Positions 1-64,000 of a stretch of DNA of 64,000 bases are shown here, one piece after another. How positions within the stretch are numbered: position 1 is the stretch's first letter; each line of letters begins with the position of its first letter. Both the position numbers and the translations under genes were made by a program. The notes below the pieces were generated by a model that had not been told where the DNA came from, did not search any database, and saw only the letters and a program-made list of their open reading frames with translations. This DNA comes from Candidatus Pacearchaeota archaeon (lineage in GTDB: Archaea > Nanobdellota > Nanobdellia > Pacearchaeales > GW2011-AR1), in NCBI GenBank assembly GCA_016188825.1, contig JACPHA010000005.1, positions 45 to 64,044 of the forward strand, given 5' to 3'.

Positions 1-125
1 AATTCTACAAGTCTACGCAAGTTTAGCAGGATTTCAGACGCCACGATTCTTTTAGGCTCGGCAATGGATTGCATTTAACTACCTTTCGAGATAATTTTAT
101 ATACTTTATGGGGCTAATTATCTTA

Positions 126-950
126 ATGGAAGAAATAATGAAAAGAGTAGAAATCTCATTAAAGGCTCGAGGGTTAAGCCAGAAAACTGTAAAATCATAC
201 CTTTTTTATATATCAGAATTCATTAGCTATACTAACAAATCAAATAATAACTTTTTAAGAGAGGACATAGAAAAATATCTTGCACATCTGAAAGACAAAA
301 ACTATACCAATATTACTTTGAACATAGCACTTAGCGCCATCAATTTCTTATACGATTTGTTAGGGATAAGGATAAATAAGATAAAACGGCCGAAGAGAGA
401 AAAACATCTTCCTGTTGTTTTATCTAAGGAAGAAGTTGGCCAATTAATTAGCGTTACAAATAATACTAAGCATAAATTAATTTTACAAACAATTTATGGA
501 CTTGGTTTGAGAGTTTCAGAATTGCAAAATTTAAAAAATGAAGATATAGATTTTGATAGGAATCTTGTTCTGATTAAAGATGCTAAATGTAAAAAAGACC
601 GCTACATTTTTTTGCCATTGTCATTAAGAGATAAGCTAAAGAGCCACATTATTCTGAACCAAAACCAGAGATATTTGTTTGAAGGTAGGAATGGAAAAAT
701 AACAATAAAAACAATACAAAAAGTATTTGAAAATGCTCTGAAAAAATCAGGAGTAAAAAAGAAAGCCCATTGTCATACTCTTCGGCACAGTTTTGCAACA
801 CATTTATTGGAAAACGGAGTTGATATAAGAATAATCCAAAAACTTCTTGGGCATACAAAACTTGAAACAACTCAAATTTATACGCATGTTTCAAACTTCC
901 AAATACAAAATATAAAAAGCCCACTAGATAGTTTAGAGGGAAAAAACTAA
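126..950 (+). CDS. xerA: Tyrosine site-specific recombinase, XerA/XerC/XerD family
   Basis: The ORF track (69..950) begins at TTG; in-frame ATGs at 126 and 138 are more plausible starts. The integrase catalytic signature is readable: GLRVSEL (Arg I), HTLRHSFATHLLENG (H-x-x-R), LLGHTKLETTQIYTHV (nucleophile Tyr). N-terminal core-binding region KTVKSYLFYISEF. Confidence 0.9.
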   Translation: MEEIMKRVEISLKARGLSQKTVKSYLFYISEFISYTNKSNNNFLREDIEKYLAHLKDKNYTNITLNIALSAINFLYDLLGIRINKIKRPKREKHLPVVLSKEEVGQLISVTNNTKHKLILQTIYGLGLRVSELQNLKNEDIDFDRNLVLIKDAKCKKDRYIFLPLSLRDKLKSHIILNQNQRYLFEGRNGKITIKTIQKVFENALKKSGVKKKAHCHTLRHSFATHLLENGVDIRIIQKLLGHTKLETTQIYTHVSNFQIQNIKSPLDSLEGKN

Positions 951-951
951 A

Positions 952-3282
952 ATGGCAGTTCAAGACTTTATTCCATTGATGGATGCAAAACAGACAGTTG
1001 AAAAAGAAGTTAAGCAGAAACCGAAATTAACAGAGCTCACGAAGATTGAATCTCCTGGAAGACCTGTTTCTGTTGATTCTTTGATTGATAATAATGGGGA
1101 AGAAAAAGCTGTTAAGAGAAAAGCGAGGAAGAAAACTGAGAGAGTAGAGCCGAGCAAAATTGAAAGAATTGGAAATTACATTTTGATAATAACTGAAAAG
1201 CCTCAGGCAGCTCAGAAAATTGCTTTTGCGCTTGGGAAAACAAAAAAACATTTGGATTCTGGAGTTTCTTATTTTGAGGTTGAGCGCGAGGGCAGGAAAA
1301 TAGTTGTTGCATCTGCTGTAGGGCATTTGTTTAATCTTACCAATGCTCCGGGGCAAAAGGGCTGGCCGATTTTTGAGCTTGAATGGAGGCCGAGCTATGA
1401 AAAGGAGGACACAGGATATACGAAAAAATATTATGACCTTCTAAATAAATTGTCAAAGAGAGCAGGCGACATAATTATTGCTACTGATTATGATGTTGAA
1501 GGAGAGGTTATTGGATGGAATGTTTTGAGATTTATATGCAAGAGAGAAGATGCGAAGAGAATGAAGTTTTCGACTTTGACAAAAAACGAATTGGAAAAAG
1601 CATTTTTGAATCCACTGATAGAGATTGACTGGAGACAGGCGTATGCTGGAGAGGCAAGGCACATAATGGACTGGCTTTACGGCATTAATTTATCTAGGGC
1701 ACTAATGTCTGCGATAAAAACAACAGGCTCTTTTAAGATTCTTTCAATTGGGAGAGTTCAAGGCCCCGCTTTGAAAGTTATTGTTGAGAGAGAAAGGGAA
1801 ATAGAAAATTTCAAGCCAGAGCCATACTGGCAGGTTTTTGCAGTTATTGACGGATTTGATTTCAAACACAGTAAGGACATATTTGAGAAAGAATTACTTG
1901 AGAAATTTAAGGATATAAAATCAGGAATTGCAGAAACAAAAGAGGAAGATGAAAAAATAATTCCTCCGCATCCCTTTGATTTAACAACGCTGCAGAGAGA
2001 GATTTATAGAGTTTATGGCATTAGTCCTTCTCAAGCTTTACAGGTAGCCCAGAGCCTGTATTTGGCTGGCTTGATTTCTTATCCTAGAACCTCATCTCAA
2101 AAAATTCCTGTTTCAATCAACGCAAAAAAGATTTTGAAAGAATTGGAGAAAAATTATCCTGAAGCAAAAGAAGTTGTTAGAGAGAAACCAGTTGAGGGAG
2201 AAAAGTCAGATCCTGCGCATCCTTCTATTTATCCAACTGGAGAATTTAAGAGGCTCAAAGAAAATGAGAAGAAGATTTATGAGCTGATTGTCAAAAGATT
2301 TATTGGAGTTTTTTCTGACGATGCGCTTGTTAAAAATAAGAACGTAAAGATAATTGCAGACAAAAAAGAAAAAGGAGAGGAAATAAAATTTACTGCAAAT
2401 GGATTGAAAATAATTAAGAAAGGTTGGACAAAGGTTTATCCTGCAACACTTGAGGAGAAAGATGTTCCAACTTTGAATGGTCCTGTTAAAATAGATGAAA
2501 TAAAAAATGAGGAGAAAGAAACGCAACCGCCTAAAAGATACACCCCAACATCGCTAATCACGTTGCTTGAAAAGAAAAATTTAGGGACAAAGACAACTAG
2601 GTCAATGATAGTTGATACTTTGTTTGAGCGCGGCTATCTTGAAGGAAGGAGCATTAAGGCAACCCCCTTAGGGATGAAACTTATTGAATCTTTGGAGAAA
2701 CATTCTCCGATAATTATTGATGAGAATTTAACAAAAGAATTTGAAGAAGAGATGAATGAAATAGAAGAGAGCGCCGGTGAGAAGGAGGAAAACATAAGAG
2801 AGACGCTTGATAAAAAAGAGAAAGAAATTTTAAACAGAGCAAAGAGAGTTATAACCGATATTTCAAAGGAATTTAGGGCAAAAGAAATTGAGATAGGAAA
2901 GGATATTTTGAAAGGCATTGAGGGTTTGCGGGAGGAGCAAGTTCAGAATAATACCCTAAGGGAATGTCCGAACTGCAAAAAAGGAAATTTGAGAATTATG
3001 TATTCAAGGAAGATAAACAGGTATTTTGTTGCTTGCTCAAATTATCCGGAATGTAAGCACACTTATTCTTTGCCTCCAAATGCGCTGATAAAAAAAGCAG
3101 AGAAGAATTGTGAATCGTGTTTGTGGCCCAAATTATTATCAATAAAAAAGGCTAAAAGACCTTGGGAATTTTGCTTTAATCCCGATTGCGAGATTAACAA
3201 GAAGAGATTGGAGGAGTGGAGAGCAAGGAAAGAATTCGAGAAGAAGACAAATAACGAATCAACTAAGGGCGTTCTGGAATAA
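952..3282 (+). CDS. topA: DNA topoisomerase I (type IA) with C-terminal zinc ribbons
   Basis: 776 aa. Toprim acidic cluster IIATDYDVEGE and type IA active-site region LISYPRTSSQ. C-terminal Cys clusters CPNCKKGNL...CSNYPECKH and CESCLWP...CFNPDC. A ~75 aa Lys-rich N-terminal extension precedes the Toprim fold. The ATG lies 1 nt after the xerA stop. Confidence 0.92.
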   Translation: MAVQDFIPLMDAKQTVEKEVKQKPKLTELTKIESPGRPVSVDSLIDNNGEEKAVKRKARKKTERVEPSKIERIGNYILIITEKPQAAQKIAFALGKTKKHLDSGVSYFEVEREGRKIVVASAVGHLFNLTNAPGQKGWPIFELEWRPSYEKEDTGYTKKYYDLLNKLSKRAGDIIIATDYDVEGEVIGWNVLRFICKREDAKRMKFSTLTKNELEKAFLNPLIEIDWRQAYAGEARHIMDWLYGINLSRALMSAIKTTGSFKILSIGRVQGPALKVIVEREREIENFKPEPYWQVFAVIDGFDFKHSKDIFEKELLEKFKDIKSGIAETKEEDEKIIPPHPFDLTTLQREIYRVYGISPSQALQVAQSLYLAGLISYPRTSSQKIPVSINAKKILKELEKNYPEAKEVVREKPVEGEKSDPAHPSIYPTGEFKRLKENEKKIYELIVKRFIGVFSDDALVKNKNVKIIADKKEKGEEIKFTANGLKIIKKGWTKVYPATLEEKDVPTLNGPVKIDEIKNEEKETQPPKRYTPTSLITLLEKKNLGTKTTRSMIVDTLFERGYLEGRSIKATPLGMKLIESLEKHSPIIIDENLTKEFEEEMNEIEESAGEKEENIRETLDKKEKEILNRAKRVITDISKEFRAKEIEIGKDILKGIEGLREEQVQNNTLRECPNCKKGNLRIMYSRKINRYFVACSNYPECKHTYSLPPNALIKKAEKNCESCLWPKLLSIKKAKRPWEFCFNPDCEINKKRLEEWRARKEFEKKTNNESTKGVLE

Positions 3283-4291
3283 ACCCCAGGTTTTTCTTTC
3301 GTATTCTGGCGCTTATCTCATCTTCTATTTCTTCGTACATATTTTCTATTCTTTCTATCAGAATAGTCATTTCCTCATATGTTTCTTTTTGATGATCTTC
3401 GTCATTCTCTGGTTTTTTACCAATTACTGCAAATATTCCGATAATATTCTCTCTTAATGGCGTTTTTGGTGCACATCCTTGAACAACTAATGTATTATCA
3501 CCAAAATTCAATTCATAACTTTTTTCTGATTCTTCTCTTTCTGAAATAGCATTTGTTAATTCTTCTATTCTTGTTGAAGACAAGCCAATTAATTGTTCAA
3601 TTCCTCTAGAATACCTAGTTGATTTTTCTGCCAAATTAATGAGAACCACGGCATATTTTTTTTCGCTATTTGATTCTTCTTCTATTAAATCAAAAACTCT
3701 ATTATTATATGAAGAAAACAGAGAGTCTATTGTTATCTTTAAATCATCTCTTTCTTGGCGAATATTTTCAAGCTCTTGTTGCAATTCTCTGCTTTCTTTT
3801 ATTATCGAATTGTAAGCTTCTGCTTCTGCTTCTTTAATCAACTCAGAGGGCAATTCTCCTTCTCCCATACGGAAAAGTAGCGCCCGAGCCACAATTCCTT
3901 TTCTATCTCTTGATAGATATTCATTCTGTTCTAAAAGTTTATCATACCTCTCGTTTAATTCGGTATATTCTCCAGTTTTATCTTTAATCTTACTTTCTAA
4001 TTCATTAATTCTTGTAATAAGAATGCCTTCTTCAGATTTATTAAATTGGCCACTTCCAGATGCTATTTCTTCTAGTCCCCTTTTCGATTCTTCCAGTTTT
4101 CTTTTTAATTTTTCATTTTCGTCTGTTAATTTTTTTATATCTTTCATCAACTCTATCTCTTTAGTATTGCTTCCTTCTTCATAGGGGTATGTTTTTTTTA
4201 GTAATTCATCTAGTAGTTTTCTGGACAATCTATTTATGTTCCATATGCGATATTTTTCTATCCACCTAGTTATTCTTTCTCTAATTCCCAT
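3263..4291 (-). CDS. Hypothetical coiled-coil protein
   Basis: 342 aa ORF, Glu/Lys/Leu-rich and heptad-like over most of its length, with no catalytic motif recognised. Its 3' end overlaps the topA 3' end by 20 nt (convergent). Confidence 0.5.
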   Translation of the reverse strand: MGIRERITRWIEKYRIWNINRLSRKLLDELLKKTYPYEEGSNTKEIELMKDIKKLTDENEKLKRKLEESKRGLEEIASGSGQFNKSEEGILITRINELESKIKDKTGEYTELNERYDKLLEQNEYLSRDRKGIVARALLFRMGEGELPSELIKEAEAEAYNSIIKESRELQQELENIRQERDDLKITIDSLFSSYNNRVFDLIEEESNSEKKYAVVLINLAEKSTRYSRGIEQLIGLSSTRIEELTNAISEREESEKSYELNFGDNTLVVQGCAPKTPLRENIIGIFAVIGKKPENDEDHQKETYEEMTILIERIENMYEEIEDEISARIRKKNLGFIPERP

Positions 4292-4365
4292 AATTTGACA
4301 GAATAGAATTGGCTTATAAATATTGTTGGAGTAAGGTTTAAAAATGAATTTTCACAGAAAATACA

Positions 4366-4941
4366 ATGGCACGAGGAATGTATCATTATTTAAGAGAAGC
4401 ATGGAAAAAACCATCTAGAGAGATTCTTCATGGGAGAATGATTGAATGGAGAGCTAGTGATGCTATTACAAGGGTTGAAAAGCCCTTGAGGCTTGACAAA
4501 GCAAGAGCATTGGGGTATAAAGCAAAAAAGGGATTTGTTGTTTTGAGAGTCAGATTGATGCGGGGAGGAAGAAAAAGAGAAAGGGCTGGAGTCAAGGGAA
4601 GAAAATCAAGAAAGCAGACGATAAGGAAAACATTGAAAATGAGTTATCAATGGGTTGCTGAAATAAGAGCAGCAAGAAAATATAAAAATTTAGAGGTTTT
4701 AAATTCGTACCCTATTGGAAAAGATGGGAAGCATTATTTCTTTGAAGTAATCATGGTTGACCCAAACAGACCGGAAATAAAAAATGATCGGACGATGAAA
4801 TGGATTTCTGACAGCGCGAACAGGAAAAGAGCAGAGAGAGGATTGACAAGCGCAGCTAAAAAGTCAAGAGGATTGAGAAAGAAAAGCCACGAGATGAAGG
4901 TAAGGCCGAGTTTGAGGTCCTGGAAGAGAAGAGGGAAATAG
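4366..4941 (+). CDS. rpl15e: 50S ribosomal protein L15e
   Basis: 191 aa. The N-terminus MARGMYHYLREAWKKP and the very basic composition are the L15e signature (an archaea/eukaryote-specific ribosomal protein). Confidence 0.95.
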   Translation: MARGMYHYLREAWKKPSREILHGRMIEWRASDAITRVEKPLRLDKARALGYKAKKGFVVLRVRLMRGGRKRERAGVKGRKSRKQTIRKTLKMSYQWVAEIRAARKYKNLEVLNSYPIGKDGKHYFFEVIMVDPNRPEIKNDRTMKWISDSANRKRAERGLTSAAKKSRGLRKKSHEMKVRPSLRSWKRRGK

Positions 4942-4973
4942 TTTTTAGTTAGTTTTTTATATCCTACCAATTT

Positions 4974-6425
4974 ATGGTTTTCATGAAAAGCAAAAATACA
5001 TTTTATGTCACAACACCCATATACTATCCTAATGATGTTCCACATATTGGGCATGCTTATACGACACTGGCGGCAGATATTTTGGCTAGATGGCACAAAC
5101 TTCTTGAAAAAGAGGTTTTCTTTTTAACGGGCACCGATGAGCACGGCAAGAAGATTGAGACCGTTGCGAAAAAATCTGGAAAAACCGCGAAAGAATTTGT
5201 TGATTCTTTGGTTCCCGAATTCAAAAAAGCATGGAAAAAATTAAACATTGATTATGATAGTTTTATCAGGACAACTGATAAGGACCATGAAAAAGTTGTG
5301 CAGAAAATTTTATCCATTGTTAATAAAAAAGGGGATATTTATAAAGGATTTTACGAAGGCTATTATTGTACGGAATGTGAAGCATATTACACAGAAAAAG
5401 ATTTAGTTGAGCTTTGTTGCCCGGTACACAAAACAAGAATTGAAAAGTTAAAAGAGGAATCTTATTTTTTTAGATTGTCCAAATATCAAAACAAATTGCT
5501 TGAGTTTTATAAAAAAAACCAAGATTTTATCTCTCCGGAATATAGAAGGCAGGAAATAATTAACAGAGTTAAAGAAGACTTGCAGGATTTGTCGATTTCA
5601 AGAACTTCTTTCACTTGGGGAATTCCATTGCCTTTTGACAAAAAACATGTTTGCTATGTCTGGTTTGACGCATTAACAAATTATTATAGCGCGACAAGAG
5701 AAAAAGGAAAGGAAAAATTCTGGCCGGCGGATGTTCATCTGATTGGAAAGGATATTTTATGGTTTCATTCTGTGATTTGGCCGGCAATCTTGTTTTCTGC
5801 TGGAATAGAACAACCGAAAAAAGTATTTGCTCATGGGTGGTGGACATTTAACAAAGAAAAAATTTCGAAATCTAGGGGGAAGATAATAAATGTCGAAGAG
5901 CTAATTACTATTGCAGGAGTTGATTCTGCAAGATATTTTTTATTTCGTGAAACTCCTTTTGGCGAGGACGGAGATTTTTCTGAAAATGCATTAAAAGACA
6001 GGCACAACAATGAACTTGCAAATAAGCTTGGGAATTTGGTTTTGAGGGTTTCCACTTTGATTGATAAATACGGATTAGAAAAAACAACAATAAGAAATTT
6101 GGATTCAAAAAAATTATTTGAAAGAGTTCAAAAAGGTTTTGAAAATTTGGAGTTTGACAAGGTTTTGAATGAAATTTTTGCTTTTGTTGATTTGTGCAAT
6201 GAGTTTATTCAGGATAAAAAACCTTGGGAGACAAGGGACAAGAGGGTTTTATATGAACTGGCTAATGCGATAAAGAATTTTTCTATTTTGTTAAACCCTT
6301 TTATGCCTGAAACTTGCGAAAAAATATCAAAAACATTTAATTTTGATTTTACATTGAAGGAGCTTAAAAAAGAATTTAAAATAGGGAAAATAAAAAAGGC
6401 AGAGGTTTTGTTTAGGAAGGTTTGA
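4974..6425 (+). CDS. metG: Methionine--tRNA ligase (core enzyme, no C-terminal appendix)
   Basis: Class I signatures PHIGHAYT (HIGH) and KISKSRG (KMSKS). Cys knuckle CTECEAYY...CCPVHK. 483 aa. Confidence 0.95.
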   Translation: MVFMKSKNTFYVTTPIYYPNDVPHIGHAYTTLAADILARWHKLLEKEVFFLTGTDEHGKKIETVAKKSGKTAKEFVDSLVPEFKKAWKKLNIDYDSFIRTTDKDHEKVVQKILSIVNKKGDIYKGFYEGYYCTECEAYYTEKDLVELCCPVHKTRIEKLKEESYFFRLSKYQNKLLEFYKKNQDFISPEYRRQEIINRVKEDLQDLSISRTSFTWGIPLPFDKKHVCYVWFDALTNYYSATREKGKEKFWPADVHLIGKDILWFHSVIWPAILFSAGIEQPKKVFAHGWWTFNKEKISKSRGKIINVEELITIAGVDSARYFLFRETPFGEDGDFSENALKDRHNNELANKLGNLVLRVSTLIDKYGLEKTTIRNLDSKKLFERVQKGFENLEFDKVLNEIFAFVDLCNEFIQDKKPWETRDKRVLYELANAIKNFSILLNPFMPETCEKISKTFNFDFTLKELKKEFKIGKIKKAEVLFRKV

Positions 6426-6931
6426 TGATGGTAAATAAGAATATAAGAAAAGACAAATATGTGATAATGTGTCCGAAATGTAATAGCACGGATGTTCAAA
6501 CAGATTTTTCTAATCCTGCAATGGTAGAATCTGGAATGTTTATTAATTCTAGAGTTTGCAATAATTGCGGTTATAGAGGCGACTTTTTTCCGAAGGCGGT
6601 AAAGGATAGAATACCTAAATTGAAAAATTTAAAACATATAGGAAAAAGAGAATTGGTTAATCCTAAGTATTACTCAAATGTCATCTGGTTATTTAGAATT
6701 ATTGGACCGATAGCAGCGATAGTCTCGCTTTTGTTTATATTATTTGGAAATAGTTCTCTGTTTATTCTTGGTTTAATTTCTATTCTTCCTTTTTCACTCG
6801 CAGCAATTATTTTATCATACAAAAACGATTGGACAAAAAAACATAAATTGATTAAAGCAATTATAGGGTTTATACTTGTTTATTCTTGCGCAATTGCTAC
6901 TTTTTTAGCATATTACTTTATTTATAGATAG
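6425..6931 (+). CDS. Zinc-ribbon membrane protein, unknown function
   Basis: The ATG at 6425 overlaps the metG TGA (TGATG). An N-terminal CPKC...CNNC ribbon is followed by hydrophobic helices. Confidence 0.5.
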   Translation: MMVNKNIRKDKYVIMCPKCNSTDVQTDFSNPAMVESGMFINSRVCNNCGYRGDFFPKAVKDRIPKLKNLKHIGKRELVNPKYYSNVIWLFRIIGPIAAIVSLLFILFGNSSLFILGLISILPFSLAAIILSYKNDWTKKHKLIKAIIGFILVYSCAIATFLAYYFIYR

Positions 6932-6939
6932 TGCGGAGT

Positions 6940-7734
6940 TTACAATATCCCTAAAATCAACAAAACCCCAATAATAACTCCAAGAGTAAGGGCATAAATC
7001 CCAAACCAAATTAGGTTTTTCTTTTTTGTTAATATGTATTTCAGAAGAATATGGATCATTATTAAGCCGACAAATAAAGAAACCAGACTCGCCCAAATCA
7101 TATTGGCTGGGATTTTATTATTTCCAATAACAAGAATGTTTGCTCCGAAAATAATTGGAATTGACATTAAGAAAGAAAATTTGACTGCGTTTTTTTCATT
7201 CAGACCGAGCAAGATTGCAGAAGCAATTGTTGTTCCGCTTCTTGATATTCCCGGGAAGATTGCAATTGTTTGAGCTATTCCGATTAAAAGAGCATCTTTC
7301 CATGTGAGATTTGTGAGGGATTTTTTTGAGCTTGTTTTTGTTATTGCAGTAATTAGCAAGAGCAAACCAGTAATGCCGAAACCCAGAGCAATTGCTGTTA
7401 ATTGCGAGAATGAAAATTCAAAAAAATCTTTGAATAAAAATCCGATTATTGCTGCGGGAATTGTGGCGATTATTAGCAATAGACCTATATGACCATTTTC
7501 ATTTTGCCATTTTCCTCCTAATAAATCTCTTATAATGTTTACAATATCAGAGCCAAAGTAGACAAAGGCCGCCATTAAGGTTCCGAAATGCAGAGCGACG
7601 TCGAGAGTTAGACCACCTTTAAAATTGAGAAGTTTTTCTGTCAAGACCAAATGCCCTGAACTGGAAACAGGAAGCCATTCAGTTATTCCCTGAACAACAG
7701 CCATGAGCAAAGATTCAATCAGATGATTTGTCAT
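6940..7734 (-). CDS. uppP: Undecaprenyl-diphosphate phosphatase (BacA/UppP)
   Basis: 264 aa polytopic membrane protein with UppP motifs EWLPVSSSGHL and PGISRSGTT. Confidence 0.9.
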   Translation of the reverse strand: MTNHLIESLLMAVVQGITEWLPVSSSGHLVLTEKLLNFKGGLTLDVALHFGTLMAAFVYFGSDIVNIIRDLLGGKWQNENGHIGLLLIIATIPAAIIGFLFKDFFEFSFSQLTAIALGFGITGLLLLITAITKTSSKKSLTNLTWKDALLIGIAQTIAIFPGISRSGTTIASAILLGLNEKNAVKFSFLMSIPIIFGANILVIGNNKIPANMIWASLVSLFVGLIMIHILLKYILTKKKNLIWFGIYALTLGVIIGVLLILGIL

Positions 7735-7894
7735 TTATTTTTTTAAATCAAGAGGCTTATAAAGTTAATTGAGAATTCTAGAAAAGTTCTTGATGTAATC
7801 CAATGACAAAACAAGGAGAAATTAATATCGCTGGCTATAATGAAGAGTATAAAAACCCATTATAGAAAATCATAAATAAAAGAAAAAAATAAAT

Positions 7895-8131
7895 TTATTC
7901 GAATTCGTAGGAGATTTCGTCGTCAACTTCCAATTCATTTTCATATTCAAACTTGCTTTCCCACTCTTTTACGAATTTTTGTCTGCAATGCCAGCACAAA
8001 AATTGGTTTAAATTTTTGTTGTAGTTTGTTATAATTTCTGCTTGGTCTTCTTTTTGCAGTTCATACCAGAGGTCAAACACGGCATTGCATCTTTTACACC
8101 TTACCGGCAAAATATACATTTCTTGCACCAT
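7895..8131 (-). CDS. Small zinc-ribbon protein
   Basis: 78 aa with CxxC...CxxC (RCKRCN ... CWHCRQ) and an acidic C-terminus. Confidence 0.4.
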   Translation of the reverse strand: MVQEMYILPVRCKRCNAVFDLWYELQKEDQAEIITNYNKNLNQFLCWHCRQKFVKEWESKFEYENELEVDDEISYEFE

Positions 8132-8363
8132 GCCCTATAAAGAGCGCTTTTCTTTATATATATTCAAGTCGCACAAAAAGATATTTCAGAGGGCAACAGA
8201 ATTTATATATCAGATACCTCTAGAGTTACAAATAGTAACTTGGAAAAAATGAAGAAAAATTTTTAAACTGATTTACTGGGAAAAGACGAAAAATTATCGG
8301 GTGTTTATCCATTTATTTGCGTTGCCCAACAAAATTTAATAACTTTGTTTTTATTATATTTTT

Positions 8364-9806
8364 ATGGATTATCAGAAAATTGGTTTGAAAGCGGGGCTTG
8401 AAATTCATCAACAGCTTGATGCAGGGAAACTGTTTTGTCATTGTCCTTCTTACTTGAGACGGGACGAGCCCGATTTTATTGTTAGGAGGAAATTGCACAA
8501 GGTTGCCGGAGAAACTGGAGAGATTGATACGGCAGTTGAATACGAGGCTTCGTTGGGAAAAGAGTTTGAATATCAGGGATATAATGATACAACTTGTTTG
8601 GTTGAGCTTGATGAATGTCCTCCTTATGAGATTAATGAAATTGCTTTGAATGAAGCAATAAAAATTGCCTTGCTTTTAAACTGTGAAATTTATCCAATAA
8701 CGCAAATTATGAGGAAGACAGTTATCGACGGGAGCAATACAAGCGGGTTTCAGAGAACTGTTTTGATTGCACACAAGGGATTTGTTGAAACAGGCTTTGG
8801 CAAAGTTGAAATCGACAGTGTTTGTTTGGAGGAAGATGCTGCGAGGATAATTTTAAAGAATGACAAGAAAGTTGTATACAGGCTTGACAGGCTGGGAATT
8901 CCTTTGATAGAGATTGCTACTGCCCCAGTGATTTATCGACCGGAGCAGGTTAAGGAGTGTGCTTTGAAAATCGGAGAAATTTTAAGAGCTTGTAAAGTTA
9001 AGAGAGGAATTGGGACGATAAGGCAGGACATTAACATGAGCATCAAGGGGCATGACAGGGTCGAGATTAAGGGTTTTCAAGAACCGAACATGATGGTTAA
9101 GGCAATCCAGCTTGAGATTGAAAGGCAATTGAGTGAAATTAGGGAGGGGAAGAAAGAAGGGGAAGTAAGGAATGCTTTTGCTGATGGTAAAACACAATTT
9201 TTAAGACCTTTGCCAGGAAGAGCAAGAATGTATCCTGAAACAGATCTGCCTTTGTTGAAAATTTCAAAAGAGAGAATTGATAAAATTAAGAAAACACTTC
9301 CGAGATTAAAGTCTGAAATAAGAGATGAATTGAAAAAAATTGGTTTAGGAGAGGAATTAATTAATCTTGTTTTGGAAGGTAATTTGGACGAGTTTAAAAC
9401 TTTGATGAATGTTTATAGTAAAGATGCAAATTTAGTAGCTAAAATGATTTCTTTATGGAGGAGCGAGCTGGCCAGTAAATTGAAAAAAGAGTTTGACGAA
9501 ATCAGGGATATTTTAGATGAGGGTGTTTTGGAAAAGATTTTGGAGGCATTAAGGGAAAAGAAAATTTCAGAGGGAGATGTTAAGGAAATTATGCTGAAAG
9601 TTGCCAATGGAGAGAAAATTGAAAATGCCTTGAGGATTGAAAAAATTTCGCATGATGCCTTGGAAGAAGAAATAGCGAAATTGGTAAAGGAAAAGCCAGG
9701 ATTGACTTTGAATGGGTATATGGGTCTTTTGATGGCAAAACATAAGGGGAAAATTGATGCTAAAAAAGCTATGGAGATTTTGAGGAAAATTTTGGAGGGG
9801 AAATGA
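8364..9806 (+). CDS. gatE: Glutamyl-tRNA(Gln) amidotransferase subunit E, short form
   Basis: MDYQKIGLKAGLEIHQQLD..KLFCHCP, TCLVELDECPP, RKTVIDGSNTSGFQRT and RPLPGRARMYPETDLP fit the archaea-specific GatE, not GatB (no CPVCLG or YFYPDLPKGYQ motifs). At 480 aa, the AspRS-like insertion domain of canonical ~620 aa GatE appears to be missing. Confidence 0.8.
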   Translation: MDYQKIGLKAGLEIHQQLDAGKLFCHCPSYLRRDEPDFIVRRKLHKVAGETGEIDTAVEYEASLGKEFEYQGYNDTTCLVELDECPPYEINEIALNEAIKIALLLNCEIYPITQIMRKTVIDGSNTSGFQRTVLIAHKGFVETGFGKVEIDSVCLEEDAARIILKNDKKVVYRLDRLGIPLIEIATAPVIYRPEQVKECALKIGEILRACKVKRGIGTIRQDINMSIKGHDRVEIKGFQEPNMMVKAIQLEIERQLSEIREGKKEGEVRNAFADGKTQFLRPLPGRARMYPETDLPLLKISKERIDKIKKTLPRLKSEIRDELKKIGLGEELINLVLEGNLDEFKTLMNVYSKDANLVAKMISLWRSELASKLKKEFDEIRDILDEGVLEKILEALREKKISEGDVKEIMLKVANGEKIENALRIEKISHDALEEEIAKLVKEKPGLTLNGYMGLLMAKHKGKIDAKKAMEILRKILEGK

Positions 9807-10093
9807 AAAGAAAAAATTTTTTCCTGTTGCTATTAATTTTTGCATTTGGGCTAGCAGGCGGCTTTTTTTTAAACAAATTCTTCATTATTGGCCTTGCCAC
9901 ATTATACGGCCAAGAAACTGAAAGAACCCACACATACACAAAAGCAGTCTGCAACGAAAAAAATGAATGCATGGATTTTTTAATTAAATGTGTTAATGGG
10001 GAATTAGATAGCATGGAATCGATTTCTGAAGTTATTAAATTCAGCCCCGAATGGGAAGATCCTCGAGAGGAAAAAGAGAAGTTTTGTGATTAA
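9803..10093 (+). CDS. Small membrane-anchored Cys-containing protein
   Basis: 96 aa with an N-terminal hydrophobic helix and 4 Cys. ATGA overlap with the gatE stop. Confidence 0.4.
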   Translation: MKRKNFFLLLLIFAFGLAGGFFLNKFFIIGLATLYGQETERTHTYTKAVCNEKNECMDFLIKCVNGELDSMESISEVIKFSPEWEDPREEKEKFCD

Positions 10094-11082
10094 ATTCTGA
10101 TTAAAGCACCGCCGAAAGCCAGGCCAGAGCCCATGTCAACCAAGACAACTAAATCTCCTTCTTTAATATCTCCCCTTTCTTTTGCTTCTGCTAATGCTAT
10201 AGGGACAGTCGCAGCAGACATGTTTCCGTACCTTTCAATATTTCTATAAACCCTGCCGCTTTTTTCTGGATCAATTCTATTTTCTATATTTTCTATTATT
10301 CTTAAGTTTGCTTGATGCGGAATGTATTTATTAATTGCATCTTTATCAATTCCTGCCTTTCTTACTAATTTATGAGCATTGTCAATCATTCCTCTCGTTG
10401 CTCTTTTTAGCACTTCACGACCGCCAGTCATTCTCAATATTCCTTGGCTGTCTTCGTATATCCAACTAATTCCGGAAACAATGCTATCAAATATTGTTGC
10501 GCGGACTCCCTCGTCCTCGCTATTTGTCGGACCCAAAACAACCAAACCACAACCGTCGCCAAACAATATACAGTTTCTTTCAGTGTAATCAACTTTTCTT
10601 GTTAATGTTTCTACTCCACCAACCAAATAATAACCTCCATTTTCTTTAATTCTCAATCGAGCAATTTCTAAAGAATGAGTAAATCCCGAACAAGCAGCAG
10701 CAATATCCGGAGCAAAGCTAACATTTTTTGCTCCTATTCTTTCCTGAACTCTGCATCCAACAGAAGGAAACCTTTGTCTATTACTTATTGTCCCGATTAG
10801 TATGCCGCTTAGTTCTTCAGCAGGAAAGCCGGTTTTTCTATATGCGTTTTCAATTAAATCAACAACGCTTTCATGTTCAGCAACCTTTCTTCTTTCCCTT
10901 ATGCCGCTAATCTCAATAATTTTTTCATTTGTCATATCTTCTTTACCATCCTCATATTTGGGTTGTCTATATTCATCTTCTCCAACATATTTTCTACGAG
11001 GATTTAGTGCAACAAAATATGCATTATCTAAAACGGTTTCAGGAACATACCACCCAAAGGCCACAATTTTTGCGTTTGTCAC
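10090..11082 (-). CDS. 3-oxoacyl-ACP synthase III-like condensing enzyme (FabH/KAS III thiolase fold)
   Basis: 330 aa. The Cys-His-Asn triad contexts are DIAAACSGF, IPHQANLRII and YGNMSAAT. C-terminal GSGLAFGG. Confidence 0.85.
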   Translation of the reverse strand: MTNAKIVAFGWYVPETVLDNAYFVALNPRRKYVGEDEYRQPKYEDGKEDMTNEKIIEISGIRERRKVAEHESVVDLIENAYRKTGFPAEELSGILIGTISNRQRFPSVGCRVQERIGAKNVSFAPDIAAACSGFTHSLEIARLRIKENGGYYLVGGVETLTRKVDYTERNCILFGDGCGLVVLGPTNSEDEGVRATIFDSIVSGISWIYEDSQGILRMTGGREVLKRATRGMIDNAHKLVRKAGIDKDAINKYIPHQANLRIIENIENRIDPEKSGRVYRNIERYGNMSAATVPIALAEAKERGDIKEGDLVVLVDMGSGLAFGGALIRI

Positions 11083-11121
11083 GATAATTTAAAATTAACT
11101 ATTCTTATAAACATTATTGCT

Positions 11122-11637
11122 CTACCAAATTAAATAAACATATAAGGTTTCAAAGAAAAATCTTTTTTTCGCTAATTTTTTAAATTTGTAATTGTATTTT
11201 TTAATTATTTTAGAAATATTTTTTGTTAAACTGCTAAATAGAATCAGGATTTTACCGTTTTTATTTAAATGTGCCTTTGCTTCTTTTAAAAATTTTTCAA
11301 TTGTTTCAGAACCAATTTTTCCAGAAGTTAAATCAGGTTCATTTCCATAATCATTATCTGATTTTGGCAAATAAGGAGGATTGAAAATTATCAAATCAAA
11401 TTTTTTTCCATGAAGATTTTCAAATAAATTACTTTGAATCGCATTAATTCCTTTTTTCTTGCAGAATTTTACAGCTTCAGGATTTATATCAACAGCAAGA
11501 ACAGAGGGTGTTTTTTTCAAAGCAGTTAGGGACTGTATTCCAGAGCCACAGCCCATGTCTAGAACATTTCCTTTTGTGTATTTAAGGACAAGTTTTTGCA
11601 ATAAAAAAGAGTCTTCGTCTGCAGGGTAGATCATCAT
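11122..11637 (-). CDS. SAM-dependent methyltransferase, HemK/PrmC-like
   Basis: VLDMGCGSGI (SAM motif I) and IIFNPPYLP (NPPY motif IV). Confidence 0.85.
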   Translation of the reverse strand: MMIYPADEDSFLLQKLVLKYTKGNVLDMGCGSGIQSLTALKKTPSVLAVDINPEAVKFCKKKGINAIQSNLFENLHGKKFDLIIFNPPYLPKSDNDYGNEPDLTSGKIGSETIEKFLKEAKAHLNKNGKILILFSSLTKNISKIIKKYNYKFKKLAKKRFFFETLYVYLIW

Positions 11638-11664
11638 TCAAGGAGTAGAAAGGGAATTTTAAAA

Positions 11665-12420
11665 TTATCTTTTATCACTTTCCGTAGCTTTTATTTTGTC
11701 TTTTTCTATAATGATCCCTTGATTTCCAATGTCATTAACTGAATTTGGCATGGCGACTTTTGGTACAGGAAAGCCAAAATATTTTCTTCTCTCTCTGATT
11801 TCTGCTGTTGAAATGCCGAATGTTTTATCTCTTGCATCAATTAAAGGTTTTTTTGCTTGTCCGTCTGCTCCAAAGGACCACATCAATAACGGTTCGCCTA
11901 GTGGAAATTCTGTTGAAGGGTCTCTCCATGTATGCCATGTTTTGCCCCATGTTGTTAAAAGTTCGGGGAAGATATCGTCGCCTTGGTTTGGCATGTCAGG
12001 AGCAATTAACTGCCCGGAAAGAATTTCATAAGCGTGAGGATGCCAGAATTTTTTTTCTTCCCTTGGCAATTTTTGGTAAGATTCATCTGCAATAATGTAT
12101 TCAACACCAAGCAACTTTGAATTTTGTCCTCTGCCATCGTAAACAACGCACTGATGCACTTTTCCGCCCGGATGTCCGCAGTAATGATGTGCTTCTATTT
12201 GGAAATTAGGATTTTCTTTTGCAACATGAAAAGCGCAAAGATAAAGGCGCATATTATTTACTGGAGTCCAGTTTTCTGTTCTTTGTGGTTGTTCTGTTCT
12301 ATGTTCTTTATGTTCTTGGCCTTCAGCTAACCAAGAGGGAATTAATAAGGATGCCGCGCCAATGCCCGCTACAAATCTTCTGCGGTCGCTTATTACGTAA
12401 TTCTCTTTTCTTTCACTCAT
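11665..12420 (-). CDS. DUF1264 (OBAP-like) protein with twin-arginine-type signal
   Basis: N-terminus SDRRRFVAGIGAASLL. The core LLGVEYIIADESYQKLPREEKKFWHPHAYEILSGQL resembles DUF1264. Confidence 0.7.
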   Translation of the reverse strand: MSERKENYVISDRRRFVAGIGAASLLIPSWLAEGQEHKEHRTEQPQRTENWTPVNNMRLYLCAFHVAKENPNFQIEAHHYCGHPGGKVHQCVVYDGRGQNSKLLGVEYIIADESYQKLPREEKKFWHPHAYEILSGQLIAPDMPNQGDDIFPELLTTWGKTWHTWRDPSTEFPLGEPLLMWSFGADGQAKKPLIDARDKTFGISTAEIRERRKYFGFPVPKVAMPNSVNDIGNQGIIIEKDKIKATESDKR

Positions 12421-12601
12421 TTTTTATTTTATTAATTTTTATTTTATTAATTCACCTATTTAAATATTTCTTTAGTGCAATCCATATTTTTCATTCAAAT
12501 ATTTGGTTTTGTAAAGTTAAAAGGCGATAAATTCACTTGTTTTTACGATTTTGTCTAGGATAATTATCTGCCATCTCACATTGGCTTAACATTATTATCG
12601 T

Positions 12602-12688
12602 GAATTCTGGTAATTGGTATAAAATTTGTCCAGAATTCCCGTGATAGATAATTCCCAAAACCCCATACTAATTAAGGGAATTATCTAT
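12602..12688. repeat. Paired-hairpin intergenic element, copy A
   Basis: Hairpin 1: GAATTCTGG (12602-12610) / CCAGAATTC (12630-12638), 19 nt loop. Hairpin 2: ATAGATAATTCCC (12644-12656) / GGGAATTATCTAT (12676-12688), 19 nt loop. A perfect palindrome GATAATTATC lies at 12559-12568 just upstream. Confidence 0.8.
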
Positions 12689-12875
12689 AAATAATTTTTC
12701 TTATGGTGCTTTGTTGCACGAGTGAAGAATAAATTACAATTATCTACGATATAATAATTAAAACGAATCATTAATAATTTCTTTTTATCTAAGACAAATC
12801 AACCCAGCCTCATTCAATGCAATAGAATCTCTTACGAGTAAAAAGAATTAAAAAGAGTTCTTTTTTTTATAAGTC

Positions 12876-14270
12876 ATGTTAAGAACACACACTTGCGGAG
12901 AATTGAGAAAGAAGGATGTTGGAAAGAAAACGGTTTTATGCGGCTGGATTGATACAATAAGGGAGCACGGGAAAATTAGCTTTGTTGATTTGAGAGACAG
13001 GTATGGAAAAACACAAATAGTTATTATTGGAAAGCATGAGTTAAAGCCAGAATATTGCATTAAGATTGAAGGAAAAGTTCAGGAAAGAAAAAAGGGGACA
13101 GAGAATAAAAATTTTGAAACCGGCGAGATTGAAGTTCTTTCTGAAAAGTTAGAGGTTTTGAGCGAGGCGAAAACATTGCCTTTTGAGATAGGAAGTGATG
13201 TTGTCGGAGAAGATGTCAGATTAAAATATAGATATTTAGATTTGCGCAGGCCTAAAATTCAGAAAAACCTTTTGATGAGGCACAAGCTGGTTAGTTTTAT
13301 AAGGGAATACATGGACAGATATGGATTTTTAGATATTGCCACGCCGATTTTGACAAAGTCAACTCCTGAAGGAGCCAGAGATTTTATTGTGCCATCGAGA
13401 ATACATCCTGGAAAATTTTATGCCCTGCCACAAAGCCCGCAGCAATATAAGCAGTTATTAATGGTTGCTGGTTTGGACAGATATTATCAGATAGCTCCCT
13501 GCTTCAGAGACGAAGATGCGAGAGCTGACAGATCTCCGGGAGAATTTTACCAGCTTGATGTGGAGATGTCCTTTGTTGAGCAAAAGGATATTCTGAATTT
13601 GATAGAAACAATGTATATTGAAATGGTAGAGAAATTATTTCCAAAAGCCAAGATAACACAAGTTCCATTTCCGAGATTGAAATATGACGAGGTTGTTAAA
13701 AAATATGGAACAGATAAACCAGATTTGAGAAAAGATAAAAATAATTCTAATGAGTTTGCATTTTGTTTTGTTGTTGATTTTCCTTTGTTTGAGGAAGAGC
13801 TGGATAATAGGCATTATGCACCGAAGCACCATATGTTTACGATGCCGAAAGAGGAAGACTGGAAATATTTGAATAAAAATGATGCCCATAAAGTAAAATC
13901 CTACCAGCACGACTTTGTTTTAAACGGCTTTGAAATTGGCGGCGGGAGTATTAGAATTCACAAAGCAGATATACAAAGTAAGATTTTTGATCTTATTGGA
14001 TTCAGCGAAAAAGAGAAAAAATATTTCTCGCATATGCTGATTGCTTTTGAGTATGGCGTGCCTCCTCACGGCGGTATAGCATTAGGGATAGATAGGTCAA
14101 TAATGATTTTATTAAATGAGCCGAGCATTAGAGAAGTGATTGCATTTCCGAAGAACAAGGCGGCACAGGACGTTATGATGAATGCTCCTTCTGATGTGAG
14201 CGAAGAGCAGCTAAAAGAAGTTCATATTAAAATTGATTTGCCTACTAAGGGAGAGAAAAAGAAAAAATGA
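12876..14270 (+). CDS. aspS: Aspartate--tRNA ligase, bacterial-type core without GAD insertion
   Basis: [12 protein letters not shown]-terminus. Class II motifs [18 protein letters not shown] and [12 protein letters not shown]. Only ~140 aa separate motifs 2 and 3. 464 aa. Confidence 0.92.
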
Positions 14271-14557
14271 AAGCTTTTTCTTTTACAGAACACAGAATTA
14301 AATATTTAGAGAATTTGAGTGTTCTGGCTAATTATATAAGATATTCTAGAAATGGTGGCTGGCAGGAGAATCCTGAAGTTTTGGTTTTGGAAACAAGAAG
14401 GAGGAGATGCAATTATGATTTATGTCCAAATAAGAAAAAACCAAGCGATGCGCTTGTGCGAAAGATATGGGATAATGGAAATTTTCATGAGCAGAGTTTT
14501 CATTCTTCCTGCATTGAAATGATTTTAAAAGACCAGAGACTTGATTCTGTAAATTAA
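14267..14557 (+). CDS. Hypothetical protein
   Basis: 96 aa ORF with an ATGA overlap with the aspS stop. No motif recognised. Confidence 0.35.
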
Positions 14558-14603
14558 TTGTCATTTTAGATAGATTTATTAACCCCTTTTACGTGACATA
14601 ATA

Positions 14604-15014
14604 ATGACATTAACACAAGAAAGAATTGGAAAATTGAAAAGTCATTACTCTGAAAGAAAAGTTAATTATATTTCTGCTGTTTTGACAGAAGAAGAAGTGA
14701 ATATTATTGAGGGGAATCCTAATTTCCAGCCAGAGGATTTTTTGATAATTGCAAGAGTTAATAGAATGATTAGAGATAAAACTTCGCGGGCGAAGAGTTA
14801 TGATAGTTATAGAGCAAAAGATTTTCATCATTATATGGGTTTGGAAGAGGAATGGTTAAAGCAGGAGGAAGTTCTTTTGGGAAAGAGTTTGCATAAACAT
14901 CCGACATCGCGTGAATTGTTTGAGGATTTTTCTTCTCATGATAATGGTTTGAGGTTTAAGATTTTTTATTGTTTGAAATTCAGGGATAAAGTTGAGAAAC
15001 CAAGAGTTTTATAA
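14604..15014 (+). CDS. Hypothetical protein
   Basis: 136 aa ORF on the same strand as its neighbours. No motif recognised. Confidence 0.4.
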   Translation: MTLTQERIGKLKSHYSERKVNYISAVLTEEEVNIIEGNPNFQPEDFLIIARVNRMIRDKTSRAKSYDSYRAKDFHHYMGLEEEWLKQEEVLLGKSLHKHPTSRELFEDFSSHDNGLRFKIFYCLKFRDKVEKPRVL

Positions 15015-15036
15015 ATAAAGTTTATCTTAATTTAAA

Positions 15037-15891
15037 ATGAAAATTTTAGCACTTGGAGATTTCCACGGCGAATTTCCAAAAAAGTTTGAAAGAATAATTA
15101 AAAAAGAAAAAATTGATTTGATTGTTTCTAATGGTGATTATTTTCCTTTTTATTATAGGGAGTTGTGGTTTGAGCATTGTTATAGGAAGGATGTTGAGCT
15201 TTGGGAAGTTATTGGAAAGAAAAAATATAGAAAATTAATTGAAAAAGATTTGAGAGACGGGGAAAACGCAATAAGAAAATTAAACAAACTAAAAATTCCG
15301 GTTATTACAGTTGTTGGAAATATTGACTATACAAGAACTCCAGATGTTTCTGATTTTAAAAAACCGCGGGGAAAAAGATATTGGGCTTGGGATTGGCAGG
15401 ACTTTTTTTCTCCTATAATAAGAAAATACAAAAACATTAGGAGGTTTGATTACTCGTATCTTAAATTTAGAAATTATGTTTTTATTGGCGCTATTGGCGG
15501 TAGTTTTTCCGGGAAAGTAAAAAGTAAAGCATATAAAAAACACAGAAAAATTTTAGAAAAATTGTTTAAAAAATTTGCACAAGAAAATAAAGAAAGAAAA
15601 GTGATTTTTGTTTCTCACAATGTTCCTTACAAAACAAAACTTGATTTGATTGGAATGAAAGCACACAAATTGGTAAGAGGAAAACATTTTGGCTCAAAAT
15701 TAGTCAGAAGAATAATTGATAAATATAAACCTATTTTGCATACTGGAGGGCATATTCATGAATCAGTAGGGATGCAAAAATTGGGAAGAACATTATGCAT
15801 TAATCCTGGAGCAGCCCATGAAGGCAAGGCAGCGATAATTATTCTGCCGGAAGAGAAGAAAGAGAAGATGAGAGTAAGGTTTATTAAATAA
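15037..15891 (+). CDS. Metallophosphoesterase (calcineurin-like)
   Basis: LALGDFHG, NGDYF, VVGNIDY, VSHNVPY and GGHIHE occur in the canonical order. Confidence 0.85.
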   Translation: MKILALGDFHGEFPKKFERIIKKEKIDLIVSNGDYFPFYYRELWFEHCYRKDVELWEVIGKKKYRKLIEKDLRDGENAIRKLNKLKIPVITVVGNIDYTRTPDVSDFKKPRGKRYWAWDWQDFFSPIIRKYKNIRRFDYSYLKFRNYVFIGAIGGSFSGKVKSKAYKKHRKILEKLFKKFAQENKERKVIFVSHNVPYKTKLDLIGMKAHKLVRGKHFGSKLVRRIIDKYKPILHTGGHIHESVGMQKLGRTLCINPGAAHEGKAAIIILPEEKKEKMRVRFIK

Positions 15892-15908
15892 AAACACAAA
15901 GAAAAAAT

Positions 15909-16148
15909 ATGGAAGAAAAAAAACAGGAAGAGATAAAAAAACAGGCGAGGGAAATTCTTGATAAATTTTCCAAGACACTTGCGAAAGTTGAGTTTAAGGA
16001 GAAAAAAATAGAAAGAGAAAAAGAAGCGGGAGGTTTCAGGGAAGAAGGAGAGGGGAAAGAAGTTGATCCTGATTTTAGAAAAAGGTTTTTTGAAAATGCG
16101 CCGAAAACAGAGGGGGATTTTATAATTGCAGAAAAGAAAAAGTGGTGA
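15909..16148 (+). CDS. Small acidic protein, possibly GatC-like
   Basis: 79 aa. The C-terminal FFENAPKTEGDFIIAEK resembles the GatC C-terminal NAP..G.F.VP motif. This is a weak call. Confidence 0.4.
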   Translation: MEEKKQEEIKKQAREILDKFSKTLAKVEFKEKKIEREKEAGGFREEGEGKEVDPDFRKRFFENAPKTEGDFIIAEKKKW

Positions 16149-16629
16149 ATTTGATGTATAGAAGAATTTGAATACCTATATTTTAAGAAATTTAATTACC
16201 CATAACAAGATGCTTATTTTATTATCTTATTTATTTTTGATGAATTACCGACTATATTATTAATCATCTAATTTCATTATTATCACGCCTTTTTATTGAT
16301 AAAAAGAAAACCATATTTTGAAGGTTTTTCAAAACCCCCTATATTAGATGACACGAACTTACCCAATCTTCATTATAAGAAATATAAAAATACTTTCTTG
16401 TCTTAATTATTAATAATGATTGAAAACAAAGAATTTTCATTAGCCAATTTAGAGTATTATTTTTGATTCGTTCTTTTTAATATAACTCGCGAGTCTAGGA
16501 CGGATTTAGAATATTAATCATACATATTAAGCTCTTTTATGTTATTTTTTAATATATCTTAGGCTATTTTTATAATAAAAGACTTAAAAAAGAAAGGTTT
16601 TTAAAGAAAATTTCATACATAATAAGCTT

Positions 16630-19600
16630 ATGATTAATGACTTGAAGAGAAAAATAATAGAACTGAAAAAAAATAGAGTGTTGGCTGTTAGAAATAAAGA
16701 GAAAATCATTCAAATTGCTAAAAAATTATTTTTGGATTATCAAAAAGGCAAGATAACAGAAGAAGAATATAAGGAAGAACTGAAGAAAAGTTTCGGCGGG
16801 AAAGAGGTAAAAGAATGGATTGAATATTATGATGTGTACATTGAGCAGTGCACCGGACAGATTGAATTTTATGGGTATAAATTAATGCAGGAGAAGACAA
16901 GAGCATTGACAAAGAAATTTGTTTCTTTTGTTTTAATTCTTGTTTTGTTTTTGATTCTGTTTTTTGTCTATTTACAACTGCAAAAACAGGTTTTTTTTGC
17001 TCCTATTACCGAAACCTATGTTGATAATTTGAATTTGTTTTATAATGAAAGTGCCGAATATGTTTGGAAACCGGAAAATGAAGGAAGAATCAACGGCGTG
17101 AAATTATCTGGTTTAATAGAAGGCGACGGCGAGGTTAAAGTTTATTTTGAGGATAAATTAATTTTGGACAGCAAGAATTTAGAAATCACCGAGGGAAAAA
17201 TAATAAGTGGAAACACAGTCTATAATAATTTAGATAATACAAGCGAAAATAATAATTTTAGTTCAGATAATATTTACGGCGGCGATGTTAATTTTTCTGG
17301 CAGCAGCGAGAATTTTGTTAGTAATCAGGCACAAGTTGAGAATACAATAAAGAAATTTAGTGAAATATGCGAAGAAACTTGTGACTTGAGTGAATTTAAT
17401 TTTAGTTCTGGAAATTATAAACTAAGAATTGAGATAAACGGAAACGCAAAGGTAAGAATTGATAATTTAAGTTATGGAATTTTTACAAAGGTAAGAATTG
17501 ATAATTTAAGTTATGGAATTTTTAAAGAAGTAGCAAAGGCAGAGGTTAAAGAGACTGCCCAAAGAGAGGAAAAAACTGCAAAAGGGAAAAAGGTTAATTT
17601 TGATGGCTTGATTCAGGGAGATTTAATTTCTACGGAAATTCCAGAGAGTTGGAATGTAAAAGATAAGAGCAAATTAAAAGTTTATTGGAAAGAAGGAGGG
17701 GAAGAAATTGATTTTGATGCTGTTGACAATAATAATGACGGAATTATCGACGAGCTTTCTTGGGAGAGTTCTCAGGGCGGAACTCAGACGTTTGAAATAA
17801 TTGTCATAACAAAAGCAGAGCATTTGGATTCTAATAAAGAATTTATTTCTGATATTTACGATTCCGTGAAGGAACTAGACGGGATTTGGAGCGAGGAGAT
17901 TCCAGACAAACATTATATAAGAGTTAAATTTGAAAGAAAATTGACAAACACGAATGATATTACAATTTATCCTCGAAAAATTAGCGGAAATCCAAGAATT
18001 GAGATTTATGAAATTAATGGGACTTCAACGATAGCTTCGTTTGACACTTTGAAAGATAATGAATATAACAAGGTTTATTTGACTTCATTGCAGAACAGCC
18101 AAGATAGTTTTGACCTTTTGGTTTTAGACGGAGCAATTGAGATTGAGCATATTGTGGATCCGAGCGCATCGCCGGGAAATGGAGTTGATTTAAGAGCGCA
18201 AGCTTGTGCTAGACAAAATCAACAAGGAAGTCAAAATACATTTGATTTAGCTTGTTTTGGAACATATCCTAATTCAACATGTTCCAGTTCTGGGGATAGA
18301 TTAAGCTGTGATGATGGAATTGTCGAAACCGCAACAACTTTCACAGGCACCTACGGAGGGATTAATGCCTCTTTTTATAATAGTTCAATAACAAACTGCG
18401 TTCAAATTGTGCAGGTATTTTTGTGTTATAATTTTTGGGGCAGTGCTCCTAATCAACATTCCTGTGAGGTTGGAGTTGATTCAGACGGGGGAGCTTCTTG
18501 GAGTAGTTTCAGTGTATCATGTTTTGGTGGTGATAGTGGAATAAGTTGTACTAACTTTACAGCAGGTCAAAATTGGCAGTGCAGCAATTTCTTTGGAGCG
18601 AACGGAACAAGTGCATTGGCAAAGGCACAAGCATTCAAGCAGGGCGGGGGCGGAATAAGGTCATGGAACTTTGATGTTTTATTCTTTAATTTAACTTATA
18701 CAGCGGATACAACACCTCCGCAAGTCACAATAATAGATCCTCAGAATAATTTTTATAACACTTCCTTTATTTACTTTAATATTTCTACTAATGAAAACAG
18801 CACTGCAAATTATAGTTTAGACGGCGGAAGAACAAATATTTCAATGAGCGCAAATGCATCTTTAACTGGTTTTACGGCTTTTAATAATTCAATTGCAGAT
18901 GGAATTTATACAGTTAATTATTATGTTAGAGATATTTATGGAAACTCTAATAACACGGAAAATGTAACATTTACAGTTGACACCACTGCTCCAACAGCAA
19001 ATTATGTTTCTCCGACTGAAAATTCTGGAGTTGCAAGAAACAGAGATTATATTGAGGTTAATGTTACAGCATCTGATTCTGGCGTTGGATTAGATAGCAT
19101 TTTGATAAGATTGTATAACTCTTCTCAAAATCAAATAAATAGCTCAACAACTTCATCTCCAAATTATATTAATTTTTCCGGCTTATCTGATGGATTATAT
19201 TTCTACAATACAACAGCAAATGATACTTTAAACAACAAAGTTGACTTAACAACAAGGAATATTACTTTGGATAGAACATTTCCTTTAATTTCTTATGGAG
19301 TTGGCACTGAAAATGACAATGCTGTTGTAAATAGAGACTGGATTTATGTTAATGTCACATTCTTAGAGATTAATTTTGCAAATATAACTTTCTTGTTGGT
19401 TAATGATTTTGGAATTGTTAATTCAACTACCCACACTACAGAAATTTATGAAATAAATTGGACAAATTTGCCTGCAGGGAATTATACTTACAATGTTTCA
19501 ATTTATGACCTCGCGGGAAACTTTAATTCAACTGCAACAAGAAAAATTAATTTGTCTGCCAGCGCCGGAAATTCCGCGCCAGAAATAATTTTTGTCGGTT

Positions 19601-20934
19601 TGGTAAATGATAGCTTTACTCCTTTGGGAAGTGCAACGCCGTTGGAAAGCAATGCGAGAAATGTAAGTTTTGTTTTCACTGCTTATGATGGGAATGGCGC
19701 AGGAAATTTAAACGGCAGCACAGCACAAGCAAGATTTCAGAGGACAGGGCAGATAACAAGAGAGAATTTAACTTGCTCTGAAATTTCAGGGCAAAACACA
19801 ACAAGCACAAAGAATTATAGTTGCACAATCGGAATGTGGTACTTCGATCAATCAGGAAATTGGATTGTAAATGCGACGATAAAAGACAATTCAAATGCAA
19901 TGGCGGAGAACTCATCAGCACAGTTCTTTTATGCAACTCTCGGCACTTTTGCTTTTTCACCTAAATCATTCGGGTTTGGAATTTTATTGCCCGGAGAGAT
20001 TAATAAATTGGCTTTGGAAGCGATGCTGATTAACAATACTGGAAATGCAAATTCTTCAAGTTTGAACATAACTGCTATTAATTTGTTGGGAGAGCAGGAT
20101 AGCAATTATATGATTCCTGCAGAAAACTTTACGGTTCATATTTCTGCTTTCTGTGATGTTGGGACAAGGATGCAAAATGGTACGAATGTTTCTGTTATCG
20201 GATCTTTATTGCCTCCAGGGAACAATTCGTTAAATTATAGGAATGAAACTTCAGGGCAGGAAGAATTGTATTTTTGTATTGAAGAAGTTCCAAACAGCAT
20301 TATTTCACAGGATTATTCAACAAGAATTGGCGGCTCTTGGGAGATTTTTATTTTTGTTGCGCCTTTTGTTATAAGAAGGAAGAGGAAAAAACATGGAAAA
20401 GAAATTAATGAAAAAATTGAAGTTGACAAAGAAGAGCTTCTTGATTTGTTGGGAGATAAATTAGAAGAATTGTTAATTTTAGTTAAGGAAAGAAAGATTA
20501 AGCGGGAAGAAAAAGAAATTATTAAGAAGGAGAAAATGGAGAAGAAAGAAATTGAAGTTCCTTTGGGAGTATTTAGAGAGAAAGCTGGAGCGGCGGAAGT
20601 ATTATGTAAATATCTGAGAGAAAACACTGGCTTGAAATTTGTTGAAATCGCAGAATTATTGAACAGAGACAGAAGGACAATAGGAGCCAATTACAAGAAT
20701 GCAGTTAGGAGAATAAAGAACAAGATAAAGATTGACAAAACAGGAGAGGAAATTTATATACCAATAGAAATTTTGGCAAACAGGAAATTGAGTATTTTAG
20801 AATCTGTCGTTCATTACTTGAGAGAAAAAGGCTTGAGAAATTCTGAAATAGCGGGCATGCTTAATAGAGACCCGAGGAATGTTTGGACTTTGTACTCAAG
20901 GGCAGTAAAGAAATTAAGGAAGAGTAATATTTAA
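16630..20934 (+). CDS. Giant two-TM surface protein with cytoplasmic C-terminal tandem HTH (cassette 1, gene 1)
   Basis: 1,434 aa. In order: a Lys/Glu-rich N-terminal ~95 aa; TM1 FVSFVLILVLFLILFFVYL (~16915-16985); a ~1,150 aa Asn/Cys-rich middle part full of N-x-S/T sequons; TM2 WEIFIFVAPFVI (~20338-20373) followed by RRKRKKHGK (positive-inside); then two HTH repeats. The last ~290 ectodomain residues are homologous to the signal-peptide protein encoded at 20980, which supports an extracellular location. Confidence 0.85.
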   Translation: MINDLKRKIIELKKNRVLAVRNKEKIIQIAKKLFLDYQKGKITEEEYKEELKKSFGGKEVKEWIEYYDVYIEQCTGQIEFYGYKLMQEKTRALTKKFVSFVLILVLFLILFFVYLQLQKQVFFAPITETYVDNLNLFYNESAEYVWKPENEGRINGVKLSGLIEGDGEVKVYFEDKLILDSKNLEITEGKIISGNTVYNNLDNTSENNNFSSDNIYGGDVNFSGSSENFVSNQAQVENTIKKFSEICEETCDLSEFNFSSGNYKLRIEINGNAKVRIDNLSYGIFTKVRIDNLSYGIFKEVAKAEVKETAQREEKTAKGKKVNFDGLIQGDLISTEIPESWNVKDKSKLKVYWKEGGEEIDFDAVDNNNDGIIDELSWESSQGGTQTFEIIVITKAEHLDSNKEFISDIYDSVKELDGIWSEEIPDKHYIRVKFERKLTNTNDITIYPRKISGNPRIEIYEINGTSTIASFDTLKDNEYNKVYLTSLQNSQDSFDLLVLDGAIEIEHIVDPSASPGNGVDLRAQACARQNQQGSQNTFDLACFGTYPNSTCSSSGDRLSCDDGIVETATTFTGTYGGINASFYNSSITNCVQIVQVFLCYNFWGSAPNQHSCEVGVDSDGGASWSSFSVSCFGGDSGISCTNFTAGQNWQCSNFFGANGTSALAKAQAFKQGGGGIRSWNFDVLFFNLTYTADTTPPQVTIIDPQNNFYNTSFIYFNISTNENSTANYSLDGGRTNISMSANASLTGFTAFNNSIADGIYTVNYYVRDIYGNSNNTENVTFTVDTTAPTANYVSPTENSGVARNRDYIEVNVTASDSGVGLDSILIRLYNSSQNQINSSTTSSPNYINFSGLSDGLYFYNTTANDTLNNKVDLTTRNITLDRTFPLISYGVGTENDNAVVNRDWIYVNVTFLEINFANITFLLVNDFGIVNSTTHTTEIYEINWTNLPAGNYTYNVSIYDLAGNFNSTATRKINLSASAGNSAPEIIFVGLVNDSFTPLGSATPLESNARNVSFVFTAYDGNGAGNLNGSTAQARFQRTGQITRENLTCSEISGQNTTSTKNYSCTIGMWYFDQSGNWIVNATIKDNSNAMAENSSAQFFYATLGTFAFSPKSFGFGILLPGEINKLALEAMLINNTGNANSSSLNITAINLLGEQDSNYMIPAENFTVHISAFCDVGTRMQNGTNVSVIGSLLPPGNNSLNYRNETSGQEELYFCIEEVPNSIISQDYSTRIGGSWEIFIFVAPFVIRRKRKKHGKEINEKIEVDKEELLDLLGDKLEELLILVKERKIKREEKEIIKKEKMEKKEIEVPLGVFREKAGAAEVLCKYLRENTGLKFVEIAELLNRDRRTIGANYKNAVRRIKNKIKIDKTGEEIYIPIEILANRKLSILESVVHYLREKGLRNSEIAGMLNRDPRNVWTLYSRAVKKLRKSNI
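17447..17524 (+). repeat. Perfect 39 bp tandem duplication inside cassette-1 gene 1
   Basis: caaaggtaagaattgataatttaagttatggaattttta occurs at 17447-17485 and again at 17486-17524 (protein KVRIDNLSYGIFT / KVRIDNLSYGIFK). The paralog at 25435-25473 has one copy. Confidence 0.95.
20560..20931 (+). other. Tandem HTH domains (sigma-70 region 4 / LuxR-GerE-like) of the 1,434 aa protein
   Basis: AAEVLCKYLRENTGLKFVEIAELLNRDRRTIGANYKNAVRRIKNK and ILESVVHYLREKGLRNSEIAGMLNRDPRNVWTLYSRAVKKLRK. The pattern h-L-E-x(4)-L-x-E-x-G-x(3)-EIA-x-L-x-R-x(2)-R-T/N-V-W-x(2)-Y-x-R-A-x-KKL matches the sigma70_r4/GerE helix-turn-helix layout. Confidence 0.7.
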
Positions 20935-20979
20935 AAGTGTAAATTAGTTAGTTAATAATAGGAGAAACAAAAAGAGGAC

Positions 20980-21918
20980 ATGGAAAAGACAAAAATTATT
21001 TATTTTTTTATTATGTTTGTTGTTATCGCTTTGTTTTTGATTAATTTTGTTTCTGCTAGTTTTGGTGATTGGCTTAGAGAATTGTTTGGAGGAGAGCCGC
21101 AACTTGCGCCATTTAATCTTACTGTAACTGTTGGGAATACTCCGCCCAATATAACTTTTGTTATTGCTCCCGGAGCTTCGCCAGTAGAAAACGGAACTTC
21201 TTTTGTCAATGTTATTTTCACAGCATTTGACCAAAATGGAGCAGGAGATTTAAATAGCAGTACAGCGCAAGCAAGATTTCAGAGGACAGGGCAGATAACA
21301 AGAGAGAATTTAACTTGTGCTGAAGTTTTAGGACAGGCAACAACGAACACGAAGAACTATAGTTGCACAATCGGAATGTTGTACTTCGATCAATCTGGAA
21401 ATTGGATTGTAAATGCGACGATAAAAGACAATTCTAATGCAATGGCGGAGAATTCCAGCGCAATATTTTCATATGGGACTTTTATTGGCACATTCTTTTC
21501 TCCTAAACAAATGTCGTGGGATTCATTAAGCGCCGGAGCCGCTAATGTACCCTCGGGCAATAATCCCATGCTTTTGAATAATACAGGCAATGTTAACATT
21601 AATTATACTAATGGCAACTTTAATATTACCGCTATTGATTTGGAGATAGAAAATCCTGGAAGCGGCGAATATATATATGCCGGAAACTTCAGCGTTGATA
21701 TAAGTGCTGCAGGATGTTTAGGAACACAAATGGCAAATGGAACTTCAAGAGCAATAGTAAATGCCATCTTACCACCGGGAAACAATTCATTAAATTATAG
21801 AAATGATAGTTCAGGACAGGAAGAATTATACTTCTGCATAACCGCCTTAAGCGGAACTTTATCACCTGGAACATATTCAGCTTTGAAAGGAGGCTCATGG
21901 AAACTTGATTATTTGTAA
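20980..21918 (+). CDS. Secreted Asn-rich protein, free-standing paralog of the membrane-proximal ectodomain of the upstream gene (cassette 1, gene 2)
   Basis: 312 aa. Signal peptide IIYFFIMFVVIALFLINFVSA followed by SFGDW. Blocks are identical or nearly identical to 19726-19910 of the upstream gene (e.g. 21268-21317 = 19726-19775, 50/50 nt). No TM or HTH at the C-terminus. Confidence 0.8.
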   Translation: MEKTKIIYFFIMFVVIALFLINFVSASFGDWLRELFGGEPQLAPFNLTVTVGNTPPNITFVIAPGASPVENGTSFVNVIFTAFDQNGAGDLNSSTAQARFQRTGQITRENLTCAEVLGQATTNTKNYSCTIGMLYFDQSGNWIVNATIKDNSNAMAENSSAIFSYGTFIGTFFSPKQMSWDSLSAGAANVPSGNNPMLLNNTGNVNINYTNGNFNITAIDLEIENPGSGEYIYAGNFSVDISAAGCLGTQMANGTSRAIVNAILPPGNNSLNYRNDSSGQEELYFCITALSGTLSPGTYSALKGGSWKLDYL

Positions 21919-21919
21919 A

Positions 21920-22585
21920 ATGATAAAAAGTAATTCAATTATAAAGTTCGGAATTTGTAGTTTGTTTTTGATTATTATTTTGAGCTCGGGAGTAATTTCC
22001 CCAGGAGTTGCTTCTCCGCCCTATGGCCCTGAGAGCCCCCTAGAACTTGTGCCAGGAGAGAGTAAGAGTTTAGATTTTATCTTGCAAAATGCCGGCGGAG
22101 AAGATATTAAATTTAGAGTAACTTTGACACAAGGAGAGGCGATTGCAAGGCTAACAGATAATAATTTGGAGTATCTTGTTCCTGCCGGAAGAACAGACGT
22201 CAAAGTTCCTGTTTTGGTCAGCATTCCAGAAGAGGCAGTTTTAGGAAGCGAACACACGGTTGGTATTTCTGTTGAGGAAATCCCTGTTACAAGCGAAGGA
22301 ACTTTACAGTTTGCAACCCGCTACGGCAGTTCTTTTCCTGTAGTTGTTAAGGCTTTTTCGCCAGGAGAGGCGGGTGGAGAAACAGAAGAGGGATTGAGCA
22401 CAGGGCTTTTGATTGGAATTGCAATTGGAATTTTGGTTTTGTTAATAATAATTTTAGTTGTCGTTTTGAAGAGAAGAAGTAAAGCAGGAAGCATGATGGC
22501 AGGAACTGGGCAGACAGAGGCTCAAATGCAGACAAGCGGAGAAATGGAAGATGAAAGGAAAGGACCTGTTTATTCTTTGAAGTGA
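21920..22585 (+). CDS. C-terminally anchored single beta-sandwich surface protein (cassette 1, gene 3)
   Basis: The ORF track starts at TTG 21905; ATG 21920 lies 1 nt after the upstream stop. In order: signal peptide, PGESKSLDFILQNAGGEDIKFRV-type strand pattern, Gly/Glu linker, TM LLIGIAIGILVLLIIILVVVL, then KRRSK. Confidence 0.7.
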   Translation: MIKSNSIIKFGICSLFLIIILSSGVISPGVASPPYGPESPLELVPGESKSLDFILQNAGGEDIKFRVTLTQGEAIARLTDNNLEYLVPAGRTDVKVPVLVSIPEEAVLGSEHTVGISVEEIPVTSEGTLQFATRYGSSFPVVVKAFSPGEAGGETEEGLSTGLLIGIAIGILVLLIIILVVVLKRRSKAGSMMAGTGQTEAQMQTSGEMEDERKGPVYSLK

Positions 22586-22601
22586 AACAAAAATAAGGTT
22601 T

Positions 22602-22961
22602 CTATTCTATTATGCCTTTTCCACCCCTAAATTCTTTTTTTCTTTCTGTTAATAGAGCCATGTCCTTTCCGTAAACACTAATAATCTGTTCATCTACTCG
22701 ATGAAGATAGGCATATATGTAGCTATTATGATCTACGTAAGTACGATTATTTTGCTCTCTCTTAAAAGCAAGCCCATTAGGGGAATAAAATGTAATCTGG
22801 CCTCCTTTTTTGATAACATTAACTTCTATAGGTAGCCTAAATAGAAAATTTTCTCCTTAAAATTCTCTTTTCACCATTAGCTCGGTGCGTCAGTCTGAAC
22901 CCATTGCATTGACAGAAGAATATTCAACAACTCCATTTACATAATCATCAATTTCTGGCAT
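22602..22961 (-). pseudogene. Decayed ORF of unknown function (one frame, two in-frame stops)
   Basis: The minus-strand ATG at 22961 opens a 120-codon frame ending at TAG 22604-22602. It is interrupted by TGA (22892-22890) and TAA (22859-22857): MPEIDDYVNGVVEYSSVNAMGSD*RTELMVKREF*GENFLFRLPIEVNVIKKGGQITFYSPNGLAFKREQNNRTYVDHNSYIYAYLHRVDEQIISVYGKDMALLTERKKEFRGGKGIIE. The 85-codon stop-free tail has no canonical start. Confidence 0.45.
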
Positions 22962-23012
22962 GTTATTTTAAAAAAATAGCAAGACTATAAACATTATTGT
23001 TTTTCAAAATAA

Positions 23013-23486
23013 TCAACATTTCACAATATTTTTTTCTCCGAGTTTGCAGGTATAATAATATAAGGAGAGAGTTTTTGGGTTTTTTGAAGATTCTTCAGAG
23101 AAGAAGTAGGTTTTTGTTGTTCCGGGAGCAAGGATTTCACAGCCAGGACAGGAATTTGTGTTTTCGCAAATCCATGATGACTCCGAATTTTCATAACTGA
23201 TTATGAATGTTAAAGAGTTGATATTGATGTTTTCAGAAGATCTTGTTAGCGTTGCTTCTGTTTCATTTGTCTCTTGACTGAAGCAAACATTATTTATTGT
23301 TATGGGATTTTTTATCTGCAAATCAATGCAATTAAATTCTGGAGAAAGGGTTTTTGTGCCAATTGGTTTTATTAGAGTGTTATATAATAAAAATGCCGCC
23401 GCGATTATAATTAATACTAGAGATAATGTTATGACTATTTCAGCCAAACCCTTTTTATTTAATTTTTCTATTTTCATATTCTGCAT
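23013..23486 (-). CDS. Type IV pilin-like protein (class III signal peptide)
   Basis: N-terminus MQNMKIEKLNKKG/LAEIVITLSLVLIIIAAAFLLY: a short basic region, Gly, then ~22 hydrophobic residues, as in archaeal prepilins. 13 nt overlap with the upstream protease gene. Confidence 0.55.
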   Translation of the reverse strand: MQNMKIEKLNKKGLAEIVITLSLVLIIIAAAFLLYNTLIKPIGTKTLSPEFNCIDLQIKNPITINNVCFSQETNETEATLTRSSENININSLTFIISYENSESSWICENTNSCPGCEILAPGTTKTYFFSEESSKNPKTLSLYYYTCKLGEKNIVKC

Positions 23487-24589
23487 GGTCTTGCTCCGAT
23501 ATCATTTAGTTTAAGTTCTCCTATTTTTCCGTTATAAATTATTTGAAGTTTTGCTGCTTTTTCTAATATAGGTATTTTCAATATAAATTCTCCAGAGTTC
23601 TCGAATATTTCTCCAGTTAAATCAGTGTTTGCTTCTGTTGCAGGGGAATCTGTGAAAATTAATTCTGCGTTGAAATCTCCAGAATGAATAACTTGGCCGT
23701 CTTTTAAGATAACATTAAATTTAAATTCTCCGAAGCCATTAGATCCCACGCAGCCATCTGCGATTTCCCTTGAAGTTATTCTAACTTCTTGGTTTTGGTA
23801 GACACCAGTTATAAGGAAATATTTTTGATTTTCGCAGTCTAGTTCCGGAGAAATTACAGAGCCGGTGATTTTTGAATTTTTTTCTGTGTTTTCATTTATT
23901 CTGGATTGCACGAGAAAAGAATTAAACTTGCCGTAGGCATTTGATTCAAGAGTTCTCATGACTCCGTTTTCAATTGACCTTGTGTAATCATCTCTTGAGC
24001 AGCCTTCGAAACAGCCGTCTTTTATTTCTGAGAATTCAGAGCAGGATGAAACGCAATTTTTTGCTTCTCTTGGCAAACGCGCAGGGACATATTCTTCTGC
24101 GAGATTTGCAAACGCGTGTCCGAATTCATGAGTCAGGACAGATGAAGGGTGCCTTGAATTTATGCTCATTACGTTCATGTAAGAAGAGCTTCTTATTTCT
24201 GGAGACTGCTTTTCAACGACGACGACGTAATCATTAGGGCATGAAGAAGCTGTTTTAATTAAATCTTTTGAATAACATAGCAAAGCAATTTCCTTGTATA
24301 GTTTGCAATCCGGCTTATAGGAATCAATGTAGAAGAAGTTAAATTTGTCCTTGTTTTCTCTTATGGGGGTTGTTTCCATTAGGTGATTTGTGTATCTCTC
24401 TGCAGTGTTTTTATCTGAAAAGAAAACAAGGTTGATTTTATCATTTCCATTAAACCTGATTGCTTTGCATTCCTGCAATTGGACTGGAGAGCTCTTTATG
24501 TTTAAACTATATATGAATATAATGAGGAAAATAAAGGAAACGGACAAGGCCGATACTATTAATGTTATTAATAATTTTCTTTTTTCCAT
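23474..24589 (-). CDS. Anchored/secreted zinc metalloprotease, M64 (IgA-peptidase)-like
   Basis: N-terminal signal anchor. HEFGHAFANLAEEY is HExxH plus a downstream Glu, arranged as remembered for peptidase family M64. An INLVFFSD block lies near the N-terminus and there are several Cys. Confidence 0.65.
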   Translation of the reverse strand: MEKRKLLITLIVSALSVSFIFLIIFIYSLNIKSSPVQLQECKAIRFNGNDKINLVFFSDKNTAERYTNHLMETTPIRENKDKFNFFYIDSYKPDCKLYKEIALLCYSKDLIKTASSCPNDYVVVVEKQSPEIRSSSYMNVMSINSRHPSSVLTHEFGHAFANLAEEYVPARLPREAKNCVSSCSEFSEIKDGCFEGCSRDDYTRSIENGVMRTLESNAYGKFNSFLVQSRINENTEKNSKITGSVISPELDCENQKYFLITGVYQNQEVRITSREIADGCVGSNGFGEFKFNVILKDGQVIHSGDFNAELIFTDSPATEANTDLTGEIFENSGEFILKIPILEKAAKLQIIYNGKIGELKLNDIGARPCRI

Positions 24590-24803
24590 TTTGTGTTAAT
24601 TTAGTGTTTTTTTTGGTTAATAAGTTTGATGTTTTTATTTTTTATGCCAAGAGGGTTTCTAAAGTATGCTGTTATTAAATAGTACATAAATAATAAGTAT
24701 AATTAATAAAAGCACAATATTTATAAGTATTAATACATAAATAATAGGTAAATTTGGAGTGTATTGGGAGACGTATTATGAATAGATGTAAAAATAGCGG
24801 GAA

Positions 24804-27800
24804 ATGAGCAAAATAAAAAATAAAATTTTTGAATTGCAGGAGAAAAAGAGAGAGATTTTTGTTAAAATCGCCCAATTAAAAAAAGAGAAAGATAAATCAG
24901 ATTATAATATCCAGTTAAGAACTTATCATGCACAGAAAGAATGGGTTGAGAGCGAGATAAGGCGAGAAAAAAGAAAATCTGTTAGAAATATTTTAATTCC
25001 GATATTTTTCATTTCTTTATTTTTAGTTGTGATTTTTCTTTATGTATTTTTTAAACCAACGCTGACAGGGTTTGCAGTTTTTGAAGGAGTTAGTAAGATT
25101 TATACAAAACAATTGGATATTTGGGAGAATAATAGTGAGGAATATACAATTGAAATTAATGAGAGTGGAAGAATCAACAGCGTGAAATTATCTGGTTTAA
25201 TAGAAGGCGACGGCGAAGTCAAAGTTTATTTTGAGGATAAATTAATTCTTTATAGCAATAATCTGAAAGTTAGCGAGACCAAGTTAATAAATAAAACTCT
25301 AGATGATAACCAAACACAAGAAGTTGAAGTTGCAATAAAGAAATTTAGTGAAATATGCGAAGAAACTTGTGACTTGAGTGAATTTAATTTTAGTTCTGGA
25401 AATTATAAACTAAGAATTGAGATAAACGGAAACGCAAAGGTAAGAATTGATAATTTAAGTTATGGAATTTTTAGAGAAGAGAAAATTGAAAGAGGGAAAA
25501 GAGCAGAGTTTGTTGAGCTGGTTGAGGGAGATATAATTTCGACGGAAATTCCGGAAAGCTGGAATATAAAAAATAAAAATAAAATAAAAATTTATTGGGA
25601 AGAAGGAGGAAAAGAAATTGATTTTGACGTCGGTGATAATGATAATGATGGAGTTATTGATGAAGTTTCTTGGACAAGCCCGCAGGGCGGAACTCAGACG
25701 TTTGAAATAATTGTCATAACAAAAGCAGAGCATTTGGATTCTAATAAAGAATTTATTTCTGATATTTACGAGGATGTTCGCGAGCTGGATGGAAAGTGGA
25801 GCGAGGAAATTCCATCAGGGGATTTTGTAAGAGTTAAATTTGAAAGAAAATTGACAAACACGAATGATATTACAATTTATCCTCGAAAAATTAGTGGAAA
25901 TCCAAGAATTGAGATTTATGAAATTAACGGGACTTCAACGATAGCTTCGTTTGACACTTTGAAAGATAATGAGTATAACAAAGTATTTTTGACTTCATTA
26001 CAAGGTGAGCAGGATAGTTTTGACCTTTTGGTTTTAGACGGAGCAATTGAGATTGAGCATATTATTGACCCTACACAACTATTCTTTGAGAATTTTGAAG
26101 CTGGGAATTTAAATAATTGGAATAACGTAGCTTTATGGAATAATGCATCAGACCGAAAGGACACGGGGACATATAGCGCTAAATGCACAGGTGCTAATGA
26201 TTGTGATATGAGTCTTGCTACTGCCTTAGATACTTCAACTGCTTCAGAAGTTAATGTAACTTTCAGATTTAATGATGATGATTTGGATGGAGTAGGCGAC
26301 GCACCATATTATTGGAATGACAGTTCTGGAAATTGGGATTTGATAGGAGAACTTGATTCAGCCACAGAAGATACATGGCTTACTTTTTCAAATTCATCAA
26401 CTGATTCGCAATATTTCCATAAAGGATTTAACATAAGGTTTACTACCACTCTTGATGGTGGTGGTGGCGTTGAAAATCTTTGGCTTGATAATATAAATGT
26501 TTCTTATACTCCCGATACAACTCCTCCAATAGTAACAATAAATCAGCCAACTCCTCCCTATGTGAATATCTCAACATCAAGCGTTGACTTCAATGTAACA
26601 ATAGACGAGAATGGCGATACAGCTAGATACACATTAGACAGTGGAGCAAACAATGTAACAATGCAAAAAAACGGCCAGAGAGACTTTAATCATACAAATT
26701 CCAGCATAGCAGATGGCTTGTATACTATAAGATTTTATGTAAATGATACAGCAGGCAATTTAAATGATACAGCAAATAGAACATTTACAGTTGACACCAC
26801 TTCTCCAACAGCAAATTATGTTTCTCCGACTGAAAATTCTGGAGCTGCAAGAAACAGAGATTATATTGAGGTTAATGTTACAGCATCTGATTCTGGCGTT
26901 GGATTAGATAGCATTTTGATAAGATTGTATAACTCTTCTCAAAATCAAATAAATAGCTCAACAACAACTTCATCTCCAAATTATATTAATTTTTCAGGCT
27001 TATCTGACGGATTATATTTCTACAATGCAACAGCAAATGATACTTTAAACAACAAAGTTGACTTAACAACAAGGAATATTACTTTGGATAGAACATTTCC
27101 TTTAATTTCTTATGGAGTTGGCACAGCAGACGACGGAGCAAATTTAACACAATCAAATATTTATGTTAATGTCTCGGTTACAGAAACAAACTTTGCAAAT
27201 ATAACTTTCTTGTTGAGGAATGATACCGCAACAGTAAATTCTACAACATTTACAACCGCAACTTATGAAATTAACTGGACAGGTCTTCCATTGACAAATT
27301 ATACATACAATGTTTCAATTTATGATACGGCCGGGAATTTTAATTCAACAGCTACGAGGAAGATTAATTTATCAGAGGCAGCGCTAAATTCAGCTCCAAC
27401 AATAACGTTTGTAAGCATTATGCCTGCGACAGACCCAAGTGAAAACACCATTAAGAATATTTTATTTAATTTTACAGCTACAGATGCAGATGGTGGAGGA
27501 AATATTAATATTAGTACAGCGCAAGCAAGATTCCAACTTACTGGACAGACAACAAGGTCCAATTTAACTTGCGCAAATATTACCGGTGTTTTTAGCAGTA
27601 ATAATATGAACTTCACTTGCACTGTTGGAATGTGGTATTTTGACTATCCAGGAGCATGGACAGTTAATGTTACAATTTCTGATAATAGCGCAGCAAATGG
27701 CGAGAATTCAACAACAACATTTACTTATAATACTCTGAATGCGATGGTAATGTCTCCCAATGCTTTAACATGGGCAAGTTTATCAGCCGGGGCTTTGAAC

Positions 27801-28742
27801 ACGCTTTCTAACAATGACCCAATCTTGATAAACAACACAGGAAACAAGAATGTAACAAACATTACTATAAATGCGATAAATTTGATTGGTGAGCAGAATG
27901 GTGCTTATAATATTCCTGCGGCGAATTTTACAGTCAGCATAACCGATTCTTGTGATTCCGGAACAATTATGGGAAATAACTCTCAAATTCAAGTTGGCAG
28001 TGCAATTTTGCCGAGAGGGAATAACTCATTAAATTATGGGAACGAAACTTCAGGACAGGAGCAGTTTTACTTTTGTTTGGAAGAAGTTCCGCAAAGCATT
28101 CCTTCACAACCATATTCAACATCTGCAGGAGGCGCATGGACCATAACAATTCTTGCGACAGTGTTTGCTGTTGCCGGGAGCGCTAGAAGAAAGAGGAAGA
28201 AGAAAATTAAGGATGATAAGCTAGTAGATGTTTTGGGCTCGATAATAGACGAGATAAAAGAAAAACATTCTTTGAGTAAGGCAGAAATACTAAACTTGGT
28301 TGTGAAAGAATTAAAAGAGAAGTATAAGATTAGCAATAGTGAGATAGCTGAGATTCTTGAACTGAAGCAGAAGGACAATATTCCAATAACAATATTTTCC
28401 AGCAAACTTGGAGGTTTAGAAGCACTGGTTAAATATTTGAAGGAGAATGTTGAGATGAGATTCAGTGAGATTGCTAAAGTGCTGGGAAGAGATGACAGGA
28501 CGGTATGGACTGCATACAAAAAAGCATCAGAAAAAGAAAAAGAGAGGTTGAAAGTTAAGGAAACAGAAGTTTTGCTGCCGATTTCAATATTTAAAGACAG
28601 GAGAACGACTGTGCTTGAAGCTGCTATAATGCATCTTAAAGAAAAGGGCATGAAATATAGTGAAATAGGAGAATTGCTTGGAAGAGACCAGAGAAATGTC
28701 TGGGCTATTTATTCGAGAGCAGTTAAGAAGTTGAGGAAATAA
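24804..28742 (+). CDS. Giant two-TM surface protein with cytoplasmic C-terminal tandem HTH (cassette 2, gene 1)
   Basis: 1,312 aa paralog of 16630..20934. TM1 ILIPIFFISLFLVVIFLYVFF (~24990-25055). TM2 WTITILATVFAVAG (~28138-28180) followed by SARRKRKKK. Two HTH repeats follow. Several blocks are 100% identical to the cassette-1 gene. Confidence 0.85.
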   Translation: MSKIKNKIFELQEKKREIFVKIAQLKKEKDKSDYNIQLRTYHAQKEWVESEIRREKRKSVRNILIPIFFISLFLVVIFLYVFFKPTLTGFAVFEGVSKIYTKQLDIWENNSEEYTIEINESGRINSVKLSGLIEGDGEVKVYFEDKLILYSNNLKVSETKLINKTLDDNQTQEVEVAIKKFSEICEETCDLSEFNFSSGNYKLRIEINGNAKVRIDNLSYGIFREEKIERGKRAEFVELVEGDIISTEIPESWNIKNKNKIKIYWEEGGKEIDFDVGDNDNDGVIDEVSWTSPQGGTQTFEIIVITKAEHLDSNKEFISDIYEDVRELDGKWSEEIPSGDFVRVKFERKLTNTNDITIYPRKISGNPRIEIYEINGTSTIASFDTLKDNEYNKVFLTSLQGEQDSFDLLVLDGAIEIEHIIDPTQLFFENFEAGNLNNWNNVALWNNASDRKDTGTYSAKCTGANDCDMSLATALDTSTASEVNVTFRFNDDDLDGVGDAPYYWNDSSGNWDLIGELDSATEDTWLTFSNSSTDSQYFHKGFNIRFTTTLDGGGGVENLWLDNINVSYTPDTTPPIVTINQPTPPYVNISTSSVDFNVTIDENGDTARYTLDSGANNVTMQKNGQRDFNHTNSSIADGLYTIRFYVNDTAGNLNDTANRTFTVDTTSPTANYVSPTENSGAARNRDYIEVNVTASDSGVGLDSILIRLYNSSQNQINSSTTTSSPNYINFSGLSDGLYFYNATANDTLNNKVDLTTRNITLDRTFPLISYGVGTADDGANLTQSNIYVNVSVTETNFANITFLLRNDTATVNSTTFTTATYEINWTGLPLTNYTYNVSIYDTAGNFNSTATRKINLSEAALNSAPTITFVSIMPATDPSENTIKNILFNFTATDADGGGNINISTAQARFQLTGQTTRSNLTCANITGVFSSNNMNFTCTVGMWYFDYPGAWTVNVTISDNSAANGENSTTTFTYNTLNAMVMSPNALTWASLSAGALNTLSNNDPILINNTGNKNVTNITINAINLIGEQNGAYNIPAANFTVSITDSCDSGTIMGNNSQIQVGSAILPRGNNSLNYGNETSGQEQFYFCLEEVPQSIPSQPYSTSAGGAWTITILATVFAVAGSARRKRKKKIKDDKLVDVLGSIIDEIKEKHSLSKAEILNLVVKELKEKYKISNSEIAEILELKQKDNIPITIFSSKLGGLEALVKYLKENVEMRFSEIAKVLGRDDRTVWTAYKKASEKEKERLKVKETEVLLPISIFKDRRTTVLEAAIMHLKEKGMKYSEIGELLGRDQRNVWAIYSRAVKKLRK
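28380..28739 (+). other. Tandem HTH domains of the 1,312 aa protein
   Basis: GLEALVKYLKENVEMRFSEIAKVLGRDDRTVWTAYKKASEK and VLEAAIMHLKEKGMKYSEIGELLGRDQRNVWAIYSRAVKKLRK. Confidence 0.7.
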
Positions 28743-28845
28743 TCCATGAGAAAAATAAAATAAGTGACAATCCCTAAATTCCTTTCTAAGTAATTGATTA
28801 CCAAATCTTGATCCTGATTAATATAAAATATTTTATCAAATTATT

Positions 28846-28930
28846 GGCAATAATTAAAATATTAAAAAAACCTTATTTATTATAGTCATAATGGTTATTA
28901 TCAATAATCTATTAAAAAGTTGGCGCGGTA
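28846..28930 (+). promoter_or_regulatory. Conserved ~80 bp upstream element, copy A (~118 nt before the ATG at 29048)
   Basis: ggcaataattaaaatattaaaaaaaccttatttattatagtcataatggttattatcaataatctattaaaaagttggcgcgg aligns with 53664-53743 and 57903-57981. Confidence 0.6.
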
Positions 28931-29047
28931 ATCTTTGGTCAGAAAAAACATTTTAAAGACTAAAGATATTGTTATGTTGTTATAAAATGGAAAAAAGAAA
29001 TAATTAAAAAGGGTTGTTGGTTAATTAAATAAATAAAAAGAGGTTAA

Positions 29048-29983
29048 ATGGACAATAAAAAGAGTGTCTACGGAAAGATTTTGTTTTTGATTTTGATATT
29101 TGCTATTGTTTTTGCCCTTTCTTCGTCTGAATTTTTTAATTGGCCTCTTTCTTTATATAATCTTATCACTGGACGAGCAACAACTAGCACAACAAGTTTG
29201 AATATTAGCGTTACAAATACAGCACCGATAATAACCTTTGTCAGCGCGATTGCTGCGACAGATCCGACCGAAAGCAGCACAGTTAATATCAGAGTTAATT
29301 TTACAGCAAATGATGCCAATGGAGGAAGCGATCTGGATAGGTTTGGTGGGCAAGCAAGATTTCAGTTTACTGGACAGACAACAAGATCCAATTTATCATG
29401 CTCAAATGTAACAGGGGTTTTTAGCAGTAATAATATGAACTTCACTTGCACTGTTGGAATGTGGTATTTTGATGTGCCTGCCAGCTGGACTGCTAATATA
29501 ACTATAAATGATTCGGCAAATGCCAGAGGAGAGAATAGCACAACGACATTTACTTTCAATACATTAAATGCAATGGTTATGTCTCCTACGGCATTAACAT
29601 GGGCTTCTTTAAGTATAACTTCAACAAATGTAGGTTCTAATAATGATCCAATCACAATAAATAACACAGGCAATAAGAACGTGACCAATGTAACTGTTAC
29701 AGGAATTGATCTTCGTGGAGAATCAAATGGTGCATTTGCTATTTTTGCAAGAAATATTTCAGTAAATGCGGTTGATGTTTCGGATGGGTTCCTTATGTTA
29801 AATAATTCTGCTGTTCAAGTTGAAAACGCAACATTATTAAGAGGAAATAACTCATTAAATTATGGGAATGAAACTTCAGGACAGGAGCAGATTTACTTTT
29901 ACGTAGAGGCTCTTAATCCGGATTTAACATCGCAGGCATATTCAACATTGGCCGGAGGTGCATGGACTGTGACATCGCAATAA
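29048..29983 (+). CDS. Secreted Asn-rich protein, free-standing paralog of the upstream ectodomain (cassette 2, gene 2)
   Basis: 311 aa. Signal peptide ILFLILIFAIVFALSSS followed by EFFNW. 29417-29472 is identical (56/56 nt) to 27588-27643 of the upstream gene. No TM or HTH. Confidence 0.8.
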   Translation: MDNKKSVYGKILFLILIFAIVFALSSSEFFNWPLSLYNLITGRATTSTTSLNISVTNTAPIITFVSAIAATDPTESSTVNIRVNFTANDANGGSDLDRFGGQARFQFTGQTTRSNLSCSNVTGVFSSNNMNFTCTVGMWYFDVPASWTANITINDSANARGENSTTTFTFNTLNAMVMSPTALTWASLSITSTNVGSNNDPITINNTGNKNVTNVTVTGIDLRGESNGAFAIFARNISVNAVDVSDGFLMLNNSAVQVENATLLRGNNSLNYGNETSGQEQIYFYVEALNPDLTSQAYSTLAGGAWTVTSQ

Positions 29984-29984
29984 A

Positions 29985-30608
29985 ATGATGAATCACAAAA
30001 GAAATTATTTGCTTATTGGAGCATTATTATTTGTAATTATTTTTGTTTCTTACGTAGAATCAGCAGGAGTTGCTACTTCTTATTGGGAAGGATATGAGCT
30101 TAAAATGGCTCCGGGAGAGACGAGAGAAGTTTCTATGAGACTGCAAAATATGGTCGGAAGTGAAGACCTTACTTTTAGAGCAGAGCTTAAGGAGGGGGGA
30201 GAAATAGCCGTTTTAACAGATGAAAATTTAGATTATTTAGTTCCGCTTGGCAGGAACGATGTTAGAGTTAATTTGAGAATTACAATTCCTCAAGATGCTA
30301 AATTCGGAGATAAATATAATGTAAGGGTTTTGTTTAGAGAGATTAAAAGCGGAGAGGGAAAGACAGTGGAGTTTGCAACGGCCGTTGAAGGTTCTTTCCC
30401 TGTTTTGATTGTTGGAGAGGGCGAGCAGAGTCTTCAGGAAAGTCCTACAACTGGACAAATAACTGCGGAATCAGGAGCAAAAGGAAAAATAGCTATTATT
30501 TTATTAATTATTGCAGGCGTTATTGTAATAATATATTTGATTATTAAGAAAAGAAAAAAGACAGAAGATAAAAAAAGTTCTAAAACAAAGGCAGAGAAGA
30601 AATTTTAA
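29985..30608 (+). CDS. C-terminally anchored single beta-sandwich surface protein (cassette 2, gene 3)
   Basis: 207 aa paralog of 21920..22585. In order: signal peptide, PGETREVSMRLQNMVGSEDLTFRA, linker, TM IAIILLIIAGVIVIIYLII, then KKRKK. The ATG lies 1 nt after the upstream stop. Confidence 0.75.
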   Translation: MMNHKRNYLLIGALLFVIIFVSYVESAGVATSYWEGYELKMAPGETREVSMRLQNMVGSEDLTFRAELKEGGEIAVLTDENLDYLVPLGRNDVRVNLRITIPQDAKFGDKYNVRVLFREIKSGEGKTVEFATAVEGSFPVLIVGEGEQSLQESPTTGQITAESGAKGKIAIILLIIAGVIVIIYLIIKKRKKTEDKKSSKTKAEKKF

Positions 30609-30674
30609 CTGTAATGTTTATTCAATTATATTATAGCCCCCGACATTAATAAAGTCATAAAAATTTGGTTAATT

Positions 30675-30760
30675 ATAGATAATTCCCTTGATTAGTATAG
30701 GGCTTGGGGAATTATCTATCACGAGAATTCTGGACAATTTTTAGACTAATTACCAGAATT
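30675..30760. repeat. Paired-hairpin intergenic element, copy B (inverted relative to copy A)
   Basis: ATAGATAATTCCC (30675-30687) / GGGAATTATCTAT (30707-30719) with a 19 nt loop. GAATTCTGG (30725-30733) / CCAGAATT (30753-30760) with a 19 nt loop. The reverse-complemented loops match copy A at 15/19 and 16/19 positions. Confidence 0.8.
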
Positions 30761-30877
30761 ATCGATATTTATAAGTTTTTCAAAACTCTATATATCTTAC
30801 TTTTTTAATAAGCGCAATAAACAACAATAAATATTGAGAGAGGATAATTTTAAATATTTCTGTTGGTGCTTTCATAG

Positions 30878-32575
30878 ATGAAAAAAGAGGGTTTCATAAT
30901 TTTATTATTGGCAATAGGAGTTTTTTTTATTTTATTATTTTTATTTTATTATAATCTTGACAACTTTAAAAAAGGAAAATTTACAGGGAAAGCAACAAGC
31001 GAGAGTGTTGGACTTAATATAACTGTTGTAGGCTCAATTCCCACACTAACGATAGAAAAACCAAGAAATGAAACATATTTTAATAATCAATCATTAAGAT
31101 TAAAAATAACGAGCAATGGAAATAATTTTTGGTATAATTTAGATAATAATGCAAACACAACATTTAATGGCGATACATATTTTAATACTTCAGAAGGCGC
31201 ACACACGATTTATGTCTTTGCAAATAATTCTGCCGGAATAACAAAGAAAAATGTCAGTTTTTTTGTTAATTTTATGATATATAACATTTCTTTTAGTAAT
31301 TTTATAGGAGCATATGCGGGCAATTCAACCAATTTCAGAGAATTATCATATGAAGAAATGCAAAATCTAAGCAATGTTATACTTGAAAATACTTTGTTCG
31401 GAGGAATGAGATTTATTGATATAATTAATATGACTGCTGATTTTAATATGCATGATAATTTTACTGATATTGACAGTTTTATTAATGTTTCTTTTAATAG
31501 AATTGAATTAAATTCAAGCGGGTTGCCTAATTTTAACAAGAGCGCAGTTTTGACAATTCGTAATTTGTCATTGGCAAATCCGAGAATAGCCAGAGATGGT
31601 GTTGTTTGCCCTTCAACTATTTGCAAGATTATTAGTTATTCAAGTGGAACTCTAACTTTTAATGTTACTGGATTCAGTATTTATAGCGCAGAGGAAACTC
31701 CAGGAGTATCGCTTTCTCCTTCTGGCGGCGGAGGAGGCGGCGGAGGAACAATAGGAGTAGTAAAGAGCATTGGTAAAGAACTTTCAATTGATAAAGAAGA
31801 AATAAAGGTTTCTTTGAAGCAAGGAGAAACAAAGAGAGAGCAGTTTATAATCGAAAACACAGGAGAAGATGAGTTAAAGATATGGATTAATACCAGTAGT
31901 CTTAATGAATTTTTAGTAGTTAAACTAACGCAATTTACCCTTAGGCCAAATGAAAAAATAGTTGTTTTTGTTGACTTCTTTGCCCCTGAGACAACAAATC
32001 CTGATTTGTATTTAGGAAAGATTTTTGTTTCTTCTGGAGAAATTAAGAAAGAAATTCTTGTTTCTCTTGAGGTTGAATCAAAGAAACCATTGTTTGATGT
32101 TGAAGTTGAAATACTAAAAAAGGATTTAAGTTTTGAGCCAGGGGAAGAAATCATTGCAAATATAAAAATTTTTAATTTAGGAGAAATAGGAAGGGTTGAT
32201 GTTGGTGTTAGGTACGTTATAAAAGACGGAGAAGGAAATGTGATAATAGAAGAACTAAAAACCACTGCTGTTGAAACACAAATAAATTTTGTAAAAACCA
32301 TTACGATTCCAGAGGATGCAAAACCAGGGAAGTACGTGTTTTATACTAAAGTAGAATATAACGGAGGCGCAAGCGCAACAACACTTTTTACAATTAAGAA
32401 AAAATCTTTAGATTTTGTAATTTATTATATTGCGGGAGCCATTATATTAATTATTTTGACAGTTGTAATTTTTTACTTAATTCACAGATTAATACATAAG
32501 GAAGTAGAGTTTGCTATGACAGAGAAAAAAGATCATGAAAGAGATCAGAATTTTAAAAGAGAAGGGAATCTTTAA
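30878..32575 (+). CDS. Surface protein with poly-Gly hinge and C-terminal TM anchor (tandem paralog 1)
   Basis: 565 aa. In order: signal peptide, Asn-rich N-domain, SGGGGGGGGT hinge (~31724-31750), beta-sandwich repeats (SLKQGETKREQFIIENTGEDELKI...), TM and a basic tail. Confidence 0.75.
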   Translation: MKKEGFIILLLAIGVFFILLFLFYYNLDNFKKGKFTGKATSESVGLNITVVGSIPTLTIEKPRNETYFNNQSLRLKITSNGNNFWYNLDNNANTTFNGDTYFNTSEGAHTIYVFANNSAGITKKNVSFFVNFMIYNISFSNFIGAYAGNSTNFRELSYEEMQNLSNVILENTLFGGMRFIDIINMTADFNMHDNFTDIDSFINVSFNRIELNSSGLPNFNKSAVLTIRNLSLANPRIARDGVVCPSTICKIISYSSGTLTFNVTGFSIYSAEETPGVSLSPSGGGGGGGGTIGVVKSIGKELSIDKEEIKVSLKQGETKREQFIIENTGEDELKIWINTSSLNEFLVVKLTQFTLRPNEKIVVFVDFFAPETTNPDLYLGKIFVSSGEIKKEILVSLEVESKKPLFDVEVEILKKDLSFEPGEEIIANIKIFNLGEIGRVDVGVRYVIKDGEGNVIIEELKTTAVETQINFVKTITIPEDAKPGKYVFYTKVEYNGGASATTLFTIKKKSLDFVIYYIAGAIILIILTVVIFYLIHRLIHKEVEFAMTEKKDHERDQNFKREGNL

Positions 32576-32599
32576 ATATTTGCCTTGGTGTTTTTTATT

Positions 32600-34237
32600 A
32601 TGAAAAGAGGAGCAATTATTTTTTTGTCAATTATTCTGTTTTTTATTTTGATTTTATTAGAAAGAATTACGATTGCCGCTCCGAACGACGTTGCTTTGCA
32701 AGTTAGTGTTATTGAATCAGTGCCTGGATTGATAATAGAAAAGCCAACCAGCGGAACTTATTTTAGCAATGTTTCTTTGAGATTAAAAATAACGAGCAAC
32801 GGAAATAATTTTTGGTATAATTTAGATAACGGCGCAAACATAACATTTTCAGGAGATACTTATTTTAACACGTCAGAAGGCGCACACACGATTTATGTTT
32901 TTGCAAATAATTCTGCCGGAATAACAAAAAAGAACGTGACTTTTAATGTTAATTTATCAAAATATAGGGTTATCTATGACGAATATAGGAGTTCTAATAA
33001 AGGAACATCAACAAATTTTGACGAGTTTTCCTTTGAGGAAATACAAAGTTTAAGTGGAATTATTCTTGAAAATACGCAATATGGAAAAATTAGTTTTAAT
33101 TCAGAAATAAATGTAACAAACGACGGAGTTAATGATGGAATAACTGACTTGGATTTTAATACAAATGTTTCTTTCAATAGAATTGAAATAAATTCAACAG
33201 GATTGCCGAACTTTGATGTAAATGCGACCTTTAGTTTGTATGGTTTGACTTTTAGCAATCCAAGAATTTTGAAAGATGGAATAGTGTGTGGAGTAGAGTG
33301 TAATATTAATAGTTATTCTGGAGGGAATTTGACTTTTAATGTAACAGGATTTAGTGTTTATAGCGTAGAGGAAACTCCGGCAGGGCAGCCGCCGGCAGGA
33401 AGCAACGAAGGTGGCGGAGGTGGCGGTGGGCAAACTGTCAATTTTAGTATAGACAAAGAAACCATAAGTGTTTCTTTGAAACAAGGGGAAACGAAACGAG
33501 AAGGGTTTATTATTGAAAATTTTGGAGGAAGTGAAATAAGGATAAATATAAATTCTAGTTTAGGAGAATTATTAAGAATAAGAGAAAGTGAAATTAGTTT
33601 AAAGGCCGGAGAAAAGAAAGAGGTTTTTATCGATGTGATTGCTTTGGAAACAACGAATCCTGATTTGTATTTAGGAAAGATTGTTATTTTTTCTGGGACG
33701 AGTTCGAAAGAAATTCTTTTTAGTATAGAAGTAGAGTCAAAAAAACCACTCTTTGACGTCAGTGCAAGGATTTTGGATGAATATTTGAAAGTAAAGCCCG
33801 GAGAGAAATTATTAGTTGAGATAAGTTTATTTAATTTAGCAGGAATTGGAAAAGTTGATGTTCTTTTGGATTATGAGATAAGAGATTCAGAGGGAAATGT
33901 CATTACCAAGGAACAGGAAACAGTCGGAGTTGAAACGCAGACAAAATTTGTCAAGACATTTATTATTCCTGTTGATGAGCAATTAGGGGAATATATTTTT
34001 TACACTGCGGCAAAATATGACGGCCAAACAGGGAGTAGCAGTGCTAGTTTTGAAGTTATTTCTGATAAATACGGATTTAGTTACAGATGGTTAGTTATCT
34101 TGTTTGTTATAATCGTTATTTTATTAGTTATTTTGGCTAGAAAAATTAGACAAGCAAGAAATAGGGGAATTGAGAAGAAAAGAGAGGAGCTAATAAAGGG
34201 CGCCGAGCGGTGGGGAGAAAGTTATAAAGTTAATTAA
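32600..34237 (+). CDS. Surface protein with poly-Gly hinge and C-terminal TM anchor (tandem paralog 2)
   Basis: The ORF track starts at TTG 32585; ATG 32600 (MKRGAIIFLS...) is more plausible. Same architecture as 30878..32575, with long identical DNA stretches (e.g. around 31187-31250 vs 32870-32930). Confidence 0.75.
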   Translation: MKRGAIIFLSIILFFILILLERITIAAPNDVALQVSVIESVPGLIIEKPTSGTYFSNVSLRLKITSNGNNFWYNLDNGANITFSGDTYFNTSEGAHTIYVFANNSAGITKKNVTFNVNLSKYRVIYDEYRSSNKGTSTNFDEFSFEEIQSLSGIILENTQYGKISFNSEINVTNDGVNDGITDLDFNTNVSFNRIEINSTGLPNFDVNATFSLYGLTFSNPRILKDGIVCGVECNINSYSGGNLTFNVTGFSVYSVEETPAGQPPAGSNEGGGGGGGQTVNFSIDKETISVSLKQGETKREGFIIENFGGSEIRININSSLGELLRIRESEISLKAGEKKEVFIDVIALETTNPDLYLGKIVIFSGTSSKEILFSIEVESKKPLFDVSARILDEYLKVKPGEKLLVEISLFNLAGIGKVDVLLDYEIRDSEGNVITKEQETVGVETQTKFVKTFIIPVDEQLGEYIFYTAAKYDGQTGSSSASFEVISDKYGFSYRWLVILFVIIVILLVILARKIRQARNRGIEKKREELIKGAERWGESYKVN

Positions 34238-34249
34238 TTTTAATATGCT

Positions 34250-34290
34250 CAAGAACCAAACACGCCACCTACTTTAGCGGGCGGTTCTTG
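34250..34290 (+). terminator. Hairpin after the 32600..34237 stop
   Basis: CAAGAACC (34250-34257) / GGTTCTTG (34283-34290) around a GC-rich 25 nt loop, followed by an AT-rich tract. The same CAAGAAYC stem sequence recurs at 52067-52123. Confidence 0.3.
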
Positions 34291-34325
34291 GCAAGTTTTA
34301 AATATTTGTTTTATTATCTTTTATT

Positions 34326-35753
34326 ATGAAAAAAGAGATTACAGCATTTTTTATTTTTTTTAGTTTGTTATTATTATTCATAGGTATTGTTAGTGCAATT
34401 GATGAGAATAGTTTGTTGGGAAAAATTATTACCGGGAAAATTGTAAGTGGAAAGGCGACACAGCAACCAGTGAATGTTTCAGTTGTTGTTAGTGGAGGAG
34501 GCAGTGCACCAGTATTGGGCACAATAGAAAATTCAATACTTGTTTGTGAAAACAATGCATTAAGTTATCCAATTAATGCAACTGACATTGACGGAGATAA
34601 TTTGACTTTTAGTATTTCTCCTTCGGTAACTTTTTTTGTTGATCCTGCGGCAAGATATAATGCAACTGTTATGACTTCAAAGATTTTTTCGGGTAATCTA
34701 AAGAAGAGCAATGTAGGGAATCATTCCAGGACTATTTCTGTAACAGATGGAAGTTTTTCTGATAGCAAGCAGACAAATATAACAGTCATTGCTGTGAATA
34801 ATCAACCAACAATGGAAACAATCGGAAATCAAAGCGTTCAAGCAGGAAGCAATTTTTACAAGCAAGTAATGATTAATGATACTGAGGATGGAAATTCAAG
34901 CTCTGGAAATTTGACTTTTAATATAACTTTTATTTCCGGAAATGCAATTTTTAATATAAGCAATCTTGGGGTTATGAATTTTACTACAAATTCTTCGCAC
35001 ATAGGAAGTTATGAGATAAGGGTTTGTGCAAGAGATTTGGGATTGTCAAACCAACACCCGAATATAAGTCTTTGCGGCACAGGAGCGGGTTCGAATAAAA
35101 GTGTTTGCGATAGTTTTAATTTGAGTATTACAGCCGAGCCGGTGAGCGGGCAGGTTTTAAGTGTTGGCGGCGGGGGAGCAACTGGCGGAGCTGTCCAGTG
35201 TGAACCAAAGTGGGGATGTGAGGATTGGGGAACTTGTCAAAACACAAAAGAAGCTCTAAATACCGGGGAATTAAGTGGGGAGGATTACAGAATTGCAAGC
35301 GAGGAGTGTAATGAGAACAATTGGGATAATATTATCTGCGGTTATCAGAGAAGGAATTGTATTGATGTGAAAAATTGTAACACTGGAAAAAATAAGCCAA
35401 ATGAAGCGCAGGGATGTTATTATACTATAAATCCCAGCTGTTTTGATTCTATAAAAAATTGCCACGATGGTAGGTGCGAATTGTTAGTTGATTGCGGCGG
35501 TCCTTGTGGGGTTTGCCCGACATGTTCTGACTTAATACAAAATCAAGGCGAAGAAGGAATTGATTGTGGCGGGCCATGTGCAAATGAGTGTTTGGCTTTT
35601 GCTCCGCCAGGTTTTGACAAATTTGAAAAATTTTTTAATTATTTAATTGCTTTTATTTTTGCTGTTATAGCAATTATTTTAATCGTTGTGTTGGTAATTA
35701 AACTTTATAATGTTTTAATTTTGAAAAAAGGCGAAAGTAACAGACACAGATAA
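34326..35753 (+). CDS. Surface protein: Ig/cadherin-like repeats + Gly hinge + Cys-rich module + TM anchor
   Basis: 475 aa. Signal peptide, then LVCENNALSYPINATDIDGDNLTFSISP-type repeats, a GGGGATGG hinge, a Cys-rich block CEPKWGCEDWGTC...CSDLIQNQGEEGIDCGGPCANEC, and a C-terminal TM. Paralog of 55709..57754. Confidence 0.75.
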   Translation: MKKEITAFFIFFSLLLLFIGIVSAIDENSLLGKIITGKIVSGKATQQPVNVSVVVSGGGSAPVLGTIENSILVCENNALSYPINATDIDGDNLTFSISPSVTFFVDPAARYNATVMTSKIFSGNLKKSNVGNHSRTISVTDGSFSDSKQTNITVIAVNNQPTMETIGNQSVQAGSNFYKQVMINDTEDGNSSSGNLTFNITFISGNAIFNISNLGVMNFTTNSSHIGSYEIRVCARDLGLSNQHPNISLCGTGAGSNKSVCDSFNLSITAEPVSGQVLSVGGGGATGGAVQCEPKWGCEDWGTCQNTKEALNTGELSGEDYRIASEECNENNWDNIICGYQRRNCIDVKNCNTGKNKPNEAQGCYYTINPSCFDSIKNCHDGRCELLVDCGGPCGVCPTCSDLIQNQGEEGIDCGGPCANECLAFAPPGFDKFEKFFNYLIAFIFAVIAIILIVVLVIKLYNVLILKKGESNRHR

Positions 35754-35856
35754 ATTTTATTGTAGGAGAACCATTTTTATCCTTTTATTAGTGTAGATTT
35801 CATAGGAGAAATGCTTATAAAAGGGTTTTACTTGTTTTTAATGTTTAAAAAGGGGG

Positions 35857-38800
35857 TTGTCCTACACATTGGCTCATAAAAAATATACTTATAAGAATGG
35901 AAAAAGGTATGGGCCATATTTGTATGAAAATAAGAGAGTAGGAAATAAAGTTTTTACAAGATATTTAGGGCCAGCAAAAGAAGGAAAAAATTATAAAATT
36001 AACTTTAGATTTTTTTCGTACGTTTTTTTAGCTTTAATTTTGTTAGGAGGCATAATTTTTATTTTTTTAAATGTAGGGGAAATTTTTAATTTGTTATTAT
36101 CGCCTTTTGTTGGAGAAAAGCCATTTTTATCAATAGAAGATATTAATTATCAGAGAGGCGAGATTATCAAAGGAGAATTAAAGTTAAATGTTAAAGCTGG
36201 AGAGTTAATACCAAGCGATTCTAAATTAATCATTAATTTTGGTGATATAGAAAAGGAGTTTGTTTTGACAGAATTAATTGATAAAGAAACATTAGACGGG
36301 GATTTTTATATTGAGGGAAATAATTTAGATGGGTTTGGTAATGGTTTTGGAATTGTAGGTGAAAAAGAGGTTTTTCCTGAAATTGAATTTGAATTAATGA
36401 TTTTAGAAGCAGAAAAAAATGTTAGTGAAGAAATTCCAGCTGGGGGCGGTGTTGGTGAGGGAGAGGAAAATGAGACTATTGAAGAAAAGCTCATGAATGA
36501 AACACCAAAAGAGCCAGTAGAAGAACAACCCCAAGTGCCAAGTGGAGAAATTCCATCTGGAGAACAGCCGCCCGAAGTGCCTGCAGAAGAGACGCCTTCT
36601 GGGGAAGTTGTTGAGCAACCCCCCATAGAGGCGCCACCGGAGGAGCAACCACAAAAAGAAATAATTGAACAACCAATAGAGGGGGAGCAACCTTCAGAAA
36701 GCCAACCAACCGAAAGTCAGCCGAGTGAAGAAACTTCAACAGAGCCATCTTTATCTCCAGAAGAAAATATAATTTCTGGAATAGTAACCAAAGGAAACGA
36801 TTTTGTTTATGAGTTAAGTGAGGGGAAAACAGCAAAAATTATTGAAGGGAGCATTAAGATTAATGATACTCAATTAGCCGATAGCAATTTAATTTTAAGA
36901 ATAGAAGATAATAAAGTAATAATTTCAACAGAATATAGTATTAAGGAAAAAGGTTTTGGAGAGGAGTTTTTAGGGGATGAGCGAGTTGAGTTTTTAAGCA
37001 TTGATCTTGATGAACTTGGTTTTGTAGTTGAAAATGATTCTGTTTTGAAGGCAAAATTGGTTTATGAAGAGCAAACATTGGCTGAAGCAGAAGAAGAAAT
37101 AATAATCGAAGAAAAAATTGAGAAAAATATTACGGTTCCGATTGAAAACCAAACAATTACTAACATTACAATACTGGAAAATATAACAATTGAGAATGTT
37201 ACGCAATTGACTGCAGTTTTGGGACAGTCGGTTAAGTGGGTTAAATATGTGGATGCCAGTGATTCTGGAAATATAAGCATTGAATTGCCGAAAAGTGCGG
37301 AGAAGATTGATGTAAAGAAAGTTAAGAAAGAAAAGAAAGGAGATAAGGAAGAAGAAACTGAAGAGGAAGAAAAGATTGAGGGGGTAATAGAAGAAAATAT
37401 AACAGAAGAGAAAATAGAGGGCGTGGAAAATCAAACAGCTGAAGAAGTTATTAATAAAAGCTTCTCAGAGGAAGTTATTGAAAAGGAAGAAGGAAATGTT
37501 TCAGAAGAGGAAGTTGCTCTTAGCCCTCCTGAAGCAGGCTTTAGCGATTTTATTGAAGAGGAATTGGAAGATAGAAAGGAGATAACTGTTGAAGTTTCTC
37601 CTGCTGAAATTGGCAAGGTAGTTATAGAAGTTATTTATGAAACTCCTGCGCCTTATGCTGTTGAGGAGGATACAACAAGAGGGAAAAAAGTAAAAATAAT
37701 TGGCCCAAAAGACGTTCATTATGAAAATGTTTTAGCATTTACTAATTTGTCTGAAAATCTTGGTATTATTAATCCGAGTTCAATAAAAATATATTGGGTT
37801 GAAAATAATAGTTATATATATCCTGAAAATGTTAGTGATACAAACTCTAATGGAATTTACGATTATGTTTCTTGGACAATCTTAAGACTGAGCAATCAAA
37901 CATTTGAAATAATTGTCATAACAAAAGCAGAACATTTAGATGAGAATAGAACAGTCATAAGTGATATTTACGATTCCATGAAGGAACTAGACGGGATTTG
38001 GAGCGAGGAGATTCCAGACAAACATTATGTAAGAGTTAAGTTTGAGATACCGCTTGATAATAAGAGAGATATAACTATTTATCCTAGAGCGGCAAGCGGA
38101 AATCCTAAAATAGAAATTTACGAAATTAATGGAACAGAAAAGATTGCAGAGTTTAGTTCTTTAGTTGATAATGAATATAATAAAGTTTATTTGACTTCAT
38201 TGCAAAACAGTCAGGATACTTTTGATTTATTGGTTTTAGGAGGGAGTGTTGAGTTTGAGCATATTATTGACCCGAGCGCATCGCCTGGAAATGGAATTGA
38301 TTTGAGACCGCAGGCTTGCGGACTGCAAAAGCGCCAACCATCTCAAAATCTTTTTGAGAACGATTGTAATAATGAGAATTATCCGTATTTATCCAATGCA
38401 ACATATCCTTCTAATTGTGGCATTACCGGAGATAGGTTAAGTTGTGATGATGGAATAGTTCACGGTTCACTTACAGATCAAAGAGATGAATTTGCAGGAG
38501 TTAATATAACTTCCTTCAACCAAACAATAACAGATTGTATAAACATAGAGCAAGTCTTTTTATGTTATGAGTTTTGGCAGCAACAAGGAGAACGGGCGCA
38601 TACTTGCACAGTTGGCGTTGATGCAAATGGTGATGCTTCGTGGAGTGATACTTCAATTACCTGTTCAGTTAGTGAGCCCGGAGTAACGTGTACTGATGTC
38701 ACAGCATCTGAACCTTGGGAGTGTAGTAATTTCTTTGGCCCAAGTGGGACAAGAGCATTGGCAAGGGCACAGGCAAAAAGAGGTCAAGGGGCATCGGGAA

Positions 38801-41800
38801 ACAATACTTGGTATTTTGATGTTTTGTTTTTCAATGTAACTTACAGCAACAACACAGATCTAACTTCTTGTAGGGATTTAAATGAGGCGGGAGAAACTTA
38901 CAAAGTTATTAATAATATCAATGCTTTAGGAACTTGTTTCAAAATTAATGCGGATAATATAACTCTAGACGGGCAAGGATTTAATATAACTGGAAATAGA
39001 ATAGGAGATGGAGTAAATTTCACTGGAAGATTAAATATAACAATAAAGAACCTTAATATTTATAATTTCAGCAGAGGGATTTATTTTGACAAAACAAATG
39101 ACTCCTTTATTTTAGATAACGCGATTAGGAACAATTCCAACGAGGGCATTAGACTTTTCCTTTTGAGTTTTAATAATGTTATAAAAAACAACATAGTAAG
39201 CGGCAATCAACAAGATGGCATTATAATCATTTCTGCTTCAAAGAATAATACTATTGAGAATAATACAGTAAATAATAATAATCACGGGATTAGACTTTCA
39301 TCTGCTAGTGGTAATCAATTAATAAATAATAGAGTTAAATCACATTCTTCTAATGGAATTTATGTTTTGAGTAGTAATGGTAACACTTTAATAAACAACA
39401 CAATAGAATTAAGCAATTTTAATGAGCTTTCGGTTGAAGCTAGTTCAGATAATCTAATAAACGGAGGAATTATAAATAATAGCAATTCTGGGCAGAATGC
39501 GCTTTTTATATCAGGCTCCTCTTCAAGAAACAATACCTTTAACAATATTACAATCACAAACACAGACACTAGAGATTATGACATTAACTTTGCAACTGCA
39601 GGAATAAATGAAACCTACTTAATAGACATGCCACATATAGGCAATTACTCATTTGCAGGAGCAGGCGGAATTGTTATTTTCAGAAACTCACAATTTGGAG
39701 AAATAAGATTCTTACAAACAATAAACGGAACAGGAACAAATTTAACAAGAGATGTTAGAATTAGGAATAATAGTGCGGTTGTTGAAAGCGGAATTAATAA
39801 GGGATTGAATAAATCAGCGAATTTAACACTTTATGGCATAGGAAATAGGGGATTTAGTATACCAACCATATTAAGAGATTCTTCCATATGCCCTTCAAAC
39901 ATATGTTATAATTTCACTGCCTTAAATGCAACAAATGTAATATTTAATGTTACGTATTGGACTAATTATAGTATAGGAGGAGAGATAGGTTTTGAAGCAA
40001 ATTTGGACTCTTGCGATACATTGGGAGTTGCCAATACTTATTATAGAATTATTAACAACATAAGCACTCAAGGGACATGCTTCACAATCACTGCGGATAA
40101 TATAACTCTAGACGGGCAAGGATTTAATATAACTGGAAATAGAATAGGAGATGGAGTAAATGTTACTGGAAGATTAAATATAACAATAAAGAACCTTAAT
40201 ATTTATAATTTCAGCAGAGGGATTTATTTTGACAAAACAAATGACTCTCTGGTTTTCAATAACACGGCAAACAACAATTCAGGATTCTTTGGCTATGGTA
40301 TTCATTTACTTTTTTCAAATAATAATACAATAGAGAATAATACATTGAAGTCTAATGCTATAGGTATTTCTGTTAATTCTTTTTCAACCAATAACGCGTT
40401 AGTAAGGAACATATTGGTTTCTAATAATCTTTTGGGACTTGGTAAGGGAATTAGCATAGGTGGTTCTTCCGGTAAGAATATAATAGAGGAAAATATAGCA
40501 AACCTAAATATCGAGGGCATCTCAATTAGCACTGCTGGCAATCAACTAATCAATAATACAATGAACTCAAATAGTGTAATAGGTATAGGACTTACATCAG
40601 CTTCGAATAATATAATAAGTGGAGGAATAATAAATAATTCAGGAGGAAATTCTATTCGTCTCTCACAAGTATCCACAAGAAACAATACATTTAACAATGT
40701 TACAATTATAAATACAAACAAAAGTTTTTATGATATTTTCGTAACTGCTGGAATCAACGAAACCTATCTAATAGACATGCCACATATAGGCAATTACTCA
40801 TTCACTGGAGCTGGCGGAATTGTTATTTTTAAGAACAGTCAATTTGGAGAAATAAGATTCCTTCAACCAATAAACGGAACAGGAACAAATTTAACAAGAG
40901 ATGTTAGAATATTTAATAATTCTGTAGTTGTAAGAAGTGATTTAAACATTGGGCTGAACAAATCAGCCAATATTACACTTTATGGAATAGGAAATAGGGG
41001 ATTTACAAAGCCGTTGTTAATAAGAGACAACGCTTCATGTGGTAATATTTGTTATAACTTTACAGATTTAAATGCAACAAATGTAATATTTAACGTTACT
41101 TATTGGACTAATTATAGTATAGGAGGAGAGATAACAAGTTCAACCCCTCCGTATGTTATATTAAAAAAACCAGACAATAATTCGTTGTTTGGATTGGGAG
41201 TTTTTAATATTATATTAAATGCAACTGTATTTGATATAAATAATGATGCAATAGATGTATTTATTTATGGAGTTAATTCAACAGACACAACAAACTTTTA
41301 TAATTATTTGTTGCATAAACAACTTAATGTTTCTAATGGTTCAACAATCACTTATAATTTTACAGCTTTGCCGGTTGATAAGAATTCCGCTGGATTGAGA
41401 GTTTTATATCATTTTGATAATTTGTCGCAATATCAAGAGAGCGAGGCCAAATCTTATGATTTCTCCGGCAATAATAACAATGGAACATGGTTTAATGGGC
41501 CTGTTTATAATACATCAAGAGAAGGAAGTAAATTTGGTTATGCAGCACAGCTTGATGGAATAGATGACTTTATTGAGAGAAGCTCTGCTCTTGGCATAAC
41601 CAACTATCCTTTTACATTTTCTGCATGGGTAAGAAAAAATAACGACTCTGGCACGAAAGGAACAATAATTTCTTTTGGCGAGTCTCTTAGTAGCAACATA
41701 TATTATGGATTGAGAATCAACGAAAGCGGACAAGCAGAGATTTATGCTGCTGGCTCGGGTCCGGAGGGAAAAATTGGGGGATCAGCAGATTTGAGAGGCG

Positions 41801-44800
41801 CATGGCACCATGTTGCTGGTGTTTTTATAAAAAACACTGCGAAAGAATTGTATGTTGATGGAAAATTTGTTGAAAGTCTTAATACTACTACAAATTTTTT
41901 TACTGTAAACAGGTTTGCTGTCGGAAGGAAAGCAGGCCCAGTCCCTTTGGAATTTTTTAACGGAACAATTGATGAAGTCGCAGTTTGGAATAGAGCATTG
42001 AGCGCAGACGAAATAGTTAATTTATACAGACTAAAAGCGGGGAAATATTATTGGAAGGTTAATGTTTCAGATGGTTTGCTTAGTAATGAATCAGAAACAA
42101 GGGAATTTATAGTTGAGTCGTTGGGCTTGACTATTAATTTTCCTGAGAATAAGACATATAGAATTGGTTTACCGTTAGTTTTTAATGTTACTTTAGATAA
42201 AGATGGAAGTGAAGTTCGGTATAGTTTAGATAACGGTGTCAACAATAAAACAATGTCTTCGACGGATAGTAGAACATACAATGCGACAAACAGTTCAATT
42301 GCGGATGGAACTTATACTTTTAGAGTTTATGCAAAAGATGCATATGGAAATATAAATGAAACAGAAAAAGTGACTTTTGTTTTTGAAAATACAGAAATTG
42401 ATTCTTGCAGAGATTTGGATTTGAATGATACAGTTTATTTATTAAAGAGTGATGTCAGCTCAAGCGGAAATTGTTTCGTTATTGAAGCAAGCAACATAAC
42501 GCTTGATGGACAAGGACGCAGGATTTCTGGCTCTGGAATAAGTTTCGGAATTTCTGCTTCAGATGGAAAAAGAGATATAACCATTAAAAATGTTAATATT
42601 ACTAATTTTGCTTATGGAATTCGTTTTTACCGAGCTTTTGGTGAAATTGGGAGCATAAACTCTTTAATTTTCAATAATTCAGTTTATAATAATCAGATAG
42701 GAATTGATATTGGCGACACCAACAATACAATTATTAAAGAGAACCTTTTTAGAAATAATACAAATGAGGGGGTTTCTCTGTTTTATAGCCATAATAACAC
42801 AATCCAAAAAAATATTATTGTCATGAACACAAATGGAGTCGTTTTTAGTTCTTCCTCGGGCAATGTTATTGAAGGAAACACATTAAGCAATAATTCTCAA
42901 TATGGAATTAATCTTCAGTCGTCTAGCTCAAATAATCAAATAATAAACAACACAGCAAATTCTAATGGACAACGCGGGATGTATATTTCATCAAGTTCAA
43001 ACAATTTATTTACAAATAATAATCTCAATTCTAATGGTTTTTTTGGCATAAGTCTTGACAGCGGGGCAAGCCACAATGTTTTTAGAGGAGGATTAGTTAA
43101 TGGCTCTCAAGGCGATGCAATAAGAATTACTACCTCTTCTACATTCAATAACACATTCAACAATATAACAATCACAAACACAGACACTGGAGATTATGAC
43201 ATTAACTTTGCAACCGCAAGCATTAATGAAACCTATCTAATAGACATGCCACATATAGGCAATTATTCATTTGCAGGAGCAGGCGGAATTGTTATTTTTA
43301 AGAACAGTCAATTTGGAGAAATAAGATTCCTTAAACCAATAAACGGAACTGGAAATAACTTAACAAATCATGTGAGAATAAGTGATAATTTGGCAGTTGT
43401 TGAAAGCGGAATTAATAAGGGATTGAATAAAACAGCGAATATAACACTTTATGGCATAGGAGAAAGAGGATTTATTGGTCCTTATATCTTAAGAGATGAA
43501 GCAATATGTCAGTCGAATGTATGTTATAATTTTACTGCTTTGAATGAAACAAATGTAATATTTAACGTCAGCTACTGGACTGAATATGAGATTGGATACA
43601 CAGATGATTTGGATTCTTGCAGAACATTAGGAGTTGCCAATACTTATTATAGAATTATTAATAACATAAGCACTCAAGGGACATGCTTCACAATCACTGC
43701 GGATAATATAACTCTAGACGGGCAGGGATTTAATGTTACTGGGAACAAAAGTGGAGATGGAGTTTCTGCAACCGGAAGAACAAATATAACAATAAAGAAC
43801 TTGAACATTGGTAATTTCAGCAGGGGAATTTTCTTTACTACAACAAGCAATTCTTTAATTTTCAATAACACTTTATTTAATAATACACAATACGGCATTA
43901 GATTGGTTTCAACTTCAAATAACAATAGATTAACTAACAACACCATAAGTTCAAATAGCTTAAATGGGATTAGAATAGAAGGCAGCCAGAGCAATACAAT
44001 TTATGGTGGAATAGCAACGGGCTCCGGAGAAAACTCAATTCATTTAACAGGAAATTCTGATAATAATACATTAAACAATATTCAAATTACGAATACAAAT
44101 TCAAGTTTTTATGACATTAATTTTGCCTCTGGAGCAGTAGATTTAATTTATTTAATAGATATGCCTTACATTGGAAACTATTCATTTAATTCGGTGGACT
44201 TTATAATTTTTAGAAACTCACAATTCGGAGAAATAAAATTTTTCCAGCCAATAACTGCCTCTGGAAATAATTTAACAAATGAAGTTAGGATTGGGAATAA
44301 TTCTGCTATAGTGGAGAGTGGGATTAATAATGGATTAAATAGAAGTGCGAATGTAACACTTTATGGCATAGGAGAAAGAGGACTTTTTGGACCACTTATT
44401 TTGAGAGATGATGTTAAATGTCCTTCTAATATTTGTTATAACTTTACTGCTTTGAATGAAACAAATGTAATATTCAACGTCAGCTACTGGACTAATTACA
44501 GCATCGGTATAAATACTGTTTTGAGTTCATGCGGAGCTTTAAATAATCCAAACAGATATCATAAAGTTATAAACAATATAAATGCAAGTGGAACCTGTTT
44601 CACAATAACAGCAGACAATATAACTCTAGACGGGCAGGGATTTAATGTAACTGGAAATACAACAGGAGATGGAGTTTCTGCAACCGGAAGAACAAATATA
44701 ACAGTTAAAAATATAAATATTGTTAATTTCACTTCTGGAATATACTTTAGCGGAACTAATTACTCATTTGTTTTGAATAATTCAATTAGGAATAACACAG

Positions 44801-47800
44801 ATTCTGGGATTTATTTCATTAGTTCAAATAATAATACTATAGAAGACAATTTAGGGAGCGGAAATGTGCCCCTGACTTTTTCTTCAGGCATATACTTAAC
44901 AACTTCAAATGGCAATAATATTCGGAATAATCGCTTTAATTTGAATAAGAATGGAATTACTCTTTCTTCCAATGCAAACAACAATCAAATAATAAACAAC
45001 ACAGCAAATAACAATTCTCAATATGGAATTTATCTTCAGTCTAGCTCCAGCAACAACATAATAAACAACTTAGCAAATAACAATTCTCAATATGGAATTT
45101 ATCTTCAGTCTAGCTCCAATAATCAAATAATAAACAACACAGCAAATTCTAATTCTATTAATGGACTGCTTATGTTATTAAGTTCAAACAACAATCAAAT
45201 AATAAACAACACAGCAAATTCTAATTCTATTAATGGACTGCTTATTTCCTCAAGTTCAAACAATTTATTTACAAATAATAATCTCAATTCTAATGGTTTT
45301 TTTGGCATAAGTCTTGACAGCGGGGCAAGCCACAATGTTTTTAGAGGAGGATTAGTTAATGGCTCTCAAGGCGATGCAATAAGCACTAGAGATTATGACA
45401 TTAATTTTGCAATCGCAAGCATCAATGAAACCTATCTAATTGACATGCCACATATAGGCAATTACTCATTCGCTGGAGCTGGAGGAACTGTAATATTTAG
45501 AAACTCACAATTTGGAGAAATAAGATTCTTACAAACAATAAATGGAACAGGAAATAATTTAACAAGAGATGTTAGAATATTGAATAATAGTGCGGTTGTA
45601 AGAAGTGATTTGAACATTGGATTGAACAAATCAGCTAACATAACTCTTTATGGAATAGGGAACAGAGGATTTATTGGGCCATATATTTTGAGAGATAGTG
45701 CTATTTGCCCTTCTAATATTTGTTATAATTTTACATTATTGACAGCAGATATTGTAATATTTAATGTAACCTCATGGACTAAATACGAGATAGGTTTTGA
45801 AGCAAATTTGGACTCTTGCGATACATTGGGAGTTGCCAATACTTATTATAGAATTATTAACAACATAAGCACTCAAGGGACATGCTTTACAATTACAGCA
45901 GATAATATAACTCTTGACGGGCAAGGAAATATTATTAATAGTACTGGAACAGGCGACGGTGTTAATTCTGTTAGTACATCTAATATAACAGTAAAGAATA
46001 TTAATATAAATAATTTCAGCAGAGGAATATTTTTTGATAGAGTTAATAATTCTAATGTTTTATATAGTAATATTACAAACAACACTCAAAATGGTTTTGA
46101 GTTATCAAATGGCTATGGCAATACAATCCAAAATAATAGTTTTGACAATAATTTTCAATCTGGAATATACTTACAGTCTGGCTCAAGAAATAATAATTTA
46201 ATAAAGAACGTAGGCACAAGAAATAACCATGGAATACGCTTGTTTGGAAGCTCAAACAATAATCTCACAGAAAACAGGGTAATAGCTAATAGTATAGGGT
46301 TGCTTATTTTTTCTGATTCTGACAACAATAGATTGTCAAGTAACATAGCTAATGATAATGGTGATGGAATAAGAATAGATTTAAATTCTGATAATAACCA
46401 ATTATTGAACAATACAGCAAACAACAATAGTTTAGGAATTAATGTTCGTTCTAATTCAAATAATAATTCAGTTGAAAATGGCTCTCTGAATATGAATAAT
46501 AATACTCTCCTTATAAATGCTGTCACCGACCTTCTAGTAAGAGGAGGCACAATTAATGGCTCAAGACAAGATGCAATTACTATTAAGGGCTTAGGCACCA
46601 GAAATATTACATTAGATAATATCAAAATCACGAATACAAATTTAAGCAAATATGATTTATTTTTTGAAAGTGCCGGAATCAATGAAACCTACTTAATAGA
46701 CATGCCGCACATTGGAAATTATTCATTTGCAGGAGCAGGCGGAACAGTAATAGTAAAGAACTCACAATTTGGAGAAATAAGATTCTTACAATCAGTAAAT
46801 GGAACAGGAAATAATTTAACAAGAGATGTTAGAATATTAAATAACTCTGCTACTGTTAGGTCTGATTTAAATAGCGGTTTGAATAAATCTGCGAATATAA
46901 CTTTGTATGGTATTGGAGAAAGAGGATTTGTAAATCCTACATTATTTAGAGACGGCATTAAATGCCCGGCAGGGATTTGTTATAACTTTACATCATTAAC
47001 GGCTGAAAATGTTAGTTTAAACGTTACTTATTGGACTAATTATAGTATTGGAGACGAGCCCTGCGTTCCTCCTGCGAATGAAAACTGGAATATTACAGCA
47101 AATATAACTTGTGAGAATAAAGTTATTAGAGTTGCGAGGGATAAGAATGTTAATGTAAACAACGGTGGAAGTTTATCTTTAGTTAATTCTAGTTTGTTAA
47201 TGAACCTTACAGTAAACGGGGGAGGGAATATAACTGTTTTTATCGGAGGAAAAATGAACATAACCAAAGGAAGCAATATTACAACAGGGCAAACAGATAA
47301 GTCATTTGAGTTTAATTTTAAGGTCGGAAATGGAATAGATCTTAATGCTGGTTTCTATATGAGTGATAGTTTCTTGAGCGAGGTCGGACTTAATATGCAG
47401 GGATTGGAAATATACGTTCCTGTTAATTTAACAAATAACACATTTGATGTTAGAAGTATTGTTTTGGGAGGTATTTTAACAGACGGTTCTATTATAGAAA
47501 ATAACACAATTGTAAGTTCTAGGACATCTATCAGTATCGGGAGATCAAGGAACACAAAGATATTAGGTAATAAATTTAACTCGCAAAGAAGTTGTATTGG
47601 AGTGAGTATTGGTTCTGATTTCTTAATTATGAGAGAAAATAATTTTATTTGTTTGGATGGAGATGCCATGCCAGTAGCAAGTCCCGGGATGATTATAGAA
47701 AGAAATATATTTAGTAATGTTGTTGGCGGTGCTTTTCATTTAGCTGATGTTGCTCCAAGCGCAAACATCACAGATAATGTTATTCTTAACGCCAATACAC

Positions 47801-49245
47801 ATATTTCTACACAAGCCAATTTTAATGGTAATAATAATATTGTTTTCTTGAATTTGACCGGGCTTAATAAATCCAGAATAATTACTGATCCGAGCTCCAG
47901 CGGGAGTTTTAAAGTTAAATGGTATTTGACAATTAATGTTACAGATTCTGTAAGCAATGGAGAAGTAAGCGGGGCAGACGTTAGAGTTTATAATAACTCT
48001 GGAGGTTTAGTTGCTAATGGTTTAACAGGAGCAAATGGTTTAACAACAAGATTCAATGTCACAGAATTCAGTAGAAACGGGACTGCTTTTATGTATGAAA
48101 CAAATTTGACAATTAATGTTTCTGCTGTTGGCTTTAATAATTTTACAGGAGAGCTTAATTTAACTAATAATACAGTTTATGATGTGAAATTAATTAAAAA
48201 TAGGGCTCCGACAGAACCAACACCAGAGATAAATTCAACAGACGGAAGCAACAGGACAAAACAAGATTTACATTGTTTTGATACAATAACTGATTTGGAT
48301 AAAGATAGATTAAATGTTACAGTTAAATGGTATAAGAATTCAGTTCAGTTTTTGGTTGTTGATTATAATAATAGCTTTGTTAATGGGAGTTTCTTTGATG
48401 CTGTGCTTGGACATGGAAACACAACAAAGGGAGAAAATTGGAGTTGTGCGATTAGATTATTTGATGGACAAGCGTATACAAACTTTGTAAATAGTTCGCA
48501 ATTGAAGATATTAAATACACCGCCGGTTGTTACACTTGATAGTCCTTCTAATGATTTTACAACAACAGATAGAACGCCGATGTTTAACTGGACAGCAAGC
48601 GATGATGATAATGATGTTTTGACGTTTGAATTGAATTTGAGCTGTTATTCTGGATGTTCAGTTGACAACAGGTATAACGGAACAATAACTGCTATAAGCC
48701 ATACTTTTCCGGGAGACTTGAAATATTTGTCTGATAAGGGTTTCTATTATAATTGGAGTGTTAGAGCTAATGATACTGAATCCTTGAGTGCGTGGACTTT
48801 AGAAAGAGTGATAAAAATTAATTCTTTTGTAGCTATAACATTAATCAGAGATTTAGTTGAATTTGGACCGATTGATTTTAAAGCATGGAACGATACAAGC
48901 GATGATTCGCCATTGCCTTTCTTGTTGGAAAACATCGGAAATGTTTTTGTTAATATAACCGGCGGGGCGACTAGTTTGTGGCAGACAATTGCAAATCCAA
49001 GCCAGTATTATCAGTTTAAGATTGATAATAATACACTTGCAAATAAGTCATTTAATTGGTTTTCTTCGAGGACGACATATACAAATATGCCGAGCAATGC
49101 AACTCCAATTTTTGCAATTGCAGAATTGAATTATACAGATGCGACAAATACAGCAGAAATCGATATTAATATTACAGTTCCGCCAAATGAGGGTTCCGGA
49201 GTAAGAAGCTCGACGATAACTTTCACGGCAGAGCTGGGAGAATAA
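35857..49245 (+). CDS. Giant (4,462 aa) N-terminally anchored surface protein with repeated right-handed beta-helix (PbH1/NosD-like) modules and a LamG-like domain
   Basis: Uninterrupted 13.4 kb ORF. The only in-frame start after the upstream TAA (35839-35841) is TTG 35857. In order: basic N-terminus; TM FFSYVFLALILLGGIIFIFL; Pro/Glu-rich spacer; a domain shared with the two HTH proteins (FEIIVITKAEHLD...); a Cys-rich domain; six modules containing ADNITLDGQGFNITGN and 22-residue N-rich repeats; a Laminin_G_3-like block; Ig-like domains. There is no C-terminal TM. Confidence 0.9.
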   Translation: MSYTLAHKKYTYKNGKRYGPYLYENKRVGNKVFTRYLGPAKEGKNYKINFRFFSYVFLALILLGGIIFIFLNVGEIFNLLLSPFVGEKPFLSIEDINYQRGEIIKGELKLNVKAGELIPSDSKLIINFGDIEKEFVLTELIDKETLDGDFYIEGNNLDGFGNGFGIVGEKEVFPEIEFELMILEAEKNVSEEIPAGGGVGEGEENETIEEKLMNETPKEPVEEQPQVPSGEIPSGEQPPEVPAEETPSGEVVEQPPIEAPPEEQPQKEIIEQPIEGEQPSESQPTESQPSEETSTEPSLSPEENIISGIVTKGNDFVYELSEGKTAKIIEGSIKINDTQLADSNLILRIEDNKVIISTEYSIKEKGFGEEFLGDERVEFLSIDLDELGFVVENDSVLKAKLVYEEQTLAEAEEEIIIEEKIEKNITVPIENQTITNITILENITIENVTQLTAVLGQSVKWVKYVDASDSGNISIELPKSAEKIDVKKVKKEKKGDKEEETEEEEKIEGVIEENITEEKIEGVENQTAEEVINKSFSEEVIEKEEGNVSEEEVALSPPEAGFSDFIEEELEDRKEITVEVSPAEIGKVVIEVIYETPAPYAVEEDTTRGKKVKIIGPKDVHYENVLAFTNLSENLGIINPSSIKIYWVENNSYIYPENVSDTNSNGIYDYVSWTILRLSNQTFEIIVITKAEHLDENRTVISDIYDSMKELDGIWSEEIPDKHYVRVKFEIPLDNKRDITIYPRAASGNPKIEIYEINGTEKIAEFSSLVDNEYNKVYLTSLQNSQDTFDLLVLGGSVEFEHIIDPSASPGNGIDLRPQACGLQKRQPSQNLFENDCNNENYPYLSNATYPSNCGITGDRLSCDDGIVHGSLTDQRDEFAGVNITSFNQTITDCINIEQVFLCYEFWQQQGERAHTCTVGVDANGDASWSDTSITCSVSEPGVTCTDVTASEPWECSNFFGPSGTRALARAQAKRGQGASGNNTWYFDVLFFNVTYSNNTDLTSCRDLNEAGETYKVINNINALGTCFKINADNITLDGQGFNITGNRIGDGVNFTGRLNITIKNLNIYNFSRGIYFDKTNDSFILDNAIRNNSNEGIRLFLLSFNNVIKNNIVSGNQQDGIIIISASKNNTIENNTVNNNNHGIRLSSASGNQLINNRVKSHSSNGIYVLSSNGNTLINNTIELSNFNELSVEASSDNLINGGIINNSNSGQNALFISGSSSRNNTFNNITITNTDTRDYDINFATAGINETYLIDMPHIGNYSFAGAGGIVIFRNSQFGEIRFLQTINGTGTNLTRDVRIRNNSAVVESGINKGLNKSANLTLYGIGNRGFSIPTILRDSSICPSNICYNFTALNATNVIFNVTYWTNYSIGGEIGFEANLDSCDTLGVANTYYRIINNISTQGTCFTITADNITLDGQGFNITGNRIGDGVNVTGRLNITIKNLNIYNFSRGIYFDKTNDSLVFNNTANNNSGFFGYGIHLLFSNNNTIENNTLKSNAIGISVNSFSTNNALVRNILVSNNLLGLGKGISIGGSSGKNIIEENIANLNIEGISISTAGNQLINNTMNSNSVIGIGLTSASNNIISGGIINNSGGNSIRLSQVSTRNNTFNNVTIINTNKSFYDIFVTAGINETYLIDMPHIGNYSFTGAGGIVIFKNSQFGEIRFLQPINGTGTNLTRDVRIFNNSVVVRSDLNIGLNKSANITLYGIGNRGFTKPLLIRDNASCGNICYNFTDLNATNVIFNVTYWTNYSIGGEITSSTPPYVILKKPDNNSLFGLGVFNIILNATVFDINNDAIDVFIYGVNSTDTTNFYNYLLHKQLNVSNGSTITYNFTALPVDKNSAGLRVLYHFDNLSQYQESEAKSYDFSGNNNNGTWFNGPVYNTSREGSKFGYAAQLDGIDDFIERSSALGITNYPFTFSAWVRKNNDSGTKGTIISFGESLSSNIYYGLRINESGQAEIYAAGSGPEGKIGGSADLRGAWHHVAGVFIKNTAKELYVDGKFVESLNTTTNFFTVNRFAVGRKAGPVPLEFFNGTIDEVAVWNRALSADEIVNLYRLKAGKYYWKVNVSDGLLSNESETREFIVESLGLTINFPENKTYRIGLPLVFNVTLDKDGSEVRYSLDNGVNNKTMSSTDSRTYNATNSSIADGTYTFRVYAKDAYGNINETEKVTFVFENTEIDSCRDLDLNDTVYLLKSDVSSSGNCFVIEASNITLDGQGRRISGSGISFGISASDGKRDITIKNVNITNFAYGIRFYRAFGEIGSINSLIFNNSVYNNQIGIDIGDTNNTIIKENLFRNNTNEGVSLFYSHNNTIQKNIIVMNTNGVVFSSSSGNVIEGNTLSNNSQYGINLQSSSSNNQIINNTANSNGQRGMYISSSSNNLFTNNNLNSNGFFGISLDSGASHNVFRGGLVNGSQGDAIRITTSSTFNNTFNNITITNTDTGDYDINFATASINETYLIDMPHIGNYSFAGAGGIVIFKNSQFGEIRFLKPINGTGNNLTNHVRISDNLAVVESGINKGLNKTANITLYGIGERGFIGPYILRDEAICQSNVCYNFTALNETNVIFNVSYWTEYEIGYTDDLDSCRTLGVANTYYRIINNISTQGTCFTITADNITLDGQGFNVTGNKSGDGVSATGRTNITIKNLNIGNFSRGIFFTTTSNSLIFNNTLFNNTQYGIRLVSTSNNNRLTNNTISSNSLNGIRIEGSQSNTIYGGIATGSGENSIHLTGNSDNNTLNNIQITNTNSSFYDINFASGAVDLIYLIDMPYIGNYSFNSVDFIIFRNSQFGEIKFFQPITASGNNLTNEVRIGNNSAIVESGINNGLNRSANVTLYGIGERGLFGPLILRDDVKCPSNICYNFTALNETNVIFNVSYWTNYSIGINTVLSSCGALNNPNRYHKVINNINASGTCFTITADNITLDGQGFNVTGNTTGDGVSATGRTNITVKNINIVNFTSGIYFSGTNYSFVLNNSIRNNTDSGIYFISSNNNTIEDNLGSGNVPLTFSSGIYLTTSNGNNIRNNRFNLNKNGITLSSNANNNQIINNTANNNSQYGIYLQSSSSNNIINNLANNNSQYGIYLQSSSNNQIINNTANSNSINGLLMLLSSNNNQIINNTANSNSINGLLISSSSNNLFTNNNLNSNGFFGISLDSGASHNVFRGGLVNGSQGDAISTRDYDINFAIASINETYLIDMPHIGNYSFAGAGGTVIFRNSQFGEIRFLQTINGTGNNLTRDVRILNNSAVVRSDLNIGLNKSANITLYGIGNRGFIGPYILRDSAICPSNICYNFTLLTADIVIFNVTSWTKYEIGFEANLDSCDTLGVANTYYRIINNISTQGTCFTITADNITLDGQGNIINSTGTGDGVNSVSTSNITVKNININNFSRGIFFDRVNNSNVLYSNITNNTQNGFELSNGYGNTIQNNSFDNNFQSGIYLQSGSRNNNLIKNVGTRNNHGIRLFGSSNNNLTENRVIANSIGLLIFSDSDNNRLSSNIANDNGDGIRIDLNSDNNQLLNNTANNNSLGINVRSNSNNNSVENGSLNMNNNTLLINAVTDLLVRGGTINGSRQDAITIKGLGTRNITLDNIKITNTNLSKYDLFFESAGINETYLIDMPHIGNYSFAGAGGTVIVKNSQFGEIRFLQSVNGTGNNLTRDVRILNNSATVRSDLNSGLNKSANITLYGIGERGFVNPTLFRDGIKCPAGICYNFTSLTAENVSLNVTYWTNYSIGDEPCVPPANENWNITANITCENKVIRVARDKNVNVNNGGSLSLVNSSLLMNLTVNGGGNITVFIGGKMNITKGSNITTGQTDKSFEFNFKVGNGIDLNAGFYMSDSFLSEVGLNMQGLEIYVPVNLTNNTFDVRSIVLGGILTDGSIIENNTIVSSRTSISIGRSRNTKILGNKFNSQRSCIGVSIGSDFLIMRENNFICLDGDAMPVASPGMIIERNIFSNVVGGAFHLADVAPSANITDNVILNANTHISTQANFNGNNNIVFLNLTGLNKSRIITDPSSSGSFKVKWYLTINVTDSVSNGEVSGADVRVYNNSGGLVANGLTGANGLTTRFNVTEFSRNGTAFMYETNLTINVSAVGFNNFTGELNLTNNTVYDVKLIKNRAPTEPTPEINSTDGSNRTKQDLHCFDTITDLDKDRLNVTVKWYKNSVQFLVVDYNNSFVNGSFFDAVLGHGNTTKGENWSCAIRLFDGQAYTNFVNSSQLKILNTPPVVTLDSPSNDFTTTDRTPMFNWTASDDDNDVLTFELNLSCYSGCSVDNRYNGTITAISHTFPGDLKYLSDKGFYYNWSVRANDTESLSAWTLERVIKINSFVAITLIRDLVEFGPIDFKAWNDTSDDSPLPFLLENIGNVFVNITGGATSLWQTIANPSQYYQFKIDNNTLANKSFNWFSSRTTYTNMPSNATPIFAIAELNYTDATNTAEIDINITVPPNEGSGVRSSTITFTAELGE
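36505..36770 (+). repeat. Pro/Glu/Gln-rich low-complexity spacer in the giant protein
   Basis: EEQPQVPSGEIPSGEQPPEVPAEETPSGEVVEQPPIEAPPEEQPQKEIIEQPIEGEQPSESQPTESQPSEETSTEPS. Confidence 0.85.
41396..42035 (+). other. LamG / concanavalin-A-like lectin domain in the giant protein
   Basis: LRVLYHFDN...DFSGNNNNG...LDGIDDFIE...FTFSAWVR...WHHVAGVF...LYVDG...FNGTIDEVAVWNRALSADEI is the typical Laminin_G_3 motif order. Confidence 0.7.
44980..45257 (+). repeat. Four near-identical 66-72 bp tandem units (22-24 aa beta-helix coils)
   Basis: Units at ~44980-45050, 45051-45116, 45117-45185 and 45186-45257, encoding NNQIINNTANNNSQYGIYLQSSS / NNIINNLANNNSQYGIYLQSSS / NNQIINNTANSNSINGLLMLLSS / NNNQIINNTANSNSINGLLISSSS. 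Confidence 0.9.
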
Positions 49246-49542
49246 GATGGAAAATATAATTGGTATGATAATGGAAAGAAGGAAAGGGAATAAGATGATC
49301 AATGCAAGAGAGTTAGCTATCAACAAAAAATTAGCGAAGGAGGCGGTTATGACAAAATTGACTAAACAAATTAATTACAGAGAAGATGATAATAAGGAAT
49401 ACATAGTAACTAGACCCGTCAATCCTACTAACCGTCTCAATGGACGGGATTCGTCAGGGTCCTTTCCTCTAGTCCCGCTTGAGAATGCTTTTGGAGTTTA
49501 TAAATTTTGCAATGGGTTGAAAAAAGAGGGAAAAAGCCAGAC

Positions 49543-49989
49543 TTATTCGTTGGAAGATAAAAGTCTTAGCAAGTCTTCTGTTGAAAATACTTTTATCTTG
49601 GATTGTTTTTTAAAAGCTTTTTCATCTGACCAAATTGGAATGTTTCTTGCCAACGCCAGAGCAAAATATGGATCATCTCTTGGTGAGTCTATATGCGGAG
49701 GGATGGTGTGTGCTTCAGCTAGGAAATCTTCATATTCTTCTTCTGAGAAAAAGATTATTTCGCTTCTTAGTGTAAAAAAGATAAATTCAAAATCAGCTAT
49801 TGATACACCACCGAACTTTATTATTTTCTCTTTTGCAAAGTATAATTCTTCTAATACAAATTGCGGAGAAAGAATTTTACAATTATTATCTAATAAGTCT
49901 TTAGTTACTTGTCTCCTAACAGAATTCGATTTAAAAAATGAGAATAATATGTTGGCATCAACTACTAAAATTTTTGGCAGTTTTACCAT
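49543..49989 (-). CDS. vapC: PIN-domain ribonuclease (VapC-like toxin)
   Basis: 148 aa. ILVVDANILFSFF (first acidic residue), SPQFVLEEL, DDPYFALALARNIPIWSDEKAF (distal acidic residues). Size and motif order are typical for a PIN domain. Confidence 0.8.
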   Translation of the reverse strand: MVKLPKILVVDANILFSFFKSNSVRRQVTKDLLDNNCKILSPQFVLEELYFAKEKIIKFGGVSIADFEFIFFTLRSEIIFFSEEEYEDFLAEAHTIPPHIDSPRDDPYFALALARNIPIWSDEKAFKKQSKIKVFSTEDLLRLLSSNE

Positions 49990-49992
49990 TTT

Positions 49993-50202
49993 TTATAAAC
50001 CGTGTCTTTTCGCAACCCTTTCTTTAAGTTCTTTTGACAATTCCCATATTTGTTCATCTGTTAATTTTGATTTTGACATGATTTCGTCTAATACGGCAAA
50101 TCTTATACTTCTTTCAAATTGTTTCATCACTCTAGTTAAAACTATTTCAAATTTCTTTTTCAATTCCTTAGGAACTTCAACTTTAACAACAATTTCAGCC
50201 AT
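49993..50202 (-). CDS. Small antitoxin-like protein upstream of the PIN gene
   Basis: 69 aa. Its stop lies 3 nt before the PIN start. The C-terminal SKSKLTDEQIWELSKELKERVAKRHG resembles small archaeal PIN partners. Confidence 0.6.
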   Translation of the reverse strand: MAEIVVKVEVPKELKKKFEIVLTRVMKQFERSIRFAVLDEIMSKSKLTDEQIWELSKELKERVAKRHGL

Positions 50203-50252
50203 AGAAAATAGTTATATTAATGGATATAAAAAACTATCGGAGATTATAAAGA

Positions 50253-50759
50253 ATGATAAATAAAAAATATTTAGTTTTCGGAATTGACTTGATTTTGGTA
50301 GTTGGAAGCTTTTTGGTTATTTGGAGTGTTTATAATTATTCACAGCCGGTTTTGCTTTCTCCTCCTGATGAACTTGTTACCACAGAAAATGCGGTCCTGT
50401 TTGAGTTTGACAAGGCAGGAGTTATTTTAATAGACGATAATGTTGATTTTACTTCTCCTCAAGAGATTTATGCAGAGAATAATTTGGTGGTAAATCTGAA
50501 ACCTGGAGTTTATTATTGGAAGGTTAAGGGTGCTGTCGAAAGTGAAATAAGGCAGTTTACCATAAAATCAGCAGTGGAGCTGAAATTGAAAAGAACAGAG
50601 ACAGGAGATGGCTACAGGGTTGTTAACGCAGGCAATACAAGATTGAATGTTGATGTTTATGAGAAAGGAGAATATGTGGATAGCGTTGTTTTGAAAATTG
50701 ACGAGGAAAAAGAAGTTTCAGGAACTACTTTTATAGGAGAGGAGGAAGAAAATGGATAA
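50253..50759 (+). CDS. N-terminally anchored small surface protein
   Basis: 168 aa. TM LVFGIDLILVVGSFLVIWSV is followed by a beta-rich domain. 8 nt overlap with the next gene. Confidence 0.6.
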   Translation: MINKKYLVFGIDLILVVGSFLVIWSVYNYSQPVLLSPPDELVTTENAVLFEFDKAGVILIDDNVDFTSPQEIYAENNLVVNLKPGVYYWKVKGAVESEIRQFTIKSAVELKLKRTETGDGYRVVNAGNTRLNVDVYEKGEYVDSVVLKIDEEKEVSGTTFIGEEEENG

Positions 50760-51951
50760 AAAATTATTTTTGATAGTTTTATTTGTAGGAATAGTTTTGT
50801 TAAATATCAGCAATACAATGGCTTTGGGAATAGCACCGGGCAGAAGCACATTTGATTATTCTCCAGGCGAACAGAAAAAAGTTGATTTTACAATTGTTAA
50901 TACTGACAAGAGAGATTTAAGTTTGGTTATTTTTACGCAGGGGGAGTTTAATAATTCAATTGCATTGTCTGAAGTTTTTGTTAAGATGAGCGCAAATGAG
51001 GAAAGCAAAACTCTGAGCTATACTTTTACAATGCCTTCGGTTTTATCACCCGGATTGCACAAGGGAGAGATTGTTGTTTTGCAGCTGCCTGAAAAGAGCG
51101 GGAGCAGTGAAACATTTGTTGGAGCAACAGTGGGGGTTATAACACAGCTTTATGTTTATGTTCCTTATCCTGGGAAATATGCAGAATCAGAGTTGGATGT
51201 TATTGGCCCTGAAAATGACGGCAAGATAACTTTTGTCATGCCTGTTACCAGCAGGGGAGAATTGGATATTGCGAGAGTCAGAGGGACAATTGATATTTAT
51301 AGCGTTTTGAATGAGAAAGTTGCGACTTTGACGACGAATGAGATTCCTTTGGCCAGCAAGCAAAGAGCAGAAATAGCGGCTGTTTGGGAACCGAAAGTTG
51401 CGCCCGGGCCGTATAGAGCAGTTGCAACAGTTTTGTATGACGAGCAAACATTGACAGTTGAAAAGAAATTTAATGTTGGCAAGAAAAGTTTAGTTGTAGA
51501 GGGAATTGAAGTAAATGATTTTTCTCTTGGCGAGATAGCCAAGTTTGAAGTTCTCATAAAAAATGAGTGGAGTGATGAGATTCAGGGAGCATACTCGGAA
51601 ATAATTGTTTATAATCAAGAAGGAAAAGTAATGGCTACTTTCAAATCGCCGACATATGATATCCCGCCGTTGGAAAAAAGCTTGATGGTTTCGTTCTGGG
51701 ATACAGAAGGAGTGAGGAAAGGAACTTATGAATCATCGCTATTTTTGAAATATGGCGACAGCGCAGACAGAAAAGATTTGAAATTTGAGATTGCAGATAA
51801 ATCAATTAAGATAATTGGAGCAGGATATGTAATAGAAGAAATAGCACGAGGCGATAACACAGTTAAAATTTTGATTGGCGTTATAGTGTTTTTAATTTTA
51901 ATTAACTTGAGCTGGTTTATTTTCTTGAGGAAGAAATTTGTGAAGAAGTGA
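50752..51951 (+). CDS. Surface protein, beta-sandwich repeats with C-terminal TM anchor
   Basis: 399 aa. Signal peptide, GIAPGRSTFDYSPGEQKKVDFTIVN, a PYPGKYAE motif, and C-terminal TM ILIGVIVFLILINLSWFIFL followed by RKKFVKK. Paralog of 53863..55041. Confidence 0.75.
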   Translation: MDKKLFLIVLFVGIVLLNISNTMALGIAPGRSTFDYSPGEQKKVDFTIVNTDKRDLSLVIFTQGEFNNSIALSEVFVKMSANEESKTLSYTFTMPSVLSPGLHKGEIVVLQLPEKSGSSETFVGATVGVITQLYVYVPYPGKYAESELDVIGPENDGKITFVMPVTSRGELDIARVRGTIDIYSVLNEKVATLTTNEIPLASKQRAEIAAVWEPKVAPGPYRAVATVLYDEQTLTVEKKFNVGKKSLVVEGIEVNDFSLGEIAKFEVLIKNEWSDEIQGAYSEIIVYNQEGKVMATFKSPTYDIPPLEKSLMVSFWDTEGVRKGTYESSLFLKYGDSADRKDLKFEIADKSIKIIGAGYVIEEIARGDNTVKILIGVIVFLILINLSWFIFLRKKFVKK

Positions 51952-52019
51952 TTTATTTTTAGCAATAATTTTTGTCGAAGATTGTATTAATAATATAAGA
52001 GGACAATATTTAAGATATA

Positions 52020-52167
52020 GATAATTCCGATAATTATGTCACCCTTCTCTTCGGAATTCTCTAACGTCAAGAATCTCCGATTCTTGAGCGTATTCAAGAA
52101 CCCGAATCCGTAAGGGTTCTTGATGTAAGACAATTCCCAAAAATTTAACTTATTTAAGGGAATTGTC
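52020..52167. repeat. Intergenic triple-hairpin element related to the 12.6/30.7 kb repeat
   Basis: TCAAGAATC (52067-52075) / GATTCTTGA (52079-52087). TCAAGAACCC (52094-52103) / GGGTTCTTGA (52114-52123). GACAATTCCC (52129-52138) / GGGAATTGTC (52158-52167) with a 19 nt loop, as in copies A and B. Confidence 0.7.
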
Positions 52168-52437
52168 CATAGTTGATATAAGAAGAGAGTTAATTATTAA
52201 TAAATAAATAGATAGCGAGATTATTGTATCTGACGATTGAGTGAATCATAATTTATCATTAAGATTTTTTCGATTTAATTTAAGATTATCTGACAATAAA
52301 TTTAGAGAGTGATTATTTTTCTGTTCAATTATTTTCTTATAAAAAGTAGTAAAGAAAACATTGCGAGCGAAGACAGAAAGATTTATAAAGAAAACAATTT
52401 TTGTATTAGATAATTATTTAATGAGGTAAAAAAGAGG

Positions 52438-52647
52438 ATGAATACGCAACAAGTGATTATCGTGTTGTTGGTTATTGCGATTATTTTTTCTGTAGTTTCG
52501 ATTGTTTTGAATTTGTGGATGAATAGCAGCTTTATTCCTTTGGAAGTTGGTGTTAGGAGAGAAGTAAGAAATATAAATACAATAGTTGATAACGCAGGAC
52601 CGAGTGAAGGAAATGTTGGAGTAACTATAGTGGGGGGTGGAGCATGA
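52438..52647 (+). CDS. Small membrane protein
   Basis: 69 aa with N-terminal TM VIIVLLVIAIIFSVVSIVLNLW. ATGA overlap with the next gene. Confidence 0.45.
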   Translation: MNTQQVIIVLLVIAIIFSVVSIVLNLWMNSSFIPLEVGVRREVRNINTIVDNAGPSEGNVGVTIVGGGA

Positions 52648-53363
52648 GTTCCGACAATGTTTTATTGACACTTGCATTTTTGGCAGTTGCAGTTTCTGTA
52701 GTTGGTGCAGGCTATTCTTTGTGGACAGTTGCTAATTTTAATGATTGGCTGGTTGGATTGTCTCCGGGCGCTACGACGAATCAAACCATAGCAACAGTTA
52801 ATATTACAATTGTGCAGAACCTTGCTATTGAATTTACAAGAGATGTTATTAATTGGGGAAATGGAAGCGTGGCTTCTGCGCAGACAAACGCAAATTTAAC
52901 ATCCGAGGGGCAATTTGACAGGTGGGCTAATCTGACACCCGCAAATGTTACTAGTGGTTTTGTGCTGGAAAACGTGGGAAATATTAATGGTAGCTTATAT
53001 GTGCGCACAGAAAAAAACGCAACTAACTTTTTCTTTGGCCCTAGCGGACCAATAGGTTTAGGCGAAGTGGCATATCAATACAAAGTTAGAAGTTGCAATA
53101 CACTAAGCGGAGTAATAAACTGTACTGTGACTGGACGAGTGGATGACACAGCCGACTCCTGTGGCTTTAAAAACATTACTTTCGGAGTTTATGGAGATGT
53201 TAATGCTGCGACAACTGCTTTAGGCGATTTGGTGTGCACAAACTTTGGTTTTGGTCCAGAAACAGCAGATGCATTGAGAATAGATGTTTTGATAACTGTT
53301 CCATTTAGCGCGGCGGGTACAAAAGGAGATAGAATGATAGCTACAGCCGAGAGGCAGCCATAA
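52644..53363 (+). CDS. Secreted protein with TasA/SipW-type-like N-terminus
   Basis: 239 aa. LLTLAFLAVAVSVVGAGYSLWTVANFNDW resembles the SipW-cognate signal region of TasA (..GGGTWAAFND). GFVLENVGNINGSL and INWGNGSV patterns are shared with the C-terminal domains of the 311/312 aa proteins. Its G+C is noticeably higher than its neighbours. Confidence 0.6.
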   Translation: MSSDNVLLTLAFLAVAVSVVGAGYSLWTVANFNDWLVGLSPGATTNQTIATVNITIVQNLAIEFTRDVINWGNGSVASAQTNANLTSEGQFDRWANLTPANVTSGFVLENVGNINGSLYVRTEKNATNFFFGPSGPIGLGEVAYQYKVRSCNTLSGVINCTVTGRVDDTADSCGFKNITFGVYGDVNAATTALGDLVCTNFGFGPETADALRIDVLITVPFSAAGTKGDRMIATAERQP

Positions 53364-53370
53364 CTGTTTA

Positions 53371-53419
53371 TTTTCAAATTGGGTTTAATAGCCAGCAGCT
53401 TGCTGCTCCAATTTGGAAA
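53371..53419 (+). terminator. Long hairpin immediately after the 52644..53363 stop
   Basis: TTTTCAAATTGG (53371-53382) pairs with CCAATTTGGAAA (53408-53419), 12 bp with one G-U. An inner AGCAG/CTGCT stem is present. Confidence 0.35.
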
Positions 53420-53421
53420 TT

Positions 53422-53545
53422 AGAGATTGCTGGTCGCGAAACGAAAAATTTCGCGAGGAATATTCCGCCAGTTTGCTGTGGAGACAACGAATTTTTAGGC
53501 AATCTCTTTATTTTTCCCTAGTGCCCTGTGGTCTTGCCATGGGGG
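53422..53545. other. GC-rich structured intergenic segment (candidate small RNA or gene remnant)
   Basis: AGAGATTGC (53422-53430) / GCAATCTCT (53499-53507) encloses TCGCGAAA (53434-53441) / TTTCGCGA (53449-53456) and GGAATATTCC. It is followed by the GC-rich 53516-53545. No ORF of 60 aa or more on either strand. Confidence 0.3.
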
Positions 53546-53663
53546 AAGCTTCACTGAATATATTTAATAGGTAATTGGTGCTAAAACGCTCCAATCAAAA
53601 CCATTAAAAAAATAATACATTAATACGTTTTAAAAAGCCAGTTTAGACTACATTTAATTGTCA

Positions 53664-53743
53664 GACATTAATTAATTTCTAAAAACCTCATTTATTATAG
53701 TTATAATATATATTATTAATAACCGGTTAAAGAGTTAGTGCTG
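53664..53743 (+). promoter_or_regulatory. Conserved ~80 bp upstream element, copy B (~120 nt before the ATG at 53863)
   Basis: gacattaattaatttctaaaaacctcatttattatagttataatatatattattaataaccggttaaagagttagtgctg aligns with copies A and C. Confidence 0.6.
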
Positions 53744-53862
53744 ATTTCAATTAATTACCTATTTATAATATTTTCTCGCCGAATCAAAAGAGTCGCTAAT
53801 TGTTTTAATCTCCCAACATAATTTTTAGAAAGCTATAAAAAGTATTTAATTTTTTATATGTC

Positions 53863-55041
53863 ATGAAATTAAAAAGAGGCAACCTATATTTTTTTTTATT
53901 TTCAATTATATTTATTTTAGAATATGTTGAGGCTGCGCCCATAGGAGTTACTCCGGCAGGGTATGACGTTAATTTTGAGCCGGGTTTAAGTCAAGTTTTT
54001 AGCTTTTATTTTGGAATAGATGATACTTCTGCTAAATATGAAGTATATGTGCTGGGAGATTTGTCAGATTATGTGAAGATAAGCAGAGATGAGCTGAATG
54101 GCCCCGGAAATGTCAATGTTCTTTTACAACTTCCAGACAAAATTGAAAAGCCGGGAGTTCATAGAATAAGAGTTGGAATAAATAAAATTGGCGGAGGACA
54201 ACAGGGAGCAATCAGCGTTGTTGCAAGCGTAGTCGGAGTGATAGATGTAAGAGTTCCATATCCTGGTAAATATGCAGAGATTCAATTTAGTGCAACAAAT
54301 GCAAATGTCGGAGAGCCTGTTGAATTTAAATTAACAATAAGTAGTCTAGGACACGAAACAATTTTAGCTGATTCAAGAGTTGAACTTTATGATTCAAGGG
54401 GAAAGAAAGTAGACACAATTGATATGGGAACCAATGAAATTTCTTCTACTGAAACAAGAGAGATTGTTAAGAATGTTGATACGAAAAATTATGCTGCCGG
54501 AAGCTATAAAGCAGTCGCAGTAGTTGATTATGGCGGCGAGAAACCGGCAAGCGCAGAAGCGGATTTTAGGCTTGGCGAGCTTTTTGTTGATATTGTGAAC
54601 CACACAAAAGAATTTGAAAGGGGAAAGATAAATAAGATGGACATTCAGATTGAGAGCCATTGGAATGACCCGATAGAAAATGTTTACGGAGAAGTTTTTA
54701 TTTTGGGTTATAATATTCCTTCATTTTTGACTCCTTCTGTAAATTTGGATAAATTCGGCAAGGCGATTTTAACGGGTTATTTTGATACAACAACTATTGA
54801 TAAAAACAAATTTCAAGCCAAGGTTGTTTTGCGTTACAAAGGCAAAACAACAGAAAAAACAGTAGACTTGAGATTCAAAAGAGAAGTTAATAAATTAGCT
54901 GTTGGAATAATGATTGTAAGTTTGCTGATTGTGATAGTTTTGATATTGTTAATAATTATAAATAGAAGAAGGAGAAAAGAAGCAAGAGAAGATGTTATTA
55001 AAAGAATAATTGGAAAAAATGAAAAAAAGAAGAAAAAATAA
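53863..55041 (+). CDS. Surface protein, beta-sandwich repeats with C-terminal TM anchor
   Basis: 392 aa. Signal peptide, GVTPAGYDVNFEPGLSQVFSFYF, a PYPGKYAE motif, and TM LAVGIMIVSLLIVIVLILLIII followed by NRRRRK. Confidence 0.75.
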   Translation: MKLKRGNLYFFLFSIIFILEYVEAAPIGVTPAGYDVNFEPGLSQVFSFYFGIDDTSAKYEVYVLGDLSDYVKISRDELNGPGNVNVLLQLPDKIEKPGVHRIRVGINKIGGGQQGAISVVASVVGVIDVRVPYPGKYAEIQFSATNANVGEPVEFKLTISSLGHETILADSRVELYDSRGKKVDTIDMGTNEISSTETREIVKNVDTKNYAAGSYKAVAVVDYGGEKPASAEADFRLGELFVDIVNHTKEFERGKINKMDIQIESHWNDPIENVYGEVFILGYNIPSFLTPSVNLDKFGKAILTGYFDTTTIDKNKFQAKVVLRYKGKTTEKTVDLRFKREVNKLAVGIMIVSLLIVIVLILLIIINRRRRKEAREDVIKRIIGKNEKKKKK

Positions 55042-55474
55042 ATTTGAAAAAAAATTTAGAGGAATATATTTTTATATTTTGTTTTTAATTGCTGTTATTA
55101 TAGTATTTTTTTCTGTTTTGCTCTGGGTTTCAGGACCAATTGAAACAAAAGAATTTGATGTTAGGTTTAGTGTTAAGAATGAAGTGGGGGGATTTGATTT
55201 GAACGGCACAGCTTTAACTTATGGCATAATTCCTTTGGGGGGAGCAGGCGTTAGAACAGTTATAATTGGGAATTATCATGAATTTCCTGTTGAAGTTAAG
55301 ATTTTAGCAAACAGAGAAATTTTTGATTTCATTGACGCCCCAGAGAAAATTTTTCTTGGTGCTGGAGAAGAAAAGAATGTAACTATAAGAATAGAGATTC
55401 CAGAAGATGCAGAAGAGAAAGAATATAACGGGAAAATTAGGTTTGATACTTATTCTTTAAAGAATATTAAATGA
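55019..55474 (+). CDS. N-terminally anchored small surface protein
   Basis: The ORF track starts at TTG 55010; ATG 55019 is more plausible. Basic N-terminus, TM IYFYILFLIAVIIVFFSVLLWV, and a beta-rich domain ending IPEDAEEKEYNGKIRF. Confidence 0.6.
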   Translation: MKKRRKNKFEKKFRGIYFYILFLIAVIIVFFSVLLWVSGPIETKEFDVRFSVKNEVGGFDLNGTALTYGIIPLGGAGVRTVIIGNYHEFPVEVKILANREIFDFIDAPEKIFLGAGEEKNVTIRIEIPEDAEEKEYNGKIRFDTYSLKNIK

Positions 55475-55524
55475 TTTTCATCTGGAAATTTATTGGAAAT
55501 GAAAACCCCATGATTTATTAAATA

Positions 55525-55628
55525 TAGAGAATTGCGATAATTTGAATAATTTTTCTTGCGATTCTCTAAAGGATAATTGCTAAAAAACATAGATTAATCA
55601 ACACAATTCCTAATCAACACAATTATCC
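55525..55628. repeat. Intergenic hairpin pair with an internal 14 bp direct repeat
   Basis: TAGAGAATTGC (55525-55535) / GCGATTCTCTA (55558-55568), 11 bp with one G-U and a 22 nt loop. GGATAATTG (55571-55579) / CAATTATCC (55620-55628). TAATCAACACAATT occurs at 55594-55607 and 55611-55624. Confidence 0.6.
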
Positions 55629-55708
55629 ATAATTATGTTAAATATTTTAAACAACCAAGATGAGGCGAATTAAGGAAGTTTTTTATATTATGGTTTGTTT
55701 TTTTATTA

Positions 55709-57754
55709 ATGAAAAAGAGGAAGAATTTAATTAATTTTTTAGTTATTTTATTTGCAATTTTATTAATTTCATTTAATGCTATTTTTATTGGAAATAAACT
55801 TTTTTTTAGTAAGATTGTTCCTAGTTTAGAAATTGCTACTTTTAGTCCAGAAGGGATTGGAATAATAGGCTTGCTTATAATAAGCCAGAATTTAGAAATT
55901 TTTATTCATAGTCCACAGAACATTACATATTTTTTTACAATCAGCGATTGGCTTGATAGTAATTTAACGCTAGATTTGAATGTATCTTCAAATACTGAAA
56001 GCATGGACAAATGGTGGTACACATTAGAAGACGTTAGACATGGAGTTATAGTTAATAATTCTGTTTATTTTACACCGAACACAACAATCAATGCAGTAAG
56101 ATGGAATAATAAACTGACAGTTTATGCTAATGATACTTTTGGTCGATTTGCAAACACAAGCGTTGAATTTTTTATTTCAGTGCCAAATACTGCTCCGATA
56201 CTTGAACCAATTCCAGATGAAATGCTTGCTTGTGAAGGACAGCAATTTTCGCAACAAGTAAATGCGACAGATATTGATGAAGATGATTTGGATTTTGGTA
56301 TTGTTCCAAGCGGGCCATTTTTTATTGAGTTTGAGCCATTTGGAAGAAGATACAATTTAACCGTTGTTTACAACAACATATTCTCTGGATTTTTACAGAA
56401 AAACCATGCCGGGACACACCAGGAAACGGTTTCAGTTATCGATAATAATGGGGGCTCAGATTCAAAGCAGACAAATATTACAGTTATCGAAATTAATAAT
56501 AATCCTGCAATGGAGAATTTGACTATTTTTACAGTTTGGACGCAGGGAGATAACAGCACTTTTTATAAGGAAGTTCAGATAAATGATATTGAAAGTGGTT
56601 TACAGAGTTCTGGTAATTTTAATTTTAATTTAACTTTCCTTAATGGAGTGAAATTCTTTGATATCAATAAAAGCAGTGTTATGAACTTTACAGGAAACAC
56701 GAGCTTGATTGGAGTTTATAATATAAGTTTGTGCGTGACTGATCAGGCATTGGCAAATATTCATCCCAATATTAGTTTGTGTAATAACGATGGTTTGAAT
56801 AATACTGTTTGTGATACTTTTCAGGTTGTTGTTACGAATCAAAATAGGCAGCCGAGAATTTTGAGTTATTATCCTGCTAATTTGACTTTTAATGTCCAGG
56901 GAACAGACGGCCTGTACTTTAATATTTCAAAGCACGATCCAGACGGAGGAATACCGCCAGGGTATTGGTATGTTAACGGTGTTTTAAGAGAGTTAGATGA
57001 ATTTTCTAATTCAGATAATTTTACATTTAGTTTCGGCTGTGGTGTTTCTGGATTGCACTTTGTTAAGGCAGAGATAACAGACGGAGAATTAAATGATTCT
57101 GTGCAGTGGAATATTACAGTTAATGAGGTTGAATGTCCTTTGCCTTCTGCAGGCGGCGGAGGCGGAGGAGGTGGTGGAGGAGGGTGTAGCGAGAAGTGGG
57201 GTTGCTATGACTGGCAAATTTGTAAAAATGCTGTTTTTGGGCTTAGTCAAGGAGAATTGACGGGAGAAGATTACAGAAAGGTTAAGGAAAAATGCGCGGA
57301 GAAAAATTGGAATGATGAAATTTGCGGTTTTCAAATGAGAGAATGTGTTGATGTTAATTCTTGCGACAGAATACTTAACAGACCCATAATATTTCAGGAA
57401 TGCTTCTATACGGAAAATCCGACTTGCGATGATGGCATAAAAAATTGTCACACTAATGGCTGTGAATTGTTAGTTGATTGCGGAGGACCATGCGGGGCGT
57501 GTCCAACTTGCTCTGATGGAACACAAAATCAGGGAGAAGAAGAAATTGATTGCGGCGGACCATGTCCAAGACAATGTCCTGCTGAAAGCCCGTTAAGAAA
57601 AAATTGGTGGTGGTTGCTGATACTTTTAATATTATTGGTAACATTAATTATAACTATACGTAGATATTATATGCTAAGAAAAGAAGAGAGAGAAAGGGAA
57701 GAAAAGGAAAAAACATTAAAGAGAAGCAGTATTATGCCTGGTGTTGGAAAGTAA
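55709..57754 (+). CDS. Surface protein: Ig/cadherin-like repeats + poly-Gly hinge + Cys-rich module + TM anchor
   Basis: 681 aa paralog of 34326..35753. LACEGQQFSQQVNATDIDEDDLDFGIVP, a hinge of 11 Gly (~57150-57185), CSEKWGCYDWQIC...CSDGTQNQGEEEIDCGGPCPRQC, and TM WWWLLILLILLVTLIITI. Confidence 0.75.
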   Translation: MKKRKNLINFLVILFAILLISFNAIFIGNKLFFSKIVPSLEIATFSPEGIGIIGLLIISQNLEIFIHSPQNITYFFTISDWLDSNLTLDLNVSSNTESMDKWWYTLEDVRHGVIVNNSVYFTPNTTINAVRWNNKLTVYANDTFGRFANTSVEFFISVPNTAPILEPIPDEMLACEGQQFSQQVNATDIDEDDLDFGIVPSGPFFIEFEPFGRRYNLTVVYNNIFSGFLQKNHAGTHQETVSVIDNNGGSDSKQTNITVIEINNNPAMENLTIFTVWTQGDNSTFYKEVQINDIESGLQSSGNFNFNLTFLNGVKFFDINKSSVMNFTGNTSLIGVYNISLCVTDQALANIHPNISLCNNDGLNNTVCDTFQVVVTNQNRQPRILSYYPANLTFNVQGTDGLYFNISKHDPDGGIPPGYWYVNGVLRELDEFSNSDNFTFSFGCGVSGLHFVKAEITDGELNDSVQWNITVNEVECPLPSAGGGGGGGGGGGCSEKWGCYDWQICKNAVFGLSQGELTGEDYRKVKEKCAEKNWNDEICGFQMRECVDVNSCDRILNRPIIFQECFYTENPTCDDGIKNCHTNGCELLVDCGGPCGACPTCSDGTQNQGEEEIDCGGPCPRQCPAESPLRKNWWWLLILLILLVTLIITIRRYYMLRKEEREREEKEKTLKRSSIMPGVGK

Positions 57755-57902
57755 AAATAGTTGCTTAGCGGAAATCAGCACAGCATGTTAATTATTCTTG
57801 GAATTAAGTGATGTAGCATTTTAGCACCAATGAAAAACCCTAGAACCATAAATATGAATCAATAAGACTTTAAACACCAATTTAGCTCATATTTGAATGT
57901 CT

Positions 57903-57981
57903 GGCATTAATTAATCTCCCAAACCCAATTTATAATACTTATAAGGGCGATTGTTAATAATCTACTAAAATATTGGTGTGG
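57903..57981 (+). promoter_or_regulatory. Conserved ~80 bp upstream element, copy C (~108 nt before the ATG at 58089)
   Basis: ggcattaattaatctcccaaacccaatttataatacttataagggcgattgttaataatctactaaaatattggtgtgg aligns with copies A and B. Confidence 0.6.
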
Positions 57982-58088
57982 ATTTGCCTTAATTACCGGA
58001 ATTAATTACGTTTTAAATCCCATTGATTAATGAAAATATCGTAACCACTTTATTATTTTCTATTAGATAAATAATTATAAACGAATTT

Positions 58089-58622
58089 ATGGTCTATTTT
58101 TTATTATTTAATATGAAAAACGGAAAGTTAAATTTTATTAGGATTTTATTTTTAGTTTTTGTTTTTTTAGCAGGATTTATTTTGGGACAAATTTTTAATT
58201 TTAGTTTTGACAGTGAGAGAATTACGGGTTTTGATATTTTTTCTAATAAGATAACAGGTTATGCGATTGAGCCACCTTCGGATTTAATTGATGATAAGAA
58301 CATAATTATTTACCCGGACAAAGTTGTTATTCTGGTAGGGGGAGCAAGGCTAAACAATTACGAGGGAAGCGGCAGCATGTCCCCCTTGTTTGGAAAAAAT
58401 TCAAACGGAATAACGATTAAACCCAATAGCGAAGACGAAATAGCGGTTGGAGATATTGTAAGTTTTAGAAAAAATGATGAATTAATTGTTCATAGAGTTG
58501 TTGAGAAAGGTTTTGACAGAGAGGGAGTTTATTTTATTACTAAAGGAGATAATTCACAAGTTGTTGACGGAAAAATAAGGTTTTCAGAAATTGAGCATGT
58601 TTTAATTGGGGTTGTTTATTAG
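58089..58622 (+). CDS. Signal peptidase I, archaeal/ER (Sec11/SipW) type
   Basis: N-terminal TM, then GSGSMSPLF (Ser nucleophile box), GDIVSF, IVHRV (His in place of the bacterial Lys) and TKGDNS. An alternative start ATG is at 58113. Confidence 0.85.
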   Translation: MVYFLLFNMKNGKLNFIRILFLVFVFLAGFILGQIFNFSFDSERITGFDIFSNKITGYAIEPPSDLIDDKNIIIYPDKVVILVGGARLNNYEGSGSMSPLFGKNSNGITIKPNSEDEIAVGDIVSFRKNDELIVHRVVEKGFDREGVYFITKGDNSQVVDGKIRFSEIEHVLIGVVY

Positions 58623-58984
58623 TTATAGAAGGTTTTGAAAAGTTAATTCATCGTCAACTGCTCCGTATTTATGGACCAGAATGTTTCTAAATCCTTTCAT
58701 TTTATTTATGGTTTTTTCCATTTTTTTCGTAATAATTTTTTTATCTTTTAATTTCTTAAAGACTTCTTCCTCTTCTGACGGAATGCCCAGTTTTAAATTC
58801 GAGATTATAATATTTGTAATATCAATTAGCGTTTCTATTGAAATTTGCAACAATCTTTCACACGCCCGCTTTTTTTTATAGACTTAGAAAATTCTTAAAA
58901 ATCAGATGGCTTGCTTTTTTCCAATTCGTCCAAATAAGAGTTTAATTCATCAATTTTTGAAAGTATTTTTTGTTTATCTATCAT
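58623..58984 (-). pseudogene. hepT: HepT (DUF86/HEPN) toxin gene, disrupted
   Basis: ATG 58984-58982 overlaps the mntA TGA (ATGA). The frame reads MIDKQKILSKIDELNSYLDELEKSKPSDF, then an in-frame TAA (58897-58895). A one-base shift in the A7 run (58871-58877) is then needed to join ..SIKK to KRACERLLQISIETL... The C-terminal 76 aa fragment (58623..58853) keeps the R-x4-H motif RNILVH. Confidence 0.7.
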
Positions 58985-59364
58985 TTTAGTTCTTCAATTT
59001 TTCCAAGATAATTATAGTATATTTTTTTATAAAATTCAAATTCCTTTATAGTAGAAAAAGCAATTTCATATAACAGAGATTCATTTTTACATAAAATTAT
59101 TTTTCCTTCTTTAAGTATTCTTTTTCTGATATATAGGGGGAGCTGTTGGAATATGGTTATGTCGAATTTCGAAGGAACGAGAGAAGAGTATTCCAGCTTA
59201 ATTCTAGACATTTTTAGAGCAGGATATTTTTTATCTAAAACAAGGCAAACATCAATGTCTCTGTAAGGTTCTTTTCTTGCGTACGAGCCAAATAATAGCA
59301 CAGCTATAATCTCTTTGTTTCTTTTTATCTTTTCGATAATTTTTTTACTAAATAATTCTTTCAT
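58981..59364 (-). CDS. mntA: Nucleotidyltransferase (MntA-type antitoxin)
   Basis: 127 aa. LLFGSYARKEPYRDIDVCLV is the G-S-x(n)-D-x-D minimal nucleotidyltransferase motif. It lies directly upstream of the HEPN remnant. Confidence 0.85.
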   Translation of the reverse strand: MKELFSKKIIEKIKRNKEIIAVLLFGSYARKEPYRDIDVCLVLDKKYPALKMSRIKLEYSSLVPSKFDITIFQQLPLYIRKRILKEGKIILCKNESLLYEIAFSTIKEFEFYKKIYYNYLGKIEELK

Positions 59365-59447
59365 TTTTCAAACAGAGAAATTCAACTTATATATTTTTGC
59401 TTTATGCTGTATTTATAAAAAAATAAAAAAGAAAAAATAAAAATTTA

Positions 59448-60152
59448 TTAGATATTTTTACAAGCCCCGCTTGAGCAACGAGCGGTTTGGTTGCACTCGT
59501 ATGTAGAGTTAATTGCGAAATTTCCAGAGCAATACCACTCTAAAAGATTTGTGCTAGTTAAACAGGTGTCATTATAGCTATAGAAGCTTCGATACCCTCT
59601 AGTGCCTGAAACAATTCCAAATGCTCCGGGTAAGAATCCGCCATCTGTTTCTGCGCATGTGTAGCATATATTGTTCTCGTCTATTATTCCATCGCAGTCA
59701 TTGTCTTTAAGATCGCAAGTCTCTGTTGTTGGTCCGATGCTTCCTTGACAAGTTCCCCAATTTCCTATAGAACAAGTTTGTGTTCCTGCTTGGCATTCGC
59801 CAACATCGCTTCCACATGTTCTTGTTAACTGTTCGTCAATTAAGCCATCACAATCGTCATCTAGGTTGTTGCAAGTTTCTGGAGCAGGGTCGCATTCTGT
59901 GTTGTCTTCCGCGCTAGAGCATCCACTGTCTCCTTTTATGGCTCCTGTTACAGATCTGCATCCTATTCTATTACCAATGTAGTCGCAATAACCGTCATTG
60001 TCATTGTCCCATCTGTCAGAACATTCCGGGAGACTTCCGTCAGGGGAGAAACTTATAACATCTGTTAGGAAAAGCATTTCTGCAACGACCGCGGCAAGCA
60101 CGACAACTACTATTACTGCAGTAATTGTCTTAGTTTTTTTATCCATTTTCAC
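59448..60152 (-). CDS. Secreted Cys-rich protein with MopE-type C-x-D-x-D-C-D-G repeats
   Basis: 234 aa. Signal anchor AVIVVVVLAAVVAEMLFL. Repeats CSDRWDNDNDGYCDY, CNNLDDDCDGLIDE and CDLKDNDCDGIIDE. About 30 Cys. Confidence 0.7.
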   Translation of the reverse strand: MKMDKKTKTITAVIVVVVLAAVVAEMLFLTDVISFSPDGSLPECSDRWDNDNDGYCDYIGNRIGCRSVTGAIKGDSGCSSAEDNTECDPAPETCNNLDDDCDGLIDEQLTRTCGSDVGECQAGTQTCSIGNWGTCQGSIGPTTETCDLKDNDCDGIIDENNICYTCAETDGGFLPGAFGIVSGTRGYRSFYSYNDTCLTSTNLLEWYCSGNFAINSTYECNQTARCSSGACKNI

Positions 60153-60398
60153 CTCCTTTTTATTTCTTAAATATTATAAAAGAGAGTTTTTTGGTATATA
60201 TATCGGTAGTAACTTTAGATTCTGTTAACTTAAAAGGTGATAAATATTCCAGATGGTTTAGATTTGGGATAATAAAGTTTCATAATAAATTAATATTTGG
60301 GGCTTGTTGAGATAATTATATGATTTCAAGTCAGAATTAACGATAAATTTCTATTTTATCACCCGCCGGCTTAACAAAATCAATTATTATTATATATA

Positions 60399-63344
60399 TT
60401 ATCCGTAAACATACTCAGTGCAAAATTCACAGTTTTTTTCTATTGGGCAGGTTTTAAAGCCAGAGTTGTAACATTGCAGAATTTGCTTTGCGGTTTCTAC
60501 AAGCTCTTTTTTTACTTCTTCTAATTGAAATGACATTCTTTTTGTGTTGATTTCTATTGCGGTGCCATCCTTTGTGAGTGCGAATTCTAAAGGATGATCA
60601 TGTTTTAACATGTCCAACGTTACCTTTTTTACCTTTCCGAATTTTTCGCAGGCAAGGGCATAGTAGCCCAATTGAAAATTCCTTTCTTTTGGATGTATTT
60701 GCGATTGGCCTGTTTTATAGTCTATTATTTCAATTCCGTCAGGATGGAAATCAATTCTGTCCGCGATGCCAAAGAAATTTAAGCCATCGATTTTCATAGA
60801 TAAACGCTCTTCTGTTTTTGAATTTTTGTTATATTTGTTTTTGTTTCTTTCAAAAAAAACTTTAAGAAGAAGCAGAGCTTCATTAAGGTCTAAGCCTCGC
60901 CATTCTTGTTTTAGAGATTCTTCTCTAGCGCACAATAAAAAGGTTTGTTCTGTGCTAAATCCTTCTTTAATTCCTTTTTCTATGATCTGGTGAACAAAAG
61001 AGCCCAGGAGCAGGGCTTCCCAAGATATGGGCTCTGTCTCAGGCATGTTTAATACATATTTATATTCATATTTTTTTCTGCATTCTATAAACAATCTTAG
61101 AGACGAGGGAGAGAAGGTGATCTCTTTTTCGTGTTGATTTTCTACGGAAAGACTTATTTCTTGGACATTTTTAGAATCTTGATATTTTTCTTCATTATCT
61201 TCTATGAATTCTATGTCAGGGTTGTTTTTATAGTTTGTTTCTACTAAGAATTGTGAAACCTCATGTTGTTTTTGATAATATTCTTTTGCGTATGTTGCGC
61301 ATAATTTTTCTTTTGCGCGAGTGAAAGCAACATAGCACAATCTTCTCTCGTCTCTGAGCTGGTTTTCTCTTTCGTATTCTTCAATTGCTTCTTCTATGAG
61401 ATAAGAGGGAATTTTTTTTATTTCTTCTTTTATTTCGGGAATTAACTCCACGGGAATCAAATAGGCTTTTTTAATCTTAAAAATTGGGAATTTTCTTTGA
61501 ACAAGATTTGCAACAATGACAACAGGATATTCAAGACCTTTTGTTGCGTGAGCAGTCATTATTTTTATTCCGTTGTTTTCGACTTTTGGAGCTTCTAGTT
61601 CCAACTCAAGCGCTTTCATTATTTCTATATGATAGAGTAAAGTTGGCAAATCGAAAAATTCCTCGTCATTATAATCCTTGATTACTTTTTTAAATTCTTC
61701 AAGAACCAATAAATTTTCCCTGCCTTCTTTTGTTTTTTCCAAGTCGGCTGCAGAAAATATTTTTGATAAGTCGTCAATTATTTCAGGAACAGTTTTATTT
61801 ACACTTTCATTAATTTTATTTATTTTTACTATTAAACCTTCGATTTTTAATTTACTCTCATGAGAAAAATTAAGCAAAAGAAGCTTTTCCATGAGCAATT
61901 TACTTGTATTTTCTTCATCTTTGCTTTTTTTGATAAGCTCGGCGATTGCAATTTGATCGTTTTTAGGCAATTCAAGATGGTTAATAATTTCCCACCAAGC
62001 ATTCGCAGAGCCTTTAGTTTTATTTTTTAAATTGTTTATTATTTTAAGGTAATTTATTATTTGTTTTATTATTTTATGTTTTAATAAAGGCTTTTTTGTT
62101 GTTGACTGATATTGTATTCCTTTTTGCTCGAGAGACTTTTTTAGCAAGTTTGCCTGTTGATGTGTTCTGAACATTACGCAAATATCCTCTGGTTTTTTAT
62201 TGCTAGATAATTCATGAGCTATGATTTCAATTATTTTTCTGACTTCTTCTTTTTCATTTTTTAACTCGTAAACCAGGATTTTATTTCCTTCGCGATTGTT
62301 AGCATTTCTGACTTCAAAATTTTCTGTTTTTTTACTATAATTGCTGCCTATTATTTGATGTGCCAATCTTAAAACTGTGTTTGGAGAACGATATGATTTA
62401 TCAAGAGCAAATATTTCTTTTTCGGAAACATTAAAAATCTTTTTGAAGTTTTCAAATGTTTCTTTGTATGCCCCTCTAAACCGATAGATTGATTGATTTA
62501 AATCTCCAACAATTGTTATATTTTTTTTATCTTTGGCAAGCACGGAAATAATTTCAAGCTGGATTTTATTTGTGTCTTGAAACTCATCAACAACAATATA
62601 TTTCCATTCTTTTGCTAACTGCGGATTTTCTTTTAATAAGGTTAGGGCATTTTTGTTCAAATCTGAATAGTCTTGAGAATTTTTTTTAATCTTTAATTTT
62701 TCGTAAGCCTTCCATGCGGTTAGAAATTTTTTTCTTCTTATAAAAGAGCCAAGGTTTTCAATTTTTTCCAGAAGATAATGTTTTTCTTCTCTAGAGGCTT
62801 TTTTTGTGTGCATAGTTCTTAGCTCAAACTGCGCTGATTCAAGTTCCTTTTCAATTTCGTTCGGCATTTTTTTTAATAAGTTATTAAGAAAAGATTCGTA
62901 TTCTTCTATTGTAATTCCTAGGTCTTTTGCTTTTCCTATTGCCGAAACATATTCTAAGCAGAGATGTGCGGGAATTTTTAAATTTTTATGGAGCATTATC
63001 ATTGCATCATCAGGAGTCAAGATTCTGAAATTGGGATTTATGTTTATTAATTGGCCGTATTTTTTCAGAATATCTGCGCATAGCGCATGAAAAGTTCTGA
63101 CAATTGGCTTGCTGTCAGGAAATTCAGAATCCCCCATAATTCTTGATTCCATAGCGAGAGCTGCCTCGTTTGAAAAAGTCAAGCAGACAATTTCCTCAGG
63201 CCGATAAATTTTATTTCTTATTAAATACCTGACTTTTTCTGTTATTGTTCTGGTTTTTCCTGTTCCTGCTCCGGCCAGGATTATACAAGGGCCGGTTGTT
63301 TTTTCAAGGATTTCATTTATGCTGTTAGTTTGTGAATTTTCCAT
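60399..63344 (-). CDS. UvrD/PcrA-family helicase fused to a C-terminal PD-(D/E)xK (Cas4/AddB-like) nuclease
   Basis: 981 aa. Walker A AGAGTGKT, motif II VVDEFQDTN, TAHATKGLEYPVV, YVAFTRAKEKL. C-terminal DRIDFHPDGIEIIDYKTGQ and QLGYYAL nuclease motifs. Cys at FIECRKKY plus CPIEKNCEFC suggests an Fe-S cluster. Confidence 0.85.
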   Translation of the reverse strand: MENSQTNSINEILEKTTGPCIILAGAGTGKTRTITEKVRYLIRNKIYRPEEIVCLTFSNEAALAMESRIMGDSEFPDSKPIVRTFHALCADILKKYGQLININPNFRILTPDDAMIMLHKNLKIPAHLCLEYVSAIGKAKDLGITIEEYESFLNNLLKKMPNEIEKELESAQFELRTMHTKKASREEKHYLLEKIENLGSFIRRKKFLTAWKAYEKLKIKKNSQDYSDLNKNALTLLKENPQLAKEWKYIVVDEFQDTNKIQLEIISVLAKDKKNITIVGDLNQSIYRFRGAYKETFENFKKIFNVSEKEIFALDKSYRSPNTVLRLAHQIIGSNYSKKTENFEVRNANNREGNKILVYELKNEKEEVRKIIEIIAHELSSNKKPEDICVMFRTHQQANLLKKSLEQKGIQYQSTTKKPLLKHKIIKQIINYLKIINNLKNKTKGSANAWWEIINHLELPKNDQIAIAELIKKSKDEENTSKLLMEKLLLLNFSHESKLKIEGLIVKINKINESVNKTVPEIIDDLSKIFSAADLEKTKEGRENLLVLEEFKKVIKDYNDEEFFDLPTLLYHIEIMKALELELEAPKVENNGIKIMTAHATKGLEYPVVIVANLVQRKFPIFKIKKAYLIPVELIPEIKEEIKKIPSYLIEEAIEEYERENQLRDERRLCYVAFTRAKEKLCATYAKEYYQKQHEVSQFLVETNYKNNPDIEFIEDNEEKYQDSKNVQEISLSVENQHEKEITFSPSSLRLFIECRKKYEYKYVLNMPETEPISWEALLLGSFVHQIIEKGIKEGFSTEQTFLLCAREESLKQEWRGLDLNEALLLLKVFFERNKNKYNKNSKTEERLSMKIDGLNFFGIADRIDFHPDGIEIIDYKTGQSQIHPKERNFQLGYYALACEKFGKVKKVTLDMLKHDHPLEFALTKDGTAIEINTKRMSFQLEEVKKELVETAKQILQCYNSGFKTCPIEKNCEFCTEYVYG

Positions 63345-63383
63345 TTTTCTATTTTTAGAATTAGAGGAAGGGAGTTTTAAATA

Positions 63384-64000
63384 TTATTCTACTTTTCTGA
63401 TTTCAAAACCATTAGGTTTGTCTTCAATTAAATATCCAAGGGATTTTATTTTTTCCCTGAGCATGTCAGCTTCTGCGAATTTTTTTTGTTTTCTTAATTC
63501 TTGGCGCCCTATTATTAGTTCTTTGATATATACAGGGAGTTTTGCTTTTTCTTCTTTGATTTTTTTTAGGCCAAGACCCAGAACAGAATCAAATTTTTCT
63601 ATCAGCTTTATTTTTAGTTTTGAATCAAAGTTTAGGTCGTCAACGACTTGCCAGAGAGTTTGAATAGCTTTCGGCGTGTTTAACTCGTCATTTATTGCTT
63701 CGAGGAAAGTTAGATTATAGTACTTTGTTTTGTCTTGGCCCTTAAGGCGTTCTTTTTTTATTTCTATAATTTTTCTTTTTAGTCTTTCATAAGTATTTTT
63801 TGCTGCTTCGAGGTTTTCAAATGTAAAATTCAATGGCTTTCTATAATGTGTGAGAAGACATAAATAGCGAAAGTGGAGCGGAGAAAAACCTTGCGATTTT
63901 ATTTCTTTTAATGTTAGTATGTTTCCTAGGGATTTTGACATTTTTCCCTCTTTCATATTTAAAAATTCTCCATGAATCCAAAAATTAACGAATTTTTTTC
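63384..64000 (-). CDS. cysS: Cysteine--tRNA ligase, C-terminal part (gene continues past the window end)
   Basis: The frame is open to nt 64000 (..FVNFWIHGEFLNMKEGKMSKSLGN). It has the KMSKS motif and the helical anticodon-binding tail. The ORF-track Met at 63956 is internal. Confidence 0.85.
   Translation of the reverse strand, partial: KKFVNFWIHGEFLNMKEGKMSKSLGNILTLKEIKSQGFSPLHFRYLCLLTHYRKPLNFTFENLEAAKNTYERLKRKIIEIKKERLKGQDKTKYYNLTFLEAINDELNTPKAIQTLWQVVDDLNFDSKLKIKLIEKFDSVLGLGLKKIKEEKAKLPVYIKELIIGRQELRKQKKFAEADMLREKIKSLGYLIEDKPNGFEIRKVE

What the first reader, a model, noticed from the sequence alone, without database searches (positions are those of the whole stretch)
16630..20934. Membrane-tethered transcription-factor architecture: ~1,150 aa glycoprotein-like ectodomain wired to two cytoplasmic sigma70-r4/LuxR-like HTH domains
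The topology can be read from the sequence. TM1 is preceded by KTRALTKK. The middle part is Asn/Cys-rich and homologous to a signal-peptide protein, so it should be outside the cell. TM2 (WEIFIFVAPFVI) is followed by RRKRKKHGK. Then come ~190 cytoplasmic residues containing two copies of h-LE-x4-YL-x-E-x-G-x3-EIA-x-L-x-RD-x-R-x-VW-x2-Y-x-RA-x-KKL. The paralog 24804-28742 has the same layout (HTHs at ~28380-28739). A one-component transmembrane DNA-binding protein with an ectodomain this large would be an unusual way for an archaeon to couple surface or host contact to transcription. Alternatively, the HTH part could be released by regulated proteolysis; a metalloprotease gene lies between the two cassettes.
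Basis: partly seen in the sequence, partly recalled or inferred. Interest (0 to 1): 0.85.

Follow-up and report, generated by a model that had tools for sequence, protein, structure and literature searches.

The report
Giant surface protein with self-regulating DNA-binding tail
Two giant surface glycoproteins of a tiny DPANN archaeon end in a pair of DNA-binding domains on the cytoplasmic side, and a conserved 16-base motif flanking their own promoters suggests each protein controls its own gene; the design is common in these archaea but seems undescribed.

Summary
ORFs 16630-20934 (1434 aa) and 24804-28742 (1312 aa) are intact paralogs. Each has a cytoplasmic N-domain, a strong TM1, an Asn/Ser/Thr-rich ectodomain with 51-54 sequons, a short hydrophobic stretch, a polybasic cluster and two sigma-70-region-4/LuxR-type HTH units. 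The HTH units pass the Pfam gathering score and model at pLDDT above 90.

The design is not rare. A profile of the tail finds 2,226 protein clusters. In genomes the best 80 of 279 confirmed loci are nearly all Woesearchaeota, Pacearchaeota or Nanoarchaeota MAGs. The tail is usually fused to proteins of up to 5,919 aa, or sits as a roughly 180-aa gene abutting one.

New here is a conserved 16-nt quasi-palindrome, CATACATAATAAGTAT, which flanks the TATA box of these genes. It occurs upstream of 36/64 family ORFs against 2/541 control ORFs. In the window it occurs only at the two family promoters.

The best reading is a membrane-tethered autoregulator of a conserved three-gene surface-protein cassette. 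Three weak points remain:
- TM2 is unusually short (median 14 aa) and its topology is inferred.
- DNA binding is untested.
- Host-contact sensing, the hairpin targets and the M64 protease link are unsupported.

I found no paper describing the family.

The parts
16519..16534 (+). Weak distal copy of the 16-nt operator-like motif (CATACATATTAAGCTC)
   Evidence: PWM score 10.9. It forms a direct repeat with the 16614 copy.
16598..16606 (+). TATA-like box (TTTTTAAAG), -32 to -24 from the ATG
   Evidence: Read from the sequence. It sits where TTTATAA starts (-31/-30) in 18 of 40 family promoters.
16614..16629 (+). Proximal operator-like motif (CATACATAATAAGCTT) abutting the start codon
   Evidence: PWM score 16.6. 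The same position (-16 to -1) recurs across family genes.
16630..20934 (+). ORF1, 1434 aa: giant surface protein with C-terminal tandem HTH
16630..16917 (+). N-terminal cytoplasmic helical domain (aa 1-96; conserved G-x-I-T-x-E-E-Y and E-W-I-x-Y-Y-D motifs)
   Evidence: Alignment of 35 family N-termini. Lys/Glu-rich with no sequons.
16918..16974 (+). TM1 signal anchor (aa 97-115), N-in
   Evidence: Kyte-Doolittle mean 3.18; 5 K/R in the N-flank against 1 in the C-flank. A strong hydrophobic peak (Kyte-Doolittle 2.0-3.3), mostly 80-105 aa from the called start, was found in 39 of 41 start-complete family members.
16975..20337 (+). Ectodomain (aa 116-1236), Asn/Ser/Thr-rich, 54 sequons, Ig-like repeats
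   Evidence: (Big_13, 31.1 bits)
19543..20346 (+). Conserved membrane-proximal ecto-domain (aa 972-1239), ending Y-S-T-x-x-G-G-S-W
   Evidence: 56% identity to the secreted ORF 20980-21918. tblastn hits fall inside the family ORF in 66 related loci. The junction is conserved.
20338..20373 (+). Short hydrophobic segment, the candidate TM2 (WEIFIFVAPFVI, aa 1237-1248)
   Evidence: AlphaFold is uninformative here.
20374..20400 (+). Polybasic cluster RRKRKKHGK (stop-transfer, positive-inside)
   Evidence: Most family members listed have 6-7 K/R in 7 residues at this place.
20401..20544 (+). Helical Lys/Glu-rich linker (aa 1258-1305)
   Evidence: AlphaFold helix H44-81, pLDDT 67-85.
20545..20715 (+). 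HTH unit A (aa about 1306-1362)
   Evidence: Profile hit of the repeat unit. AlphaFold pLDDT above 90: a strand plus four helices.
20746..20931 (+). HTH unit B (aa about 1373-1434), the best Sigma70_r4_2 match
   Evidence: Pfam 29.0-34.3 bits against 25.7. AlphaFold pLDDT 95-98. Foldseek matches sigma region 4 domains.
20980..21918 (+). Cassette gene 2: secreted 312-aa paralog of the membrane-proximal domain. It ends at GGSWKLDYL, where TM2 begins in ORF1.
   Evidence: A homolog lies within 1.5 kb downstream in 47 related loci.
21905..22585 (+). Cassette gene 3: 226-aa protein with a signal peptide, an Ig-like domain and a long C-terminal TM anchor
   Evidence: Homologs are present in 49 related loci.
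24685..24700 (+). Distal operator-like motif of ORF2 (CATAAATAATAAGTAT)
   Evidence: PWM score 21.5. Exact repeat search.
24720..24727 (+). TATA box TTTATAAG of ORF2
   Evidence: Sequence. Family promoter alignment.
24736..24751 (+). Proximal operator-like motif of ORF2 (CATAAATAATAGGTAA). The ATG lies 53 nt further on.
   Evidence: PWM score 17.6.
24804..28742 (+). ORF2, 1312 aa, paralog with the same layout. TM1 at 24990-25046, candidate TM2 at 28137-28184, RRKRKKK at 28185-28205, HTH-A about 28359-28532, HTH-B about 28557-28739.
29048..29983 (+). Cassette gene 2 of the second cassette (311 aa, secreted, ends GGAWTVTSQ)
29985..30608 (+). Cassette gene 3 of the second cassette (207 aa: signal peptide, Ig-like domain, C-terminal TM)

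Best explanation
Each ORF is a bitopic-plus giant surface glycoprotein of a Woesearchaeota/Pacearchaeota-type DPANN archaeon. Its last 180 residues or so form a cytoplasmic pseudo-dimeric DNA-binding module: two sigma-70-region-4/LuxR-type HTH units on one chain.

Shown:
- the domain order
- the HTH fold
- conservation of the architecture in thousands of relatives
- the existence of split versions, in which the same 2xHTH module is a separate soluble gene abutting a giant surface-protein gene
- a 16-nt quasi-palindromic motif (CATACATAATAAGTAT; half-sites ATAC and GTAT about 11 bp apart) found almost only at the promoters of HTH-bearing genes. Typically one copy lies upstream of the TATA box (about -67). 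A second lies between the TATA box and the start codon (-16 to -1).

Inferred:
- The tandem HTH binds this motif.
- The proximal site, which covers the expected start of a leaderless transcript, lets the protein repress its own three-gene cassette (giant protein, secreted paralog of its membrane-proximal domain, small anchored Ig-like protein).
- The short hydrophobic segment plus the Arg/Lys cluster acts as a stop-transfer anchor, so the regulator works while tethered to the membrane.

The outcome would be that transcription of a very costly surface protein is set by how many copies already sit in the membrane. The recognition helices and the motif are both conserved between paralogs, so the two cassettes in this window would also regulate each other.
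For: HTH:
- Sigma70_r4_2 scores above the gathering threshold in both ORFs and hits 28 of 30 family members.
- AlphaFold gives pLDDT 90-98 for both units.
- The top PDB fold matches are sigma region 4 and RcsB/LuxR HTHs: TM-score 0.63-0.78 normalised to the target, rmsd 1.7-2.6 A over about 50 residues.
- The best PDB sequence match is the archaeal regulator EnfR, 8hnp.
- The invariant residues of the family cluster in the turn and recognition helix: R123, R126, D191, R193, W196, T197, R201, A202, K205.

Cytoplasmic location:
- Stand-alone homologs have no signal or TM segment.
- The tail's composition matches the N-terminal cytoplasmic part and not the ectodomain.
- TM1 is N-in by the positive-inside rule.
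- Most fused members examined have 6-7 K/R in 7 residues directly after the hydrophobic stretch.

Link to surface proteins:
- 64 of 86 HTH ORFs in 81 loci are fused to large ORFs.
- Most stand-alone genes overlap or abut a large Asn/Ser/Thr-rich ORF. Six overlap by 10-16 nt; others are stop-to-stop overlaps or gaps of 4-53 nt.
- In L001 a 1313-aa ortholog of the ectodomain stops, and the 2xHTH gene starts at the next base.

Operator:
- Unbiased k-mer enrichment: ATAATAAGTA occurs in 16 of 40 upstream regions against 0.27 in shuffles.
- 33 of 40 upstream regions carry the motif, usually as two or more direct copies about 52 nt apart.
- A PWM scan of 1.16 Mb gives 90 hits against 4 in shuffles. 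Of these, 63 fall in the 0.5% of sequence upstream of fused genes. Of the 27 others, 15 lie upstream of stand-alone HTH genes and 5 upstream of family genes whose starts were miscalled.
- 36/64 family ORFs carry it against 2/541 control ORFs, Fisher p = 5.5e-38.
- TTTATAA is fixed at -31/-30 between the two copies.
- In the 64-kb window, all three hits at score 11 or more, and the next best site (10.9), are at these two promoters.
Against: - No binding experiment exists. Another factor could bind the motif.
- The PWM was built from the same upstream regions it was then scored on. The k-mer test and the 541 control ORFs are independent of that choice.
- 28 of 64 family ORFs show no motif at the threshold used. 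Start codons were called as the first ATG, so some calls are wrong.
- TM2 is very short: median 14 aa, longest apolar run of median 10, and 78 of 114 have a charged residue next to the Trp. It fails a standard hydropathy threshold. AlphaFold models it at pLDDT 35-45.
- C-terminal anchors of neighbouring surface proteins in the same genome are 20-23 apolar residues long.
- Foldseek E-values for the whole tail are weak, at best 0.017.
- The direction of regulation, repression or activation, is inferred from site position only.
Confidence: 0.55

Rival explanations
1. Release by regulated proteolysis, in the manner of Notch, SREBP or RsiW. The tethered tail is inactive. Shedding or engagement of the ectodomain, for example on host contact, triggers cleavage within or next to the marginal TM2. 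The freed 2xHTH then binds the operators.
For: - TM2 is short and marginal, and 73 of 114 members have Pro or Gly in its last six residues. By general knowledge of site-2-protease and rhomboid substrates, helix-destabilising residues favour intramembrane cleavage.
- Soluble stand-alone versions of the module exist, so it can work untethered.
- An M64-like peptidase with an N-terminal anchor lies between the two cassettes.
Against: - No intramembrane protease (M50, rhomboid, presenilin-like) appeared among the ORFs of 120 aa or more that were scanned, plus a few shorter ones.
- The M64 homolog is present in only 3 of the 81 related loci.
- No conserved cleavage motif was identified.
- Nothing ties the ectodomain to ligand or host sensing.
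Confidence: 0.2
2. A DNA-membrane tether rather than a regulator. The tail anchors the chromosome, or the cassette locus itself, to the membrane at the site of the surface structure. This could serve co-transcriptional insertion of a giant protein or nucleoid positioning in a very small cell, with no control of transcription rate.
For: - The module is always at the membrane-proximal cytoplasmic end, after a helical linker of median 47 residues (10th-90th percentile 26-60).
- The motif lies at the family's own genes. That would bring the template to the insertion site.
Against: - The fixed placement of the two sites around the TATA box and over the transcript start is the arrangement expected of a transcriptional regulator. 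A simple tether could sit anywhere.
- Soluble stand-alone versions keep the same motif upstream (L044, L062, L070, L076).
Confidence: 0.1
3. The hydrophobic stretch does not span the membrane and the basic HTH tail is extracellular. There it would bind environmental or host DNA, or anionic surface polymers.
For: - TM2 is too short by standard criteria.
- By general knowledge, DPANN archaea depend on scavenged nucleotides.
Against: - Stand-alone homologs have no export signal.
- The tail has no sequons, and its Lys/Glu/Arg-rich composition matches the cytoplasmic N-domain and not the ectodomain.
- A cluster of 6-7 Arg/Lys directly after a hydrophobic stretch is a classic stop-transfer signal.
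- The specific promoter motif has no explanation under this reading.
Confidence: 0.05
4. Assembly or frameshift artefact that fuses a surface-protein gene to a downstream regulator gene.
For: - Split arrangements exist in other genomes.
- One relative (L071) looks interrupted.
Against: - Both paralogs in the window are fused.
- The same in-frame junction, with a conserved hydrophobic-plus-basic connector, recurs in 64 ORFs from independent MAGs and in many of the 150 top metagenomic representatives.
Confidence: 0.01

Closest known systems
Transmembrane transcription regulators (ToxR, TcpP, CadC type), as surveyed by Demey et al. 2023 (PMC10269533)
   Same: - One polypeptide combines a membrane anchor, an extracytoplasmic part and a cytoplasmic DNA-binding domain.
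- Regulation is presumed to occur from the membrane.
- It meets that paper's operational definition: a predicted TM region plus a predicted DNA-binding domain.
   Different: - The classical members have an N-terminal OmpR-type winged helix, one TM and a small periplasmic sensor.
- Here the DNA-binding part is C-terminal. It is a tandem of sigma-4/LuxR-type HTHs and lies behind a second, very short TM.
- The extracytoplasmic part is a glycoprotein of roughly 1,000 to more than 5,000 aa.
- The main text of that paper mentions neither DPANN nor Nanoarchaeota.
ArnR / ArnR1 of Sulfolobus acidocaldarius (PMC6396743)
   Same: They are archaeal membrane-bound one-component transcription factors that control genes for cell-surface structures.
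   Different: - By general knowledge and the paper's abstract, ArnR has an N-terminal HTH with C-terminal TM helices. It has no large ectodomain and acts on archaellum and pilus promoters.
- No sequence relationship was seen: no shared Pfam family among the hits.
Tfx / EnfR family of archaeal regulators (EnfR structure 8hnp; PMC10570040)
   Same: - The sigma-70-region-4-like HTH is used as a DNA-binding domain in an archaeon.
- It is the best PDB sequence match (E 0.0086), with weak NCBIfam hits.
   Different: - Tfx and EnfR are soluble proteins of about 140-150 aa with one HTH plus a C-terminal domain.
- Scores here are far below the family cut-offs: 13.8 against 60.25 for tfx, 21.5 against 260 for EnfR.
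- This is a tandem HTH with no Tfx C-domain.
ECF sigma factor / membrane anti-sigma systems, and LuxR/GerE-type regulators
   Same: The region-4-type HTH fold is shared. The top fold matches are SigE, SigR and SigD region 4, and RcsB.
   Different: - There is no sigma region 2, and archaea do not use sigma factors.
- The HTH is part of the membrane protein itself. It is not sequestered by a separate anti-sigma factor.
- GerE was matched by only 4 of 30 members.
Eukaryotic membrane-tethered transcription factors released by proteolysis (Notch, SREBP, ATF6)
   Same: The overall logic is a large extracytoplasmic or luminal part, a TM segment and a cytoplasmic DNA-binding or transcription module.
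   Different: - There is no homology, and cleavage is not shown here.
- With no nuclear envelope, release is not required for access to DNA.

Membership tests
Sigma-70 region 4 / LuxR-type HTH superfamily (Pfam Sigma70_r4_2, PF08281) | Profile match at or above Pfam's gathering score | tested here: met
   29.0 and 33.3 bits against 25.7 for the two full ORFs. 34.3 bits for the isolated tail, and 28 of 30 relatives match, best E 7.6e-16.
Sigma-70 region 4 / LuxR-type HTH superfamily (Pfam Sigma70_r4_2, PF08281) | Compact helical HTH fold superposable on solved region-4 domains | tested here: met
   AlphaFold pLDDT 90-98 for both units. Foldseek gives TM-score 0.63-0.78 (target-normalised) and rmsd 1.7-2.6 A to SigR, SigD and SigE region 4. 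The whole-query E-values are weak, 0.017-0.5.
Sigma factors (sigma-70 / ECF) | Region 2 (core-binding and -10 recognition) present together with region 4 | tested here: not met
   No Sigma70_r2 hit. TIGR02937 scores 12.8 and 23.7 bits against a cut-off of 42.9. The protein is not a sigma factor.
Tfx / EnfR archaeal regulators | Family model score above the NCBIfam cut-off, covering the HTH plus the Tfx C-terminal domain | tested here: not met
   TIGR00721 tfx scores 13.8 against 60.25. NF053597 EnfR scores 21.5 against 260. Only the roughly 40-residue HTH aligns.
Transmembrane transcription regulators (operational class of PMC10269533) | At least one predicted TM region in the same protein as a predicted DNA-binding domain | tested here: met
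   TM1 is unambiguous and the DNA-binding domain passes Pfam's threshold.
Transmembrane transcription regulators (operational class of PMC10269533) | DNA-binding domain on the cytoplasmic side while the protein stays in the membrane | tested here: inconclusive
   The positive-inside rule, composition and signal-less soluble homologs favour it. TM2 is only 12-16 residues and no predictor or model confirms it.
Transmembrane transcription regulators (operational class of PMC10269533) | Sequence-specific binding to target promoters | not testable with these tools
   There is only a comparative-genomic prediction of the operator CATACATAATAAGTAT.
ToxR / CadC-type regulators | N-terminal OmpR-type winged-helix DNA-binding domain followed by a single TM | tested here: not met
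   No Trans_reg_C hit. The DNA-binding part is C-terminal and of another fold.
Substrates of regulated intramembrane proteolysis | Helix-destabilising residues in the TM segment, and a cognate intramembrane protease | tested here: inconclusive
   Pro or Gly occurs in the last six TM2 residues of 73 of 114 members. No M50, rhomboid or presenilin-type hit appeared among the window ORFs scanned. The rest of the genome was not available.
C-terminal sorting signals (PGF-CTERM, PEP-CTERM, LPXTG type) | Signature motif, TM helix and basic cluster at the very C-terminus of the protein | tested here: not met
   A three-part look-alike exists: YST..G[AS]W, a hydrophobic stretch and RRKRKKK. It is followed by 170-330 further residues. 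The YST..GxW part is the last strand of a domain that also ends the secreted paralogs. No sorting-signal model scored above threshold; Por_Secre_tail gave 15.4 bits against 27.

The most novel reading that the evidence does not exclude
The tails form a contact- or damage-responsive switch. Engagement or loss of the giant ectodomain changes the tail, by release through cleavage of the marginal TM2 or by clustering. All paralogs share one operator, so the tails cross-regulate one another. This would give a DPANN cell a built-in circuit that chooses or balances which giant adhesin cassette is expressed: a prokaryotic analogue of Notch-type signalling combined with surface-variant switching.
Probability: 0.15. 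Interest if true: 0.9.

Novelty: new variant of a known kind. Interest (0 to 1): 0.72.

Why it matters
DPANN archaea live attached to other cells. They devote a large share of very small genomes to giant, fast-evolving surface proteins, and how these are controlled is unknown.

This work defines a large family with no dedicated Pfam or NCBIfam model. It has at least 2,226 clusters at 50% identity, and 279 loci were confirmed across a collection of 185,579 species-representative genomes. In this family the regulator is physically part of the surface protein. The work also predicts the regulator's operator and the promoter layout.

That gives a directly testable handle on gene regulation in organisms that mostly cannot be cultured. 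The tests are EMSA, DAP-seq or in vitro transcription with a 180-aa fragment and a 16-mer. It also adds an archaeal design with a C-terminal tandem HTH and a giant ectodomain to the short list of transcription factors that act from the membrane.

The 16-nt motif and the tail profile can also be used to find and delimit surface-protein cassettes in DPANN metagenomes.

Tried and rejected
- AlphaFold on the segment covering the last ecto-domain, TM2 and the tail, with a 30-sequence alignment, to see whether TM2 forms a helix. The region came out at pLDDT 35-45, so it is uninformative.
- Foldseek of the whole tail against the PDB gave no match at E <= 0.001. Only the per-domain superpositions are informative.
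- My first hand-made operator pattern (TACATAWWTAAGC) was mis-specified and found nothing relevant. It was replaced by unbiased k-mer counting.
They are another palindrome and score 7.1 or less with the operator PWM.
- The M64 peptidase as a conserved partner was rejected: it is in 3 of the 81 related loci. The pilin-like 157-aa neighbour is in none.
- A sigma-70-type promoter and terminator scan is not meaningful for an archaeon and showed no enrichment.
- tRNA and Rfam scans of the window found nothing.
- Exact-sequence look-ups of both ORFs in the assembly index found no record.
- Four literature searches for this architecture in DPANN, Woesearchaeota or Nanoarchaeota found nothing specific.
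- A frameshift or fusion artefact, a sorting-signal reading and a sigma-factor reading were each considered and rejected. See the rival explanations and the membership test.

Full report
**1. What is in the sequence**

The window is 31-36% G+C. It carries archaeal housekeeping genes: ribosomal protein L15e, MetRS, AspRS, GatB/E and topoisomerase I. Next to them lies a long island of surface-protein genes, including a 4462-aa beta-helix protein.

ORF 16630-20934 (1434 aa) and ORF 24804-28742 (1312 aa) are both open. They are 52% identical over their whole length.

Hydropathy gives one strong transmembrane segment near each N-terminus, at aa 97-115 and aa 63-81 (means 3.18 and 3.04). Each has 5-6 Lys/Arg in the 15 residues before it and 1 after it, so the N-terminus is cytoplasmic.

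The roughly 1,030-1,120 residues that follow are 11-12% Asn. They carry 54 and 51 N-x-S/T sequons and contain Ig-like domains (Big_13, 31.1 and 30.3 bits against 27). The N-terminal part and the last 185 residues or so are Lys/Glu/Arg-rich with no sequons.

The ectodomain ends in Y-S-T-x-x-G-G-[SA]-W. A short hydrophobic stretch follows (WEIFIFVAPFVI in one, WTITILATVFAVAGSA in the other), then RRKRKKHGK or RRKRKKK. After that come a helical linker and two repeats of about 60 residues. Two qualifications apply: 'Cys-rich' holds only for aa about 520-680, and TM2 does not reach a standard 19-residue hydropathy threshold.

**2. The tail is a tandem sigma-4/LuxR-type HTH**

- Sigma70_r4_2 is matched above Pfam's gathering score in both ORFs (29.0 and 33.3 bits against 25.7). 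It is matched in 28 of 30 relatives.
- NCBIfam gives only sub-threshold hits: ECF sigma region 4, Tfx and EnfR.
- The best solved relative by sequence is the archaeal regulator EnfR, 8hnp (E 0.0086; PMC10570040).
- AlphaFold models each unit as a short strand plus four helices, at pLDDT 90-98.
- Foldseek's top PDB matches are region 4 of SigE, SigR, SigD and SigF, and the LuxR-type domain of RcsB. Target-normalised TM-scores are 0.63-0.78 and rmsd 1.7-2.6 A over about 50 residues. Whole-query E-values are weak.
- There is no sigma region 2, so this is not a sigma factor.
- The residues that never vary among relatives lie in the turn and recognition helix of both units: R-D-x-R-[TN]-[IV]-W-T-x-Y-x-x-A-x-K-K.

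**3. The architecture is a large family with no dedicated Pfam or NCBIfam model**

A profile of the tail finds 2,226 representative proteins (50% identity clusters) at E <= 0.001, and 1,053 at E <= 1e-30. Many are 1,000-5,919 aa long with the module at the extreme C-terminus.

In species-representative genomes, 279 loci were confirmed. The best 80 are nearly all Woesearchaeota, Pacearchaeota or 'Nanoarchaeota' MAGs; a few are labelled otherwise (one Patescibacteria, two Methanosarcinales). They include the complete genome GW2011_AR20.

In 81 loci, 64 of 86 HTH-bearing ORFs are fused to large ORFs. The junction is conserved: Y-S-T..G-[AS]-W-[TE]-I-x-I, then 8-12 apolar residues, then 6-7 Lys/Arg in 7, then a linker of median 47 residues (10th-90th percentile 26-60), then two or four HTH units.

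Members with a complete 5' end nearly all have a strong TM1, mostly 80-105 aa from the called start. In 35 of them that were aligned, the stretch before TM1 is a conserved domain with an E-W-I-x-Y-Y-D motif.

Public sources call these proteins 'hypothetical', 'transcriptional regulator', 'CsgD family' or 'sigma-70 region 4 domain-containing'. Four literature searches found no description of the family. The census of transmembrane regulators (PMC10269533) does not mention DPANN in its main text.

**4. Split versions tie the module to giant surface proteins and place it in the cytoplasm**

About 17 ORFs in the loci are stand-alone 2xHTH genes of about 170-200 aa with no signal or TM segment. Most of them abut a large Asn/Ser/Thr-rich ORF:
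- six overlap it by 10-16 nt, usually lying just upstream of it
- three are stop-to-stop overlaps
- three show gaps of 4-53 nt
- three show no such neighbour.

In a Woesearchaeota contig (L001), a 1313-aa ortholog of the ectodomain ends without any hydrophobic tail. The 2xHTH gene, beginning MKIKKRTRTEKK, starts at the next base. A second 2xHTH gene overlaps the start of a 2216-aa surface protein.

So the same two parts occur fused or as neighbours. The soluble form has no way out of the cell. This is the strongest argument that the fused tail is cytoplasmic too. The hydrophobic stretch plus the polybasic cluster is the only possible crossing point.

**5. A conserved operator-like motif at the family's own promoters (new)**

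I first saw similar direct repeats upstream of both ORFs. I then counted k-mers in the 250 nt upstream of 40 family genes with complete 5' ends.

- ATAATAAGTA occurs in 16 of them (0.27 in dinucleotide-type shuffles), and CATACATA in 13 (0.67 in shuffles).
- The full element is CATACATAATAAGTAT. It is a quasi-palindrome, with ATAC and GTAT half-sites centred about 11 bp apart.
- 33 of 40 upstream regions carry it. Most have two or more direct copies, typically at about -67 and about -15, and the proximal copy runs into the ATG.
- Between the two copies, TTTATAA starts at -31/-30 in 18 of 40.
- By the usual archaeal distance from TATA box to transcript start, the transcripts would be leaderless. 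The proximal site would then cover the start point. By general knowledge, archaeal repressors that block polymerase recruitment bind at that position.
Of these, 63 lie in the 0.5% of sequence upstream of fused genes. Of the other 27, 15 lie upstream of stand-alone HTH genes (L044, L062, L070, L076) and 5 upstream of family genes whose start I had miscalled.
- With 541 other ORFs as controls, the motif is upstream of 36/64 family ORFs against 2/541 (Fisher p = 5.5e-38). One of the two control hits is a family gene broken by a frameshift.
- In the 64-kb window, the three hits at score 11 or more are at 16614, 24685 and 24736. A weaker copy is at 16519. All are at the two family promoters.

The PWM was built from the same regions, which inflates scores. 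The k-mer test and the control ORFs do not depend on it.

**6. Mechanism proposed**

Two nearly identical recognition helices on one chain fit a 16-bp quasi-palindrome. Four-unit members could span two sites.

I propose that the tail binds these sites and, through the proximal one, represses its own promoter. The domain order, the fold, conservation, the gene linkage and the motif distribution are shown. Binding, the direction of regulation and tethering are inferred.

The unit regulated is a conserved three-gene cassette:
- the giant protein
- a secreted paralog of about 310 aa of its membrane-proximal domain, which ends exactly where TM2 begins in the giant protein (20980-21918 and 29048-29983). 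A homolog lies within 1.5 kb downstream in 47 loci.
- a protein of about 210-230 aa with a signal peptide, an Ig-like domain and a long C-terminal anchor (homologs in 49-50 loci).

Fusion makes regulator and product strictly 1:1. It places the regulator where the finished protein sits, so expression can be set by membrane occupancy. Because motif and recognition helices are shared, the two cassettes in the window should cross-regulate.

**7. The weak link**

Over 114 distinct junctions, the distance from the conserved Trp to the basic cluster has a median of 14 residues (12-16). The longest apolar run has a median of 10. A charged residue lies next to the Trp in 78 of them, and 73 have Pro or Gly in the last six positions.

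Ordinary C-terminal anchors in the same genome are 20-23 apolar residues. AlphaFold is uninformative for this segment.

A short hydrophobic stretch followed by 6-7 basic residues can act as a stop-transfer signal, by general knowledge of the positive-inside rule. A marginal segment of this kind is also what substrates of intramembrane proteases look like. Release by proteolysis therefore remains a live rival.

Nothing else supports that rival. No intramembrane protease was found among the window ORFs scanned. The M64-like peptidase between the cassettes is found in only 3 of the 81 related loci.

**8. Comparison with what is known, and verdict**

Functionally this belongs with transmembrane transcription regulators (ToxR, CadC; archaeal ArnR, PMC6396743), and it meets their operational definition. 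It differs from all described members in four ways:
- the orientation, with a C-terminal DNA-binding part
- the fold and its tandem arrangement
- the second, very short TM
- the giant glycoprotein ectodomain.

It is not a sigma factor, not a Tfx/EnfR member and not a sorting signal (see the membership test).

I rate it a new variant of a known kind. The added finding of the operator and promoter layout makes the hypothesis directly testable.

Noticed in passing
window 12620-12700, 30680-30740, 52020-52190, 55530-55640: A different repeated palindrome (ATAGATAATTCCC ... GGGAATTATCTAT and variants) sits in four intergenic regions. It is not the operator motif, scoring 7.1 or less with that PWM. 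Its function is unknown.
   Followed up: partly
window 16630-20934 versus 24804-28742: The two paralogs are mosaics. Blocks of 94-96% nucleotide identity (17333-17501, 17912-18092, 19145-19317) alternate with unalignable stretches such as the Cys-rich insert at aa 520-680. The HTH tails are only about 50% identical. This looks like gene conversion or recombination between surface-protein cassettes.
   Followed up: partly
window about 17450-17520 (aa 274-297 of ORF1): ORF1 has an internal tandem duplication of 12 residues (KVRIDNLSYGIF repeated) that the paralog lacks.
   Followed up: no
window 35857-49245 (+): A 4462-aa ORF with 11 right-handed beta-helix/NosD stretches and a Laminin_G_3 domain. 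It has no HTH tail and no operator motif upstream, so it is a separate kind of giant surface protein. It is followed by several ORFs with no Pfam match (49247-57754).
   Followed up: partly
window 23013-24589 (-): An M64-like peptidase (371 aa with an N-terminal anchor; 27.3 bits against 26) and a 157-aa protein with a pilin-like N-terminal hydrophobic segment lie between the two cassettes on the opposite strand. Among the 81 related loci, the peptidase recurs in 3 and the small protein in none.
   Followed up: yes
window 30878-32575 and 32585-34237 (+): Two further paralogous surface proteins of about 550 aa. Each has a poly-Gly run, Ig-like domains and a long C-terminal TM anchor. They have no HTH tail.
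   Followed up: no
L050 about 6870-6970; L076 6651-6847: Some relatives carry arrays of 5-6 operator copies at a regular spacing of 20 or 32 nt upstream of the HTH gene, not the usual pair.
   Followed up: no
P0001-P0003, P0014-P0036, L031, L035-L037, L048, L055: A sub-group has four HTH units (A-B-A-B) where the window's proteins have two. Four units could in principle reach both operator copies at once.
   Followed up: no
window 69-950 (+) and 60399-63344 (-): A tyrosine recombinase (XerC/D or phage-integrase type) lies at the left edge, next to topoisomerase I. A UvrD-helicase/PD-(D/E)XK nuclease fusion (AddA-like, 981 aa) lies near the right edge.
   Followed up: no
window 15910-16148 (+): A small unlisted ORF of about 79 aa, Lys/Glu-rich, lies in the 738-nt gap upstream of ORF1. 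The remaining roughly 480 nt before ORF1 is non-coding and very AT-rich.
   Followed up: no

Follow-up and report, generated by a model that had tools for sequence, protein, structure and literature searches.

In both cassettes of the window (the whole 64,000-nt stretch of DNA analyzed here), a large membrane-anchored protein, A, and the smaller neighbor encoded downstream of it, S, carry copies of one two-domain module, and the two module-bearing genes of this family appear to evolve in concert through gene conversion. Judging from sequence comparisons in the window and across DPANN genomes, we put the probability at roughly 80% that the cause is recurrent short-patch ectopic conversion between the module segment at the 3′ end of A and the adjacent S. 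This would amount to nonreciprocal homologous recombination between two paralogous segments that lie in direct repeat at a distance of about 1.5 kb. One is the 3′ part of gene A, which encodes the tandem Ig-like module next to the membrane; the other is the body of gene S, made up of a signal peptide and that module. The mechanism itself is textbook gene conversion, and what is new is the setting, a widespread uncharacterized protein family. The lifestyle of DPANN archaea is one of attachment to other cells, and almost none of their surface proteins has, to our knowledge, been characterized. A literature search returned nothing on the module family, nor on gene conversion among the surface proteins of DPANN archaea.

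All features described here lie on the forward strand. The ORF and translation of A1 (16630..20934) give an anchored protein of 1,434 aa, and S1 (20980..21918) encodes 312 aa, the sizes that the initial annotation had assigned. At its N-terminus, A1 has a cytoplasmic helix and then TM1 (16918–16980); its ectodomain is mosaic and leads into the shared two-domain module, after which come TM2, a basic stop-transfer cluster, and, in the cytoplasm, a double helix-turn-helix (HTH). This architecture is the same in L001–L009; Pfam Big_13 and Sigma70_r4_2 in A1 clear their gathering scores. The A1 copy of the module spans about 255 aa (19567..20346; tblastn against S1, E = 2e-82, and alignment) and comprises tandem beta-sandwich domains D1 (approximately 19567–19930) and D2 (approximately 19931–20346). 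TM2 (WEIFIFVAPFVI; 20338..20391) is a short hydrophobic span that continues straight from the last beta-strand of D2, with RRKRKK directly after it, and this pattern of a W-x-hydrophobic stretch plus a poly-basic cluster is found in all A-type homologs. The tail (20557..20922) holds two HTH units of the sigma-70 region 4/Tfx type, at 20557–20718 and 20758–20922. With the topology of A1 derived from the positive-inside rule, we infer for A a surface receptor that crosses the membrane twice (N-in/C-in) and combines a variable mosaic distal ectodomain with a bipartite sigma-70-region-4-like HTH tail.

S1 begins with a signal peptide (20980–21057), which a conserved linker peculiar to S connects to the shared module (21136–21915), whose starting motif lies at 21136 and at 19567 in A1 (claimed as about 21135 and 19567). 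A GAGGA sequence stands upstream of its ATG. S1 is predicted to be secreted rather than signal-anchored, and S would then be the membrane-proximal module in free form. The third gene, T1 (21920..22585), has its ATG 1 nt past the S1 stop codon. Its product of about 221 aa has a signal peptide and an Ig-like domain, followed by a Gly/Glu linker, and ends in a C-terminal TM and basic tail. T is probably a small protein that spans the membrane once and whose translation is coupled to that of S. Its synteny is kept in L009, L012, and cassette 2. That T might be a third module paralog was considered and rejected, as the hhalign match covered the signal peptide only, and a search of PDB sequences with T gave no significant match. 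Cassette 2 contains A2 (24804..28742; module 27384–28145), a 1,312-aa anchored paralog and mosaic relative of A1, S2 (29048..29983; module 29216–29980), a 311-aa paralog that is predicted to be secreted, and T2 (29985..30608), the 207-aa counterpart of T1, whose ATG again lies 1 nt past the S2 stop codon.

The main putative conversion tract of cassette 1 joins A1 19662..19913 to S1 21204..21455, gap-free and 86.5% identical over 252 nt. It includes perfect runs of 50 nt (A1 19726–19775/S1 21268–21317) and 38 nt (A1 19855–19892/S1 21397–21434), the former having been reported in the initial annotation as a 50/50 match, which is exact at the base level. A second block reported there, A1 19815–19910, does have high identity to S1, but its partner begins at 21357 rather than 21358 (21357–21452, an offset of 1542), and the mismatches number 4 of 96 instead of about 3. 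The peptide strings quoted for A1 and S1, and the more divergent ones of cassette 2, were correct. The description of the two modules as near-identical suits the 252-nt tract and a smaller second patch but not the modules as a whole, which share 64% of their nucleotides and 59% of their amino acids, and outside the tract the A1 and S1 modules are only 35–60% identical. This second patch (A1 20209..20279/S1 21769–21839, 81.7% over 71 nt) covers the conserved D2 motif GNNSLNY...GQEELYFC; protein conservation may add to its identity, because all four copies are 72–88% identical there.

The longest identical run between A1 and S1, 50 nt, compares with a permutation mean of 13 and a maximum of 28–30 (p ≤ 0.0005), and dS between the two genes is 0.50 in alignment columns 38–118 versus 1.0 to more than 2.5 in the flanks. 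Cassette 2 has a perfect run of 56 nt (27588..27643 in A2 = 29417–29472 in S2; permutation p ≤ 0.0005), which, judged by sequence, is a separate conversion tract of that cassette. A GENECONV-type runs test, suggested along with the original claim, was passed by both the 50- and the 56-nt run (permutation maximum 28–38, p ≤ 0.0005). Within the main tract of cassette 1, the Cys-Cys loop (CSEISGQNTTSTKNYSC; A1 19774..19824/S1 21316–21366) forms a divergent island, with 13 mismatches in 42 nt at 19774–19815 that are both synonymous and nonsynonymous in the codon alignment. Column entropy in this loop is the highest of the family (2.76 versus a mean of 2.09 bits), with invariant cysteines on either side. 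The 56-nt run of A2 and S2 spans the second half of the same loop.

Trees of the four modules agree with the within-cassette concerted evolution first proposed from the sequence, bootstrap support being 100% for A1 with S1 and 86% for A2 with S2, whereas the opposite arrangement, with the anchored copies together and the soluble copies together, reached just 0–8%. Informative sites in this quartet divide into 74 within-cassette, 36 by-type, and 11 cross sites, and those of the within-cassette kind cluster in columns 30–120 (42 versus 6 by-type there, about 28 versus 28 afterwards). The initial annotation had also held that homogenization does not extend between cassettes. This is true of the module but not of the rest of the anchored genes, where tracts common to A1 and A2 reach 94–100% nt identity and contain identical stretches of 141, 120, and 97 nt. 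A members are mosaics whose segments have been exchanged with one another and with a 4,462-aa surface protein. The exchange between A1 and A2 in these upstream parts ends just before the module, a border that is not obviously explained by pure neutrality and that, going by the alignments, would also fit cassette-specific co-adaptation.

The same behavior recurs beyond the window. The comparison covered 20 cassettes, all from independent DPANN assemblies. In 10 of them no sequence is closer to the A module than its own S, and in 4 more only a sister-strain ortholog is (14/20 in total); excess A–S identity is absent from the other six, adjacent pairs such as that of L006 included. Pairing of A with S was found in Woese-, Pace-, and Nanoarchaeota-labelled genomes. 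The sister strains L021 and L024 form a quartet in which D1 has 40 within-cassette sites and 0 by-type sites, with A–S nucleotide identity of 79–100%, while D2 has 2 and 98, respectively; the conversion would therefore postdate the strain split and stop sharply where D1 meets D2. In L024 alone, A–S nucleotide identity is 92–100% in D1 and 29–64% in D2. Tract positions vary by lineage, D1 being homogenized in some and D2 in others, and a consistent excess of D1 over D2 homogenization, which would point to a fixed interface, was not seen across lineages (Wilcoxon p = 0.81). The homogenized A–S–T locus is 100% identical in the independent assemblies L009 and L010.

The A and S types are mixed among 155 family representatives, with 33 state changes on the tree where a single change would mean two clean clades, and no residues specific to either type stand above baseline inside the module, the mutual information between type and residue lying near its shuffled baseline. 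The alignments thus show putative conversion patches that differ among lineages, and the process has apparently gone on long enough to leave the modules without type-specific residues family-wide. S genes have a common S-specific leader and linker and a common synteny with T, and since these are kept across genomes, the S genes are orthologous; their module bodies nonetheless group with the local A, a discordance expected from conversion and not from re-duplication. Module trees in this family follow the genome and not the gene type, so its phylogenies and orthology calls need caution. The family as delimited here is a large group of surface proteins with a fixed three-gene architecture and no Pfam model. 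At 50% identity it forms 1,965 clusters when the threshold is E ≤ 1e-3 and 809 when it is E ≤ 1e-30, and in this analysis its module was met only in DPANN-labelled genomes. Module, S, and T match no family in Pfam or NCBIfam.

It is possible, though in our judgment rather unlikely, that conversion is maintained by selection for a match between A and S, as in a homotypic or pseudo-symmetric heterodimer, a decoy/receptor relationship, or strand complementation. The lasting of the pairing across the three groups of genomes and the family-wide lack of A- or S-specific residues would be expected under such selection, and the halt of the A1/A2 exchange at the module border, so that each module stays cassette-specific, is also consistent with it. 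The tandem Ig-like fold often dimerizes, and Fab chains and RbmA are among its best fold matches. Against these points, 6 of the 20 cassettes have no excess identity even where A and S are adjacent, as in L006, the homogenized domain changes with the lineage, L024 keeps A and S alike in D1 and dissimilar in D2, and A1 and S1 have different versions of the hypervariable Cys-Cys loop within the tract. The beta-sandwiches in the AF2 model are complete, with none of the strands missing, so strand complementation is not suggested. A need for A–S matching as a strict rule is not supported by these sequence comparisons. Recurrent conversion would be tolerated since the module has the same structural job in A and S, with no demand for exact matching, and adjacency together with residual homology may suffice to sustain it, lapsing where homology has decayed.

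The remaining explanations would dispense with conversion altogether. If each lineage had recently and independently acquired its own pair, through duplication of part of the A 3′ end or capture of S by A, ordinary divergence would also leave A and S as sister sequences in most genomes. We consider this very unlikely, as identity is mosaic, with sharp borders and low-synonymous tracts beside saturated-dS flanks in one gene pair, as the S-specific signal peptide, linker, and T synteny persist across genomes, and as L021 and L024 have orthologous D2 and strain-specific D1. The contig is apparently metagenome-assembled, and the exact A1/A2 runs of up to 141 nt could mislead assemblers there, but a repeat collapse or strain chimera is an extremely unlikely source of the A–S pattern: the perfect A–S runs are just 38–56 nt long, both ORFs are intact and in frame, the phenomenon recurs in more than 10 independent assemblies, and L009 agrees with L010 throughout A–S–T. 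Purifying selection with codon bias on a conserved motif, without any DNA exchange, might appeal to the motifs QARFQxTGQxTRxNLxC and YFD, which are conserved in protein family-wide. It is barely credible given that, in tract columns 38–118, synonymous sites are saturated between A1 and A2 and between S1 and S2 (pS 0.66–0.77) versus 0.37 within cassette 1, and the identity is therefore not explained by protein-level constraint; other genomes, moreover, have tracts at other positions. Diversity-generating retroelements (DGRs) are reported to be common in DPANN archaea, and a template and variable repeat would likewise present paired near-identical repeats of 100–250 nt in a surface-protein gene. 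The chance of this is close to negligible, since mismatches fall on all bases instead of adenine specifically (A 12, G 9, C 7, T 6), both copies are coding, and the window ORFs that were scanned against Pfam contained no reverse transcriptase.

Recurrent conversion between A and S has parallels in better-known systems. Interlocus conversion is exemplified by tufA/tufB in enterobacteria, and Archibald and Roger reportedly described it for the paralogous subunits of the archaeal thermosome (chaperonin). In these cases, as in A and S, paralogs within a genome are closer than orthologs, and patchy low-synonymous tracts with sharp borders give a discordant phylogeny along the gene; thermosome paralogs also co-assemble. 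Unlike them, A–S pairs a domain at the 3′ end of a multidomain gene of 1,300–3,000 aa with a stand-alone 300-aa gene, homogenization is partial and has lapsed in about 30% of cassettes, and the family is uncharacterized. Among surface proteins, conversion is known from Neisseria pilE/pilS and Borrelia vlsE. Segmental gene conversion has also been described in the Plasmodium MSP paralogs, a surface-protein family (PMC10919680). The resemblance to these 3 systems lies in cell-surface proteins with short conversion segments and mosaic genes, as in the mosaics of A1, A2, and the giant ORF. A–S differs in having no silent cassette archive, both ORFs being intact and expressed-looking, and in a net effect that is homogenizing and not diversifying.

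The AF2 model of S1 (pLDDT 82.8) is all-beta with two beta-sandwich domains, and Foldseek relates it to tandem Ig-like modules (Fab chains, RbmA, and a sialidase Ig+CBM region) at probabilities of 0.95–0.99, matches that are weak by their TM-scores of 0.2–0.3 and 6–12% identity. Modeled in this way, the module is a tandem Ig-like/E-set beta-sandwich, although Pfam Ig families do not match it at the sequence level. With Fab chains and the Vibrio cholerae biofilm scaffold RbmA it shares two consecutive beta-sandwich domains of about 100–140 aa each, a likeness at the level of fold only; modules of the Fab/RbmA type dimerize. In the most plausible arrangement, S, possibly held by T, would lie alongside the A module in the packing common among tandem Ig modules, and the A module with S makes a concrete pair for interaction studies.

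The HTH tail makes A a candidate membrane-tethered archaeal transcription factor. ToxR/ToxS, TcpP/TcpH, and CadC are one-component transcription regulators tethered to the membrane, with an extracytoplasmic partner encoded alongside, and A/S is like them, in architecture only, in its cytoplasmic membrane-tethered HTH, its large ectodomain, and the neighboring gene for an extracytoplasmic partner. This is a resemblance in possible working, not membership. The HTH of A is duplicated and of the sigma-70-region-4/Tfx type rather than an OmpR-type winged helix, it is C-terminal, after the second TM, in an archaeal system, and S, unlike a ToxS-type partner, is paralogous to a module of the receptor itself. 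A more speculative and, in our view, improbable extension would make A/S/T a DPANN-specific contact or ligand receptor in which T-tethered S pairs Fab-like with the A module and gates the release or activity of the double HTH. Selection on a pseudo-symmetric interface would then keep conversion going, while conversion among A paralogs and the giant protein would shuffle the distal heads and so diversify host or virus recognition. A as a bona fide sigma factor was rejected, as it has only region-4-like units without region 2, NCBIfam sigma models score far under their cutoffs, and the organism is archaeal (ribosomal L15e). PF08281 scores 29.0 and 33.3 bits in A tails (29.0 in A1) against a cutoff of 25.7, and a search of PDB sequences with the tail gave one marginal match, the archaeal Tfx-like regulator 8hnp. 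The AF2 model of the A1 tail (pLDDT 84) fits region 4 of SigR, SigD, and SigE locally at 1.7–4.2 Å, and its two HTH units align as a repeat.

As comparisons within the window and family-wide show, the module, a two-domain (D1, D2) segment of ~255-260 aa near the membrane in the large anchored surface protein A, appears to undergo recurrent short-patch gene conversion with S, the small secreted-type paralog encoded next to it. As a mechanism, gene conversion between neighboring paralogs is textbook material; the novelty lies in the instance, an abundant uncharacterized family found here only in DPANN-labeled genomes, the pairing by conversion of an embedded domain with a stand-alone gene, and the setting of what would be, judging from sequence, a membrane-tethered double helix-turn-helix (HTH) architecture. 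Literature searches turned up no account of this instance.

The source is a DPANN archaeon, and the window (GC ~33%) includes genes for ribosomal protein L15e, class I and II aminoacyl-tRNA synthetases, GatB/E, and a topoisomerase. Its + strand carries two paralogous cassettes of three genes each, A and S being followed by the small membrane protein gene T: A1 (16630-20934, 1434 aa), S1 (20980-21918, 312 aa), and T1 (21920-22585) in cassette 1, and A2 (24804-28742, 1312 aa), S2 (29048-29983, 311 aa), and T2 (29985-30608) in cassette 2. The T ATG lies 1 nt past the S stop in both (TAA-A-ATG; 21916-21922 and 29981-29987), which suggests that S and T may be translationally coupled, and the T1 start called by the ORF finder (TTG, 21905) is probably too early. 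Between the cassettes, two proteins are encoded on the minus strand (23013-24589), one of 371 aa that weakly matches IgA-peptidase M64 and has an HEFGH motif, the other of 157 aa and membrane-anchored. Next to the topoisomerase gene, at the window's left edge (69-950), is a gene for a tyrosine recombinase of the phage-integrase family. The intergenic DNA ahead of S2 contains 56 nt (28866-28921) that recur with 82% identity ~25 kb downstream (53681-53736), perhaps as a regulatory element common to both places or as a repeat.

The initial annotation had called the A1 ectodomain and S1 near-identical, which holds for a patch but not for the domain, since across the full 260-aa module the two share only 64% nt and 59% aa identity. 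The patch is an ungapped tract of 252 nt (19662-19913/21204-21455) with 86.5% identity. Base-level comparison agrees with the claimed 50/50 match of 19726-19775 to 21268-21317, and the claimed near-match of 19815-19910 stands with 4 mismatches in 96 nt rather than ~3, although its partner is 21357-21452 (offset 1542), one position from the coordinate first given. A second perfect run, of 38 nt (19855-19892 = 21397-21434), also falls inside the tract, as does an island of divergence at the Cys-Cys loop (13 mismatches in 42 nt, synonymous and non-synonymous). A smaller patch of 71 nt (20209-20279/21769-21839) is 81.7% identical, and beyond these two patches the modules match at 35-60% of nucleotides. 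The cassette-2 sequences quoted earlier were accurate and are clearly more distant, with 52-77% A1-A2 nt identity within the tract.

The A1-S1 identity exceeds both chance and constraint. When mismatches were shuffled inside codon-position classes, the longest identical run averaged 13 nt and reached at most 28-30, against the 50 observed (p<=0.0005); A2 and S2 have a perfect run of their own, 56 nt long (27588-27643 = 29417-29472), with the same significance (p<=0.0005). Nei-Gojobori dS between A1 and S1 is 0.50 at alignment columns 38-118, whereas the flanks give 1.0 to >2.5. Synonymous sites in these same columns are saturated for A1-A2, S1-S2, and the cross comparisons (pS 0.66-0.77), so the conserved QARFQ...TR.NL.C...YFD motifs of the protein cannot account for the identical DNA. 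A template/variable repeat pair of a diversity-generating retroelement (DGR) is likewise excluded, since mismatches are not specific to adenine and the window ORFs scanned include no reverse transcriptase. An assembly artifact is argued against by L009, a homogenized locus from another assembly: the independently assembled L010 matches it at 100% over A-S-T, and L011, from a third assembly, at 99.9%.

In neighbor-joining (NJ) bootstrap trees with outgroups from other genomes, the proposed within-cassette sisterhood was recovered at 100% for A1+S1 (100% for D1, 87% for D2) and 86% for A2+S2 (78% for D1, 35% for D2) over the whole module, against 0-8% for A1+A2 and 0% for S1+S2, the groupings that would have contradicted it. 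Across the four copies, informative nucleotide sites (74 within-cassette, 36 by-type, 11 cross) are unevenly distributed: columns 30-120 hold most of the within-cassette signal (42 vs 6 by-type), and in the C-terminal half the two signals nearly tie, so the relationship is a mosaic and not a uniform sisterhood.

Genome-collection and metagenome scans with contig look-up yielded 36 related loci; relatives of the cassette genes lie on contigs labeled Woesearchaeota, Pacearchaeota, and Nanoarchaeota. The architecture of A is kept across them (cytoplasmic N-terminal helix, the transmembrane span TM1, long variable ectodomain, module, short hydrophobic span with a poly-basic cluster, two HTH units), with S (~300 aa) and then T (~205 aa) downstream. 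Among the 20 cassettes having both A and S, the A module has its own S as nearest relative in the whole set in 10, and in another 4 (L017/L020, L021/L024) the sole closer relative is the sister strain's orthologous A. The L021/L024 quartet is decisive: D1 has 40 informative sites within-cassette vs 0 by-type (A-S 79-100% nt) and D2 has 2 vs 98 (A-S 29-64% identity), and conversion therefore postdates the strain split, with a sharp border at the D1/D2 junction. D2 is homogenized in L004, L022, and L032 and D1 in cassette 1 of the window, L021, L024, L009, L002, and L013, with no consistent preference for either across lineages (Wilcoxon p=0.81). At L012 (2767-5488), an S-T pair lies directly behind a DDE_3 transposase gene, with no A gene there; its S (P0002) is the closest S1 relative (46% identity). 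At L008 (926-1685), an A-type module is broken across two reading frames at ~1200 with a tail full of stops downstream, so that it is a pseudogene with a frameshift or else the product of a sequencing error.

A profile search against 1.84 billion representatives gave 1965 family proteins with E<=1e-3, of which 809 reach E<=1e-30; among the best 161 matches with a near-full-length module, 100 have the ~300-aa form and 55 are long and anchored. The NJ tree of 155 module sequences mixes A and S types (33 state changes vs 45 when shuffled and 1 for two clean clades), and no column within the module tells A from S (mutual information ~0.05-0.09 bits vs a shuffled mean of 0.06). The discriminating columns are the S-specific leader and linker (consensus SAG...KITGxATS), kept across genomes. 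By this leader and their synteny with T the S genes are orthologous, yet their bodies track the local A, a discordance that favors conversion over repeated re-duplication.

Exchange also occurs between cassettes, outside the module. A1 and A2 are mosaics, with 88-100% nt identity at A1 aa 231-309, 430-509, and 776-894 (exact runs of 141, 120, and 97 nt) alternating with unrelated or 40-55% identical stretches (aa 1-150, a different "head" at aa 510-775, the module, and the tail), and this exchange thus spares the module. Sharing reaches past the cassettes to a giant ORF (35857-49245, 4462 aa; beta-helix/NosD repeats and Laminin_G_3), which matches A1 over 425 nt at 80% identity (17784-18206 vs 37896-38318), including a 50-nt perfect run (17867 = 37979), with further segments at 25648-26071 and 18469-18698 vs 38611-38843 and internal exact repeats of up to 134 nt. 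A 39-nt tandem duplication in A1 (17447-17530; KVRIDNLSYGIFT/KVRIDNLSYGIFK) is single-copy in A2 (25435-25479).

That the partners are homogenized because they must match, as had been proposed, is unsupported as a strict rule: excess A-S identity is lacking in 6 of the 20 cassettes, or 30% (L005, L006, L025, L028, L030, L031; 21-41% aa), the homogenized domain varies with lineage, L024 pairs a near-identical D1 with a D2 that has diverged strongly, and A1 and S1 differ in the hypervariable loop. A softer form, in which selection for compatible A and S is a material driver of the pattern, would fit the persistence of A-S pairing across deep lineages and the halt of A1-A2 exchange (94-100%) just upstream of a module that remains cassette-specific, but we consider it unlikely. 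Conversion is more probably tolerated, the module being functionally interchangeable between A and S.

The module matches no Pfam or NCBIfam family, and T has no detectable homology to it. An AF2 model of S1 (17-sequence alignment, pLDDT 82.8) has two successive beta-sandwich domains (residues ~55-165 and ~170-312), and the best Foldseek PDB matches are tandem Ig-like (Fab light chains, Vibrio cholerae RbmA, the Ig+CBM part of a sialidase) with low TM-scores of 0.2-0.3, a predicted likeness at the fold level only. The invariant C113 and C129 of S1 bracket the Cys-Cys loop, the family's most variable segment (entropy 2.76 vs a mean of 2.09 bits). The A tail, above the Pfam Sigma70_r4_2 threshold in both cassettes, is a 55-aa HTH unit in tandem (four units in some homologs), with the motif RDxRT[IV]W in 36 of 40 complete A-type tails; it is modeled (pLDDT 84) as a long helix and two HTH units, and these units fit region 4 domains of sigma factors at 1.7-4.2 A. 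Sigma region 2 is missing, which rules out a sigma factor. The second span, TM2 (20338-20391 and homologs), is unusually short, with 11-17 hydrophobic residues past the conserved Trp of the last beta-strand (AF2 pLDDT <50), and is directly followed by 5-9 Arg/Lys; we infer that the A C-terminus probably lies on the cytoplasmic side.

Follow-up and report, generated by a model that had tools for sequence, protein, structure and literature searches.

The patchwork of shared sequence among the three giant surface-protein genes described here is most likely the product of interlocus homologous recombination between three co-oriented paralogues, that is, of gene conversion in which template switching may have played a part. 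The window (the whole stretch of 64,000 nucleotides that was analysed) is chromosomal DNA of a tiny DPANN archaeon from groundwater, of the Pacearchaeota/Nanoarchaeota type, and the homologues of the first giant gene found by homologue search carry Pacearchaeota or Nanoarchaeota names. It should be noted that interlocus gene conversion is a textbook process; what is new is the protein family and the lineage, not the mechanism.

Giant genes and cassettes of the locus

The three giants, G1 (16630-20934, 1434 aa), G2 (24804-28742, 1312 aa) and G3 (35857-49245, 4462 aa), lie on one contig and on one strand (plus, as for all features given below) and were defined from the ORF list and Pfam, together with hydropathy for G1 and alignment for G2 and G3. 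Their products are very large, probably glycosylated cell-surface proteins. From its N-terminus, G1 comprises a cytoplasmic segment, a transmembrane helix (aa 97-113) and then an ectodomain rich in N-x-S/T sequons (54 in G1 by hydropathy and sequon scan), followed by a weak hydrophobic segment, the motif RRKRKK and a tail with a helix-turn-helix (HTH) of the sigma-70 region 4 type. Pfam matches in this protein were Big_13, Big_3_2 and Sigma70_r4_2. G2 is 52% identical to G1 overall at the amino-acid level and is the partner in most of the shared tracts; the domain architectures of the two are not alike. G3 is a beta-helix/LamG giant without the C-terminal HTH tail, and the region it has in common with G1 is limited to the domains D2-D3 (aa 603-1000).

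D2 (our name) is a domain of about 200 aa made of two beta-sandwiches, of which G1, G2 and G3 provide three copies. It was present in 117 of 120 homologues and is thus the most conserved module of the family. A fold search with the D2 model (pLDDT 90) returned no PDB match at E < 1e-3; the model resembles APC10/DOC, discoidin and CBM-type beta-sandwiches only locally, which supports no functional assignment.

Each cassette is made up of three genes: one for a membrane-anchored giant, which in G1 and G2 has the cytoplasmic HTH tail, one for a secreted protein paralogous to the last ectodomain of that giant, and one for a small anchor protein of the Ig-like kind. On the basis of the ORF list and alignment, the secreted paralogue of the G1 C-terminal ectodomain in cassette 1 is o312 (20980-21918, 312 aa), and that of the G2 C-terminal ectodomain in cassette 2 is o311 (29048-29983). 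Amino-acid identity between the partners of the two cassettes was 42% for o312/o311 and also 42% for o226/o207.

Distribution of shared tracts

A preliminary description of this DNA had read G1 as a mosaic of blocks identical to other giants. By direct comparison, two of these blocks were borne out as maximal exact matches between G1 and G2: 17345-17485 equals 25333-25473 (141/141, pS = 0), and 17773-17861 equals 25683-25771 (89/89, vs only 65/89 to G3). The exact-match scan revealed that the 141-nt tract is followed at its 3' border by a 39-nt perfect tandem duplication (17486-17524) of 17447-17485, also identical to 25435-25473; it occurs in G1 only, and the protein contains KVRIDNLSYGIF twice. 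The tract table further lists 17918-18062 (143/145 to 25828-25972, vs 99/145 to G3) and 18103-18161 (56/59 to 26013-26071), the latter stopping at the point from which G1 and G2 differ in domain architecture. The few mismatches previously reported across 17918-18160 vs 25828-26070 were an underestimate: identity is 225/243, and 13 of the 18 mismatches fall in a G3-like patch (18063-18102). In the Ig-like module, the block described as 18966-19307 vs 26781-27125, with few mismatches and an extra codon, did hold up: it has 5 substitutions and one 3-nt indel (the codon is extra in G2), and by alignment its true extent is about 18966-19310, vs 26780-27128 in G2. An older tract was aligned at 17083-17206, which pairs with 25167-25290 at 84.7% over 124 nt and includes a 37-nt exact repeat (17096-17132). 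GC-biased conversion found no support, since the tracts (25-33% GC) were not GC-richer than their flanks (34-37%).

Two short patches of G1 resemble G3 instead of G2 in the tract table. The first, 17862-17917, matches 37974-38029 at 54/56 positions (vs 32/56 to G2) and includes a 50-nt exact match (17867-17916 = 37979-38028, register offset +20112); it corresponds to residues 99-117 of the D2 model, a loop/linker. Thus, the G3 match proposed for 17859-17925 is real, whereas its G3 partner, given as 37969-38035, was 2 nt off-register and as written agrees at 17/67 positions. The second patch, 18063-18102, matches 38175-38214 of G3 at 35/40 positions and G2 at 27/40. Both map to surface loops of the D2 model. 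Directly downstream, alignment showed that the Cys-rich D3 segment of G1 (18162-18698) is homologous to G3 (38274-38843) and not to G2, with an identity to G3 of 84% at its start that drops to about 70%. G1 is therefore a domain-level chimera, with a G2-like N-terminus, a G3-like D3 and a G2-like Ig and C-terminal part, and the G2/G3/G2/G3/G2/G3 alternation within it spans 440 nt. G1 has tracts in common with G2 and with G3, while G2 and G3 show family-level conservation only; G1 is the hub of inter-giant exchange.

Chance and protein-level selection are both excluded as the cause of this mosaic. The codon alignment of G1 with G2 spans 3804 nt at 67% identity; its longest identical run was 147 columns vs a maximum of 38 in 5000 permutations, and 73 consecutive third-codon positions were identical vs a permutation maximum of 25. 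At 148 triplet-informative sites, G2-like and G3-like states formed 23 runs (expected 71 +/- 5.7, z = -8.4), a number as low as this being absent from 100,000 permutations. The synonymous difference between G1 and G2 (pS) was 0-0.15 in the blocks vs 0.5-1.0 in the flanks. Some flanks combine a very low pN with a still high pS (for example, 19492-19551, pN 0.05 and pS 0.72), so protein conservation is not the source of the nucleotide identity here. For calibration, we recorded the longest exact match in each of 2545 cross-genome D2 pairs at 65-80% nucleotide identity; it was typically 14-22 nt and rarely > 33 nt, which makes the 89- and 50-nt matches outliers. A 29-nt three-way match (17791-17819) was rejected as a conversion anchor, because unrelated genomes reach 29-33 nt at this motif.

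Independent Logan assemblies (k = 31) from several sequencing runs of the same organism were also available; they were found via flanking housekeeping and small genes only and were fragmented. The runs (SRR12113422, -424, -430, -433, -383 and -384) probably belong to a groundwater series from Modesto, California, to judge from the adjacent accession SRR12113421. The contigs were 100% identical to the window, and the flanks were identical in all runs compared. One contig (L086) stops at 17125, after 30 nt of the 37-nt G1/G2 repeat, and on the G2 side of this repeat a contig end lies at 25209, again 30 nt in. Another (L088) starts at 21405, 30 nt inside a 38-nt G1/o312 repeat, and a third (L090) ends at 38008, 30 nt into the 50-nt G1/G3 repeat. 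Since k = 31 contigs break at these three exact repeats, with four predicted ends, the repeats are present in the reads; they are real in the DNA and not an assembly product.

Exchange is also suggested within the cassettes, between each giant and its downstream gene. The G1 C-terminal ectodomain (19662-19913) is 86.5% identical to 21204-21455 in the downstream 312-aa gene, with exact runs of 50 and 38 nt, and that of G2 (27386-28141) is 70% identical to 29215-29967 in o311, with a 56-nt exact run (27588-27643 = 29417-29472). In an in-window four-taxon test, cassette-type sites outnumbered gene-type sites (77 vs 38) and were clustered, the clustering being moderately significant (455/20,000 permutations). 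Blocks of 90-97.5% nucleotide identity between the giant C-terminal ectodomain and a downstream gene of about 300 aa were found in four other loci (L005, L037, L078 and L050), and in seven fetched loci, as in the two cassettes of the window, the giant C-domain was closer to its own downstream gene than to anything else in the set. The best reading of these comparisons is that the same recombination process ties the giant C-terminal ectodomain to the downstream small gene, both here and elsewhere, and is general in the family; within the cassette it would keep the first half of the last ectodomain of the giant similar to the adjoining small secreted gene. Binding between this ectodomain and its cognate small paralogue (o312, o311) may be the reason for their concerted evolution. 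On the other hand, a second D2-bearing giant within 10 kb was present in only 1 of 82 loci (L071). Thus, the pairing of giant and downstream gene can be generalised, and inter-giant conversion cannot.

Probable gene conversion and alternative explanations

Recombination involving all three giants best fits the patchwork, as the preliminary description had proposed under the name of three-way gene conversion, except that no G2-G3 tracts beyond family conservation were found. A break or stalled fork in one copy could lead to RadA-type strand invasion of a paralogue 8-20 kb away, seeded by identity runs in the conserved modules, and synthesis-dependent strand annealing would then copy 50-350 nt; the genes for RadA and other recombination functions lie outside the window. 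Such transfer between paralogues would be non-reciprocal; both its direction and the number of events are what we infer, and the outgroup D2 sequences (L035, L037, L024 and others), at 51-73% identity, are too distant to polarise G1 as donor or recipient. Template switching between two donors, or patchy heteroduplex repair, might produce the G2/G3 alternation in G1. What was read earlier as alternating donors does not require many separate events: the same picture could arise if a single repair event, or a handful of them, involved a switch of template or a patchy repair of heteroduplex, and also from G2 tracts superimposed on an older G3-like backbone. Events of several ages appear to be superimposed (G1/G2 divergence of 0%, about 1.5% and about 15%; G1/G3 4-16%), and at a larger scale recombination would have made G1 a domain chimera. 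As conversion has affected the best-conserved modules of the family (D2 and an Ig-like domain), the net effect is largely homogenising; its selective value could be to homogenise shared modules and occasionally to make new adhesin chimeras. For prokaryotes, archaea among them, there are documented cases both of interlocus gene conversion and of paralogues that have evolved in concert over long periods (PMC6053082, PMC4632066). Our literature search on gene conversion in DPANN surface proteins, or on this protein family, returned nothing specific. The same or a near-identical strain was sought in several ways: a genome-contig scan with G1 found 3 distant loci only, an exact 29-mer scan of metagenome contigs and exact-protein look-ups of G1 and o312 gave zero matches, and a profile scan gave 80 loci, the best of them about 72% identical at the nucleotide level.

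A more far-reaching possibility, which we consider improbable, is that host-attachment proteins are varied by programmed recombination at high frequency, in an archaeal counterpart of pilE/pilS, vlsE, tprK or mgpB/MgPar, with G1 as the acceptor, G2 and G3 as donor cassettes and different mosaics coexisting in the population. The position of G1 as the hub of every inter-giant exchange, the short tracts of several ages and the location of the two G3-like patches on D2-model surface loops would all agree with it, and surface variation would be adaptive for DPANN episymbionts. In addition, one Logan contig (L092, from run SRR12113430) has at its end a hybrid 31-mer missing from the window, composed of the G3 left flank, the 29-nt shared block and then a G1/G2-type base. 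This 31-mer and an unexplained end of another contig (L091) are the only hints of coexisting variants. If, against the odds, the cassettes did form a recombination-driven host-attachment variation system, this 31-mer would be a glimpse of a minority mosaic, segments would move at appreciable frequency among G1, G2 and G3 and between giant and partner, and subpopulations would display different mosaics. However, PCR chimerism can give rise to a lone hybrid k-mer, and flanking sequence was identical in all comparable runs. The tracts lie in the most conserved modules and not in hypervariable regions. The suggested likeness to antigenic or adhesin variation systems fails on gene structure: G1, G2 and G3 are complete, full-length ORFs, each with a start codon, an N-terminal transmembrane helix and its own upstream region, and there are no silent, truncated or promoterless cassettes but three intact genes of different architecture. 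The idea that exchange is still ongoing draws only on the tract ages (0%, about 1.5% and about 15%) and the one hybrid 31-mer, which do not show it, and nothing shows a dedicated surface-variation system among the giants.

It is very unlikely that chimeric paths or collapsed repeats in the assembly created the mosaic or its perfect identity. The concern is reasonable in that the window comes from a 67.6-kb metagenome contig, its giant proteins were not met elsewhere as complete products, and the 141- and 120-nt exact repeats exceed the usual k-mer sizes, so that the assembler was forced to resolve them. One assembly underlies the short-patch linkage and the 100% identity of the 141- and 120-nt blocks, and the perfection of the blocks is possibly overstated, as repeats that are nearly identical can be collapsed by de Bruijn assemblers. 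One argument that such collapse was not automatic is the survival of 5 SNPs and an indel in the 345-nt block. The G2-G3 microhomology at the 17861/17862 junction is only 12 identical bases, too few for an assembler k-mer hop, and the G3-like patches, with 2-8 nt of difference from G3, are separate DNA. The k = 31 assemblies from several runs, with their 100% identical flanks and breaks at the predicted repeats, also argue against an artefact, as do comparable high-identity blocks in unrelated assemblies of other genomes.

Still less credible is the idea that G1 and G2 arose by recent duplication and that other strains or species then supplied the parts in which they diverge, so that the identical blocks would be leftovers and not converted tracts. 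Most G1/G2 blocks do have a similar, very low divergence (0-1.5%), but replacement would have to extend over about 80% of the gene, over the partner genes and over all intergenic DNA. Divergence in one block reaches 15%, G1 and G2 differ in domain architecture, and the G1/G3 patches cannot qualify because G3 is a different gene.

Finally, nucleotide-level constraint, whether from codon bias with protein conservation or from an embedded element (RNA or regulatory), is effectively refuted, and so is a diversity-generating retroelement. Although D2 is the most conserved module and the 29-nt three-way match is within the range of unrelated genomes, exact identity over 89 nt is never attained by cross-genome D2 pairs of comparable divergence, synonymous sites are saturated in highly conserved protein stretches that lie outside the blocks, and G1/G2 mismatches are of all substitution types, in both directions, and not adenine-specific. 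Zero Rfam families were found across the window, which removes the embedded element. Pfam detected no reverse transcriptase in the window ORFs that the scans covered, namely those of 150 aa or longer except the AspRS gene, a phosphoesterase-type ORF at 15037-15891, a 154-aa ORF at 55010-55474 and antisense ORFs, and Pfam scans of ORFs detected no transposase in the cassettes.

Significance and comparison with known systems

For DPANN archaea, physical attachment to a host cell is a necessity, and their large surface proteins are obvious, uncharacterised candidates for host recognition. At this locus, giant surface-protein genes appear to recombine with each other, and one giant appears to be a three-parent chimera. 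Across many groundwater Pacearchaeota/Nanoarchaeota genomes, giants of the G1/G2 type seem to co-evolve with the adjoining small secreted paralogue. This offers a concrete route, open to testing, for tiny genomes that lack mobile diversification machinery to reshuffle their attachment repertoire, and the analysis defines a conserved cassette and D2 as an unannotated hallmark domain.

Several known systems are comparable. In H. pylori bab and Neisseria opa, intact and separate surface-protein paralogues swap short segments by homologous recombination. The resemblance lies in intact, separately located paralogues that give rise to chimeric genes without dedicated silent cassettes. For babA/babB/babC of Helicobacter pylori, chimeras and gene conversion are dealt with in two reports (PMC4552749, PMC5483490). 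The present case differs in its archaeal host, with a RadA and not a RecA system, and in its unrelated family of giant membrane-anchored proteins (Ig-like, LamG, beta-helix), two of which have a cytoplasmic HTH tail. Moreover, phenotypic switching of the giants would be hypothetical.

Silent-cassette variation is typified by Neisseria pilE/pilS, Borrelia vlsE, Treponema tprK, Anaplasma msp2 and Mycoplasma genitalium mgpB/MgPar. As in these systems, short, segmental and presumably non-reciprocal transfers from more than one donor seem to have generated a surface-gene mosaic. In contrast, the donors here are complete genes without a layout of expression site and silent donors, and the tracts lie in D2 and Ig-like modules, with only two small G3-like patches on loops. 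In yeast, gene conversion or break-induced replication can switch template between two ectopic donors in one event, which would resemble the tri-parental mosaic over a few hundred bases as a mechanistic analogy only; we know of no such template-switching events in DPANN archaea.

Concerted evolution, in which repeated gene conversion makes paralogues of the same genome more alike than orthologues (Wang & Chen 2018, PMC6053082), has an archaeal case in the mtrA duplicates of methanogens (PMC4632066). It recurs independently across lineages and often affects proteins of one complex (PMC6053082, PMC4632066). The reported cases (PMC6053082, PMC4632066) mostly concern core metabolic or informational genes over their whole length, whereas here partial mosaic tracts, surface proteins and three partners are involved. 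The pairing of the giant C-domain with its downstream small gene, in the seven loci and in both cassettes of the window, matches the pattern of concerted evolution.

Giant surface-protein genes and their surroundings

Homologs of the largest genes in the 64-kb window (G+C content 33.5%) were found nearly exclusively in Pacearchaeota, Nanoarchaeota and Woesearchaeota metagenome bins, and thus the window belongs to the chromosome of a DPANN archaeon. Housekeeping genes of archaeal type (ribosomal protein L15e, MetRS, an AspRS-like ORF, GatB/E, type IA topoisomerase, a Xer-type integrase and a UvrD/PD-(D/E)XK helicase-nuclease) were accompanied by a long series of genes whose products are secreted or anchored in the membrane and have many N-x-S/T sequons. 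The Xer-type tyrosine recombinase gene lies at 69-950 (+). The helicase-nuclease, an AddA/AddB-like fusion of 981 aa (60399-63344, -), might process DNA ends for recombination. Pieces 100% identical to the window were present in independent Logan assemblies (runs SRR12113383 to SRR12113433); a run adjoining this series came from groundwater (Modesto, California), and, judging only from this adjacency of accessions, the source organism may inhabit groundwater. In addition, a ~100-nt intergenic element occurs in two inverted copies (12596-12694, +, and 30669-30767, -; 88.9% identity). It is predicted to form two hairpins (MFE -29.2 kcal/mol, z = -4.2), had no Rfam match and might represent either a gene for a small RNA or a miniature repeat element; Logan contig L086 begins at its edge (12598).

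The three co-oriented giant genes are G1 (16630-20934, +, 1434 aa), G2 (24804-28742, +, 1312 aa) and G3 (35857-49245, +, 4462 aa), the last encoding a beta-helix/LamG giant. The predicted G1 and G2 proteins begin with a short cytoplasmic segment, one strong TM helix and a ~1100-aa ectodomain containing Ig-like modules (Big_13, Big_3_2), and end with a weak hydrophobic stretch, RRKRKK and a tail matching sigma-70 region 4/HTH_23, which G3 lacks. The presumed membrane topology would place these tails (G1 20250-20934, G2 28150-28742) on the cytoplasmic side, and inspection of the sequence by eye suggested two HTH copies. The Sigma70_r4_2 domain was found again in dozens of Pacearchaeota/Nanoarchaeota giants, and this layout suggests that G1/G2-type giants are membrane-tethered transcription regulators in which a huge ectodomain is coupled to gene control.

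Downstream of both G1 and G2 are a secreted ~310-aa protein (o312 and o311, respectively), which is paralogous to the final ectodomain of the giant, and then an Ig-like protein of about 210-226 aa that is anchored in the membrane. In the related genome L005, synteny is conserved for this cassette (giant + ~300 aa + ~200 aa) and for the trio o565/o550/o475 after it, with amino-acid identities of 35-50% (o550 corresponding to L5_553 and o475 to L5_470). Two further paralogous pairs encode secreted or membrane-anchored proteins, o565/o550 (30878-32575 and 32585-34237; 55% aa, 67% nt) and o475/o681 (34326-35753 and 55709-57754; 47-56% aa), and no high-identity tracts were seen between members of either pair. 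Inside G3, beta-helix modules are repeated many times (38898-47053) at 69-92% nucleotide identity (for example, 42931-43124 vs 45190-45383, 92%), and intragenic recombination or repeat expansion is likely here too.

All three giants share D2, a ~200-aa module (G1 aa 313-515) encoded at 17566-18174 in G1, 25476-26075 in G2 and 37663-38286 in G3. D2 occurs in 117 of the 120 best homologs, at about 50-58% identity, and is the hallmark of this giant-protein family. In none of the three proteins did it match a Pfam family. A confident AlphaFold model based on 14 sequences (pLDDT 90) consisted of two beta-sandwiches, for which no PDB relative was found at E below 1e-3 and none was convincing.

A three-way mosaic in G1

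The preliminary description of G1 as a patchwork of G2-like and G3-like stretches was borne out, with two small corrections. The perfect G1/G2 blocks (141/141 and 89/89) are present as claimed in the assembled contig, where slight collapse during assembly may have overstated the identity of the longest ones. Five substitutions plus one extra codon separate the block at 18966-19310 from G2. The match to G3 is real, although its coordinates had been 2 nt off, a register giving only 17/67; the true partner of 17862-17917 is 37974-38029 (54/56, with an exact core of 50 nt). Second, 17918-18160, said to have only a few mismatches to G2, has 18, and 13 of them sit in 18063-18102, a second G3-like patch (35/40 to G3, 27/40 to G2). 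The order along G1 over 440 nt of the contig is G2/G3/G2/G3/G2/G3. Past 18162, G1 is homologous to G3 for ~540 nt (84% dropping to 70%), whereas G2 has an unrelated module there. An older G1/G2 tract (84.7%) lies at 17083-17206, and G1 alone carries a perfect tandem duplication of 39 nt where the 141-nt block ends on its 3' side.

In the G1/G2 codon alignment (3804 nt, 67% identity), up to 147 consecutive columns and up to 73 consecutive third positions are identical; the respective maxima in 5000 permutations were far lower, at 38 and 25. The proportion of synonymous differences was 0-0.15 within the blocks and 0.5-1.0 outside them, including near-invariant protein stretches (pN 0.05, pS 0.72); thus, in these genes a conserved protein sequence does not bring about identical nucleotides. 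Of the sites in the three-way alignment, 91 united G1 with G2 and 57 united G1 with G3, forming 23 runs vs 71 +/- 5.7 expected (z = -8.4; equally few in 0 of 100,000 permutations). Across 2545 cross-genome pairs of D2-coding sequences with 65-80% identity, the longest exact match was typically 14-22 nt and seldom >33 nt. By this yardstick, the 29-nt match common to all three genes is unremarkable, whereas the 89-nt (G1/G2) and 50-nt (G1/G3) matches are outliers. The run counts, the synonymous differences and these outliers support the gene-conversion reading well, and exchange among G1, G2 and G3 is probably the source of the patchwork.

Concerted evolution of the last ectodomain and its downstream gene

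The last ectodomain of each giant resembled the small gene that follows it more closely than the other giant (19540-20350 with 20980-21918 for G1 and o312; 27380-28150 with 29048-29983 for G2 and o311). Identities were 58% and 64% for these two pairs and 59% in L005, vs 54% between the two ectodomains and 44% between o312 and o311. At the nucleotide level, 77 sites favored grouping by cassette, 38 grouping by gene type and 12 the third arrangement. The cassette sites cluster in 19742-19904, and the C-terminal part retains the gene-type signal (as few runs in 455 of 20,000 permutations). Four other genomes (L005, L037, L078 and L050) had blocks of 80-748 nt with 90-97.5% identity between the giant and the ~300-aa gene just after it. 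For 7 fetched loci, as well as the two cassettes of the window, no sequence in the whole set was closer to the giant's C-domain than its own neighbor. The two are mutual closest relatives in many genomes, and the pairing was also seen at L049, L051, L052, L057, L066 and L079. Recurrent concerted evolution has been catalogued for prokaryotic paralogs working in one complex (PMC6053082), and the pairing here is of this kind. The pattern suggests that the secreted ~300-aa protein interacts with the homologous domain of the giant.

Origin of the mosaic

From the footprint, which alone is observed, we infer that RadA-type homologous recombination between co-oriented paralogs 8-20 kb apart could be seeded in conserved modules and leave short non-reciprocal tracts. 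The G2-like/G3-like alternation might result from several events of different ages or, alternatively, from template switching or patchy heteroduplex repair in a single event. The tracts diverge by 0%, about 1.5% and about 15% (G1/G2) and by 4-16% (G1/G3), which implies at least several events. G1 is the hub of exchange, and the available outgroups are too distant to polarize its direction.

Several facts argue against the mosaic being a chimeric metagenome assembly. First, G2 and G3 have only 12 identical bases in common at the 17861/17862 switch. Second, 2-8 bases separate the G3-like patches from G3, and the 345-nt block keeps SNPs and an indel. Finally, and most strongly, Logan contigs of this organism, assembled at k=31 from other runs, match the window with 100% identity and stop exactly 30 nt (k-1) inside mapped exact repeats: the 37-nt G1/G2 repeat (L086, end 17125; on the G2 side, L088 and L089, end 25209), the 38-nt G1/o312 repeat (L088, start 21405) and the 50-nt G1/G3 repeat (L090, end 38008). 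Because the contigs end there, the three repeats, each with two different continuations, are present in the read data of several runs. Two other contig ends should be noted. L091 stops at 37952, for which no repeat accounts. The last 31 nt of L092 (run SRR12113430) form a hybrid composed of a G3-specific left base, a 29-mer common to all three genes and a G1/G2-type base; this 31-mer aligns to 37902-37932, where G3 has A at 37932, and its junction is absent from the window. As a lead on variants that may coexist in the population, it could stem from a minority recombinant or from a PCR chimera, a simple error being less likely.

That the G1/G2 blocks are remnants of a recent duplication would need replacement of ~80% of the gene, the partner genes and all intergenic DNA, and would leave the G1/G3 patches unexplained. 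With regard to other mechanisms, no reverse transcriptase or transposase was found in or around the cassettes, the mismatch spectrum had no adenine specificity, Rfam families gave no match and the tracts were not enriched in GC.

The proposed likeness to antigenic-variation systems is unlikely to hold. The locus falls outside the silent-cassette class: it has no expression-site/silent-donor arrangement, and its tracts fall in conserved modules. Ongoing exchange of an antigenic-variation type is improbable. Rather, the locus represents a known process in a new instance, within an uncharacterized family of DPANN surface proteins.
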